Source of the DNA: Geosiphon pyriformis uo1
Taxonomy: Eukaryota; Fungi; Glomeromycota
NCBI GenBank assembly: GCA_016748015.1
Contig: JAAOMT010000003.1
Span: 1,120,373-1,184,372, forward strand
Direction: 5' to 3'
Length of the DNA stretch: 64,000 nucleotides
Numbering within the stretch: position 1 is the first letter of the stretch; every line of letters starts with the position of its first letter. Made by a program: the position numbers and the translations under genes. Below, piece by piece: positions 1 to 64,000 of the stretch. The notes below the pieces were generated by a model that ran no database searches, was not told the origin of the DNA, and saw only the letters and a list, made by a program, of their open reading frames with translations.

Positions 1-3000
1 ACCATCAGGACAGGAAGATTGAAGGGTAGAAGCATGAAAAGAAGCATAAGAATTGATTCAAGGTAGTGATAGTGATCCCATCGTTTTTGAATTTTGGGTA
101 ATTTTCCTTGTTTACTCTATTAATAAATCATGCGTAAGTGCGATGTCCTTTGAGGAAATAAGAGAATAAGAGAATTCAACGGACTCACCATTGTTTGAGC
201 ATCCATCAAGGAACGGACGCATGAGACAATGTGCACTAGAAAAGCAACGACAAAAGCGAACTGATAAGGAACGAAAGATACAACCAAAATAATAAGTATC
301 ATTGTTGTAATGAGTCGACGCCAAGTTCTTGATATTTTTGATTCCTGGGGCCTAAATAACATGATAAATAAATATTTAATTTTTGATCAATAAAAAAAAA
401 ATCTTTCTTTGACCAACCGGCTTATAAACTTCGCCAAAGACGGCCCCCTGCGGCTGACAAAATACGCAAGACCCGCAAGAATTCTCAAAACAACTGATAA
501 AAGCACCCAGCAAAATGCTATCACACCAACACTCATAAGGAGAAACAGAGGTGGTAAAAACCAGAAGAAAGGATCTTGATTTCCTAATAATGTGTCGTTT
601 ACATTGAAAGAAGCTTTCATGACCTTTTGCATGTCAGCCGAAGTAGAAGCCACAGGAAAGAGATCTGCGAGGGAATACGTTTTGGAGGCTCGAGTAACAG
701 ATTGATAAATTGATAAGCCTGATACAATCAGAAGTAGAACAGGTAATGTTTGATTTATAAAAAGATTCAAAGCATTTCCAAAACCGAGAAAGGACGCTAT
801 GGAAAAATAAGAGATTGCAGTTAAACAGGCAGGTACATAAACAACTTGAATATTATAAACAATTGAAGCTTACCGCCGCAATTATATTTTCTCAATTGCA
901 CTCTGAGGGTCATTAAAACAATCATAAAAGGAAAGGCGATCAGAACGGTTTGAAATCGCATTACTATTTTACCCAAGCTTCCATATGTATCAAGTTCAAT
1001 ATCTAAAGATAAGGAAGATTGGCAGGTTGGGTCCACCCAGAATTGTAACTCAAGGCCTCTCCGTAAATGAGGTCCGCTAAAAGGTGTGACGAATGGCGCT
1101 TGACCATGGATATTTACATCAGCCTCTTTAACGTTTACGATAAATTTAGACTCGTACATTGATGAAATCGATTGGCGTACGAATGGGGCAAATAGCGGTT
1201 TCTCATTTGGAGCTTCAAAACATCATATTTCCAAGTTAGTACTAGTCCCCTAAAATAAGTTTCTTGAAGAATTTATGTTGATAGTCTAAAGGAATCTTTA
1301 CCAGAGCATTCATGGTGGCTAACAGACATTTTGTAAGTTAATAAACTGCTATCGATTATCGGAATTCGTAAAACTGAAACGAGGGAGTGATTCTCGGAAA
1401 TAGCCTCAAGATGAATACCTTCCATAATTAATTCTAACGGTTTTAACTTAAATTAGTAAATTTCTAGAAGTCCTCCAAAGTTATAAATTTATAAAGAAAT
1501 TCACAACCTTTCATGGAAGTTTCAAGGGACAATATGGTTGATTGCTCGTCATAAAATTCAGCCAACAAGAAACCATCTACCTGGCTTCTATTTTCATCCA
1601 TAATACTAATGTACTGGTAGTTACCCAAATCTTTGACTTTTAATTTCAAAAAATTAAAAGTTCTTCTCGAGAATGCGTCTCGGTCATCATTTCGGGATGC
1701 GGGCAGGACTACTGCGTCACCTGACGCTATATGACATGTTAATCGAGGAGCAGTAGGTAAGGCTAGCTCAGTTGCGGTAAGATTATCTGGATTGTTCAGA
1801 ACAAGGACCTCTGTGTGCATAATGTCACATAACAGTACATCGACATGAGAAAATTTTCCGAGGTTTTGATCCGTCAACAAGGAAAATGTATTCAGGGTGG
1901 AATGTGGAGCTGTTGGAGGTATGGGCATCAGATGCAATTTGGCGCTAGATCCTAACCTTTTCAAAACAAGCCTTTGTCCCATGCTCAAAAATGTGTGCAG
2001 TTTATTTTCCAAATTAATGATTCCAAATGTCTCTAAAAAAATCAATCAATAAAATAGTTTTTCTGAAAGTGTATTCGTCTGATTATGTTGAAATAATTAT
2101 TGCAGTACCTTTTTTGGCCTTTTGAGGATTTAAATCTGGGATCGTCTCTTCGAGACCAGTCAAGAGACTTTTTCGAAACACGACCATCCTTTCTGAAGTT
2201 GGTTTAGTTTGGCTAGCCCTTCTGATATCAACAATATCTAATAAGGTTCTAGCTATAACTTTTACCAATTGATTGCACCAGAGTATACACTGATGATCCA
2301 TAGATGTCCAAACATGGGGAATGGAGGTTGTAAACACAGTAAATCCATGTGATGCTGGTACAAGGGAATTTATATTTGCTGAATCTGAACAAACAATAGT
2401 ATCCAAAGTTCCACCAGCAATCGATATTAAAGTGACATCTGATAATGAATTCGGTGATACGACATCAGTTGAATATCCATCCCTCCAAAACACATTTATG
2501 TCCGTGTAGATTTTGCTGATCTGCCAATCGAACGGAGCCGGCGGTAGTAGATGTGGCGTAGCCAGGGTCAATATCGTATTTATAGAACCAGGTTGATAGT
2601 TGGTCATAGTAAATAACGTTCGTGCAACAATACCCCCCATTGAATGTCCAATTATAATGATTGATGCTGGGTCAGGATGTGTTTGGGATGGATGACTGTA
2701 TTGATTCTTGCGTAAGGCTGGATATAAAGACAGTATATACCTTATCGCATCATTAAGATATTCAGCCTGTTCTAAGAGCGAGTGTCCATGAAATGCGGAA
2801 AATTCTTCATTGAAATCAACTGCAGAAATTTAAATTATATAGCAAAGAGCTATTCAACGATAAACTATTAAATCTGATTAAAGCATAGAATCAATATGAC
2901 CTCATAATATTAGCATACCCGTGAAAAAATCGATTGCTCGAACTCCTTGTTCCCAAAGTTTGGGTTCTTTTGATATCGATTCATAATAAAGTACAGAGGC

Positions 3001-3655
3001 TTCAGCAGCAATAGATCGTACTTGCTTGTAACTTCCAGCATTCCCCGGAATAAATAAAGCAGGGATTCCAGTAGGCTGATCGTAAAAAATTGTGTTAAAA
3101 ATTATGCAATAGTGTGGAGTCAAAATTAGCCTAAAATCGAACCTCTTCGCTATGATCATATCCTCCTTCTCTGTACAGGTAGAGCCCGTATTTCCCAGCA
3201 AATCTGGTTTGTTCACTATCAAATCCATCTTGCTTTATAAAGGAAGGGCGCATGTATGATACTAGGCAACCTTTAGCGTCTTTTTGGTAATAAAAAAAGG
3301 AATCTAAAATGGCGACGAAGAAAACAGCCGTAATCATAAAAATTGTAAAAAGGGCAAGTGAAAAAGGTATTGAGGAGGAAGACTGACTTAAAGAGGAAAG
3401 AGATGGAGATTTCAGAGGTTTTGTTTTTGATTGAGGTTTTCGTTTGGAAGAAGTCCATGAAAGACTACTGTAATGGGGATTTCGGATCTGGTCTTTTTCT
3501 AACGAGGGTGATGTTATTAATGATGGATCCCTTTCTCTTGGCTCTTGACGGCTCATGCCGTCAACAGAAGGAAAGTTGAAAGTTTGTGAGGAGTCGGGTT
3601 CATATCGCGTGCTTATTTCAAGTTTTTCACACCCATCTGCTTCTTCGGCACCCAT
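1..3655 (-). CDS. BST1: GPI inositol-deacylase (PGAP1/Bst1), multi-exon, runs off window start
   Basis: N-terminal TM then GCLVSYMRPSF; PALFIPGNAGSYKQVRS; lipase nucleophile IGHSMGG at ~2630-2650; TLATPH and VWTSMDHQCILWCNQLV motifs; C-terminal TM-rich exons; GT-AG introns. Confidence 0.95.
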
Positions 3656-4253
3656 TGATAATTACCAGTTTCTTTGTTGGAAATTATTGTCGTCTAACGG
3701 ATTCTACAACTTAAGCTACGGTTTTGTTTGAAACATATGAATAGTTCGGGATTCCAGAAATAGTTTAAAAGCAGGAAATTTTTAAAACTGGAGCTGGGGC
3801 TTGAAAGAAAAGTCTAGTCAGATCAGAGAATAAATTCCTTGAACTTTGATGATATGCAAGAAAAGGATTTTGACAAAATTTTAGTACTTGCGAAAAAATG
3901 TGGCTAGATGATATCACCAATAGGGGGGCTAGATTAATAACAATTTGGCGGGCAAAAACAGTTTAGTTGCGTTACTTGCGTACACTTCGATGTTGTTATA
4001 TCTAGATGGTTTGACAGTGTTTGATTAGCTGTTTTTAGTTTGAAACTTCAAAAATGTTTGAAGTAGTGTGACGGTATCACGATTATTGCTTCCAAACGTA
4101 ATTTTACAGCTGAATTTAATAAAATGACAGGGAAAAGTAATCATCGACAAATCTCGGAAATCCAATTTAACGCGAACGTGAGCCACGAAATATTTTAACT
4201 TGTCGGTTCTATAATATTTATTTTTGAAACAAATGTGTGATGTTTTGAAAATC

Positions 4254-6228
4254 TTATCCATTCTCTTCGAAATCCGTACCTTCCAGAGCAGGATCTTCCT
4301 GTTCTCTTTCATCAACATCTGCTTCTTGTTCATCATATTCATCCCCTTCCCCGTCATCTTCAGCATCAATATCATCTCTTAATTCGTCTATTTCTTCACT
4401 CGAATTTTCCTGGTCGTCATCTGGCTCCTCCTGCAACATATCATCGTCACCATCATCACCATTCTCCCCGATCTCAGATACGTCTTCCAGTTCATCTATA
4501 TCCCCCTCGTTATTTTCCCCTTCCACATTTGTATTATTGGCGATGGAATTGTTGAATTGTTCGATATTCTGAATATCAATTGAATGACGAGATTTCCGCA
4601 AACGCCCTTTATTGGATTCTTTATCTGATGATGTAGCAGCAGCTTCTTTTCCCTCATTAGAAATTTGATTATTGTCTTCAATCCCAACATTACCCAGTTC
4701 TTGACTATTATCCGCGGCTGTGGATCTATCTTCCTCTTCCATATCTGCGTGGTCTTGAATATTGGGAATAGCGATAGAATCTGCCCCAACTAAGGATGTG
4801 CCTACATATGAAGACATTTCTTTCTCATAGCGTTCTTTGTCTTTGTTATACATATCAAAATATTTCTTGTGCGTAGATTCCCAAACAACATCGTTTTAAA
4901 GAAATATCCGTTAATCGAGATTCTGTGCTATAAACCCAATCAATCAAAAAAACATTAATTTACCTGTTTCTTTTCATTGGATAAGTCATGCCATTTCTTA
5001 CTCAAAATTCGTGTGACGTCTTGGAAACCTTTGTTTACATTGTCTTCTTTGGCTTGATCCCGTTCTTTTTTGCAATAGAGCAAGAAAGCATTTCGCGGCC
5101 TTTTCGGCGCATTTGGATCTCTATAAGGAACTCGTCTACGCTTACCGCTTGGTTGATCCTCAAGTAGACCTTCCTGTAATTAATTCGTATTGACAAAGGG
5201 TGATTAATTCTCATGTGAGGTAATGTGTTTCTAATTCGTGATATCATTCTGTAGAATTCAATTGATTACGAAGGGAAAGTATTGTTCTGAACGGGAATTT
5301 TATTGTTTTAAAAATGCAGAGGGGTCAACGTTGTCCAAGGATTAGTATAAAATAACGAATGACGATAAAAAATGTATATGCGCCATGAAGAATACAGGCG
5401 GTCTCGAAATAAGAAGCTCTACTATGGCGAACAGAAGAAGAGACCCTTATTGCTGCTCAATAGCTATTGGTCGGGTACTATTATGATCACTATTACTGAC
5501 CGAAGATATTTCTTCCTCCGATCCAGCTCCCTCGACTTGTGATGACCGCTCTGACTCAGATTCGTTCGTAGCCTGTGAATTCTCGAGCCGATCAAACAGA
5601 AAACTGGTAATATGTATTTTTAGCATTGAAAATGAAATATTAAATAGGAATCGGAAAAAAACTTTTAAATTTTCCAAAGTATTGACCATTAAAAATTTAG
5701 AAGTTACCTGCGTTCTATTCTCAATCGTTGAAGATTTTTTTTAGCTCTGGTAAGCTTAAGGGTTAGCATCTCGTTTTCCTTTGATCAGAGTCGAAACGGT
5801 GTTTTTTTTTTGTAAAAAATGAAAATTGACTAATTTTTACTCAAATAAATAGCCTGTAGATAAAATCTTGACCCATAAACAACCTCTTCCATTTCTCTGA
5901 TTCTTTTCTTAAGCTCTTTGTATTTTCGCTTATATTTGAGTTCTGTAAAATATGGTCAAAGGTATGCCAGAGTGTAAAAAATCAATGAAATTCTAGTATC
6001 ATTGAAGGTGTAAGCAAGTTGGAAAAAAGGGATATAAACCATCGTTAGCAGACAAGGATTTGAAAGGCTGTTTCAACTTGGACTGTTCGAGCAATTGAGT
6101 TATAAAGTAAGTTTAGCTCAAATCGTAAACTTAAGTCACGAGGAAATGCGAGACTTTGTATCCTATCGAAAGTGAGAGCTTTAACTCTGCCTCAAAATGG
6201 ATCCTTGAGCCTTTACCTTTGAAGACAT
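4254..6228 (-). CDS. NHP10: Nhp10-like INO80 subunit: N-terminal coiled coil (KYKRKYKELKKRIREMEE), HMG box, acidic tail
   Basis: Spliced by hand from ATG 6228 (MSSK|SKLKQPFKSLSAND|ELKYKRKY...); HMG box RDPNAPKRPRNAFLLYC...LSKKWHDL...YNKDKERYEKEM; D/E-rich C-terminus. Confidence 0.8.
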
Positions 6229-6534
6229 TTCGAAGATCAAGTGTTTTTTCAGTTATTAAAATTCAGCTTAAGGTTTGGCGCAGATTTATTTCCGAGGTTA
6301 AGAAATAAAAAATTAAAAGATTATAACTTATTAACGGATATTTCCCTGCTGAAAATGCAAGAATAAGGGACATTGAAATGTGTCAAGTTCGAAAGCGATA
6401 AATTTTAATAACACATAAATTGGCTATAAAGTTAAATTTGAAGTTACACAATGTTTACATGTTATAATAGTCATTACAATTCATTTGATACTAAATTCTT
6501 TTCACGTAAGAGTACTTAGTTTTCCTGCTAAATT

Positions 6535-8209
6535 ATGTATCATCCACCTCGTGGTGGGGTCAGAGGAGGCCGGGTAAGTTGTCAAGTTTTTACCAACTGA
6601 AGCCCATGTTCAGATTTTTTATGATAGTTTGGAATAAAAGACTTTTTGTTACATTAGGACCAATTTAACTGTAAGTGGTTGATCATGCTCGATCTACTCT
6701 AGGGAATGCTTTGGACAAGAGAACCTTCGGTTAGGTTATCTTTTATTGAGCTCTTTTAATTTTTGATATTTATTCCTAATTCTTATCAAATAATAGGGGA
6801 GTGAGTATAATGAGTAATGTTAACATATTGTTTCTTGAAGTTATCAAATTCTTTTAATTTATATGTTTTGAAATTTTAGCGATGTCAAGACCGACAAGCA
6901 TCGAGAAAATTATCTAGGTCATTCGATTTTAGCGCCAGTAGGGAGGTATGTATCCCTACGAATATACGTTATATAAGTAAATCATAAATGGATATTTGTA
7001 AATTAATCAAAGAGGTTGGTTCTTTCATGATACTCTAGATGGCAACTAGGTAAAAAATAATTTACATATGGAGGTTTATTATTCAACAACATGGGCTACT
7101 AGTATTAAAAAACTAATTAAAATCACAGGTAAAGATCTTACCTGGTATGCGAGGGATGGGAAAAAGGACCAGGCAAAGTTGGATGAAATCAAAGCAATCA
7201 AAGAAGCAGAAGCAGATGTGATGGCTGAATTTTTGTTAGTGATCGCAGTTTTGTGTGCTTTTTCGCTGCTTACACAAACTTTTAATTTAGCTTTCAATTT
7301 CAGAGGAGCCGGCAAGCGCAAAGTAATTAAATCCAACGTAACTCAACAAGAGCTCAACAATGTTTTAAAAAAAGAACAAGAGGAGGATGCTGAGGATGAT
7401 AACAATTTAATCAAAGTCACTCAAGAAGCTTCTAAAGGATTAGGGTTTCGAAGGTTATAGGAATGTCCCTTTTACGATATTTTATGATCTCTTATAATAA
7501 AACTTTTGTTTTATCCAGCTCGGGTCGACTTGCACTTGGGGAGATGATTTCTGTTGACGACATTAAAAGCGAAACGGTTGCTGAAGCCTCATCACAAAAT
7601 TATCAAGGCATTGGGGTTTTAGCAGCTGCAGAGGGTAGAGATGATTCTTTCAGTAGTCATTTTACATCTACAAATTATATACCAATCAATGCTAACCCTA
7701 CTCCAAAGCATAAGAAAGAAAAAAAAAAGAAAAGTAAAAGTAAAGAAAAGGATCATGAGAAAGAGAAACGCAGGCAAAAAAGGAAACGTGACGCTTCTTA
7801 TTCAATATCGGAAGATGGTGGTGTAAGTGAGAAATTATCACGAGGTCAGAAAAGTTCCCACACAACAAAACGTCCACGTTCCCCTTCTCCCTCTAAAGAA
7901 AAGGGTGAAGCGTACCGGGAACGATATCGACCCTACTCACCTCCTTATCGATACCTTAGACGGAGGAGGTCCCCTTTGCTATCTCAATCCCCTGAACCTC
8001 ATGATTCTCCTGCTCATCGAATTCATTCAAGAGAAAGACGACTTTATTATGCTGATCATAAAGACCGCAAAGAGCATGAATATCGTGATGACCATCGTAA
8101 GGAGATCCATTATTCAAATAGAAATCACCATACTCGTCCTAGAGATGATGAACCTCCTCGACAAGACAGTTATGACAATTCTAAAAGAGAATCAGATCGC
8201 ACTCGTTAG
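6535..8209 (+). CDS. MMTAG2: Multiple myeloma tumor-associated protein 2 homolog (MMtag domain, K/R/S-rich tail)
   Basis: Spliced N-terminus [52 protein letters not shown] is the MMtag signature; needs micro-exons of 13, 4 and 11 nt. Confidence 0.9.
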
Positions 8210-8604
8210 TTAAATAACACTACTGGTTTATATTATACCGTGATATTGTTCTTAATGTTTTCTTTTTGCATTTTTTGTTATTGACATTGCAAAGGTAAAA
8301 TTATAGCATTTCATTTATCAATGGTATGCAATTTTATAATGTTTTTTATTCACAAACTCAAATAGAAAATTATAAAAATGTTCTACCGGGAGGTATATAC
8401 AATGACTGGCTTTTTAGGAGATTTCGGTACTGCTTAGATATGTAAATAATTACGTAGGATTTGCTCAATGACATAATTCGGTTCGAGGACGTTGAAATAT
8501 GATGTCGTACTTATAGGATTAAAGTTGAATTGCTCGAAAACTTTATTAATCTAGAGTTAAATTTTCCGGTGGTAATGATGTGTCCTGACATATAGAACCA
8601 TCCC

Positions 8605-8950
8605 TATATTAAAAAAACTGCTTTTTATCTTTTCCAATTATCTGACATTAAATTATTAAATAATAAAAAAAAACTATTTATAAAACTCATACAGAAAAAA
8701 TAGCTAACAATTATACACAAAAACAACCCTTTATTAAATATAAATTTGTTGTAATTTTCACAACAAATCAGATTGTTTTTTTAATAACTCAATAAAAATT
8801 TTAAATTCAAGTTACTAACAAAATGTTGATTAAATATTATTAATGTTCTGGAAATGAAATTATTGCCCTGATTTAATTGAACTGGATTTAAATGTAAGAA
8901 TTAAAGGTTTTGAAACTTTAAAAAAAAGAAAAAAATAATTATATTATCTG
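8605..8950. repeat. Short AT-rich degenerate repeat relic
   Basis: Abrupt drop in GC and loss of CpG, same texture as the larger deserts. Confidence 0.5.
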
Positions 8951-9598
8951 CTTAGGAAGAAGAGGAACAAATACCAATGTTTGATGTGTGACGTTTTTCA
9001 AGCTGCACGTGACTTGAATTCATTGTCTGGCAAATTACAGATCTATGCAGGATAGGATGTTCGATGAACTTCTTAATATGTCAAATAGCATAGTGGATTT
9101 ATTTGAAACTTTCTCCGTTGCACAGCAGAGAACTAGTAGAAAGTTCAGGACTCTCCTTAGTAAAGGATTAGTCTCATAAGCTGCCCCATCAATGCTCTAT
9201 GGTAAATTGAGGTTGGACCAAACACTGAAGAAACAGGTTTATTCAAAGCTAATGCGCGCTGTGTGTCAGTTAGTTACTATTTTTTGCAATATTTATACAG
9301 AAGATCTCACTACAAGTATCCTTCAATAACTTCACTCGAATAAACCCAAAGTATCACGTGTTATATCTTCTAAACAACAAGTATATAAAAGGAAAACTCA
9401 CCCAAGGTCTGTAGAACGCGTTGTCAACGAGAGTGGGTTGTGTTGCCAAAAAAGCCCACGATAGAAACTATCCCAACTCGACCAACCATTTCGATTTCTT
9501 CCTTTTTTTCAATCTTATTAGCGTCCATCAGTAACTCTCAACCCTTAGTTTCTTCATTAAGGCTAGATTAAGTCTTCTATTTTTTCCTATTTATAAAA

Positions 9599-10648
9599 AT
9601 GGCTCCAAGAAACGAGAGGGGACCGACCTTGAGAAGTGTTCCAAAACACAAACAAAAAGTCGGGTCATCATCCGTGGGGGTTGAATACACTTTGTTCGCA
9701 AATGCTAGAGTTATTAACTTGCCCAAGATATGTAAGAGAGCTGTTGGGAAGTCAACAGTGATTAAAGATACTAAAGGCCAGGATAGTCTTGTTTCTCGCA
9801 ACAAGCGTAAGGTTGCGTCCAGCTTGAAGCAGTCTGGATACGGACAAAAGGTAATTTCATTTTAAGAACCATCTGATGCAGTAAAAAATAACAAGTTATA
9901 GCATTCTGGGGAAATTTGAGCTGGTTTCGGGCATTTTCTGCATTTGATTGTTCTAGTTGTATTGTGATCCCTGTAACAAGTTGGAAACATTGAAAACTGT
10001 CATAATTTTATGCAAGAAAACAGCGATTGTACCGTCTTTGGGTTAATTCTAAAAATAGCTAGTAAATCTCATCCAGTTGCATAAACTAACCCTTTAAATA
10101 CCACTCTGGGTTTTTGCTGTTTGCCCGTTATTTTCTGCTTCCTTTTTGCTTGGTTCCATAGATATCACCTCTCACTCGCCGAGAGGAAATCATGGCCCAG
10201 CAACATCAAGCGATGATGTGGAAACTGAAAAGTCTCGAAGTGCGAGCCCATGCGAAAGAAAGTGAGTTCGGGTTGTTATTTATTGAGTAATTATTTATAA
10301 TTGTAATAATACTAATTAAGTTTTGTGATTAGTGAAAAAAGTACTTCTTAAACAAAATAAGGAAATTCGTCGAAAGAGATTAGAATTAAGGAAACTAAAA
10401 GAGATGGAGCGGGAGCTACGCCGGGTTCTTGAACAGTGCGAGTCACAGTCTCAAGAATTATCTGTGACATCTGCTTCATTAGTGTTTCGGGTAGGAATCA
10501 CCACCTTAATATGATCGAGTTCCGGTATTGAACGAAAATTAATCTCATTCTTTTGTTTTAGTCCAACCTCAATAGGATATATATGTTGGCTGCAGCTCTC
10601 TTGTCCTTCCTGTTGGTTCGAATTTTCTCGTATTCGCATTTGGTTTGA
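9599..10648 (+). CDS. Hypothetical ~200-aa coiled-coil, tail-anchored membrane protein
   Basis: Exons 9599-9850, 10162-10261, 10333-10490, 10562-10648 join in frame via GT-AG introns; heptad-like KKVLLKQNKEIRRKRLELRKLKEMERELRR then C-terminal TM IYMLAAALLSFLLVRIF. Confidence 0.65.
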
Positions 10649-11087
10649 TCACTCGGCTTCCCGATATATAGACTTTTGTTACTTCTTTCGATCATTTTTT
10701 TTGAGAACAAAACTTCCTGCCAACGTATGTGGCCTTTCTTTTCGATAGAGTTGGAGATGCCTAGGTGGATTCAGTTTACCATTTACCAATTTAATAATAA
10801 CAATCTGATCACAAAATCGCCCTTATTTACGGTTACGTATATTTTATACAATTTGGCATTTTGTGGTCATTTTTCAACTATATAGTTCATCTTTTTGGAT
10901 CGCTTCTATTTTATACACTATTATTTTATATGCAAAAATAAGACCAAATCAACATGGGGAGAAATAAAATAAACTATTTTCATAAGTAATCTGTCTCAAA
11001 TTGTACATAATCACATTTCAGGCATGCAATGAGCTTAAGTTTCCACTTCCAGCAATTGAATCCTTTTCCAGTCAATAATCCACTGAA

Positions 11088-12305
11088 TTAGCGAACACGT
11101 TTAACTGAATTATGTTCCTCATCCTCTTCATTCTCTTCAGTGTCCATGCTAGATGATGTCCTCTTTAATTGTGAAATCCCAGGTTCCCATCCTTCACGCT
11201 TTAAGTTTTCAATCTGGTATTGGGTTTCCAATCTTTGATGCCGAAGTCGTATATCTTCAAAGTCAAGTGGCATCTGCATGTCAGGAATAGAGTTTTGAAA
11301 GACTGTAGGATTTAAGTAGATATAATCTACGAAAAGAATTAATGGTTTAAAATTTACAACTTATGTTAAGAATTATCTGAATCTGTTTAAGTTGTTTACC
11401 TGGGTTCATCTTATACAATGAAATGACAATATCTGCCACGATATTTACTCCAAATTTTTCCGGATTATCTAGCACAACTCCAAATACATAGACGACCCGT
11501 TTCTCAAATTTCTCGACAATCTGTTTCCTGAACTGGTCAAACAGGATTTTCTTTAAATTTTCGTGTAGGAAATATTGAATATAAGTCTTGTCCTGTGATA
11601 GAGATATGTAATATAGTAAGTTATTTCTTCAAAATGATAAATGACTGGCAATAAAGAACTTACCAAATAGGCAAATATACTAGATAATATATCGGCAGCT
11701 TTGGCATGATTTTTGCCAATTTCAGCGAATTTGACAACCCATTCTTCAGGTTGAGGGATTATTTCAAGTTGATTGGCGAGATCTATAAGGGTTTCTTCTA
11801 TCTCTCTCATCAAATCCGCGTGTAGCCTCTTTTGAAAACCTTGCCAACACATCCAGTATATGCTTCTACATAGACAAATTCAGGAAAATTTTAAATTAGA
11901 AATCTATTCCATATCACTCTTCGTACCTAATCAATCTGAAATGTTTGAGAACCAACCTATACAGCTCTTCGTGAGAATATGTATGAAGCGGACGCTCATT
12001 TTGTAGTTCAGCTTTTAACGCAAGTCGAACAAAGCCCGAAACTTGGGGCCAAAAGGTAGTTTCGTAGGTACATTCGTTCACTGGAACTTGAATGAGAAAT
12101 TTCAAGAGAATTATGGATGCTATCAAAGTCCAAAGTGATGTGTTTTGCACGCGTCTTTCCACTTCCAACTGGCTCTACACCTCGATGACAAATGAACCAC
12201 CTTCCTACCTGGGTTCATTCCAAAATTTGGGCCAGTAGTGCGTCGGTTTTCATTATCTCGCATTACAACATCCATGCTATTATGATCTTCGCTCTTCACA
12301 TTCAT
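11088..12305 (-). CDS. CACUL1-like protein (stand-alone cullin N-terminal repeat)
   Basis: YETTFWPQV...YSHEELYRSIYWMC...RLHADL...LSSIFAYLDKTYI cullin repeat 1; C-terminal SLYKMNPDY...FQNSIP...LKREGW..KR resembles the CACUL1 tail; no cullin homology or neddylation domain. Confidence 0.75.
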
Positions 12306-13026
12306 TAAAGTGGTAGAATATAAGAAAACAAAATGAGTCTAGGGAAGTACTTTACGCGCGTCAAACAGTCTACTGTTTGATTAAAAGTGGCTTTTCTGTA
12401 TTTATGTAAACTTTGTGTTGATTGAAAACTTGTGATGTGAGATAATTCTAATATTTGTTTCACCTGTCGAGGCGCGGATTACGGATACAAAAACCAATCC
12501 CTCCTAAATCTCGTTTAATGATGAAGCAACAAATATTCGAATCTTCAGAAATCTTAATCCTTTCACAAATGTGGCGTCAATATCATCTCTAGCATAATTT
12601 CAAGGTCAAAGGTAAATGAGCCAATTCATATTTGGCTGATCTATCTATAGGTAATTAATTCCTCAGTAATTCGCGTTAAATATTGCTCGATTTCATACTT
12701 TTTTAAATCTAGAACATTATGGTCAGTGAGAACTACCAGGGAAAATGATTTTTTAAGAATTCTCGTTGGCTATAAGAGAAAAAGCAACTTATCAATCCAT
12801 GTTTTCTTCTCCTAGTAATTATTCTAATTTTATAAACTCTTGACTAAGTCCCCCCGGAATCTTTCTCCCAATTTGGCAATGAACAAATACATACTTTTGT
12901 GTTTAGCATAGCAATGAAGAGGAAGATTACTGAACTGTGTTAAGAGATTGAAAACTTCAATTAGAAAACATATAATTTGCACGCTGATGTCAGATTTATC
13001 AAGGGGACGACCAGATTGTAATGCGC

Positions 13027-13715
13027 TTAACCAAGTTTCCTGCGGAAGGAGCAACCTATGATAAAACCAGTAAAAATTGAGCCCATTTTATGGAGAAAAG
13101 ATTTATTGAGAGCTGAGGTTTCTAGACATACCCTCAGTTAAACGAGCTCGACCACCTGTGGGTTGGCATAATACATTAGCACAGGATCCGCATTGAACAA
13201 CGGTCTGTGCATGGCTGAATACTGTTGTAATACTGAAACAACCTTTGAATTAAAGAATCACTTTTTAACTTCTGCTCAAGATTTTGTTTTTCAATAAAAT
13301 ACTGGTGAGAGGTTGCGCGTACCTGGACATTTTACGTCCATGAAATAAGAGTTTGGACTTTGAACTAATCTTTTGAGCTTATGTTGGCGTTTCTCGTGTT
13401 CAGGAGTAGGGTTTAGAAGATCGACGGTTAACTGTTAAAAGATAATATTTCGATTAGTTGAACAAAATTATAGGAAAAGTGCCTCGTCTAAAAGCAAGCT
13501 GGGAATGATAAAACTCCTATCCACGTCATAGAAATAAAAATGACTAGAACATAAAGTCGAATGGCTTGAACAAAAGGTTCAAAAAAACCCGATTATTCAA
13601 AGGTGGCATATTTTGCCGGTTATATTGACGACACCTCCCATCCATCCATCGGCCCACTCAAATCAAACACAAAAGGAATCTTTCTCGGAAATAACATAAT
13701 AAAACATACCACCAT
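13027..13715 (-). CDS. RPS27: 40S ribosomal protein S27 (eS27)
   Basis: Spliced [84 protein letters not shown]; missed by the ORF track because exons are short. Confidence 0.97.
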
Positions 13716-14088
13716 GATGACAAAGTCTTTTTGTGGGAAAGAAACAGAGTATTTTTGTAGGAAAGAAAGAAAGATAAGGTTGAAAGAACCTCAGCTATTT
13801 ATTGGAGATGGGAAATTTTTCTGATCACCCTGAAATTTTGGGGTTATTGTCAAAAAAAAATTACAAATCTGATAAATCCATAGGCTGCTTTTTCTTTCGT
13901 TAGTCACCTCGCGAGATTCAGGTTTGTTAAAGCTTATCTTCGCTTTGCCAACCATAAGTTTCTTATCATCACATATATTTCAATTTTGTTTGATAACACG
14001 GGAAATATTTGAGTTTAACGAATTATAGGAATCATAGGAAACTGAGCTTTTTTATTGTTTGTTTAGTCTAATACAAAAGCTTTCTAAA

Positions 14089-14911
14089 ATGACGACACTT
14101 GAAGCTGTACAGACTTATGGTCGTAAGGTTAGTGTTATTGATATTTCGAGATGATAATTTTTATCCTTTTTAAAGAGGTCTGAAAGGAATACTCGCAACC
14201 CCCAATCCTCTTTCTTTTTTGAAGCATAATATCTTTTCGTCTGAAACTCGAAGCCATTAATTATATTATATATCAATCATATTTTAAATGTCTAAGATAA
14301 ATTTCTTCAGATAAATTTCCATTAGCACATTTTTGATCTAATTTTCCATTACTTAGAAAACTGCGACTGCCGTAGCGCATTGTAAACGCGGCAAGGGTTT
14401 GATCAAGATTAATGGTTCGCCTATCCACCTGGTGGAACCTGAGATCCTGAGATTCAAGGTTTATGAACCTATTTTGATATTGGGTCTGGATAAATTTAAG
14501 CACGTTGATATTCGAGTGCGCGTCAAGGGAGGTGGTCACACTTCGCAGATATATGCTATTCGACAGGCTATCGCCAAGGCGATTGTCGCCTATAATCAAA
14601 AATATGTTGATGAGGCGACCAAAAAAGAGATCAAGGAGATTTTGATTCGGTATGATCGAACGTTGCTCGTCGCTGATCCGCGTCGTTGTGAACCCAAGAA
14701 GTTTGGTGGCAAGGGAGCTCGTGCACGGTATGCCGTTTCTAGGAATTTCTTTCATTGCTTTATTTTTATGGTTTCTGCATACTAAGCTTTATTCAATCTC
14801 GTAATTTTTTACTTATAGCTACCAAAAATCCTATCGTAAGTTTTTATTAGTATTTTGTCGGTTTCTACAGCGGGACTTTCTAAACATTTTATCATTCACG
14901 AAATAGGTTAA
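14089..14911 (+). CDS. RPS16: 40S ribosomal protein S16 (uS9)
   Basis: [13 protein letters not shown]|[10 protein letters not shown]...[17 protein letters not shown]...[24 protein letters not shown]; last coding exon is 5 nt (GT-TAA). Confidence 0.97.
14145..14252 (+). ncRNA. Candidate intronic box C/D snoRNA or structured intron element in RPS16
   Basis: Terminal stem TTCGAG/CTCGAA flanks C-like ATGATAA (14151) and D box CTGA (14241); internal CTGA at 14180; no rRNA target recognised. Confidence 0.3.
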
Positions 14912-15208
14912 AACAATCCTCGATAAATCATTTGCTGGGCTTATCATTGGCCGAAATTAAATTCAGCATTGACTTTAAAAGTGTTCACCTAGTGTACCCA
15001 AAGAAAAATTGCATTACGTGAAACATCAAAATACAGCTGTTTTGAGAAACTCGAAATTAAAATATTCATTAATTGAATGTTGTTTGGCTATGAGGAATTT
15101 CCCAAATTTTCACATTGGTAGAATATAATTATATTTAAAATAATCGTCAAAATTTCGGCAGGATTATATTATTTTATTTCGGAATCCTGACGATCTCGAA
15201 TTTTCCCA

Positions 15209-16348
15209 TCATTGATGCTTTTTTTCTGTTCCTTTACGCGCCTTCAAATACTTGCGACGCTGAGAAATCATGTGAGTGTACATTGTATAAAATCCTAAAG
15301 AATTGTGTAGAGCTTGAGCAAAGAGCTAATGTTGGGATATTCAAGTTATTCGCAACATACCGGGGGCATAAATGATAAGCACGAGGATCTCCGTGAGATA
15401 ATATACGTAGTTATACTTTTTTGCGTAAGGAAGTGATTGGTAAATAAGGAGCGATTCACTTCCAGCGCCAACAGGATATAACAAGAAAAAGAATGTGTAT
15501 CTAATGGACAATAATTGTAAATTTCTACTATTAGTTGAAAAACGAAATCTCAACTAAATGATTCTCTGGAAAATACCGTGCCCAAAGAAGTAACGCCGGT
15601 TGTACGCCAATCAAACTGAACCCATAATATGCATATCTCACGAATTCAGTGATGGACCAAGCAATGGTCATAGTGGTGAAGGCCCAATGCGTACGTTCCT
15701 AATCCAAATGAAAAAAGCTTGATTAGAAAAATAAGTCACATAATTTATAGAGATATAAATGAAAATTTTAACCTCAGGAAAGAGATTGAGAATCCCCCAA
15801 ACAAGCAACAGGCGAGACGCGACTTGAATTCCTGTGGTTGCCAATGGAGATTTTACGAGCCCTGAATGTAATTGATAATAAGTTAATTGTTTTTAATCAA
15901 TAAAAGAATTAGAGTGATTGAAAGAAAGTTTACCGAATCCCACATGCAATACCTATTTTTCATATGAATTTGACGATCCAGGAGAATTATCAAATTAACA
16001 ATAGAGAAAACTTCAATTAACCTAGCAATGTTCCAAAGCATCATACCTCTAAAAGGGCAGTAGTTTGCACCCAAGTCAAGATCCAACCAACTTGATCATA
16101 ACTTTTCCTAAAATCGCCTTTAGTGTGGACCAAATTTGATATCGTGTTCCAAAGCACATAGCTCCATCCCACCCATGATAAAACATTATATAGGATCAGG
16201 TAATTTTTTGTCAAGCCAGAGCCTAAAGACCCAAAATGTTTGAATTTCAATTACGATTATTTTAATTTGTGGGCGAGATTGATATCTGACTTGTACCTGA
16301 ACTGTTCTTTCTTCCCCTAGTTTCTTCGCTTATTGATGTGGCAGACAT
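15209..16348 (-). CDS. PHS1: Very-long-chain 3-hydroxyacyl-CoA dehydratase (PTPLA family)
   Basis: YLILYNVLSWVGW, VQTTALLE, QVASRLLLVWG, AWSITEFVRY, RYTFFFLLYPVGAGSE, YTHMISQRRK motifs across exons. Confidence 0.95.
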
Positions 16349-16559
16349 GATTTTTCAATTTTTGGGAAAGTTAGTTGTTCAATTTTCTTTGAAAGATCGA
16401 TTTTGATTTCCCCCAACAATTTTATTGCTGCCATGATCGGTTATTTACAAAATAATTTTTCACACGCTGAATATCATCCTCAATCGCGACTAGCAAATTC
16501 TCTGACTAATCATGATACCATCATCAAAAATGTTTTCACGTTACTTGGGTTTTATCTAA

Positions 16560-16935
16560 CTATGTAACAAAATTTTCATTTACTATTAAATGTTAAAAGT
16601 GTTTTTAAAAAGTTGTTAATTTTTGGATTTGGGTGCCGATGTCTAAGTTGAGGGCTGAATACAAGAAGTCGGGTTTGATTCGTGATGCGGATGCTGAGTT
16701 TGTGGACGTGGGTGGTGTTAGCGGTGTGGTTTTTGGTGAATTGCCTGGTATTGGTTCGTTTGGTGTTGGGCATTTGAGCTATTTCGGTCTGTTTTTAGTT
16801 TCTGATATTTCTACTGTGTAGGACCGCGTCAGGCGTGTTTGTATGAGTCTACGTCTGGGTGGTTGGTCACGTGCAGAAAGCGCGCCTATAGTAAACTTCA
16901 CTTTGTTAAAGCATAAATAAAATAAAATAAAATAA
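16560..16935 (+). mobile_element. 3' fragment of a LINE (ORF2 C-terminus, 3'UTR motif, (AAAAT)n tail)
   Basis: SKLRAEYKKSGLI...LPGIGSFGVGH resembles the LINE ORF2 end at 56800-57019 (AKHRVFIEKNGLI...LLGIANAFGIHF); shared TGGTCACGTGCAGAAA motif; TAAAA repeats at 16913-16935. Confidence 0.7.
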
Positions 16936-18515
16936 TTGTAAGAATATTAATTCTGTTTGGCAAAAAAATTACAACACATGTTCTAAAAATTATTAGCAAA
17001 ATTAAGTAATTCAACTAATGCTAAAAAAATAAATTAATTAATAACTTAAATTAAATACAAAAAACAATTTTTGTAAAAAAAATAAGAACAAAAATATATA
17101 ATCATAATTAAACAAAAAAACATTGTATTTTTGTAAATATTAAATTTAACAATACTTAAAACATTTTTATTTGTAAAATCAGATAAAAATGAATTATCTT
17201 TAAATAATCTTAAGAAAAATTGGTTTTAAGTATTTTAAAAGCATTATGTTTATTTTTAGTTAAGAATACTTTATTTTTCAAAGTTTTATTTAAGAAACAA
17301 ATTAATAATAATTTTAATACTATTGTTTGTTTGTAAAAAAAACTTTAAAATTTATAATATTAAATTAATAATTAAAATATTATTTTTTATTAATACATAA
17401 ACAGTTTAAAAAAACATAACTTTTAAATAACTAAATTTTATTAAATTAAAACAATAATACAAAGCTTTTAGTTTAATTTTAATAATAACTTTAATTTAAA
17501 CTATATTATAAATAGAAATAATATTTTTTAATTGTAATAATAATAGTAAAAATATGTTAACTAAATTAATTTTGAATTTGTTTTTGGATATTTTTTTATT
17601 TTAAAATAAATTTAATAAAATATTATAACATATAATAATATTTAATTAATATTAAAAATATGAAAATTAAAAATGATTTTTTTGTTTTTAAAAATATATT
17701 AAAAGTTATAACATAAAAAAGTTGTTTGATTTTAATTATAAATTAAAAACAAAAATATTTAAACTAAAAAACAAAAAAAAATAACCAAGTTTTTTTTATT
17801 ATTATTTTTTATATTTTTATATTATTAAATTGAAAAATTTTTTGTTTAAAAACTATTTTTTTAAAGAGCATTATAAAATATCTAATTAAAAACAAAGCTG
17901 TAAAAAAATTTGTTTTTAATATTAATAAAAATATAATAAATTTTAAGCAAAAAAATAATACTAAAAAAAGTAAAGTAAGAAATTTTAATAATATTAATAA
18001 TTTTTAAAAAACCAAGTAAAATTTAAAAGTAAATTTAATAATATAAATAAAAGTAAAATAATTAAGATTAATAATAATAATAAAAAAAAATTATATAAAT
18101 AATTAAAAAAACCATAATAATTAAGACAAATTTTATTAAAAATATAATAATAAAATTATTTAAAACAATAATTTTAATGTATTGATTATTTTTATTTTTA
18201 ATAAAGTTAATATTATTATTAACTTTTTTTTTACTTAAAAAAAAATATTTTATTATTAAAAAAAAGTTGTATTAAATATTAATTTTTAAATTATAAAAAA
18301 AATATTAATAAAAAATTATATATATAAAATATTTTTATTGATAATTGTTTTTAAAAAGTTTTTATTTTATTAAAATTCCAGAAAATTATCAGATTAATAT
18401 TTATTTTTAAATTAAGTTTGACTATAAAAAAAATTTAATTATAAAAAAAAACTTAATCTTAAATTAAAAAGTTATTATTAAGAAAATTTTAATTAATATT
18501 TTAAAAAACTGTAGC

Positions 18516-19303
18516 TGTTATAATCAATAAAAAATTGAGTTATTAATTAACATAAAATTATTTTATAATTTTTATTATTAATTAACATATAATATAATTT
18601 TAATTTATTACTTAATTAAATTAGATAATATTTCAAATTAGATAACATTTAAAAATTTACCAAAATATTTAAAAATTTGTTAAAATATTTAAAATAACAT
18701 ATAATTTATCAAAAAAAAGTATTAAATTAAAAAAAATATTATAATAAATTATAAAAGAAAATTTTTTTTTTAAAAAATTATATTTTATTTTAATTTAGAT
18801 TTAATATAAAAATTAATAAATTACAACAAATTAACAAAATAAAATTTACATTTAAAAACCCAATTTCTTTTAAAATTATTATTCTTTTAAAATTTATAAA
18901 TTTTTAAAATTAAGTAATTATTAATTTAGTAATTACTTATTAATTCTAAATCTAAACAAAATATATTTTTTTTATATTTTTTTTATTTAAATTTCTTTTT
19001 TTTATTTTTTTACTTATATTATTAAGTAGTTTACAGTTAAAATTTTTTGTAAAAGAATTAACTTTTATAGCAAAATAATTGCATATTATTAAAAAATTTA
19101 TAATCAAAAATTTTTATAAAAAAATTAATTTTTATCACAAAATAATTATATAAAATAATTGGCATAAAATTAGTTATTTTATTATAATTCAATTATATAA
19201 ATTATTTAAAGTATAAAAAAATACTTTAAAAATAAATAGGTTTTATAAATTACAAATTAATATTAATAACAATAAATAAAAATAATTAAAATTTTTGATA
19301 ATA
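18516..19303 (+). mobile_element. Ghost LTR related to the Gypsy family at 32362/52606
   Basis: Colinear with the LTR after C>T/G>A conversion: TGTTAT start; TATAAAAGAA at ~18750; AAGTAGTTTACAG (=GGGTAGCCTACAG); TGTAAAAGAATTAACTTTTATAGCAAAATAATT (=TGTAGAAGAGTTGACTTTCACAGCAAAGTAACT); AATTGGCATAAAATTAGTTATTTT (=AATTGGCACGGAATTGGCCATTCC); end TTTTGATAATA (=CTTCGGTAACA). Confidence 0.85.
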
Positions 19304-20027
19304 CTATATATTTTCTAAATTTAATAAAATTAAGTTAAATTAAATTATAATTAAAAAAAAGCTGTAATTAAATTTGTTAAATTAATAAAACCAATTATAT
19401 GCTTTTGTTATAGTTTATTTTAATTATAAAAAACAATATATATAATTAAAACAAATATAAACAAAAAATTTTGAATTAAAAAAATATATATTATGTTTTA
19501 TTATATATTTTATTAATAAATATTAATGCTTATAATCTTAAAATTTACAAGTAAAAAAACTTGTATTATTAATAAAAAGCTTATAATTTATGCAAATTAT
19601 TAATTTGTTTTAAATTATAATTAAGTTACAAATTAGATATTAATTTGAAAAATTTAAATACTGTTTTAATTTAAATTATATAAATATTTTTTGTAATTAT
19701 TTTAATTATATAGTTTTAAAGTATAATTTTATTAACATATTTTTGTTTATATATGTGTCAAAAAATTTGTTTTTATTAATTGTTTAATTATTTTTAATTA
19801 TAAAACTTGAATTTAAATAATTGTTAAAAATTTGAATAAAAATATTTTTGGTTTTAATTTTTTTCAAAGTTAATTTTTTTAAATGCTTTAATTAATTTGG
19901 TATTAAAAATAAACAAACTTGAAAATTTTTTTAAACAGTTAATAAATTGTTTTAATAAATTTATTGAGTAATTAATATCTTTTATTATTAAAACTAATAT
20001 TAAGTTTTTGGTTTTTTTATTAATTAG

Positions 20028-20760
20028 TTTTTTTTTTTTTAATTATATTTTATAAATAAAGCCCAATTGCTATCTAGTACATAAACCCAAACTAAGTGGC
20101 TCAAACTAAATACAGCTTATACTTTTACTACATATAATCAGTCATTCAAGCCAGACAAGACAACACTATATGTTTATAACAACAAATAGAACACTGCTCA
20201 AACCAGAAAAAAAATAACACATTCTGTGTTTACCAAAGTTAACAGCAAAAGATTTCAAAACACCAAGCATATAAATCATCCCATTTGACAACATAAATAC
20301 TATATAATAAGACAAACCCAAAATTATTCCATCATTTTTGACCAATTCAGTTTTTTCTATATCTACTTTATGTTTGAATCTAATAAAATTACATTTTATT
20401 ACAATGCAATTTTACTACAAACTTTATGTATTCAACAAGAGCCAGAACAGCTTTTTTTTTCTTCAAAAACCAAAATGGTCTTAGTATACCAGTTTTTTAA
20501 CACAAAATCTTTGTAAATTATAACATACAAACTCATGTTTGAAGAACATAATAAAAGTGAACACAAAATAGCAGAAGTTGGCAAACAAAAGGAACTTATC
20601 AACAACATCTATCTTTTAATAGTTTTAGCCAAAATATCTCTATAAATATCAATGTCATTAGTACAAGTAAAAACATGATCAGATATTTTTATTTCATTAC
20701 ATAATAAACACAACACTTTAGAATATCTTTTGTCATACAATCTTTTTCTAATTAATTTTT
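20028..20760 (-). mobile_element. 3' part of a degenerate LINE with poly(A) tail
   Basis: Minus strand reads RKRLYDKRYSKVLCLLCNEIKISDHVFTC (ORF2 Zn knuckle) and MLGVLKSFAVNFGKHRMCYFFSGL...TAG at 20166; 3'UTR like 57017-57130; A13 tail (T13 at 20028-20040). Confidence 0.85.
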
Positions 20761-23492
20761 TTATTGTTTTTGTTTTTGTTTTTATTTTAAAAAATAAAAT
20801 ACATATTAATATTAATTTTGATTTAAATTTAATTATTATAAAAAAAAAACAAAAAATTTTTTAAAAATTTTTAAAAACTTGTTATTTAAGTAAAATATTT
20901 TGATTGTTAAATTAAAACTATTTTATAATTAATTTAGTTTAAAAAATAACAACATATAATGTTAAAAATATAAAAAATTTAATAAAACAAAATAATATTA
21001 TTAAATATAAAAATATTACAAAAACTAATTTTAAAAAAAGTTTTAAATTTTAAATTAAAGATAAATATAAAAATATTAAAATTTTTGCTTTGAAAAAATA
21101 GTAGCTTTTTGAATTTTAATTTATTTATAATTATTAATAATAATATTATAAAACATGTTTACAAAATTAAAAATATTTTTAAGTATTTATTATTAATTAA
21201 ATCAATAGATAAAAATTTATTTTTTGTTTTTGTTTTAAAAATTTATGTTAAAAAGATTTTGTTTAAATTTTTAATATTAATACTTTAATTATTAAAATAT
21301 TAAATAAAAGTTTTTTTGCAATTTTAAATAATAATTTTAATTTTATTAAAATTAAACATAGTAAAAATTTAAATATATACAAAAAAATAAACTTCTATAA
21401 ATAAAAATTATTAAAATTTAATTTAAACAAAATTAGTTTGATTTAATAAAATTTTTTTGATTAAAACTTTAAAAATTATAATTTATTTTAAATATAACAA
21501 ATATTATAAAAATTGTTAATAAGATTTTTTTTAAAACCAAAGTAAAAAAATTTAATTATAATATTAATAAAATATTTTTTAAATTTTATAATTTAAAGCT
21601 TTTGTTTTTAAATTACTAAAATTAATTATATTTAATAATATATTAAAAACGAAAATTTAGTTAAAAGCAAAAATTTTTATGTATTATTTGTTTTATATTT
21701 ATTAATTAAGATTAAAAATTTTATTGTTTTTTTATATTATTTAATATTAATAAATTAAAAATATTATTAACAAATATATAAATGTTTTTGTAATTATTAA
21801 AATTAAATTATTTGTAAAAACACAAATTATTTGTATTTATATTTGGTATTTAATTATTTTTTTTACTTAATATTAAGAATAATATATATTTTTTATGTAA
21901 TAATTAAAATGATTTAAATTTTTTTTAATAATAAGACTATTAAACTGTTTAAAATATTAATATATTTTAAAAACAATGTAATTAGTTTGTTTTGAAATTG
22001 TTTTTAAACTTTTTAAATAAATATTTAACTTGTAAAAAAGATCTAAAATTTTGAAAAAAACTTAAGCTTTTATGATTTTTAAAAATTCTTATTAATATTA
22101 AATTAATAATTTAATTAAAATAATAAGAAAATTTTTTAATAAAAATATAAAAGAAAAAAATTTAATATATAAAATTTTTTAATAATAAAATAATAAAAAT
22201 AATAAAATATTTTAATATAATATAATTAATAATTAAAAAATTATTATTAACTATTAATTATTTTTTTAATAAATAATTTTATTTTTAACATTTTTAAAAA
22301 TTAAATTAAATTATATATCTTAATTATTATTTGGTTTTATTGGCTTTAAATAGTTTTTAAAAACAATATTAAACTATTTTTTATAAAGTTTATATTATAA
22401 AATATTTAAATATTACTATTAAAATAAAAATTATTAAGTTTGTTATAATTTTTTAATTGTTTTTTTTGTTATTATTGTATTTTTTAATATATTTTTAATG
22501 TATTTAATAAATTTATTAATTTGTTATTATTTAATTTAAAAACTTAAAAAAATTATGAATTTATAAAATTAACAATATAATAGTTAAATTTGTAATTAAA
22601 TTTGTTTTTTCTTTTAATTGTTATTTTTAAAATACTTTAAACAACTATTATTACCAAATTTAATAAAAAACTTTTAATTATTAATATTAATCCAAATATT
22701 AAAATTCAAATTGTTTATAAAAACTGCTTTTTTTGGTGTTAATAAATTAATTGAATTTAAAACCAATTTTTTTAAAATTTTTTTTTTTGAAAAGTTCAAA
22801 TAATAATTTACTTATAAATTGTATTAAAATAATTGAAATGTAATTGCAGATTTTAAAAGAATAAAAATAATTAAAAATGCTATAAATATTTTAACTTCAA
22901 CAATAAAATACTTTTGCAAATGAAAATAATTTTAATGCTGTTGCTACATTAATAATAATACAAGTGAATTGTTGTAAAGTAGCCTTGATTGGCTCGGGCA
23001 CATGAACCATATTTATTGTTAGTAAATGATGATTGGACTACACTCAATAAAGAATGGTAAAAAAAAAATGCCATTAATAAAAATTATTTTAAAATCATTA
23101 TTCTTTTAACACTTCTATTTCTATTAATAGTATTTTGAATGCTACTTGCCATAATTCTGCAGTGTTTTAGGTACACTTCCATCAAAATGAATGGGTTAAG
23201 AATTTCACCGAAAAAAACCAAGAGCATTTCCCCAAAACATAAATCAAAACTCAATTTGCAAACTTTCTCGTACTTTTCGATGATGAAATTTGAACCACTT
23301 AGTATCAAGTCTAAATACTCATTACAGATTTTATCTTGTCGTCAAAAAACTAGCTTAAATTCTGAGGTTTGTTAAGCGCAATAGAATTTTTGTCATATTA
23401 ATATAACACAGAAATGAAATTGTTATTGGAAGACTGATTCTTGTACATCACGAGAAACAATTTAACCAAAATATATAATTAATCACACTTGA

Positions 23493-24047
23493 TTATTCAA
23501 TGGGGATCCTGGTTCCGTGAGTTTCAACCTTCGGAACTACGACCGACAAAATACCATCCTTATAGGAAGCTTTAACTTTCTGAGGCTCAATTCGGCCAGG
23601 AAACTGGAATGCTCTGGAGAAACTACCGATTACGCGTTCACTTGACCAATAGGTTGGTCGTTGAGATCCAAGGGTTTGTATATCAGTCGAAGAATCTTCA
23701 GATTGTTCCAAGGATTGAGTAGCGTCAACGGTTCTGAGTTGTTCTTGTTCAGGTTGACCAGCGTCAGTGCCTCTCTCAATTTTCCCTTTTAATATCAAAG
23801 TGTTGTCGTCCAGGAATTCGACCGACAAATCATCCTTTTTCATTCCTGGAACTTCAGCTTCAATGAGATAATTTTTATCTGTTTCTGCCACATCAACCGA
23901 AGGAGTGAAAATTCTCGTAGGTGCTGTCAACGAAGGGAAAGCCGGGGTAAGGCGGCGACCGGCTTGAAAAAGAGGTTCATCAAGTAAAGAAAAGGCCCTG
24001 CTTAATTCTTGAGCGATATTTGGAAAAATATTGCGCGTGAGAGACAT
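23493..24047 (-). CDS. Small heat-shock protein (HSP20/alpha-crystallin), intronless
   Basis: PSVDVAET...EAEVPGMKKDD...ERVIGSFSRAFQFP...KASYKDGILSVVVPK. Confidence 0.95.
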   Translation of the reverse strand: MSLTRNIFPNIAQELSRAFSLLDEPLFQAGRRLTPAFPSLTAPTRIFTPSVDVAETDKNYLIEAEVPGMKKDDLSVEFLDDNTLILKGKIERGTDAGQPEQEQLRTVDATQSLEQSEDSSTDIQTLGSQRPTYWSSERVIGSFSRAFQFPGRIEPQKVKASYKDGILSVVVPKVETHGTRIPIE

Positions 24048-24167
24048 ATTTAATTTTTTTATTTATTAAAGGAAGTGGTTATTATCAAAGTGAATTTATT
24101 GATTTAGTTGACAATTGGAATTGAAATGAGAATTTTTGACTTTTTTAATTTAATTCTTTGACAAGTT

Positions 24168-24222
24168 ATTTATATATAGTGAATGGTATCTCTGGCCAAA
24201 AATTTCGAGAACTCACTAGAAT
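24168..24222 (-). promoter_or_regulatory. TATA box plus heat-shock element upstream of HSP20
   Basis: TATATAAATA on the minus strand at ~24168-24178; nTTCnnGAAn (TTTCGAGAAC, 24203) plus a further AGAAT pentamer. Confidence 0.6.
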
Positions 24223-24677
24223 TATAGGATGATTTAGTATTATTAAATGACATAATTTGACTATAATTAAATCATGATTATGAAGGTTGATTCATCATGT
24301 TATCATATCTTTATAGAACAATGTAGAATTTGCAAGTACCTTCCTAAACAAAGTCGTGGTAAAAATTATTTGTCATGCTGGGAAATTTGTTTATGAGAAA
24401 TTCTGACTCAAAATATCCTTGAATGAAAATTTTTTACTCTGTCGCTTGAAAAAGGCTCTACTAATTCATAAGATGACTGAGTGTAAAAAATTGCACATTA
24501 TACAAATGGTGAGAATAAATGATTAACGATTTAAGAAAGAGAAAAAATTCACCTCATAATTTTCAACTTGGATCGACCAAAAATTCCCGGGGTGCATTCA
24601 CATGCCATCCATCTTTTAATTGTAAATCATAGATCCCAATTTTTTTTCATCATCTTTATTAACCTGGAACTGGCAAA

Positions 24678-25598
24678 ATGTATCCTCCCGTTGGACTCTT
24701 GGTTGTAGACTTTGATGATACTATAACTCAACATGATGCTCTTTCTTTGCTAATTGATACCTGTCCAAGAATGCAAGATAGTTGCAAAAATGAGTGTCCT
24801 CCGCCTTGGTCTTATTTTACAGAACTTTTTTTTAAAGAACGCGCTGACCACGTTCAGCTTTGGCTAAAATCCCACCCACACGAAACTATTGACGACTATT
24901 TTAAACTATTAGGCTCTATTGAAAAAGTAGAGGAAAAATCGATAAAACGTATCGAGAAATATAATTGTCTTTCTGGTGTTCATGTTGCACAACTTATTCA
25001 ACAAGGGAGCAAAATAAAAAAACGCCCTGGGACAGCTGAAGTTTTAAAAAGATTTTTAGCGAAAAATAGTCCAGGTTCTTTATATGTGATTTCCGCGAAC
25101 TGGTCCCGAGACCTGATTTTGGGATGTCTTCAAGAAGTTGATGGTATCAATAGAAACGTTATTATGTCCAATGATTTAATATTCGTCGAAAGTTTCTCAA
25201 CAGGGAAACTTGAACGTAAAGTTCTTTCCGCTTTGGATAAACTTGAAATTTTCAAATCCCTAACAGTTCCTCCGGGTAAACTTTCCGTTTATGTTGGGGA
25301 TTCTGAAAATGATTTACCCTGTATATGTAAGTCATATCACAATTTTTTAAATTTTGTAATCAAATTGTCAAATGCTAAACTTCAATGTTTTTTAGTGGCG
25401 GCTGATATTGGAATTATTATGGGGAATAATGTTTCACTTATGCGAACTTGTAAAAAATATGGAATAGAAATTATTGATGGACTTTCAGGAAAACAATTAA
25501 TTCAAGTATCAGAAGACAAGAATGCTCTTGGATCTTCAAAGAAGCTATACAGAGTTCAAGATTGGCTTGAAATAAAAAAAAGTGGTATACTCGAATAA
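24678..25598 (+). CDS. HAD-superfamily phosphatase (Cto1 / thiamine-phosphate-phosphatase-like)
   Basis: Motif I VVDFDDTIT, motif II VISANWS, Lys, motif IV YVGDSENDL; removing the 69-nt intron 25327-25395 gives DLPCILAADIGII. Confidence 0.85.
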   Translation: MYPPVGLLVVDFDDTITQHDALSLLIDTCPRMQDSCKNECPPPWSYFTELFFKERADHVQLWLKSHPHETIDDYFKLLGSIEKVEEKSIKRIEKYNCLSGVHVAQLIQQGSKIKKRPGTAEVLKRFLAKNSPGSLYVISANWSRDLILGCLQEVDGINRNVIMSNDLIFVESFSTGKLERKVLSALDKLEIFKSLTVPPGKLSVYVGDSENDLPCICKSYHNFLNFVIKLSNAKLQCFLVAADIGIIMGNNVSLMRTCKKYGIEIIDGLSGKQLIQVSEDKNALGSSKKLYRVQDWLEIKKSGILE

Positions 25599-26093
25599 TA
25601 AGATTTTCTCGACAGAATTGTTATTTCATCAGTTTAAAGTTAAAAATAAAGCTTTTTACTTCGCCATTAAAATAACTGCGGTGCTCGCAGCAATTTCAAT
25701 AGCTTTTGTTTTGTGGTCACCCTTTTAACTAAAAAAAGTTAAAGTAAATATGTTGAACCTAATGGATGAATTTTTTTTGGATTGTATAATTTTTAATGTT
25801 GTGTTCGCAGCAATCCCAATGATTTTTTGCGGAAAAAAGATTAGTAATGGACAATCATTTATTGGACGCAGACACCATCAGATCGTGATAACATCTATGC
25901 CCGGCATGTTTTCAAATTTACATTTTCCCCGATCCTAAAATAACCGGAAAAACCGAATGACCCAACAGTCATTCTTCCTATATAAATCGAGAGAATTTTT
26001 ATCTATCAAGCTTTTTTCAACCGTCTAATCTTTAGTCCTTTTTTGTTTTTTTTTTCCCCCCTGATTTCACTCTATTTTTACTAAACGACAAAG

Positions 26094-29000
26094 ATGGTAT
26101 GTAATTTCGTAGCTTTTTAAATGCTCAGGAGACTTGGTTTTCTATAACAAGGGCTTTTGTAGTTTTTGAGTTAAATGAATTTTTGAATCATTACGTTCCT
26201 CACTTAAACACTTTTTTAATTAACCACAGGTGAACTTCACAACAGACCAGATACGTGCCCTTGTAAGTAAAATATCTTTGCCAACATCGGACATCTTTTC
26301 CAAAATTCGAAATTTTTTTTTATTCTCAAGATTAAAAATTTGGTCATCAAAAATCTATTTAGATGGACAAGGTTGCTAACGTGCGCAATATGTCAGTCAT
26401 TGCGCATGTAGACCATGGCAAATCCACACTGACTGATTCTTTAGTCTCAAAAGCGGGTATTATCTCATCAGCTAAAGCTGGAGAGGCTCGATTTACCGAT
26501 ACACGTGCTGATGAACAAGATCGTTGTATTACTATCAAGTCTACTGCCATCTCTATGTATTTTGAATTGCAAAAAGAAGATTTGCCGGATATTAAGCAGA
26601 AAACTGATGGTAATTAAATAACCTTTAAAGTTATTAGGCTCAGATTATACATGATCAGTCGGATCATGATTTGGCCTTTAGTTCTGTTTCAGTGCTCGCA
26701 TTTTTCCGGTTTTTGAATTTAGAAATCCAAATTAAAAATATATCCTATTCATTCTCTAATTTTTGATTGATTAAATTCTGAGGAAAAAAATTTTCCACTT
26801 GAACTTAATTAAAGAATGGAATCTATATTAAAAGAAAGATACTAATGTGCAAAAAAATTTTCAGGAAACGAATTTTTAATCAATTTGATCGATTCCCCCG
26901 GACACGTTGATTTCTCCTCTGAAGTCACTGCTGCTCTTCGTGTCACAGATGGCGCTTTAGTCGTCGTTGATTGCGTCGAAGGCGTATGTGTTCAAACTGA
27001 AACCGTCTTACGGCAAGCGTTGACAGAACGTATCAAACCAGTCGTCATTATTAACAAAGTAGATCGTGCACTATTAGAGTTACAATTAACAAAGGAAGAT
27101 TTGTATACGGTATGTGTTTTGAAAATAAAATGCTTCTTATTAAATCATCGCAAAGATCTTTTGATTGTTTAACGGATCATTTTTTATATCTAAAATCCTT
27201 CAAAAAGTCATTCCAACGTACCGTAGAATCGGTTAATGTCATTATTTCAACCTATTTTGATAAAATTCTTGGAGATGTACAAGTTTATCCTGAAAAGGGT
27301 ACGGTTGCTTTCGGTTCCGGTCTTCATGGATGGGGCTTCACCCTCCGACAATTTTCACAACGTTATTCAAAGAAATTTGGTGTGGATAAGGAAAAGATGA
27401 TGCAAAAACTTTGGGGTGAAAACTTTTTCAACCCAGCCACAAAAAAATGGACGACAAAAAGTACCACGGCAGATGGTAAACAATTGGAACGTGCGTTTTG
27501 CATGTTTGTCCTGGATCCTATCTTCAAAATTTTCGACGCTGTCATGAATTTCAAAAAAGATGAGACCACCAAAATGTTGGAAAAGCTCGAGATTGTCCTC
27601 AAGAGTGAAGAAAAAGACCTTGAAGGCAAAGCTCTTTTAAAGGTTGTCATGCGCAAGTTCTTACCTGCCGCTGATGCACTACTAGAAATGATAGTCATTC
27701 ATTTACCTTCTCCTGTTACCGCACAAAAATATCGTGCAGAAAGTTTATATGAAGGTCCCGCTGATGATGAATGTGCGATTGCTATCCGTGATTGTGATGC
27801 TAGCGGACCTCTAATGTTATACGTTTCAAAGATGGTACCTACCTCTGATAAAGGTCGTTTCTACGCATTTGGTCGTGTTTTCTCTGGAACTGTGCGATCT
27901 GGTCTAAAGGTTCGAATCCAAGGGCCGAATTATCAACCTGGAAAAAAAGAGGACTTATTCGTTAAGTCTATCCAACGTACCATCCTTATGATGGGTCGTT
28001 ATGTCGAACCTATCGAAGATTGTCCTGCAGGAAATATTGTAGGTCTTGTTGGGGTTGATCAATATCTACTAAAATCCGGTACAATCACAACTTCGGAAAG
28101 TGCTCACAACTTGAAAGTCATGAAATTTTCGGTATCTCCTGTCGTGAAAATCGCTGTCGAGGTCAAAAATGCCAATGATTTACCCAAACTAGTCGAAGGT
28201 TTGAAGCGTCTTTCAAAGTCTGATCCCTGCGTTCAATGCTACACTTCAGATTCTGGAGAACACATTGTCGCTGGTGCTGGTGAACTACATTTAGAAATTT
28301 GCTTAAAAGATCTGGAAGAGGACCACGCTCAAGTTCCCATCAAGACTGGTGACCCCGTTGTATCATATAAGGAAACGGTTCAAGCAGAATCTTCGATAGT
28401 AGCACTTTCCAAATCCCCCAATAAACACAATCGTATATACATGAAAGCCTTCCCAATGCAAGACGAGCTTTCGAAAGATATTGAGGCGGGAAAAGTTACT
28501 CCCCGTGATGACTTTAAAGCACGTGCACGTATCCTTGCTGAGGAATATGGTTGGGATCTTACTGATGCTCGTAAGATTTGGTGCTTCGGGCCTGAAACCA
28601 CTGGACCTAACTTGTTGGTTGATGTAACGAAAGGAGTTCAGTATCTCAATGAAATCAAGGATTCTTGTGTGGCCGCATTCCAATGGGCTACTAAAGAAGG
28701 TGTTTGCGCTGAAGAAAACATGCGCTCATGTCGCTTCAACATTCTGGATGTCACTCTACACGCTGATGCCATTCATCGTGGTGGTGGTCAGATCATTCCT
28801 ACATGTCGTCGTGTCATCTATGCTGCTTGCTTGACGGCTAATCCAGGCCTCTTGGAACCGATTTACCTTGTCGAAATTCAATGCCCTGAGGTCGCAATGG
28901 GAGGTATTTATGGTGTTTTGAACAGGCGTCGTGGTCATGTATTCGCTGAAGAGCAACGTCCTGGGACACCTTTATATAATGTCAAGGCCTATCTCCCTGT

Positions 29001-29475
29001 AAGTATGAATACGCGTGTCATTAAGTGAACATACGCCCCTTCTTACATTGTCGGCATATAAAGCCTCTCCAACTTTCCACTTTATATCTCGATTCTCCTA
29101 TTGTTCTTTCATTAATTTTATCACTTATCTTGCTGATTGGGCATATCCCATGGTTAACCTTTTCTCAATTCTATTTCCTTTATAGGTAATGGAATCCTTT
29201 GGATTTACCGCAGATCTTCGCTCAAATACTGGTGGACAAGCTTTCCCCCAAGCAGTATTCTCGCATTGGTTTGTTGCCAAACTCTATTTTTCGAAGCTTG
29301 ACTTGGGTTTTACAATTATTAATGACCATTGTTTTTACTCTTTACTTATAGGCAAATAATGAACGGTATTGCGAATGAACCTGGTAAAGTGAACGATATT
29401 GTCAAGGCCGTAAGGAAGCGAAAGGGCCTCAGTGAGGAAATCCCATCACTTGACAAGTATTTGGATAAACTGTAA
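26094..29475 (+). CDS. EFT2: Translation elongation factor 2
   Basis: M|[11 protein letters not shown]|[31 protein letters not shown], diphthamide loop [12 protein letters not shown], ends YLDKL*; TATAAAT at 25981 and a pyrimidine-rich leader. Confidence 0.99.
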
Positions 29476-29921
29476 TTTTAGACCATGTACCTTTACTATT
29501 TAAAAAAATCTCAAGAGATTCCGTGGAAGGATCAAAAATTCAGTCTCTTTAGATAAAATTAATTATTAGTTTTTATGAATTCAAGAGCTCAAAAATAAAC
29601 AGCTCGGAACAGCACAATTCTGTCAAGACCATGTTTTTTCGAGACATTACACATTGTAATAATAAAGAAAAAATTAAGTTTTGAAAAAAGAAAAAAGAAA
29701 ACATTATATTCGAATTTAATAAAACGTTAATTATTGTTTAATTTATTTTGTAGTTTTAAAAACACTTGTTACAATTTATTGTAATAAAAATATTTTAATA
29801 TTAACGGTTGGGCAAAAAAATAATTATAATTTTAAATTATTAAAGTTTTTTTTTTAGCTTGCTTATTTAATACTTTTTTACTTACAATAATTTTTAATTG
29901 TATTTTGAATAATTACCAAAA

Positions 29922-29954
<33 letters not shown>

Positions 29955-31290
29955 TTTGCATTAAAAATTAAGATACAACTATTACTTATTACAATATTAC
30001 AAAACTGTTCTAAAATAATTGTGGTTTATGAATTTTTCATACATGACCAGTTATCTAAGCTGATTAAAACTATATTATATTGAATTTATAAAAGAAAACT
30101 TATCTAATTTACTTAGTTTATTCATAATATTAACAAAACTATTGCTATTTGAAACCAAATTATTTATCTATTTAGCAGTTATATTTGTATTAAATTTAAT
30201 ATCAAAAGTTTAAAGCTTTTATATAATTATTAGTTTAGTATATGTTTATTATTTATATTACACTTTATTTTAAGATTAATTATCTTTTATTTAAATTACA
30301 AATTATTTTACCAAAATTGCTAATTTATTTTTTTATTATAAAAACTTTTTTATAATTAATAAAACAATATATTTAATTAATAAAGACAATTTTGTTAACA
30401 ATAATTTTAAAAAAGCCAACTTAAATTCAATTATAAAATAAATAAATTAACAATAAATTAAAAAACCAAAGAAAAAATAATTTTAACATAAAACTTCAAA
30501 TTGATTTAGTTAATTATATTAATAAAAAAAAAAAAAAACATCTTTTACTTAAAAAAAATTTTAATACTTAAAAAACATTAATAATTAAAGATTTTTTATC
30601 AAATATAATTTTTTTTTAAAATATTAATTTTAATAATAATAATAATATTTAAAAACCAAAAAATAAATTATATATTAAAAAATCAACTTATTAATTTTAA
30701 AAACAATATATTTAAAAAAATTATTTAACTTGATTTTGTAAATGTTTTTTAAAATAATAATTTTTTTTAATTGAAAAAAATCCTTATATTGTTTTTTTTA
30801 CAAAAATTAACCAATATAATAAAAAATATATAAAACTTAAAAAATATAATAATATATTATTATTAATTAATAAATTTTAATTTAACACTAAAAATTTTAC
30901 CAAAAACATTTAAAATTTTTAATATTATTTACAAAAATTTTTGGAAAAATATTATAAAAAACAATAATTACAAAAACAATACAAATTTAAATATTATTAA
31001 AAATTATGCAATTTTAAAAATAATAAAAATAAATAAATTAATAAATTTAATTTAAACAGCAATATTTAAAAATAGTTAAGATATAAATTTTATATAAAAA
31101 AGCTTAATATTGTTTTTAATAACCAATTTTAAATCAATAAATTTGTAAAAACTAAAAACAATTATAATATAAATTAATTTAATCTTTATAATTTTATTAA
31201 AAATAAAAATAAAAATTATTTATATAAAATTTTTTTAATAATTAAGAAATATTTTTTAATTATTATTAAAATTAATAAAATTTTTATTAT
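29922..31290 (-). mobile_element. Ghost LINE 3' region with (TAA)n tail
   Basis: Minus-strand GTTTTAATCAGCTTAGATAACTGGTCATGTATGAAAA (30027-30076) matches the LINE 3'UTR at 57024-57062; (TAT)n at 29922-29952; the rest is AT-saturated. Confidence 0.65.
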
Positions 31291-32361
31291 ATTATTGTCT
31301 TGTCAATCTCTTGGCCACTACAAGAGCAGAAGATTTTTTGAGAGAAATCACTTTATTTTATCCCTTTTTCTCTTGTTCTATTCAAGTCATTTCTTCTAAT
31401 ATAACCCCTTTCATCACGATGAAACCAGTAGGCTCATCTGCTAAAGCTTCTGATTCAGTTTCGGCTGGTTTGAGGACCTGTTTAAATGCTAAAAAAAATT
31501 GTTTGAATACCGTCTACTTCTGTGATATGTCCTACAAGAAACCAAAGAAGCATGTGGCTGGTATTATAGTTAATTTGTCTACAGGCCTTCTGAGCCTAGA
31601 AGATATCAGTAGTAATGGCATCAAGTTTGTAGTGTTTTGGGACAGCAAAGTTGGCAGTATTGCCAATAGCATAAGCAATCTATCAGATGTTAAAAATATG
31701 GTGAACACAGTAGTTGAAGAGACCAGCTATGCAAAATCAGATGAGGATGATGATATAAACAAAGTTACACCAAGGAAAACTCATACTCGAATGTATGTGC
31801 TAGAAAATCTGCCAAAGCAACCTTCTTTTAGCTGTATGAATGATGATAATAATGAGCTAGTAATTCCTCCTTGGGTGATTTTGGGATCCAATAAGCCGCC
31901 ACTGATTGAGTTACATGTCACAGATAAATAGAGCTTCAATTTATCAAAATTTTTTACACTTGATATTAATCTTTTAGCTGTACCTGATAGGACTGTTAGT
32001 AATAAGTTAATCTGTGTGAAAAAAAAATTTTATCAAGTAGATGGCTTTAGGAGAGCTTCTATTTCCTCAAAATTCCCAGGAATTATCAGATTCTCATTTA
32101 CTTCTGAATCTAGCATAAATAAGGCGAAAAAATTGGCTATCCATAAGAAAATTGTGGTAAATAATGATCTTAAAAGGGTTAGCAGCCATTCAGATAAGGA
32201 AATTGTTGTTAAAGAGATTTTGGTCGATCTTCTCAAATTGGCTGTAAAATCTGTTTTTTCTAAGTTTGGAAAAATTGTATCAATTAAGATACAATTGATT
32301 GGTTTGTAGCAGAAAGCTTTGGTAAAGTTTGAATCATTTAAAATAGCTAATTTGGTCACAA

Positions 32362-33346
32362 TGTTACCAGATGAAATTAGAGATATTATTTAACATGAAA
32401 TTATCTTATAATTCTTATCATTAATTAGCATATATTATCATTTCAAATAATCACTTATTACATTAGCAAAAATGTCCGAAATTATCATTTAATTAATAAC
32501 CCAAATTGTACACAACACAAATGTAACCTAATTGTGATGATCAATCATGCAATACCCTGAACTATGTAATATTTAGAAGTTCGCCGAAATTTGTAGAAAT
32601 TTGCCGAAATAATTGATAGTTCACCGAAATATCTAATAGTTCGCCAAAATAACTTGTAATTTGCCGAAATGTATCTTTAGTTCAGCAAAATTTTAGAAAA
32701 TAACAAAGTTCAAATTCATAGAATAGTGTTATGACAAGTTGTATAAAAGAAGAGCTTCTCTCTTCGAGAAAATGTATCTTACCTTAGATTTATCTCTTAA
32801 AAACCATTCCTATACACACAAAAAGAAATAAATATCAAATAATTCGAAAAAAAACCAAATTCTTTAATTATTGTACTTGAAAAATCCCCAAAACCCAATT
32901 AACATTTCGAAATTGATTAGCTACTAATTTCAGTAAACTGTTAGTGACTCCAGGCCTGGATAAAAAACGTTTCTCTTGACAAAATTCTATTTTTTTTACA
33001 TTTCTTTTATTTTCTTTTATTTTCTTATTACAATCATTGGGGTAGCCTACAGATGAGATTCCTGTAGAAGAGTTGACTTTCACAGCAAAGTAACTACACA
33101 TTTTTTTAGTGAGCTTCCAGATGAGCAATTTCTGGGAAAGAGTTGACGTTTACTACAACGTAACTACATAAAGCAATTGGCACGGAATTGGCCATTCCAC
33201 TCATAAGCCCAGCAAGTTCAAATTATAGGAGATAATTTGAAGATAAATTCAGTTACTGGAGGTTCAACCACATCCAGAAAATGTGAATTCACAGCAAATA
33301 AGTATCAACAACATTACAGAAAAGAGACCAAAAATCTTCGGTAACA
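32362..33346 (+). repeat. 5' LTR of Gypsy-1
   Basis: TG...CA ends, TATAAAAG at 32742, colinear with 40550-41534. Confidence 0.97.
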
Positions 33347-33365
33347 TTTGGTGCTCTCCCACGGA
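33347..33365 (+). promoter_or_regulatory. tRNA primer-binding site
   Basis: TT-TGGTGCTCTCCCACGG directly after the LTR, complementary to a tRNA ending ...GAGAGCA-CCA; tRNA identity not determined; same core at 51620-51638 (-). Confidence 0.8.
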
Positions 33366-33391
33366 AATAACACAGCAAAAACAAATTCAAA

Positions 33392-36300
33392 GTGACGACC
33401 ACACCAGACACAACTACTCTAGAATATTACCAATCAATTTACACCTACTGCAAGCAAAGATTCAACATTCCAGATGGAATTGAAGTTGTCAAGAAATCAG
33501 TATACCAATACATTGAAAATCACATCAACAATTATCTTTTTGGAAATTACAATATCTCAGAAGTTAAAAGCAATCTTTACAATAATTTAGCACATTATTC
33601 ACAGTTGGGAACTGAAGACCTTAATAGTGAAACACTTGCCACTTACTTTCACGAACTTAATTTTAACATTATCAAATACTGTGAAGAAACATATTCAGTG
33701 CAGTCTCAATACACTATTGATTTTGAATCGGAAACAGAAACAAGCAACAAAGGCAAAAACAAATTAAAGCAATATTCAAGAACCACCCCAAATACTCCAA
33801 CACTACCGAAAACAACTGCCAAATATTTACAAACATCTGAACAAGGAACCAGCTCAAAACTTCCACTTATTATCACACCTTTTCTAGCTTCACTTGCACA
33901 AGCACAAACACCTAATTCACCCTTGAATCGATTTGCAAAACCAGAAGATTTTACATCACTCAGAAGTCCCACCAGACAACAAGAACCCCTTCAAACTAGT
34001 TCCAATCTCCTTGATTTTCTAGCTGAAAATCAAAGTGAACACTCTGAGACAGCAGCAAATGAAGAAAACAACTCTGAAATAACTGAAGAAGAATCAATAG
34101 ACAGTGAAAACAAAGAAGACGAAATGACAACATATATCGCAAAAATCCCTGAATTCAATGGAGAAGATATTGAGACCAGTCTCCAAGAATGGCTCGATCA
34201 AGTTACTAAAGCTGGAGATGCAAATGGATGGAACGCTGCCAGAATGTTAAGAACAATTCCCTACTTTCTCAAAGGAACAGCANNNNNNNNNNNNNNNNNN
34301 NNNNNNNNNNNNNNNNNNNNNNNNNNNNNNNNNNNNNNNNCAATATTATCAAGTACCTGCTTGAAGACTGATTACACAAAATCAATTTACACCACAAAAC
34401 CGATACCAAGTAAACAACAGTAGAATCAGTTCGAACAACCAATTGGTTCCCCGAAATACCACTCAACCAAGATCCAACCATTACCACACTCAACTCAGTT
34501 ATTTAACAATGCCAGAAGAACAGGATTTTCACCATATTGCATCCTCAGAAGGTAGAGCTGCAGCCCAACAACAACAAAACCCTTCTCATAACCACACCAC
34601 TATTCCACCAGCCCGAATTACTGAAAATGCCAATCTTTCTGATATCTTTCCTTTTGAATTTGAAGCAAATGAATTACCATTTTTACTTAGCAATGCAACG
34701 GCTAATGAGCAAAAAGCCATCACTGCAATGTACGCAGAAGCTAAAGTAGAAGGAAAGCCAATTCACTTGATCCTAAACAGTGGATCTGTTGGAAGCATTA
34801 TTACCTACCAGTTAATGCAACAGTTGAAAAGAAATGTTGACCGACCAGCTCAAACAGTAATTGTCACTGCTGATGGCATGAAAAAGACACCAGTAGGAGA
34901 AATTGACAATTTTCTATTCACTCTTGATGGAATCACCATTCCAGTCAAAGTTCTTGTAATGGATGCACCCCAGTACCAAGCTCTCATCGGAAATGATTGG
35001 CTTTAAAAAGCCAATGCTAATCTGAATTGGGAAACACAAGAATTAACAATCTCTTACCAAGGACAACACGCCTGAGTACCTGCAATTTGTGGTACATTCA
35101 ACAAATGCTCTGAAAAAGCCCCAGCTTTTGAATTTGAACCAGAAGAAGAAAAACCAATAATCGAAACATTCATGGCTCTTGGATCAACGTCCAACTGGGC
35201 TGATGAAACAGAACAAGAACATTTTACCACATACACTAAACCCAAAACCTCTGGATGGAATATACCTTACTCAAAACCCAAACCAAGAAAACAACATCCC
35301 TATATTCCCCTTAAATATAAGAACTGCCACAAGAAACTATCATCAATGGGAGCCTGCATTTCACCTGAAGAAGAATATGAGAATCATACTTGTTATTACT
35401 GCAAAGCCTGCCACAGAGAGTCATGGGGCCATCTAATAAAAAGGAGCGGAAAATGGGACAACACTCCTTGTTTGACTTGTGGGGATATGCTACCAGAAGA
35501 ATGCAATTGGATTGATATAGCAATGAGAGGAGGCGTCTGCAATCAGACCTGCCAATATGCTTTATCAATTTCAGAAAAAGTAAAAAGAGGAACACCCTTT
35601 AATGCAGCATACAACAGTGCTTTCAACAAACTTTATTACTACCCTTATGATGCCAAGATGATTTTTGACTTAGCAATGGCATTAATTAATGGAGCTACCA
35701 AAGAAGATGTTCGTCAAATGAAGGAAGCAGAATACATTGAATACACTATGGAATTAGCTGGATTCAATTACGAAGATGAAATAGAAGTCTACCACCAAAT
35801 TGCAAGTCACACCTACCCAACTCAAGAAGCTCAAATTCAACGATTAGAGCAAATGAACATTAGGCTATGTGAAAAATGCATTATGCTTTGTGATGAACAG
35901 TGGTGTCCTGAATGCTATGCTCTTAGTATCCCCTTGCCCAGCGAGAATGATGAGAATGAAATTGAATTTGGAGAACCTGAAGAAATGGAAGAAATTGAAA
36001 CAACACCCATCTACCTTATTGAAAATCAGCCTGCCTTACAACTTAAATACTTCAACAACAATGGACAAGGAATAAAACCCAAAAAAGCACATGAAATTAA
36101 TGCTGGATATGACCTAAGATATCCAAGCAAGAATACTTTTGTTCTCAAACCCAAATCTCTCACAAAAATCAGTCTTAAAATTGCACTCAAAATCCCACCA
36201 GGAGCAATGGTTCAAATCGCCTTCTGGTCCTCTCTGGCAAGCAAAGGAATCAATGTCAGAGGAGGAATAATTGATGCTGGATATATTGGAGACATAACAG

Positions 36301-38309
36301 TGATGCTTCAAAATGAAACTGACAAACCATTCAAGATCGAACATGCTGAAAAAATTGCCCAAGCTATTTACCTACCCTTAATCAACATTTCAGGTTTGCA
36401 ACTAGTCAATCAAAGAGAACAATTAGGAAAAAGTGATAAAGAAACTCAAGGTTTTGGTTCAACTGGACGATTCACAGTTCCAGTTAATATAGCTCTTAAC
36501 ACACAGAACAAATCCCACCAGATTCTCAAACTTCCACAACCAATTACCATCTCACCCTTTGGAAAACATCCAGAAATTTACACTTGCACAAAGCCAACAA
36601 CCACACAACAAATTTTTGAGTCCAATGAACAAGTCTGCTTGAAACATAATATTTTGATCCCAAACATTTATATTCCAGAAGGAACAAAGAAAGTCCAAGT
36701 TACTTTTTACAACCCCAATAATTACCCCATAATTTTATTAAATAATTTAGAAATTGGAGTTATTCACAGTAATATATTTCAACAAGAATTACCCCAAACA
36801 GTCCCCGATTTCCCTGAAATTATTGGACATTCACTACTGAAAATCAACCCAAATTCTAGCTCTGAAAACTACCATGTTGTCATAGAAAAACTATCTCGAA
36901 TCAACATGGGACAACTTGAACTACAACAACAAACCCAGCTTAAAGAACTAATTGCAGAATTTGTTAATATTTTCGCCGAAAACAACAATGACTTAGGAAG
37001 AACTGATTTGGTTCAACACCAAATCTATACAGGAGATGCCAAACCCAGGCGACAATAAGCCTACCAAGTTGCTCCAGAAAGTCACCAATTTATCCGAGAA
37101 GAAATACAACGGATGCTTAACAATGGGCTTATTCAACCATCAATGAGCCCATAGGCCTCACCTGTGGTTCTAGTTAAAAAGAAAAATGGAAAGATACAAT
37201 TTTGTGTTGATTACTGACAACTCAACAGTGTCACTATTGGGGATGCCTACCCTCTTCCCCAAATTGATAACATGTTGGATGCTCTTGGAAAGTCCAAATA
37301 CTTTTCAACATTAGATTTAGAGAGTGGATACTGGCAAGTTGCTATGGATCCCAAAGACCGCCCCAAAACAGCATTCACCACTCAAGGAGGAAATTATGAG
37401 TTCAATGTAATGCCTTTTGGATTATACAATGCACCAGCAACATTCCAAAGACTCATGGATGTTGTTTACAAAGGCCTCCTTTGGAAATCAGTAGTAGTTT
37501 ATCTTGATGACACTGATGTTTATTCACCATTTTTCAAGCTATATTTAATTCACCTGTGAGAAGTTTTTCAACAATTATGGAAAGCAGGATTGAAATTGAA
37601 CATTGAAAAATGCTATTTCGGAAAGACAAGTTTAGCTTTTCTTGGTCACATTGTTAGCAAAGATGGAATTAAACCAGACCCCAGAAAAATCAGTACTGTC
37701 AAAAACTTCAAGACTCCACGAAATACCACAGAATTAAGAGGATTTATTGGATTAGCATCCTATTACCAAAAATTCATCAAAGGATTCTCAGAAATTGCAA
37801 AAACCCTCAACCAGCTCACTACGAAAAATGTCAAATACAAATGGACAAAAGAACACCAAAATGCCTTCGAGATACTCAAGGAAAAACTCACAACAGCCCC
37901 AATTCTCGCTTATCCAGACTTTAGCAACCGATTCCAGTTAGCAACTGACGCTTCTTATACTGCCTTTGGTGCCATCCTATCACAGTTAGATGACAATGGA
38001 AATGAGTGAGTAATTGCTTATGCTAGTAAAATATTAAAGCCAGCTGAAAAGAACTACCCCATAACAAAATTAGAAACTGCAGCAGTAATCTGGGCCCTAC
38101 ATCACTTCAACCTTTATCTCAGACCCAAAAAATTTGATATTATCACTGATAATATTGGACTTAAATGGCTTCAAAACAAAAACACCCAGCTGAATGCAAA
38201 ACAAACCCGATGGACAGGATTTTTAGCTAATTACCAATACATCGTACACCACAAACCAGGAAAACTCCACACCAATGTTGATTGTCTCTCAAGAATGAGG
38301 CAAGATTAG
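33392..38309 (+). pseudogene. Gypsy-1 Gag-PR-(Cys-rich)-dUTPase-RT-RNaseH polyprotein with nonsense mutations
   Basis: Gag IPEFNGED..EWL; PR LILNSGS (DSGS in copy 2) and IGNDWL; dUTPase AGYDL, GIIDAGY, KIAQ, GFGSTG; RT LDLESGYWQ, MPFGL, YLDD; RH LATDAS, LETAAVIWAL, NVDCLSR; all post-gap pieces lie in one frame. Confidence 0.93.
34283..34340. other. Assembly gap (58 N) in Gag; true gap probably several hundred bp
   Basis: Copy 2 has the Gag core, CCHC knuckle (CHYCGILEHWKCDC) and Q-rich tract at ~50000-50750, which are absent here. Confidence 0.9.
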
Positions 38310-38358
38310 AAAACAAAACCAACACCCATTTGAATTAACAGCATCAAAACAACAAACA

Positions 38359-39744
38359 ATGAACCCCAAAAACTACAACAATCTCAAACAATATTTGGAG
38401 ACATTAACAATCCCAACAGATTGGTCCCCAGACAAAAAACATTGGTTACAACAACAAGCCAAACAATATTTTCTACACAACAACATTATCTATTATCGAA
38501 ATCTCAAAAACCCAACCAAACCACTCAGATTAATACAAGAACAGAAAAAAGAGACCATTTTATACAATATACACTCAAATTCTTCATCAGCACACTTTGG
38601 AAAAGATAGTACCACCCAAAGAACACTAGAATACTACTTTTGGCCTCGAATGAGAAAAGACATTCACGAATATGTCGAATCTTGTGATATTTGTCAAAGA
38701 AGAGGAGGAACTCGCCCTACAAAACCTTTAAATCCAATCAAAGTTGGACAGCCTTTTGACAGAGTTGGTATCGATTTAGTTGGACCACTATCTATCACCA
38801 CTCAAGGAAACCGTTATATTGCAGTAGCTGTAAACTATCTTACTAAATGGCCTGAAGCCAGAGCCATTTAACAAGCAGATGCAAAATCAGTAACAAATTT
38901 CATCTACGAAGACATCATTTATAGACATAGATGTCCAATTAAACTTTTATCTGATTAGGGAACACACTTTGTAAACAACCTGATACAAAAAATTTGTGAA
39001 CGATTCAATGTCAAAAGACCTCTGTCTTCGCCCTACCATCCACAAACAAATGGACTTGTGGAACAGTTTAACAGAACATTGTGTGAGTCATTAGCCAAAG
39101 TCTCAACTGATTTTAAGCAAGAATGGGATCTCTTTATCCCATCAGTGTTACTAGCATATAGGACATTAAAACAAGATACCACAAAACACACACCATTTGA
39201 TTTAACTTATAGAAGGATGGCAACATTACCAATTAGTTTTACAGTGGAAACATATCCAGCACAACTGATCAATAAAAACAATTTCCAAGAAATGCTTCAG
39301 CGAAGAGCCTACACTCTGCTTAGCACATTGGAAGGAAAACAACAAATAGCAGCCACCCATATTGAACACTCCCAAGCTCAACAAAAAGAACGGCATGATG
39401 ACAAATTGCCTTCAGTCACCAATAAATTCAAAATTGAAAACAAAGTTTTCTTATACAAAACTAAAGCTGAAAAACAATGGAGTGGAAAATTTGAAAATAA
39501 ATGGGATGGACCATTCTTTATTCATGAAGTCTTAGGCAATGGATCATACAAGCTAAGACTTGATAACAAAATCCTAGCAAAAGTTGCACATGGAGATCGT
39601 TTGAAACACTATCATTCCAGAAACAATCCTGAACCATTAATTCCACAAATTGGTACACATTCCCCTTTGGTCAGTCCCAAAGACATTCCCCGAAACTTAG
39701 AACCAATAGTTGTCATTGAACAATCTTCCAACCTGAACACTTAA
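38359..39744 (+). pseudogene. Gypsy-1 integrase, in its own ORF
   Basis: HHCC (H..AHFG...CDICQ), GIDLVGP, YHPQTNGLVE, GPF motif KWDGPFFIHEVLGNGSYKL; no chromodomain; own ATG in a different frame from RH. Confidence 0.9.
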
Positions 39745-39861
39745 TTTAATTTTATTAGTTATTTTCTTATAATTTAGAAACAATCTCACAAAAACAAAAC
39801 AAAAATAACATAAAAACCCATACACCAAAAAATAATTTTTTTTTATTTCAAATCGCTTATA

Positions 39862-40581
39862 ATGACTATTCCTCAAAACATTTAACAATTATCCCAAAAA
39901 CTAATGTTAGCTTTAAAAACAATACCCGAATTATCCATTACTGTTACTGGAAACCACATTAATTATACCCAAACAGAAGTAGTTACAAATTTAGCCCCAA
40001 ATTCACGAAAATATCACCCGTATAAAAAGAACACAAGAAGTTATACTGGAATTCACCTCCCAGAACTTTTAAAGCTTGCTTTAAGAGAAAACCTAATGCC
40101 CACTCCAATTAGTATTCCACCAAATGCTACAATTCAACAAAAACTTCAACTGTGTCTCAATGAGAAAAACACTGAATATCCTCCAATCTATAGATATTTT
40201 CACATAGAAAAAACACTCTATGAACGGAAACTGGAACTTATAACAGCAAACCTCACAAAAGAGGCTATTCAGAAACAACTCCACAATGAATTCAAAACAA
40301 CAACTGGATCAACAAACAGTCACTACAGACTTAAAGCTGCCCTTAGACTTTATGACCTATTCCACACCTGTGAAAACGTACTACAAAACCCAATTTTTCA
40401 ACCTTTGAAAATTCAATACATTGGAAAGCTCACAGAACTGAAATTTCAACAATTTTCAGACCAAATTTCTTCAATAATTTTGGATTATTATCTGGAAATA
40501 ACAAACAGTACTTGGACTTTGACGGAGCTTAGTCTTGAGGAGGAGGTTATGTTACCAGATGAAATTAGAGATATTATTTAA
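39862..40581 (+). CDS. Gypsy-1 ORF3 (env position, unknown soluble basic/helical protein)
   Basis: ATG 39862 (one CAA>TAA at codon 8, intact in copy 2); reads through the PPT and stops inside the 3' LTR; homolog at 43767-44469. Confidence 0.8.
40535..40547 (+). promoter_or_regulatory. Polypurine tract
   Basis: GAGGAGGAGG just before the 3' LTR; GAGAAGAAGG in copy 2 (43790-43800, -). Confidence 0.8.
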
Positions 40582-41534
40582 CATGAAATTATCTTATAAT
40601 TCCTATCATTAATTAGCATATATTATCATTTCAAATGATCACTTATTACATTAGCAAAAATGTCTGAAATTATCATTTAATTAATAACCCAAATTGTACA
40701 CAACACAAATGTAACCTAATTACGATGATCAATCATGCAATACCCCGAACTATGTAACATTCAGAAGTTTGCCGAAATTTGTAGAAATTCACCGAAATAA
40801 TTGATAGTTCACCGAAATATCTAATAGTTTGCCAAAATAACTTGTAATTTGCCAAAATGTATCTTTAATTCAGCGAAATTTTAGAAAATAGCAAAGTTCA
40901 AGTTCATAGAATAGTGTTATGACAAGTTGTATAAAAAAAGAGCTTCTCTCTTCGAGAAAATGTATCTTACCTTAGATTTATCTCTTAAAAACCATTCCTA
41001 TACACACAAAAAGAAATAAATATCAAATAATTCGAAAAAAAACCAAATTCTTTAATTATTGTACTTGGAAAATTCCCAAAACCCAACTAACATTTTAAAA
41101 TTGATTAGCTACCAATTTCAGTAAACTGTTAATGACTCCAGGCCTGGATAGAAAACGTTTCCCTCGACAAAATTCTATTTTTTTTACATTTCTTTTATTT
41201 TCTTTTATTTTCTTATTACAATCATTGGGGTAGTCTACAGACGAGATTCCTGTAGAAGAATTGACTTTCACAGCAAAGTAACTACACATTTTTTTAGTGA
41301 GCTTCCAGATGAGCAATTTCTGGGAAAGAGTTGACGTTTATTACAACGTAACTACATAAAGCAACTGGCATGGAATTGGCCATTCCACTCATAAGCCCAG
41401 CAAGTTCAAATTATAGGAGATAATTTGAAGATAAATTCAGTTACTGGAGGTTCAACCACATCCAGAAAACATGAATTCACAGCAAATAAGTATCAACAAC
41501 ATTACAGAAAAGAGACCAAAAACCTCCAGTAATA
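40550..41534 (+). repeat. 3' LTR of Gypsy-1
   Basis: 985 bp, no indels versus the 5' LTR; terminal CA mutated to TA. Confidence 0.97.
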
Positions 41535-42818
41535 ACAGCTAGATAGTCTGTTTTCATGAGAAAAGCTTCTGTTTGTGTGGTAAAAGCAGTTGATGATAAA
41601 CAATTGTGGATTTCCAGAGATCTGCATTGGGCATTGCTTTATACTTTTCCAATTAGTACTATGGCTCATAATTTTTCTAATTTGTTGGAATTATATGATG
41701 AGAAGACTTGTTTTATTGGCTGTAATTCCAATTTATATGTGCATAATAGATGTGTAATTGTGTGTTTTGTTGACGAGACATTTAAATTGGCTGCTATTGG
41801 TTTTACTTTGGTGTTTAAGGGTGTAAATTTGCATTGGACTAGTTTTTTTTTGGCCCATTGTGCTTATTGCAAACAGTTTGGTCATATTTTTACAGAGTGT
41901 TTATTGGGTGGAAATTCTGGCATTCATGGTAAGCAGATAGTAACTTCTCAGGATCAGGTCTATTTGGCCAACATATATAAGAGGAAGCAGGCATCAATCA
42001 TTTGCCCAGTTTCTTTTGGTGGGAAAACTTGAGCTCAAGTTGCTGGTGGTTCTTCCCCTCATGTGGGTTTATCGGATCTTTTTGGTACTAATTCATCTTC
42101 AAGTGTAAAACCTGTCTTATTGGTTTCTGACTCTCTTGGTAATTCCTGTTTGGTTGATCGATTGGCCTCTCTAAAATGCTCTTTAGGGCTCTTGACAGAT
42201 TAGGTTTCGATTATTATAAGAAAATTGAGCTTTGTGGAATTGGTGTCTTTGGCATCCAAATCTTATGTTCCTCCTCCAGTTGTTCTTGAACCTGTTATGT
42301 CTAATTTGGATTCGGATATAGCCATGGATGATACTCTGCTGTTTCCTCCTCCCTTTCTTTTAGTTGTTACTGCAAACTCAGTTACTGATCTTAGTTCAAG
42401 TAGTTCTAAAGTTCTGACCACCAAGATGGGTGGTTTAGAATTTAAGATGGTGGCTTTAAAGGTGTCAGTTGAATCTGTTTTGGAAAGATTAGATTGTTTA
42501 TGCTCTGGTTTGGGTTTATCAACTTCTCTTACTTTCCAATGAATAACTTCATGTAGAAATTTGCAATGTGTAATGTTCAAGATATTAATATTCCTGCCAA
42601 GCAGAAGGACATTATCTGTTGACATAAAGATTTTGAGAATTTGGTTTTGATAATTACAGAGATGAAGCTGAGGTTTAGCAACAGGTCTTGGATTAGGGAT
42701 AAGTTTGATGAAGTCAGGGTCTTTTTATCTGGGTTGGACAAGGGTTTTCTTGGTGCTGGGATTGCAATTATTATAAACACTTCTCTAGCTTGTCATATTT
42801 GTAAGGTTTTTGAGATGC

Positions 42819-43786
42819 TGTTACTGGAAGTTTTTGGTCTCTTTTCTTAATGGTTGTTGATGTCTGTTTGCTGTAAATTCACATTTTCTGGATGTGGTTG
42901 AACTTCTAGTAGCTGAATTTATCTTTAAATTATCTTTTATAATTTGAACTGCTGGGCTTATAAGTAGAATGGCCAATTCCGTGCCAGTTACTTTGTGTAG
43001 TTATGTTGTAGTAAACGTCAACTTTTTTTCAGGAATTGCTCATCTGGAAGCTCACTAAAAATGTGTAGTTACTTTGCTGTAAAAGTCAACTCTTCTACAG
43101 AAATTTTGTCTGTAAGCTACCCTAATGATTGTAATAAGAAAAGAAAAGAAAAATAAAAGAAATGTAAAAGAAATAAAATTTTATCAAGGGAAACGTTTTC
43201 TATCCAGGCCTGAAGTCACTAACAGTTTACTGAAATTGGTAGCTAATCAATTTCAAAATGTTAGTTGGATTTGGAGATTTTCCAAGTGCAATAATTAAAG
43301 AATTTGGTTTTTTGAATTATTTGATATTTATTTCTTTTTGTGTGTATAGGAATGGTTCTAAATGATAAATCTAAAGTAAGATACATTTTCTCGAAAAGAG
43401 AAGCTCTTCTTTTATACAACTTGTTGTAGTACTAGTCTATAAACTTGAACTTTTTTTTTTACTGTGGTTTCAATAAACTAAAGATACCTTTCAGCGAACT
43501 TACAAGTTATTTCTATAAACTATTGAATATTTCGGTGAACTATTAATTATTTCGGCAAATTTCTACAAATTTCAGCAAACTCTTGAATATTAAATGATTT
43601 AGGGTATTGTGTAATTTGATCATTCTAATTTCTATAGTACAAATTGGGTTATTAATTGATTGATAATATTCGATAATTTGATTAAATAATAAGTGATAAT
43701 TTGAATGCTAATATATGCTAATTTAATGGTAGAAATTATAAAGGTAATATTATGTTAATTAATATCTCAAGTTTTGGTTGGTAATA
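42819..43786 (-). repeat. 3' LTR of Gypsy-2
   Basis: Colinear with 51639-52606; initial TG mutated to TA. Confidence 0.95.
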
Positions 43787-44469
43787 TAACCTTCTTCTCA
43801 AGACTGAGCTCCGTCAAAGTCCAAGTATTGTCTGCACATTCCAGATAGTAATCTAAAATTACTGAAGAAATTTGGTCTGAAAATTGTTGAAATTTCAGTT
43901 CTGTGAGTTTCCTAATGTATTAGATTTTCAGTGGTTGTAAAATTGAGTTTTATAGAACATTTTCACAGGTGTGAAATAGGTCATAAAGTTTAAGAGCTGC
44001 TTTAAGTTTGTAGCGACTGTTTGTCAGTCCAGCCATTGTCTTAAATTTGTTGTAGAGTTGTTTCTGAATGGCTTCTTTTGTGAGGTTGGCTGTTGTGAGT
44101 TCTAGTTTTTGTTCATGCAGTGTTTTTCCAATGTGAAAATATTTATAGATTGGAGGGTATTCATTGTTTTTTTCATTAAGACACTGTTGAAGTTTTTGTT
44201 GTGGCATTTAGTGGAATGTCAATAGGTGGGAACAACAAATTTTCTCTCAAGGCAAGCTTCAAAAGTTCTGGTAAGTGAATTTCAGAATAACTTCTAGTGT
44301 TCTTTTTATAAGAGTAATAATTTCGTAATTTTGGGGATAAGGTTGTGGCTGTTTCTGTTTGAGTATAATTAATATGTTTTCCTGTAATAGTAATAGATAA
44401 TTCAGGTATTGTTTTTAAAGCTAACATTAGTTTTTGGAATAATTGTTGAATGTTTTGTGGAATAGTCAT
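43767..44469 (-). pseudogene. Gypsy-2 ORF3 (frameshifted)
   Basis: MTIPQNIQQLFQKLMLALKTIPELS... and QQKLQQCLNEKNNEYPPIYKYFHIGKTL... match copy-1 ORF3. Confidence 0.8.
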
Positions 44470-44597
44470 TATGATGATTTTTAAGAAACTAAAAATTTTC
44501 CTAAGTGAAATTATTATTATTATTTTTTTGGTATGTGGATTTTATGTTATTTTTGTAAGATTGTTTCTGAGTTTTTATAGAAGAATAACTATAGTAA

Positions 44598-45983
44598 TTA
44601 AGTGTTCAAGTTGGGAGGTTGTTTAATGACAACTATTAATTCCAAATTTTGGGAAATATCTTCAGGGTTAATTAAAGGAAAATGTGTACCAATTTGTGAG
44701 ATTAATGGTTTAGGATGTATTTTAGAGTGATAATGTTTCAATCGATCTCCATGTGCAACTTTTGCTAGTATTTTCCCATCAAGTCTTAACTTGTATGATC
44801 CATTTCTTAAGATTTCATGAACAAAGAATGGTCTATCTTATTTATGTTCAAATTTTCCACTCTATTGTTTTTCAGTCTTAGTTTGGTATAAAAGAACTTT
44901 ATTTCCAACTTTAAATTTGTTTGTAACTGGTGACAGTTTGTTATCATGTCTCTCTTTTTGTTGGGTTTGTGAATTTTCAATGTGAGTGGCTGCTATTTGT
45001 CTTTTTCTTTCTAAAATACTGAGAAAAGTATAAGCTCTTTGCTGAAGTGTTTCTTGTAAGTTTTTTTCTGTGATTGGTTGTACTGAGTATGTTTCTACTG
45101 TGAATTCAATTGGTAGTTTTGTTGTTCTTCCATAAGTAAGATCAAATGGTATGTGTTTTGTTGTATCTTGTTTTAGTGTTCTGTATGCTAGTAACATTGA
45201 TGGAATAAAAATATCCCATTTCTGCTCAAAATCTGTTAAAACTTTGGCTAGTGATTCACACAATGTTCTGTTGAAACGTTCTACTAATCCATTTGTCTGT
45301 GGATAGTAAGGTGAAGATAAAGGTCTTTTGACATTAAATTGTTCACAAATTTCTTGTACCAGGTTGTTCACAAAATGTGTTCCCTGATTGGATAAAAGTT
45401 CAATTGGACATCCATGTCTACAAATAATGTCTTCATAGATAAAATTTGCTACTGATTTTGTATCTGCTCATTGAATAGCTCTGGCTTCGGGCCATTTGGT
45501 AAGATAATCTATTGCTACTGCTATGTATTGGTTTTCTTGCATAGTGATAGATAGTGGTCCGACTAAATCAATACCAACTCGGTCAAAAGGTTGTCCAACT
45601 TTGATTGAATTTAAAAATTCAGTAGGGCATGTTCCTTCTTTTTTTTAATAACTATTACAAAATTCAACATATTGATGTATGTCTCTTCTCATTCGGGGCC
45701 AAAAATAGTATTTTAGTATTCTTTGGATGGTGCTGTCTTTTCCAAAGTATGCTGATAAAGAATCTGAGTACATGTTGTATAATATAGTCTCTTTTTCATG
45801 TTCTTGTATTAATCTGAATAGTTTGTCTGGGTTTTTGAAATTTCAATGATAAATAATATTATTGTATAGGAAATATTGTCTGGCTTGTTGTTGTAATTAA
45901 TGGTTTTCATCTGAAGACCAATCTGTTGGGATTGTTAATGTCTTCAAATATTGTTTGAGATTGTTGTAGTCTTTTGAATTCAT
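44598..45983 (-). pseudogene. Gypsy-2 integrase ORF
   Basis: MNSKDYNNLKQYL..., GIDLVGP, YYPQTNGLVERFN, ends PNLNT*. Confidence 0.88.
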
Positions 45984-46031
45984 TGTTTGTTGGTTATTAA
46001 GTTGGTTAAGTTGAATGTTAATTTGTGTTCT

Positions 46032-49000
46032 CTAATCTTGTCTCATTTTGGAAAGGCAGTCAACATTGGTGTGGAGTTTTCCTGGTTTGTAATGTACTAT
46101 ATATTAGTAGTTTGCCAAAAATTCTGTCTATCTGGTTTGTTTTGTATTTAACTTCATGTTTTTGTTTTGTAACCATTTGAGTTCAATATTATCAGTAATA
46201 ATATCAAATTCCTTTAGGTTTGAGATAAAGATCAAAGTAGTGTAAGACCCATATTACTGCTGCAGTTTCTAATTCCATTGCTGGATAGTTTTTTTTGGCT
46301 GGTTTTAGTGTTCTACTGGTGTAAGCAATTACTCGTTCATTGCCGCTGTCATCTAATTGTGATAAGATGGTACCAAAAGTAGTATATAAAGCATCTGTGG
46401 CTAATCGGAATCGGTTACTGAAGTCTGAGTAGGCAAGAATTGAAGCTGTGATGAGCTTTTTTTTGAGTATTTTGAATGCATTTTGGTATTCTTCTGTCCA
46501 CTTATATTCTGCGTTTTTAGTGTTAAGTTGGTTAAGAGGTTTTGCAATCTCTGAGAATCCTTTAATGAATTTTTGATAATAGAAAGCTAATCCAACAAAT
46601 CCTCTTAATTCTGTGGTATTCTGTGGAATTTTGAAATTTTTAACAGCATTGATTTTTCCTGGATCTGGTTTAACTCCTTTTCCATTAACAATGTAACCAA
46701 GAAAAGCCAAACTTGTTTTTCCAAAATGGCATTTTTCAATATTTAATTTTAATCCTGCTTTATGTAATCGTTGAAAAACTTCTCACAGGTGAATTAGATA
46801 GAGTTCAAAAGATGGTGAATAAACATCAGTGTTATCAAGGTAGACAACTACTGATTTCCAAAGAAGTCCAGTATATACAACATCCATGAGTCTCTGAAAT
46901 GTTGCTGGGGCATTAGACAATCCAAAGAGCATTACATTGAATTCGTAGTTTCTTTCTTGCGTGGTAAATGCTGTTTTGGGACAGTTTTTGGGATCCATGG
47001 CAACTTGTCAGTATCCACTTTCTAAATTCAATGTTGAGAAATATTTGGATTTTCCAAGTGCATCTAACATATCATTAATTCGAAGAAGGGGGTAGGCATC
47101 TCCAATGGTGACATTGTTTAATTGTTTATAGTCAACGCAAAATCAAATTTTTCTATTTTTTTTTAACAAGTACTATTGGTGAAGCTCATGGGCTTATTAA
47201 TGATTGGATGAGCCCATTGTTGAGCATTCTTTGGACTTCTTCTCAGATAAATTGATGGCTTTCTGGGGCAATTTGGTATGCTTGTTGTCATCTAGGTTTG
47301 GTATCTCCTGTATAGATTTGATGTTGAACCAAATCAGTTCTTCCTAAATCATTGTTGTTTTCAGCAAATATGTCTGCATGTTCTGCAATTAACTCCTTGA
47401 GCTGATTCTGTTGTTAGGGTTTTAATTGTTCCATGTTAATTCAGGATAACTTTCCAATAACAATATGGTAGTTTTTAGAGCTGGGTTTTGGATTGAATTT
47501 TGGAAGAGAATGTCCAATAATTTCCGAAAAATTTAAAACTGTTTGGGGTAATTCTTGTTGAAAGATTTTACTATAAATAATTCCAATTTCTAAATTATTT
47601 AGTAAAATGATGGGGTGATGATTAGGGTTGTAAAAAGTAACTTGGACTTTCTTCATTCCTTTTGGAAGATAAATGTTTGGGATTGAGATGCCATGTTTCA
47701 TGCAAATTTGTTCATTGGCTTTGAAGATTTGTTAAGTAGTAGTGGGTTTTACACAGATATAAATTTTGTAATGTTCTTCAAAGAGTTAAATGGTTATTGG
47801 TTGTAGAAGTCTGAGAATTTGGTGAGATTCATTCTGTGTATTAAGGACTATATTAACTGGAACCATGAATTGTCCAGTTGAACCAAAATCTTGGGTTCCT
47901 CTCTTGCTTTTCCCTAATTGTTCTCTTTGATTGACTAATTGCAAACCCGAAATGTTGATTAAGGGTAAATAAATAGCTTGGGCAATCTTTTCAGTGTGTT
48001 CAATCTTGAATGGTTTGTCAGTTTCATTTTGAAGCATTACTGTAATATCTCCAGTGTATCCAGCATCAATAATTCCTCCTCTTATGTTGATTTTTTTGCT
48101 TGTTAAAGAGGATCAGAAGGTGATTTGCACCATCGTTCCTGGTGGGATTTCAAGGACAATTTTTAGATTAATTTTTGTAAAAGATTTTGGTTGAAGAATG
48201 AGGGTATTTTTCTCTGGATATCTTAGATCATATCCAGCATCAATTTCGTGGGCTTTTTCAGGCTTGATTTCTTGTCTTTTATTGTTAAAGTATTTGAATA
48301 TTATGACAGGTTGGTTTTCAGTAAGATAAATAAGAGTTATTGGAACTTTTTCATCCTGTATTCCAAATTCGATTTCATGCTGGTCATCTTTAATTGGTAG
48401 TGGGATGCTAAAAGCATAGCATTCAGGACACCACTGTTCATCACAAGACATAATGCATTCTTCACATAGCCTAATGTTCATTTGCTCTAATCATTAAATT
48501 TGAGCTTCTTGGGTTGAATAAGTGTGACTTGTAATTTGGTGGTAGGCTTCTACTTCATTTTCATAATCAAATCCAGCTAATTCTATAGTGTATTCAATGT
48601 ATTCTGCTTCTTTTATTTGACAAACATCTTCTTTGGTAGCTCTATTAACTAATGTCATTGCTAAGTCAAAAATCATCTCAGCATCATGGGGGTAGTGATA
48701 AAGTTTGTTAAGAACACTGTTGTATGCTGCATCAAAAGGTGTTCTTCTTTTGATTTTTTCTGAAATTGATAAAGCATATTGGCAGGTTTGATCGCAGACT
48801 CCTCCTCTTATTGCTACATTAATCCAATTGCATTCTTCTGGTAGCATATCTCCACAAGTCAAACAAGGGGTGTTGTCCCATTTTCCACTTCTTTTTATTA
48901 GATGGCCCCATTATTTTCTGTGGCAAGTCTTACAGTAATAACAAGTATGATTTTCATATTCTTCTTTAGGTAAAATGCAGGCTCCCATTGATGAAAGTTT

Positions 49001-51592
49001 TTTGTTACAATTTCTGCATTTAAGTGGAATGTAAGGTGATTGTTTTTGTGGTTCTGGTATAGAATATCTAACTTTTTTCCATCTTCTTGATTCTTCAAAA
49101 AATTTTTGTTCTGTTTTCTTAGCCCAATTGGATGTTGATCCAAGAGCCATGTAGGTTTCAGTGAGGGGCATTTCTTTCTTTTCTTCAAATTCTAGTACTG
49201 GAGCTTTTTTTGATTGTTTTTTAAAAGTTCCACATGTAGCAGATACTATGGTGTGTTGTCCTTGATATGAGATTTTTAATTCTTGAGTTTCCCAATCTAA
49301 ATTTGCATTGGCCTTGAGAAGCCAATCATTTCCGATGAGAGCTTAGTATTAGGGTGCATCCATGACTAGGACTTTAACTGAAATAGTGATTCCATCAATA
49401 GTGAATAGAAAATTATTAATTTCTCCTACTGGTGTCTTCTTCATACCATCTGCTGTAATGATGACAGTTTGAGCTGGTCTGTCAACAGTTTGTTGAAGCT
49501 GTTGCATTAATTGGTAGGTGATAATACTTCTAGTAGATCCACTGTCTAATATTAAGCGAATTGGTTTTTTTTCTACTTCAGCTTCAGTATACATTGCTGT
49601 AATAGCTTTTTGTTTGTTAACTGCTACATTGTTGAGTAGAGATGGTGATTCATTGGCTTCAAATTCAAATGGAAAGATGTCTAAAAAATTGGTATTTCAG
49701 GCAATTCTGGCTGGTGGGATAGTCTTGTTAGAAGAGTTTTGCCTTGGTGCTGTAGCTTCACTTTCAAAAAGTGCAGTTTGCTAAAAATTTGATTCCTCTG
49801 GTATTGTAAGATAACTGGGTTGAGTGTGATAGGGTGTGGGCCTATGTTGATTCGAATTTTGAGTGGTTAATTGGTTGTTGGAATTAAATCTGTTGTTGTT
49901 TGTTGAAAAACGGTTTTGTGGTGTAAATTGATTATGTTGAATCAATTTTCTAGCTGGCACTTGATATTGTGGTGTGAATGGTTGTTGATACTGTTGTTGG
50001 ATTGGTTGTAGAGCAGATTGATAATAGTAGTTTGGATATTGTGGCCTTGGTAAATATTGAGCTGGTGATGATAGATAATATAATTGTTGTGATTAGGAAT
50101 AATGTTGATTATTCCTCTGTTGTTGGTCTTGTTGCAATTTTCTACAATCGCATTTCCAGTGTTCTAGAATTCCACAATAATGACAATTTTGGATTTGGTT
50201 GTTGGATAGTAGTCCGAAGTTGTTTTGATTGCATTGTTGTGGGAGTTGGTATCTTTGTGGTTGTTGTAATTACTGCAGCTGCTGTTGTTGCTGTTGGTTA
50301 GTGAAGTAGTTTTCAACTTTTTTGGTTAATTGGTCAATCTTTTCTTCAGCTGCTGAACTGGTTTCTCCAATAACCAGATTAACAAATTTGGTACAGTTGG
50401 CTTCTTCTATGGCCATTTCATAGTTTTTTGCCTGTTGAATAGCAGTGGCTAAATCTTCTGGTGCATGTGGGTGAACTTTCTTAATAAGTTTGTCTTTTAG
50501 TCCAGCAATGAATTGATCCAAAATTTGTGCATTGGAATAGTATTTATTGGTTTCCAATTGGCAAATCCTTCTAAGCAGTTTGTTGAATTTTCCAAGATAG
50601 GTCATAACTGATTCACTTGGTTCTTGCTTGATATTTCAGAACTGATTTCGAAGGGTAATGGAAATATTATTGTCAGTGAACTGTTCTAGAAAAGCAGTTT
50701 TGAATGCTTTCTAGTTTTCTGGTGGGGCTTCCAAGTTTTCAAACCATTCGTCAGCCATTCCTTGTAAGAAATATGAAATTGCTTTTAACATTCTGACAGC
50801 ATTCCAACCATTTGCATCTTCTGCTTTTGAGACTTTGTCAAGCCATTTTTGAGAACTGGTTTTGTTGTCTTCTTCTGTGAACTCAGGAATTTTTGCAATA
50901 TATGTGGAGACCATTTCTTCTTTGTTTTCTGAGTCTTCTGTTTCTTGTTCTGATTTGGTCTCTTTACTTTAATTTTCTGCTAAGTAATCAATAAGATTTG
51001 TGCTGGTTAATATTGGTTCCTGTTATTGAATAAAGCTTTTGGGTGACTGAAAATCTTCTATTCTTAAAAGCCGAATAAGTGGTGAGCTTAGTGTTTGTGG
51101 TTGAGCAAGTGAAGCTGGAAATGGTGTGATTGAGAGTGGTAATTTAAAGCTGGTTCCTTGTTCTGGAGTTTGTAAATGTTTGGCAGTGGTTTTAGGTGTA
51201 TTGGGAGTAGTTCTGAGTTTTTGTTTCTTTTTTTCTTTTTCTTCTTCTGTTTCTGATTTAAAACTAAGAGAAAATTTCTGTTCTATTGGGTAATTCTCTT
51301 TATAATACTGAATGATATTGAAGTTGAGTTCTTGGAAGTATGTTTCAAGTATTTGACTGTTAAAATCCTGAGTGTTTAGACGAGAATAATGTATTAAGCT
51401 TTCATATAAGTTGTGTCTAACTTCTGAAATATTGTAGTCTCCAAGAAGATAATTATTGATGCAATTTTTAATGTACTGGTAAAGTGTTTTCTTGAATGTT
51501 TCAATTCTGTCTGGGATGTTAAATCTCTGCTTGCAGTGGGTGTAGATTGACTAATAATACTCTAGAGTTCTTGAATCTGTTTGAGTTGTCAC
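46032..51592 (-). pseudogene. Gypsy-2 Gag-PR-(Cys-rich)-dUTPase-RT-RNaseH polyprotein
   Basis: GTG 51592; Gag, CCHC knuckle, LILDSGS, CxxC clusters, DAGYDL, DFGSTG, YLDN (from YLDD), LATDA, ends MRQD-TAG. Confidence 0.92.
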
Positions 51593-51638
51593 TTTTGAAG
51601 TTGTTGTTACTGTGTTATTTTTGTGAAAGAGCACCAAA

Positions 51639-52606
51639 TGTTACTGGAGGTTTTTGGTCTCTTTTCTTAATGGTTGTTGATACCTGTTTGCTGTAAATTC
51701 ACGTTTTCTGGATGTGGTTGAACCTCCAGTAGCTGAATTTATCTTCAAATTATCTCCTATAATTTGAACTACTGGGCTTATAAGTGGAATGGCCAATTCC
51801 ATGCCAGTTACTTTGTGTAGTTACATTGTAGTAAATGTCAACTCTTTCCCAGGAATTGCTCATCTAAAAGCTCACTAAAAATGTGTAGTTACTTTGCTGT
51901 GAAAGTTAACTTTTCTACAGGAATCTCGTCTGTAGACTACCCTAATGATTGTAATAAGAAAATAAAAGAAAAATAAAAGAAATGTAAAAGAAATAAAATT
52001 TTATCAAGGGAAACATTTTCTATCCAGGCCTGGAGTCACTAACAGTTTACTGAAATTGATAGCTAATCAATTTCAAAATGTTAGTTGGATTTGGAGATTT
52101 TCCAAGTACAATAATTAAAGAATTTGGTTTTTTGAATTATTTGATATTTATTTCTTTTTGTGTGTATAGGAATGGTTCTAAATGATAAATCTAAAGTAAG
52201 ATACATTTTCTCGAAAAGAGAAGCTCTTCTTTTATACAACTTGTTGTAGTACTAGTCTATAAACTTGAACTTTTTTCTTTATTATGGTTTCAATGAACTA
52301 AAGATATTTTTCGGCAAACTTACAAGTTATTTCTACAAACTATTGAATATTTCGGTGAACTATTAATTATTTCAGCAAATTTCTACAAATTTTGGCAAAC
52401 TCTTGAATATTAAATGGTTCAGGATATTATGTAATTTGATCATTCTAATTTCTATAGTACAAATTGGGTTATTAATTGATTGATAATATTCGATAATTTG
52501 ATTAAATAATAAGTGATAATTTGAACGCTAATATATGCTAATTTAATGGTAAAAATTATAAGAGTAATATTATGTTAATTAATATTTCAAGTTTCGGTTG
52601 ATAACA
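51639..52606 (-). repeat. 5' LTR of Gypsy-2
   Basis: TGTTATC...GTAACA followed by PBS TTTGGTGCTCT. Confidence 0.96.
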
Positions 52607-55600
52607 GTGTCTAGTTGGCTCTTTTTAGTCAAGCTATTGTTCAAAAATAAACTTTCTGTGTCAATTTTGGGGCTTTATGTTGAGGTGTTCCTGGCTGTTT
52701 ATTTCTCTTAGGCTAATGATATTAATTCTGTGATAGCAAGGGCAGTCAATGAATTTTTATTTGTGGTTTTGGGTGGTAACTTCAATAAAGATGGCTTCCA
52801 AAGGTGTGCTAGCTTCAAAAGGTGTCTGAATCTTGGTTTGATCAATTTCTTGGATAGAAGTCTCTATGTCAAAATGTCCACATGGGCTAATTCTCAGGAT
52901 ATGGCTAAGATTATTGATTTTTTGTTCATTTCTTTGAACTTGGTGAATGCTGTAGTGGATCGCAAAGTGTCTAATGTTGGTGAATTTTTTGATACTGACT
53001 ATCATGCTGTTTTTGTGTCTGTGGATTTGGGTGGACTTCTGAATAAGCAGTTGAATTCTCTTTGCAAGCAAGCAAATAGAGATTGGTAGAAGTTTGATTT
53101 CAAAGGTGCTGATAAGTATAAATAGGACAATTTCAGAGATGTTACATTAGCTAATGCTGCAATGTTCTCAGATGAGTTTGCCACTTCTGCAAAGTTTTCG
53201 GATTTGAATGCAATATAAGATATCATTCGCAAAATAATGGTCCTTTCAGCAAATGAAGTGTTTAAGAAAAAATGGTTTAAGGGCTTTGATAATGTATTCA
53301 CCAAAGAATCTTCAAGATTTCACAAATTGGAGCTCTTGGTCTCTAGAATTGTTAGAACCTTATGTGAGAAAAGTATTGTAAATTTTGATTTTCTTATGAG
53401 ATACTGGATTTTTTTAGACAATATTAAGGCTTCAGTTGTTTAGGAAGTTGTAGACTCTGGTGCTGGCTTTAGTCATGTCCATTCTGTTCTCTTTGGTGCT
53501 AGAAAGTATTATCGTGCTGCCAAGCTTGCTAAATCTCTGAGGGCTAAGAAAGCAAACATCAGATCTGCTATAGATAGGTGGATAGAAAGCTTTGAGATGA
53601 ATAAGAGTCATATTATCAAGAGTGTTTTGGAGCATCCTTTTCACAAAGTGGTTCTGGACCACCTGGTTGTTAATGACAAGCTTATCTTGGAGCCTGATTT
53701 AGTTAAGTCTAAGATAGATATTATTATGGAAGGATAGACCAGTAAGCATGGTGTAATTGCTGATGTCTCTGATGTTTGGTCTTGTCAATATTGGTCATTG
53801 GATTATGTTTTTGATGAGGTTTTTTCTGGTGTAATGCATTTAGTTGAGTTTAGTGAACTGTTTAATGTAATTTTCAATCTGCCTGATGGCAAAGCTGCTG
53901 GTCTCTCGAATATTATAAATAAGCTTTAGAAACATTGTGATAAGTTAATTCTGGATATGTTTTTGGTACTTTTGAACTTTTGTCTTTCTTGTGAATCTGT
54001 GTCCAGATTTTGGAAGAAGGCTTGGGTTTTAATGATTCCTAAATCATATGAATGGGAGGGTGTTTTTACGAATACCTGCTCTATTGCTTTGATCGAGATG
54101 GCTTGTAAAATTTTTTCCAAAATACTCTCTAATAGAATTTCTTTGGCATACAGCATTTTTGACGTTTTTCATGAGGACAATTTTTCGGTTTTAAAGAGTA
54201 TGACAACTCAGTCTCCTATTTTTGCAATTGGATCAGTGGTTGAGGATGTATTGGAAAAGAATTGGGAGCTCTGACTGGTTTTGCAAGATATGTGGAAAGC
54301 ATACAATTCAGTCAGCTAGGAATATCTCAAGAAAAGTTTAATTAGGATTAAGATGTGCAGCAAGTTTATTTGGTTTTTTGGTGGTATTTATAGAGATCAT
54401 ACCAACAGGGTAATGACAGATTTTGTGTTGACAGATGGTTATCATATACATAATGGTTTGGACCAAAGGGAGGTCTTTTCTCCTCTTTTATGACGCATAT
54501 TTTATGATCCTCTGCTATGTGAAGTCAAGAGACAGAAAAGCATGTGTGGTTATAGGTTAAGTTCTTATTTTATTTCAAGGAATGGTCATGCTGAGTCTCA
54601 GACTGGGCTCTCTTCCTTTTTTGCTGCTGGTGCTTTCATTGATGATACAATTTGGGTTGGTAGTAGTCAGGCAGCTACTTAACATATTCTCAACATTACA
54701 AGTGAATTTTTTTGGATGAATAATATTTCTATCAATAATGACAAAACTGTGACTATTTCTATTAATAGCAGAGTTAGCACTCCTTTTTTTTCTATTAATG
54801 GCTTGCCAATCTCCATTGCTAAAAAGGGTGAATCTCATTGATATCTGGGTATTTTTCTCTTAATTGAAGGTCTTTTAAAGCTTAATTTGGCAAAGACAAA
54901 TTTGGACGTTTGTTTTTTTACCAATTTGATCCTAAGAAAAGCTGTTTCAGATAAGCAGTTCTTATATTTGGTTTTGGCAGTTTTTTATCCTATAGTTAAT
55001 TACAGAACACAGTTTAGCTTCATTCCTGTTAGTATATGCAACAAATAAGATGCTTTGATTTATAAGGGCTTGAAGTTTAAATCTGGCCTATCTCTTAATT
55101 TTCTTAGTGATACAATTTACCACTCTTTCTTTTATGGTTTGAAATTTTTCTTTCAAGTTTAGTCTGAGAGTAAGGTGGCCTCTCTTGTTAGTTTTGCAAA
55201 CTTGGGTGGCATCCTGAGTCATTTGTTCTCTCACAGATTCCATGACTTGCAGGTTCTGTACTGGTGTTCTGCTTATTCTTTGAGTTCTCCTGTGCATATT
55301 CATGTCAGTGCTTCTGATAACTTTCTTGCAGGCATGGTTTACGTTCTTCTTGATTGCAATTTGTTTTTAGATGGCTCTTTGGCCAATTCTTTTCAGTTTC
55401 GTAGTGGGGTCCCTATGTCTGTTGTTCTGGACAAGTCACAGTTTCTCAAGTTTTTCTCTTTTCTCTGATAGTATGATATTGTTTTTGTGGACCAACTTCG
55501 TGATCATCATGGTTTTGTCTTTGATTAGCACACCTTCAAACATTGAAAGAAATTAGACCCTTGTGGCCCTGTTCTTAAGTAGTTCAAGCTTTTTGTTGCA

Positions 55601-57147
55601 TTTCTTGATGGTAAAGATTTCTCTCTTACTTATCCCTCAGTTTTGGATGGTATTGGTTCTTTGAACATTTTTGAATCTAATGATTTTGCTTCTGTCTGTG
55701 ATTGTCTCTCGCAAGTTGGTGCCAATAGTTTGTTGGTATATACAGATGGGTCCTTTAGTAACCTGAGCACAGTTGGTTGTAGAACTGGTGCTGCCACTTT
55801 TTTTGAGGACATTGATTTGGGTTTGGATATTGGTATGTCAAGTTTAATGTCATCCACTTTGGCAGAGTTGCAGGCTATTGCACTGGCTCTAAAGAGTATC
55901 CTCTTACTGAACTCTGTTAAATTGTTTTTGAATAGTCAATTTGTACTGAATGCCTATAAGTCTGAATTGGGTCTGACAGTTTTAGACTTTCGTAATCAGT
56001 GTTGGGTTGAATGTTGTCATATTGTCAATGTTATTCACAGTAAAAATTTGAAGATCAGCTGGCATAAGGTTAAAAGCCACTCTGATGTTTCAGGGAATGA
56101 GCATGCTAATGCGATTGCTAGTAACACTTCTCTTTCTAGTTGGTATCTTCCTCTCTGTGTGGATGAACACTTTATAATGGCTGGTGGTAGTGTAGTTTCT
56201 AGCAATTTCAGACACTTTGTATGTGATATTTATTATTTGGTCTGTTGTGTGCACTGGGAGATTGGTTCTGGTTTCAAGTTTTTGGCAAACGGTTTGCTTT
56301 CTGAGGTTGACTGGCTCTGTTTTTCTTTGGTTTGGCATTCTGACTTGCACATGGCTGCTGGTTTCACCAGCAGACTCTTAGCTAATGCACACACTTATTT
56401 TATGAAGGCTTTGTACCACCAGCTACCAGTTGTCATTTGGAAGTGCCTGTATAATAGACTATATCTGAGTGTGTTATGCTTATATTGTGACAATGTGGAG
56501 ATATCAAATTACATGTTCTCTTACAAGATTGATGATTCTGTCTGATGTCAGTTGCTGGAATTCTATGTGGACTCCTAAAAGGTGGTTTCTGGTCTCTCTT
56601 ATTCTTCTTTGAGCATACTATAACTGTTGTCTTTATGTGTTTCTGACTCCTTTTTGTCTATGGCTCTTTATAAGAGTTTCATTTTTAATGATTGGTTTTG
56701 CAAGGTGGTTACTGTCTTTCAAGATTCCAAGGTTGCTGGTTTGGAGATCGTCAAATTTGTGTGCTTTTTTAGTCTTGATTTTAGGAGTAATGTCTGGTCT
56801 GTTCATGCTAAACATCGTGTTTTTATAGAGAAAAATGGATTGATTCTTCTCAGTGATTCAATTCCCATCTCGGTTTTTGGTTTGGTCTCAGGGTTGTTGG
56901 CTGGGATGGTTAAATTGCTTGGCATTGCTAATGCTTTTGGTATTCATTTTGGTTTTCGCAAATCTTGTTTGTTTTTTTCAGATGTAAGTGACTCAGTTTC
57001 AGTTCACATAGCTGCATAGTGTTGTTTTGATCAGTCCGAATAACTGGTCATGTGTAGAAAATACATAATTCATGCCTAGTTTAGATTGTTTTTTTGGTGC
57101 ATAGCACTAGGTAGTGTTTAGACCTCATTCATAAAACAAAAAAAAAA

Positions 57148-57840
57148 TTAATGTTTTTAAAAAACAAAAAAAGTTATTTAATTTTTATCTTATTAATACA
57201 AATTTTAAAATTAAATAATTTAATAGATTAATTATATGTAAAACATATTTTGTTTTGTTTTTAAAATTAGTAAAAATTGATAAAAGTTTAATATATTAAG
57301 CAATTTAATTATATATTAATTAATATTAGTTTTAGTAAATATGTTGTTATTATTATTATTATTTAAAATAAAAAAATTATTATTTTTAATCAAATTAAAA
57401 TTAAGTATTATAATTAATACAGTTATAAAAAAATTGGTAAGAATATTAATTATATTGAATTAAAAAAATCAAGTTGTTTTTTACTTTTTTAATTATTTAA
57501 ATAATAATAATATTATTATTATTATTAAAATTGGTCTTAATTAATTGTTTAAAAAAAACTTTAAATAAAAAACTTTTTATTTAAAACCAAAAATAATAAT
57601 TTTTTAGCAATTAAAAACTGTTTTATATCTTTATTATTTAAAAAAAGTGTCTTAAAAAAATGTTGTTTAACTGTTTTTATTTTTAAAAAACCTTTTTAAG
57701 TGTTGAAACTATTACTTTGGTTGTGGTTATAAAAATATATTTATTTGTTTAATAAAAAATTTGTTAATATTCAAAATTTATTATTAACTTTATTAATTTT
57801 AAATGATAATGATTTTTAATGTTTTACAAAAACCTTTGGT
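57148..57840. repeat. AT desert (hypermutated relic)
   Basis: CpG-free and very AT-rich; flanks the LINE as 29922-31290 does on the other side. Confidence 0.7.
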
Positions 57841-58283
57841 ATAGCAGCTTGAAAATTTTGCTGGGGCAGATATCCAATCAAATGAATATCCAACGCCCGA
57901 GCATGTACGAATACAATAGGTGATGAGCATGCACTGTCGGTTTCATGGTGAAACTTGTTTTTATTCGTATTTTTGGAAACAAATTTAACCCCCGCTTGTC
58001 TTCGAGATCACCGCTTCTTGATAGGCCGCGTTCAATTTTTACTAGATCAATAATTTGGCGTGCCTGTTCTTTGTATAAAAAAACATTCACTCATTTCGCG
58101 TTAAGCTAAAAACCTTTTAGTTGTATAGATAGTAAGCACATTAGCTCTTTTTTGCTACAGTATTGAAAAAAATTTAAATAAATTTAATTTGACAAAAGTT
58201 TTTCCTTTTTATTATTTTACCAAGTAAAGCCTCAATATATACAGGTATTCAATTTTTCGTTATCATCTACAAACTAAAAAGCA

Positions 58284-59738
58284 ATGAGCATCCAACAAAC
58301 TTGGGAGGAGTATAAGCGTCACCGTGATGGTGACCACTTCACTGACTCAGCGACCGTCTTGTTTGTGCCGACCGCCTCTGGTGCTCGAGGTTATGACGCA
58401 GTGAGACAATACTTGTCGAGAGCATATGATTCCCACAAGTTATCAGTAAAAGAAAAAGTGCTTTATCAAACTATTGGTACTGATTCGATAGTCGAAGAAA
58501 CAGAGACAACTATAAAATTCCTCACTGGTGAAGCAGATTGGATCATTCCAGGAGTTGACTTAAGGCACACTATAGACTCTACCATTGTACTTCCCGTTGT
58601 AAGGAACCTTTTTCTCCCATCAAACGCTTGAAAACGATATCACTTTTAAAAAAATGAATTTATTATCAAATTTTAGGTAACAATTGTTACGTTCGACAAC
58701 GACAGAATTTCCTCATTGCGGTATGAACTCTTGTTTCCTCATAAGTTTTGAAAGATTTATGGTCTTGGCTATGTTTAATCCTTCATTACTGTTATGTAGC
58801 CTCTATTGGGACCAAGCTTCTGCTCTTAAACAGCTAAAATTGTAATTATAACCCTCAATTATGTCCACTACCTCATGATTTTATATTACGTATGATAAAC
58901 TGCGGTAACTTTTATCAAGAATTACCAACAAGAGTTCCTGGCCTGTCACTGCTGAACGACAAATCGATGCAGTCCGTGACATTACCTCTGCTTATCTTAA
59001 CCCTTATAGCAAGCCCCTTTTGTCTGCTGGCCTAACCGGTAACTGCAATTCCTAGTTTTTTAAAATGTTATTTTCTTTCAGAATTGGCACAATATATTTA
59101 TAGATTTATTGAACAGCTCATAATGGGGAGGCTGGTCGTCGCGCGGCTCACACTTCTAGCCGTGTTAATCAACCAGGTGGGACCGGAGGTAAATCCAGCG
59201 TCTTCGGTGATTCATCCGATGAGCGTAAGTACATTTCAACTCTTATAAATTTAGAAAAAAAATGTTATTACATTAAAATCACAACATTCAATTTTCATAG
59301 CGGCCAGTCGTAAATTCAACCAAGGTAAAAACACCTCACAATTCTCGTTTGGTGATAGTAATGATGATTATCAAGCTCCACCATCTCAAAGGAGAATGAA
59401 TTATAATGCCGGTCGATCCCAAATTGAGATTCGAGATGATGATGGTGGTTCTACGCCTGCTTCGATTTCAGGTTCTAACAAGAAACATTTCGGCAAATCT
59501 GAGCATCATTCATCTGTCCAATTTGGTGGAACTCCTCAAACTTTGAACCCACCGCAACAACAGGAACAACCACCAGCACCACGTGTTAAGCCATCTAGTC
59601 GGTAAGAACCCATTCTTAAGCCCTTTACACGTACCAATGTTCACTTGTTAATGGATTCAATTAATCTTTGCTTATCTGTTCATTTTTAGCATCTTGAGGC
59701 CACCTGGAGGTGGCGGTTCCCAAATAACCTTCGGATAA
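58284..59738 (+). CDS. NTF2/SnoaL-like domain protein with C-terminal PGG/SxxxFG repeats
   Basis: VLFVPT..GARGYDAV...SIVEET...WIIPG...IVLPVVTIVTFDNDRISSLRLYWDQASALKQL; tail SSRVNQPGGTGGKSSVFG, SQFSFG, SSVQFG, SSRILRPPGGGGSQITFG*; spliced by hand. Confidence 0.8.
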
Positions 59739-60033
59739 ACGAAATGAAATTCTGAATTTTTATTACTTCAAATAAGCCAACAGTAATGATACCCTTTCTC
59801 ACTTTTCTTGAAAATATATGTATATAGCTATATTACAGTGGTGAATAAAGTGTCCATGCCCCATCAACTGCTATTCAAACATAAAATTGTCGAATAGAAA
59901 AGCAAGAATCCAAACCGCATGATTACAGTGATTTTTATCTTTAAATTTTCCATCTGAGATAAACTCATTAGATTAAATAAGAATTTTAATTTAGATTACA
60001 TGAATTTAATTGATTTTTCAAAAATGAATCATT

Positions 60034-61542
60034 CTAAATGACACTAGATAGGGAAGGATTGACCGAAGCAGTGTAATAGGCGGTTGAAGCCGAGGAATTA
60101 TTATTTTCCTGCAACATAATTGAAGTTCTTGTTTCAACTGATGATCCATCATTACTTCCTCTTTCACTCTGTGTGTTGGCTCCAATCCCACCAAGTCTGG
60201 GTACGGAAAATTCCCCATTTACATTCAAAAATTCCTCTTCATCATTTGAATCATAATCGGCACCTACACAATCCTTGCAAGCTCGCAGGTATTTTTCCTT
60301 TGCGTATGAGAGTTCACGTAACTGCGAACACTTCCAACATATCACTCTTCCACAAAGTCTACAATGATGTTTCCGAACAAGAAATCCAAATTTTGTGATC
60401 TTACACACCATGCATTCAGATGCATCCTCATCAGGAACCCAGAATACCCCATTATCATTGTTGCGATCTCCCCCATTTATAATATTTCTACTGGTGACGT
60501 TACTAACTGTTCCATTAAAGCTTTTAACACTATTCAAATAACGAATCGCGTCGTAAACAGAACCAGATTTCTCATTGATAATTGCTGTGACTCCCCAAGC
60601 GCGTAAAAGTGATCCGTCAAAAGTAAAACTATTACTACGTTTATTTTGCTTGACGAGATCTATTTCCTTGGCACGGCGGGCAACAATGACTTTTCGAGTA
60701 GTTATGGCTTGATTGAGACTTTCAAACCAATCATCCCGTTCCTTCAAAGACTCAAAAACAAAAGAATAGAAACTCTTTCCAGTATTCACCTCAATGTAAT
60801 ATAGGCCATCTTCCCGATCCACAGAATCAATATGCAAATGAGTAAGGGAAACGATGACTTGATTGTCAAGTTTCTTCAGTAATATTCGTTGTTTTTCCTC
60901 TGTAAGAGGCTCAGCTGTGATCAAAACGTCATTGAAAAGAAAAACTTCCCGGAAAACAGGGCCTGTGCCAGGATCTTTTAGCAGGACACCCTGTCGGATG
61001 AACGTCCGACCATATGTTACAATTGATTTACCTTCATGAAACTCTTGTTCTATAGCAAGTATCTTGTGAAACTCTTGAAAACTAATACTAAAGTGTACTC
61101 GATTCTTTCGTCTCTTTGCAAATTTCATCGCTTCTTTTTGATCCAGTGAAGATCCTGGAGTATTTAGAGTGGGCCGGGAGTAAAATGAACCATCAAGTTT
61201 CTCTTTGTTGTTTCCTATAGTCGCTTTGTTTGTTGGCCTGGGCATTGTAGAAAACGCATACCTTGTAGCTGGTATAATTTTCAGACTTTGACTCTTTTGT
61301 TCTTTACCTGTGCGGTTTGGTACTGGAGGTGGAAAAGCTCGTCTCGCAGTTGTTCGTACAGGATTCCTAGCTGAGAAGGTTGTGTGTGCAGGTGGAGGCG
61401 ATGAAAGTGATCCCACGTGTTCATTTTGCTTTTGAGCCCCGATTACCCCCCCATTCGAAAGTGAAGTTGTGGGATGTGGAGGTTTGTTCAAAGAAAAAAT
61501 ATCCTTTGAAGTTTTTCGTTTATGATAATTCTTTGGAAGCAT
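60034..61542 (-). CDS. PH + FYVE domain protein (Phafin/PLEKHF- or FGD-tail-like), single ORF
   Basis: PH: RTFIRQGVL...REVFLFNDVLI...ERDDWFESL; FYVE: WVPD..C..C...RKHHCRLCGRVICWKC...RACKDC; start uncertain. Confidence 0.9.
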   Translation of the reverse strand: MLPKNYHKRKTSKDIFSLNKPPHPTTSLSNGGVIGAQKQNEHVGSLSSPPPAHTTFSARNPVRTTARRAFPPPVPNRTGKEQKSQSLKIIPATRYAFSTMPRPTNKATIGNNKEKLDGSFYSRPTLNTPGSSLDQKEAMKFAKRRKNRVHFSISFQEFHKILAIEQEFHEGKSIVTYGRTFIRQGVLLKDPGTGPVFREVFLFNDVLITAEPLTEEKQRILLKKLDNQVIVSLTHLHIDSVDREDGLYYIEVNTGKSFYSFVFESLKERDDWFESLNQAITTRKVIVARRAKEIDLVKQNKRSNSFTFDGSLLRAWGVTAIINEKSGSVYDAIRYLNSVKSFNGTVSNVTSRNIINGGDRNNDNGVFWVPDEDASECMVCKITKFGFLVRKHHCRLCGRVICWKCSQLRELSYAKEKYLRACKDCVGADYDSNDEEEFLNVNGEFSVPRLGGIGANTQSERGSNDGSSVETRTSIMLQENNNSSASTAYYTASVNPSLSSVI

Positions 61543-61739
61543 ATTTAATAACTGCTTTCACCATTGGAACTCGAGGAAGTTGAAATTGTGTTATCTAGGA
61601 CAATGCCACCCAGTTTCATAATAATATTATTGTTTGTATTAATTCCGATCGATTGATTTTGGCGCCAATCACCCATTCTAAGTTAAAGTGAGTAATTTGC
61701 TTATTATGAACTAGGATTTTACAAAATTAAAAAATTGAA

Positions 61740-62095
61740 CCTTTAAAATATTATGTGTATTTTTTTTTAAAATTATATATATATATAAATATAATTAAAT
61801 AAAATTTATGTAATAATTATTTGTTATATAATATAATTAATTAAAACCAAATAATTTTTCATTTAAATAATAAATTACTTATTATATTTAAACTTAAAAA
61901 ATATATTTTATTTCAAACATTAAAAGTTAATTATTATTAAAATATTTAATTTATAACTTATTATATATTTTATGCATTTTGCTATTATTTTAAATTTTAA
62001 AAAATAACATCATTATATATTTATAAAAAAATTATCAATTATTAATGAATTAATTGTTAAAAATATTAATATAAGGTGTATAATAAAATTTTGGT
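61740..62095. repeat. Short AT desert between divergent genes
   Basis: Very AT-rich, CpG-free, sharp edges. Confidence 0.6.
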
Positions 62096-62302
62096 TATAA
62101 CCATTCTCAGGTGAGGATATTCTTAGTGTCACATGGTACAATATTTTTTTATTATTTTCGCGTCACAGAATTTCTAGTCGTTTATGTTTGCTTGATTTTT
62201 CCCTCTTTGCAACACAAATCAACTTGCTAGAATCAATTCTTTGAACTTCTCAACTTATTGAGCATTTTCTAATTGGCTGCTTCGCCTGGCGGCAGGTCCC
62301 GT

Positions 62303-62975
62303 ATGCACGCGGACCTTTTTGGTACTTTAGTTTCCTTCGCACTTGGTTATCTTACCTGCCACTATAACTTGGTGAAGCAGTTGTACGAAGCTTGCAACGA
62401 CATACCTTCTACTACGCACAAGGTATATAAGCCATCGCTGCGTCTCACTTTTTTTATTCTAGAAGTCTCTCCATCTAAAGCCGCTCGAAATTTGTTTTCT
62501 CAAAGAATAAGAACCTCTTTGATTTACCGGCTGATCACCTAATATTTGGTTGAAGTTTTTGCGCATAACTGAACCTTCCCTCCTTATTTAAACAAACAGC
62601 GTCACCTTATATACGCTTTATTTGCTTTGACTATACTGTTTTTGCTGATTCTCTATCCACTTTATCGAATTGCAGACTACGAATCCAAAAGAGTAAGTAG
62701 TCAATTCAAAAAATTTTGATAATATTTTTATGTTCAATTTTTTTACCGCTTTTCAATTGTTGTATAGAGCGAAGGATATCCATACAGAACTTCTGCGAGA
62801 GAGCATTTGCAAAGACGCGGCAGTTTTTAGTATCTTACCAAGATCCGTTGACTCTATTTTTAGTAGAGTTGGCATTATATCGTGGCGAGATTTTCTGAAC
62901 CTGGAGGATGTAGGGTGTTTTAATTATTTGCGTATCTTGCAAAATTTAGAATTAGGGTGTGACTTTTCTGATTAA
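62303..62975 (+). CDS. Putative spliced small ORF (~115 aa, N-terminal hydrophobic segment) immediately upstream of GPI1
   Basis: Exons 62303-62422, 62676-62692 and 62768-62975 join in frame with GT-AG sites: MHADLFGTLVSFALGYLTCHY...HK|TTNPKE|AKDIHTELL... Confidence 0.4.
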
Positions 62976-63050
62976 GCTTTATTTTTGGCTTGTCAATTAG
63001 TAAGTTCTATATTTATGTAAAATTCTTTAAAGTTAAATCCTGGAGAAACA

Positions 63051-64000
63051 ATGAACACACCTGGAACAGTAATAAAAATATTTTGGCCCACCCATGTATG
63101 TTCATCTGAAACATCATCGGGTTTTTTGGTGGGGTGGAATGTGAGAAGTTTCACAATATGTGTCGCCGCGATAATATCCGACGTAAAGGTAAATTTACCG
63201 AAATTAAAGGCTTATAGTTATAAGAATTTAATAGAATTTAATATACTTGGTCTAGCTTAGAGATTTAGAATCTACCCTATCAGCGCTCTCAACCGATAAT
63301 CGATCATCTTTTGTTCATATGAGTGAAGTTTGTGGTGCTCCTCCAATTGTTTTAGGGTTTTTGACTGTGGATTCTGCTAGCGACTTTGAGACAGAGAGGA
63401 TATTTCATGTGGAAGGTGAATGCGGATAATTCGTATTGGCAGATGGATTCTTTTTTCTACGAAAACAATAAATATACCTGCTTATCAACCCACACAATTT
63501 TATACTTTATGGATGTGCTGTATAGATGTTTCTGAAAAAAGTAAGACAGCCAATTTATGGGTAACCGTTCACCTTCAGCACAACAATATGATCTCACTCA
63601 GGTGTGAATTTCTACACGAGAGACAATCCCATAAATGTGGGCTATTGCACATTTCGTTAATATATCTTCGTGTCGTAAAGATCTATCGATTGCTGCGGCT
63701 ATCGCTATTCTAGTGTCAGCGCGGAAATCATATTCTACAAACAGCCGAACCCTACATTGTTACAATATCTTTCCTTGGAACCTTTGGTGCTGGATATTTC
63801 AAAGAACAATCACAATAAAATGGAAAAGGAATCAATTACCATCAAGAACATGAAAAAAATTACGAATACACGAATACGCTCTTCAACAAAGCAGCAACTG
63901 AATAAGAGTAACCATGCGAATGATTTAGAACGAGTACTGAATCAGGTAAATATTCCTAATCTCGAATAGTTTTCACGATTCGAATGACTCCTGTGATTGT
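63051..64000 (+). CDS. GPI1: GPI-GlcNAc transferase subunit Gpi1/PIG-Q, 5' part
   Basis: IKIFWPTH...SGFLVGWN...CVAAII N-terminus and FYKQPNPTLLQYLSLEPLVL segment typical of fungal Gpi1; TM domain lies beyond the window. Confidence 0.75.

Follow-up and report, generated by a model that had tools for sequence, protein, structure and literature searches.

The LTR retrotransposon present in two copies in the window (the whole 64-kb stretch of DNA analysed) appears to carry its integrase as a separate cistron, behind the stop codon that closes a Gag-to-RNase H frame. From the junctions of the two copies and of their relatives, we put the probability of this reading at roughly 0.93. LTR elements and retroviruses get integrase into the particle by making it inside Gag-Pol. 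A lineage that departs from this rule, and is old, abundant and successful, must translate and deliver its integrase otherwise. Canonically, LTR elements carry integrase as part of Pol (PMC12786077, excerpt). A separate integrase ORF in such elements was not found in the literature searched, and none is described in the available portions of PMC2582038, PMC6431247, PMC2836005, PMC13468544, PMC11943222, PMC12786077 or 10.1101/2021.03.30.436303.

Element anatomy and the RNase H–integrase junction

The features of the two copies are listed below.

32362..33346, plus strand: 5' LTR of copy 1, TG...CA ends, 96% identical to the 3' LTR
33349..33364, plus strand: primer-binding-site-like stretch of copy 1, starting TGG, 2 nt past the LTR (from sequence)
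33392..38309, plus strand: cistron 1 of copy 1, Gag-protease-Cys-rich insert-dUTPase-RT-RNase H (from Pfam and frames)
38307..38309, plus strand: stop codon of RNase H, copy 1, 4 residues past the DxLSR motif; TAA in a subfamily
38310..38358, plus strand: intercistronic spacer of copy 1, 49 nt, A/C-rich, AUG-free, unstructured
38359..39744, plus strand: cistron 2 of copy 1, integrase, 461 aa, two internal decay stops
39745..39861, plus strand: integrase-ORF3 spacer of copy 1, 117 nt, AUG-free
39862..40581, plus strand: cistron 3 of copy 1, ORF3, 239 codons, one decay stop
40537..40546, plus strand: polypurine tract of copy 1 (from sequence)
40550..41534, plus strand: 3' LTR of copy 1 (from sequence and LTR comparison)
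51639..52606, minus strand: 5' LTR of copy 2, 94% identical to the copy 2 3' LTR
46032..51592, minus strand: cistron 1 of copy 2, GTG at 51592, stop at 46034-46032, many decay stops, two frameshifts
45984..46031, minus strand: intercistronic spacer of copy 2, 48 nt, AUG-free, AG pairs only at the stop
44598..45983, minus strand: integrase cistron of copy 2, 75% amino-acid identity to copy 1
43760..44469, minus strand: ORF3 of copy 2, ATG at 44469, frameshifted, lower end approximate
42819..43786, minus strand: 3' LTR of copy 2 (from LTR comparison)

Cistron 1 of copy 1 gave Pfam matches to Asp_protease_2, dUTPase, RVT_1 and RT_RNaseH, and a single frame runs from protease through RNase H; the cistron contains a 58-N assembly gap at 34283 and, 3' of the gap, seven internal decay stops. 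A single frame of copy 2, running from the GTG common to both copies as far as RT, spans the region of that gap, and cistron 1 of this copy comprises Gag capsid, protease, dUTPase, RT and RNase H, with Pfam matches to Retrotrans_gag (5e-13), Ty3_capsid (5e-7) and Asp_protease_2. In copy 1, Gag has an open frame from 33371 whose first in-frame ATG comes only at 34124, and a GUG start of Gag in cistron 1 is suggested. The copy 1 integrase has the HHCC, DDE core and SH3-like C-terminal domains, and an AUG-free spacer of 128 nt stands ahead of the ORF3 ATG in copy 2. As a check for target-site duplication, the 4-nt flanks of the copies were compared, and mismatch at one and two positions, transitions only. 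The sequence-only reading had proposed the three-cistron layout Gag-PR-(Cys-rich)-dUTPase-RT-RH / IN / ORF3, which is supported by the frames of both copies and by the intact relative L007, whose ORFs of 1434, 418 and 147 aa are separated by 62 and 129 nt.

The junction has the structure that reading described, with RNase H ending in MRQD and TAG in both copies. Copy 1 reads ...SRMRQD, TAG, 49 nt and then the integrase ATG, and copy 2 reads ...SKMRQD, TAG, 48 nt and ATG at 45983. The copy 1 spacer is 57% A and 4% G, with a folding energy of approximately 0 kcal/mol. The spacer had also been called more diverged than its flanks, and we do see 66% identity between the copies here against 84% and 86% in the 200-nt flanks; identity this low is reached in only 6% of 49-column windows across the coding DNA. 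As 66% is close to the 67% identity at third codon positions of RT-RH (91% at second positions), the spacer drifts as unconstrained DNA would. The caution that copy 2 is in frame was well placed, as its TAG and integrase ATG share a frame with no stop between them. Copy 2 is frameshifted at two other places in RT-RH, and an indel acquired during decay could account for the 49/48-nt frame difference. With 7 and 20 stops inside their pol frames, both copies are decayed and so, on their own, are little proof of the split.

Junctions in other copies and in relatives

Other copies of the family were surveyed as Logan contigs of one sequencing run, X1, which may come from the source of the window itself; runs X2 and X3 gave no contigs at the junction. 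Among the 325 contigs placed on the junction, only four substitutions reach at least 2%, none of them inside the stop codon, and neither CAG nor TGG takes the place of the stop at that frequency. This survey covers the stop codon and not the integrase ATG, which is too near the stretch end; a variant at that ATG was seen among the Logan contigs. In 18-22 contigs, forming a subfamily, the stop is TAA and is followed by an unrelated A/C-rich spacer, and three contigs have a spacer variant short of 2+1 nt that retains the copy 1 frame. We take the RNase H stop, on these contigs, to be common to the whole family, and the split of integrase from Pol not to be due to decay. The shared TAG could in principle be a CAG-to-TAG change in two dead copies of an ordinary fused Pol, as such stops abound in both copies, and two internal ones fall at the same codon in both. 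However, C at that position does not reach 2% in other copies, intact relatives are split and the homologs have a start-Met peak, making this reading extremely improbable.

The alignment of the RNase H–integrase junction across copies and relatives, proposed in the sequence-only reading, shows that the stop is kept and that spacers fall in all three frames (5, 7 and 13 of 25 junctions). A CAG or TGG consensus with a spacer always of 3n, which would have spoken for a fused Pol, is therefore not what these junctions hold. RNase H and integrase are split in all 18 top-scoring metagenome loci that have RNase H upstream. Viral contigs gave three weak, uninformative loci. Of the 120 best integrase homologs, 75 begin with a Met placed exactly 78 residues ahead of the second His of HHCC, as in the window, and the start lies 71-79 residues before that His in 100 of the 120. 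Intact stand-alone integrase genes of the same kind occur in Rhizophagus irregularis (P0011, P0040, P0087 and P0104). Among 54 fused Pol proteins, none has Met at -78 and five have one within -79..-71. In 16 of the 25 junctions, neither a single readthrough nor a single frameshift could fuse RNase H and integrase. The start-Met peak, the split loci and the closed junctions together bear out the proposal that integrase is its own cistron.

One recoding event would still suffice in the other 9 of 25 junctions. In the window family, a +1 frameshift before the stop or readthrough of TAG would give a rare Gag-RT-RH-IN fusion and normal packaging: the copy 1 integrase frame is open from 8 nt before the stop, copy 2 is in frame, and the three-contig spacer variant preserves the copy 1 frame. 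Against this, recoding is ruled out at the 16 closed junctions, the spacer drifts at the third-position rate, TAG and TAA are exchanged along with a new spacer, and the fixed Met and its start context would be left unexplained. We regard recoding as very unlikely.

Possible routes to a separate integrase

We lean, if only slightly, towards termination followed by rescanning to the next AUG as the route to integrase. Gag-to-RNase H forms one reading frame, and integrase has its own AUG 48-49 non-coding bases after its stop. The full-length RNA would be read as a polycistron, with a fraction of terminating ribosomes staying bound, traversing the unstructured A/C-rich spacer and initiating at the first AUG, which has a strong context. 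Reinitiation would therefore yield less integrase than Gag, an outcome otherwise out of reach for a single Gag-RT frame. In the weakest steps of this scheme, free integrase would join the particle or cDNA via non-covalent binding, and ORF3 would likely be an accessory part of the integrase module.

Cases of reinitiation downstream of long ORFs are on record for the fungal viruses CHV1 and HvV190S, CaMV and the retrotransposon SART1, and in caliciviruses it occurs at 3-20% (PMC10275272, excerpt). Yeast, after selection, translates a second cistron over spacers of 10-65 nt (PMC11952965, excerpt). The natural, compact polycistronic signals of the present lineage may work in fungi. As in CHV1, HvV190S, caliciviruses and SART1, the second cistron of the window element starts close to where a long first ORF ends, and several relatives share the TAATG or ATGA overlaps with these termination-reinitiation systems. 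Some such systems use the TURBS motif UGGGA, which is complementary to 18S and lies upstream of the stop. TURBS-type reinitiation requires stop and start to be within about 20-30 nt (PMC10275272, excerpt). The window element differs in its stop-start distance of 48-49 nt (11 nt or less in 6 of 25 junctions), in having no TURBS motif and in having integrase as the downstream product. UGGGA is present in neither window copy and in 1 of 25 junctions, against 3.0 expected.

The distribution of AUGs bears on the choice of route. In six of the 25 junctions, stop and start overlap or are no more than 5 nt apart (TAATG, ATGA, -8, -11, +2 and +5). Fifteen have spacers of 30-190 nt that hold one AUG in 1297 nt against 10.4 expected, a scarcity matched by 0 of 400 dinucleotide shuffles, and the 2250 nt just 5' of the stops hold 56. 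The AUG-free stretch starts right at the stop in 14 of these 15 spacers. The deficit is not unique to AUG, as GTA is depleted equally (4 vs 12.9 expected), and without the motif-bearing subgroup described below the spacers hold 1 AUG vs 3.5 expected, with 30 of 400 shuffles as low. A purine occupies -3 of the integrase AUG in 21 of 25 junctions, compared to a 57% background (p 0.004). The six integrase-ORF3 spacers of relatives (32-129 nt) and those of both window copies are also AUG-free.

Four relatives have spacers of 278-727 nt, with 30 AUGs vs 30.6 expected, that are AUG-free over the last 60-151 nt only. These four look more like a 5' UTR, which counts against rescanning and fits an alternative in which a separate integrase gene is translated from a subgenomic RNA, arising from an internal promoter or 5'-leader splicing, with the spacer as its 5' UTR. 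The strong start context would suit ordinary cap-dependent scanning, a YAG stands 20 nt 5' of the ATG in copy 1, and subgenomic RNAs made by splicing are known from Ogre and EVADE (PMC12786077, excerpt). However, the spacers contain no conserved acceptor, with YAG missing in 3 of 15 and copy 2 having only the TAG of the stop itself, and neither the onset of the AUG-free zone at the stop nor the six overlapping or abutting junctions favours a subgenomic RNA. An acceptor or start site may still lie further 5', inside RNase H. We consider this route doubtful, though it is the chief competitor of rescanning.

In nine related loci, a covarying hairpin is found 2-17 nt 5' of the integrase AUG, where it would be predicted to impede plain scanning. 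The motif occurs nowhere in 403 kb beyond these nine integrase starts, and may point to internal ribosome entry on the full-length RNA, via a folded motif in the related subgroup and an A-rich unstructured spacer here. A/C-rich stretches like the spacer also precede the Gag GUG and ORF3. But the folded motif is absent from the 64-kb window, spacers of 30-50 nt and stop/start overlaps leave little room for internal entry, and the start of the AUG-free zone at the stop would go unexplained; we judge this route unlikely. Rfam gave no match to the motif (five loci; the best E, 0.91, lies elsewhere), and its pattern has no exact match in viral contigs.

ORF3, family placement and known systems

The window ORF3 gave profile matches to a lineage-specific family at E 0.003 and 6e-6, and on this basis we count it among the distant members of this small helical protein family. 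An hhalign comparison of the ORF3 alignment with the window ORF3 gave a probability of only 9.5 (E 0.003). In one relative, ORF3 is fused to integrase. ORF3 has no family in Pfam, and Foldseek returned no match in PDB or BFVD. The best VIA match (Z 5.1, rmsd 3.2 over 69 residues) and atlas matches at 0.91-0.94, with only 133-152 of 256 features in common, were not accepted. These search results do not establish a new fold. Speculatively, one RNA might carry at least three cistrons, with ribosomes reinitiating serially after crossing each AUG-free spacer. ORF3 would then be a new-fold factor, either promoting reinitiation (a fungal TAV counterpart) or loading free integrase, and one subgroup would have a new structured RNA where integrase starts.

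The element is a Ty3/Gypsy (Metaviridae) retrotransposon and shares with relatives such as yeast Ty3 direct TG...CA LTRs, PBS and PPT, a Ty3-type Gag capsid and aspartic protease, the domain order PR-RT-RH-IN, and an HHCC/DDE integrase of Gypsy type. Among solved structures, the integrase profile is matched best by the Ty3-G Gag-Pol polyprotein (7q5b, residues 1063-1450, E 8e-52). The window element differs in the conserved third ORF after integrase and in having integrase outside the Pol polyprotein, a location that is typical of Ty3/Gypsy and not a phylogenetic definition. A dUTPase between PR and RT is known in fungal and rotifer elements (PMC6431247, excerpt). The ORFs of Gypsy elements also become separated in the CsRn1 clade, e.g. 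in PwRn1 (PMC2582038, excerpt), but there the split is gag/pol, whereas in the window it is RNase H/integrase. Like caulimoviruses, which encode the reinitiation factor TAV, the element is reverse-transcribing, with several ORFs lying close together on a single RNA (PMC10275272, excerpt); unlike them, it has LTRs and an integrase, and its ORF3 found no sequence or fold match in our searches, so that a TAV-like role of ORF3 is conjecture. Ginger1 and Ginger2 DNA transposons have a Gypsy-like integrase standing alone (PMC2836005, excerpt). However, Gingers are bounded by terminal inverted repeats and lack a nearby RT or RNase H, whereas the window integrase lies between direct LTRs, behind RT-RH, and the proteins P0139 and P0140, which we label Ginger-like from their Ulp1 domain, do not cluster with it.

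The RT tree, from a set without named reference clades, has an unresolved backbone. In a careful integrase tree the split elements require 3-4 changes, and the fused forms P0124 and P0128 are placed among split ones. A single clade of split and in-group long proteins is not rejected (p-AU 0.37 for RT, 0.63 for integrase), which is not proof of a clade. Because the fused proteins P0128-P0132 have integrase-profile scores of 385-432, as high as weaker split loci, the score cut that divides split from fused loci does not appear to be a clean clade boundary. The fused relative P0124 provides a natural control. For annotation, we see that the mycorrhizal-fungus gene models P0123, P0125 and P0126 appear to span the junction via predicted introns, and stand-alone 'integrase core domain' genes in mycorrhizal fungal genomes are probably parts of such elements.

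Junction of RNase H and integrase in the window family

The window contains two decayed copies of one Ty3/Gypsy family, which share 81% identity. Pfam domains come in Gypsy order: capsid, protease, dUTPase, RT, RNase H and integrase. Among named homologs of the integrase, a Geosiphon pyriformis gene model is the closest (81%), with Rhizophagus proteins also among the top matches, which makes a fungus of the Glomeromycota the probable host. The copies face each other across 1.3 kb, and the stretches between and outside them (41535-42818 and 52700-57100) hold remains of other decayed elements. The five host genes are of ordinary kinds, and blocks of 7-20% G+C occur at 17000-23000, 30000-31300 and 57000-58000 against a background of 35%.

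Features of the window
32362-41534, plus strand: copy 1, decayed LTR retrotransposon, LTRs 96% identical
52606-42819, minus strand: copy 2, decayed LTR retrotransposon, LTRs 94% identical
55583-56545: RNase_H ORF (Pfam PF00075) in decayed fragments
2083-2829: host gene, PGAP1-like
23493-24062: host gene, Hsp20
24663-25598: host gene, HAD hydrolase
27055-29028: host gene, elongation factor 2
60034-61557: host gene, FYVE protein

In copy 1 the RNase H stop (TAG, 38307-38309) is followed by 49 nt and then the integrase ATG at 38359; in copy 2, on the minus strand, TAG at 46034-46032 precedes 48 nt and an ATG at 45983. Identity between the copies is 66% in the spacer and 84-86% on either side; the spacer value matches that of third codon positions in RT-RNase H (67%) and is well under that of second positions (91%). 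By themselves, the two copies are weak evidence for a split integrase, because their pol frames hold 7 and 20 internal stops (2 common to both) and RT-RNase H of copy 2 is frameshifted twice.

Further genomic copies are covered by Logan contigs from one DNA sequencing run, which may be the one behind the window itself, 2378 over 38100-38600 and 325 over the 111-nt junction. Substitutions at a level of at least 2% occur at only four junction positions (38304, 38314, 38332 and 38344), none within the stop codon. We also see 18 contigs that diverge after the second base of the stop, giving TAA and then unrelated A/C-rich sequence, and others with additional spacer versions or a 2+1-nt deletion. 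The shared stop noted in the sequence-only reading is thus not specific to these copies, and it is extremely unlikely that it arose by decay. It appears to be family-wide, with conservation that is strong but not exhaustive, as contigs close to their own ends were unscored.

A separate integrase cistron in related elements

Integrase starts were compared in 120 homologs, the best of 880 with lengths of 254-809 residues; these 120 are 360-453 residues long. The start Met lies exactly 78 residues upstream of the second HHCC His in 75/120, as in the window protein, and 71-79 residues upstream in 100/120. Of the 54 fused Pol proteins in which both landmarks could be placed, none has a Met at -78 and five have one between -79 and -71. 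This bears out the proposal that the integrase has its own start. A search for longer proteins gave 119 matches, of which only five exceeded 40% identity across most of the query. Three of these five, the NCBI gene models P0123, P0125 and P0126, are without parts of RT-RNase H or of the N-terminal end of the integrase; on our reading, introns predicted across the junction would leave such gaps. P0124 joins RT, RNase H and integrase in one clean frame, with the third ORF (ORF3) at its end; only about 5 residues separate its RNase H from the integrase start region, and the frame looks natural.

We fetched 83 related metagenome loci, 43 of which include an RNase H end upstream of the integrase. 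All 18 loci with an integrase-profile score of at least 385 are split, with their own ATG; at 378 or below, 21/25 are fused and 4/25 are broken, with no ATG where one was expected. This cut was chosen after the data were seen, stand-alone integrases were the source of the profile, and five fused proteins score 385-432. The three-cistron layout suggested from the window has an intact example in locus L007.

The 18 split loci, the two window copies and five loci with an upstream tail or additional ORF together give 25 junctions. Pairwise integrase identity across 20 junction loci is 32-65% (median 42%), and these are therefore not near-copies. Stop and ATG overlap or lie within 5 nt in six junctions, are 30-190 nt apart in 15, and 278-727 nt apart in four. 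Junctions with a spacer, as in the window, are therefore common. Frames 0, 1 and 2 occur 5, 7 and 13 times, so the spacer is not always a multiple of three, as the refuting condition of the sequence-only reading would require. Fusion of the integrase by recoding is improbable: although readthrough is possible in 3/25 junctions (including copy 2) and a shift in 6/25 (including copy 1), an integrase-frame stop bars fusion by a single readthrough or frameshift at 16/25.

Extra cistrons occur in this lineage. An ORF in L018 (521-1237) encodes an Mrr_cat_2 restriction-endonuclease domain (E 5e-9) and overlaps the start of the integrase in an ATGA; one more ORF lies ahead of it. RNase H carries a C-terminal tail of 315 or 587 residues with Cys/His-rich segments in L007 (3500-4441) and L020 (4500-6273); to the eye, the L007 tail is similar to the ORFs that end upstream of the integrase in L002, L011, L028 and L035.

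ORF3 and phylogeny

The ORF 3' of the integrase forms one family in nine related loci. Its profile matches 13 related loci (nine of them used in building it), P0123, P0124 and both window copies, and has no match in any fused out-group locus. Within the window nothing matches better than its ORF3 (E 0.003, and 6e-6 when the profile was made richer), although this ORF3 is distant from the family (hhalign probability 9.5). ORF3 of L006 is predicted with confidence (pLDDT 92) to fold as an all-helical domain, for which no match was accepted in Pfam, PDB, BFVD or the atlas. In P0124, ORF3 is fused to the C-terminus of the integrase, a sign that the two may work together.

Of the RT and integrase trees proposed for comparison, the RT tree gave no resolved backbone. 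In a carefully built integrase tree of 33 rows, from which gene-model proteins were excluded, fused and split elements are mixed: P0124 groups with split L012 and L016 (support 100/98), and fused P0128 with L008 and L013 (93/92). Since the split state needs 3-4 changes, yet a topology test does not reject a single clade, one old split with re-fusions and several splits are both possible histories. Ginger-like integrases fall outside the groupings of split integrases.

Canonical LTR Pol comprises RT, RNase H and integrase together, according to PMC12786077, and the best solved relative of this integrase is Ty3 Gag-Pol; in the window family the integrase is instead a separate cistron. We found no LTR element with such a cistron in the searched literature, which was mostly open papers. 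Judged from sequence, the split is real and runs through the lineage, a Ty3/Gypsy variant in which the integrase has its own cistron and a third ORF is conserved.

Possible routes of integrase translation

How the separate integrase is translated we infer from the junctions. Reinitiation is our main reading, with a probability of roughly 0.55: ribosomes would stop after RNase H, rescan across an AUG-free spacer and start at the integrase AUG. The 15 mid-sized spacers hold one AUG in 1297 nt altogether, compared with 10.4 expected from dinucleotide shuffles (0/400 as low), and the 150 nt upstream of each of these stops hold 56 in 2250 nt. However, GTA is depleted as strongly (4 against 12.9 expected), perhaps through avoidance of splice donors, which counts against an AUG-specific signal. 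The AUG deficit shrinks to 1 against 3.5 expected (30/400 shuffles) without the motif subgroup described below, and in the four long spacers AUG is depleted only close to the integrase start. A purine at -3 accompanies 21/25 integrase AUGs (background 57%, p 0.004).

Integrase-ORF3 junctions show this pattern again, with overlaps of 4 and 38 nt and six AUG-free spacers of 32-129 nt, and with 117 and 128 nt in the window. This continuum, from stop/start overlaps through AUG-free spacers beginning at the stop, is as post-termination rescanning predicts. PMC10275272 documents reinitiation after long ORFs in CHV1, HvV190S, CaMV and SART1, and PMC11952965 describes yeast that, after selection, can translate a second cistron across 10-65 nt spacers. 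The window junctions fall outside the distance limit for calicivirus-type (TURBS) termination-reinitiation given in the former, and they lack the TURBS motif, so a different sort of signal would have to act here.

Production of the integrase from a subgenomic RNA is a more doubtful prospect; were it made by splicing, a conserved acceptor might be expected, but none was found, YAG being absent from 3/15 spacers and copy 2 having only that of the stop's TAG. Window spacers are unfolded in prediction. Internal entry of ribosomes is unlikely.

Nine related loci carry an RNA motif of about 40 nt that ends 2-17 nt ahead of the integrase AUG, and it has no other occurrence in 403 kb.

Loci of the RNA motif
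L002: 582-631
L007: 4460-4509
L011: 487-536
L022: 172-221
L028: 442-491
L030: 5-54
L035: 489-538
L004: 182-231
L041: 16-65

Seven loci first defined the motif, and the model added two not used in building it, again directly before the AUG. Its putative two-helix structure, drawn from the same sequences on which it is scored, has 97% of cells paired and two-sided changes in 6/11 pairs (0/500 shuffles as high). The motif has no Rfam match, and the model finds nothing in the window. In this subgroup, the region of the integrase start is thus under selection. Because the motif fits plain scanning poorly, integrase may be made by more than one route in the lineage.

Upstream, the Gag frame (33371-34124) includes about 244 codons that are kept between copies ahead of the first in-frame ATG. 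A GTG follows an A/C-rich stretch in both copies (51592, minus strand, in copy 2), which suggests a putative non-AUG start of Gag in both.
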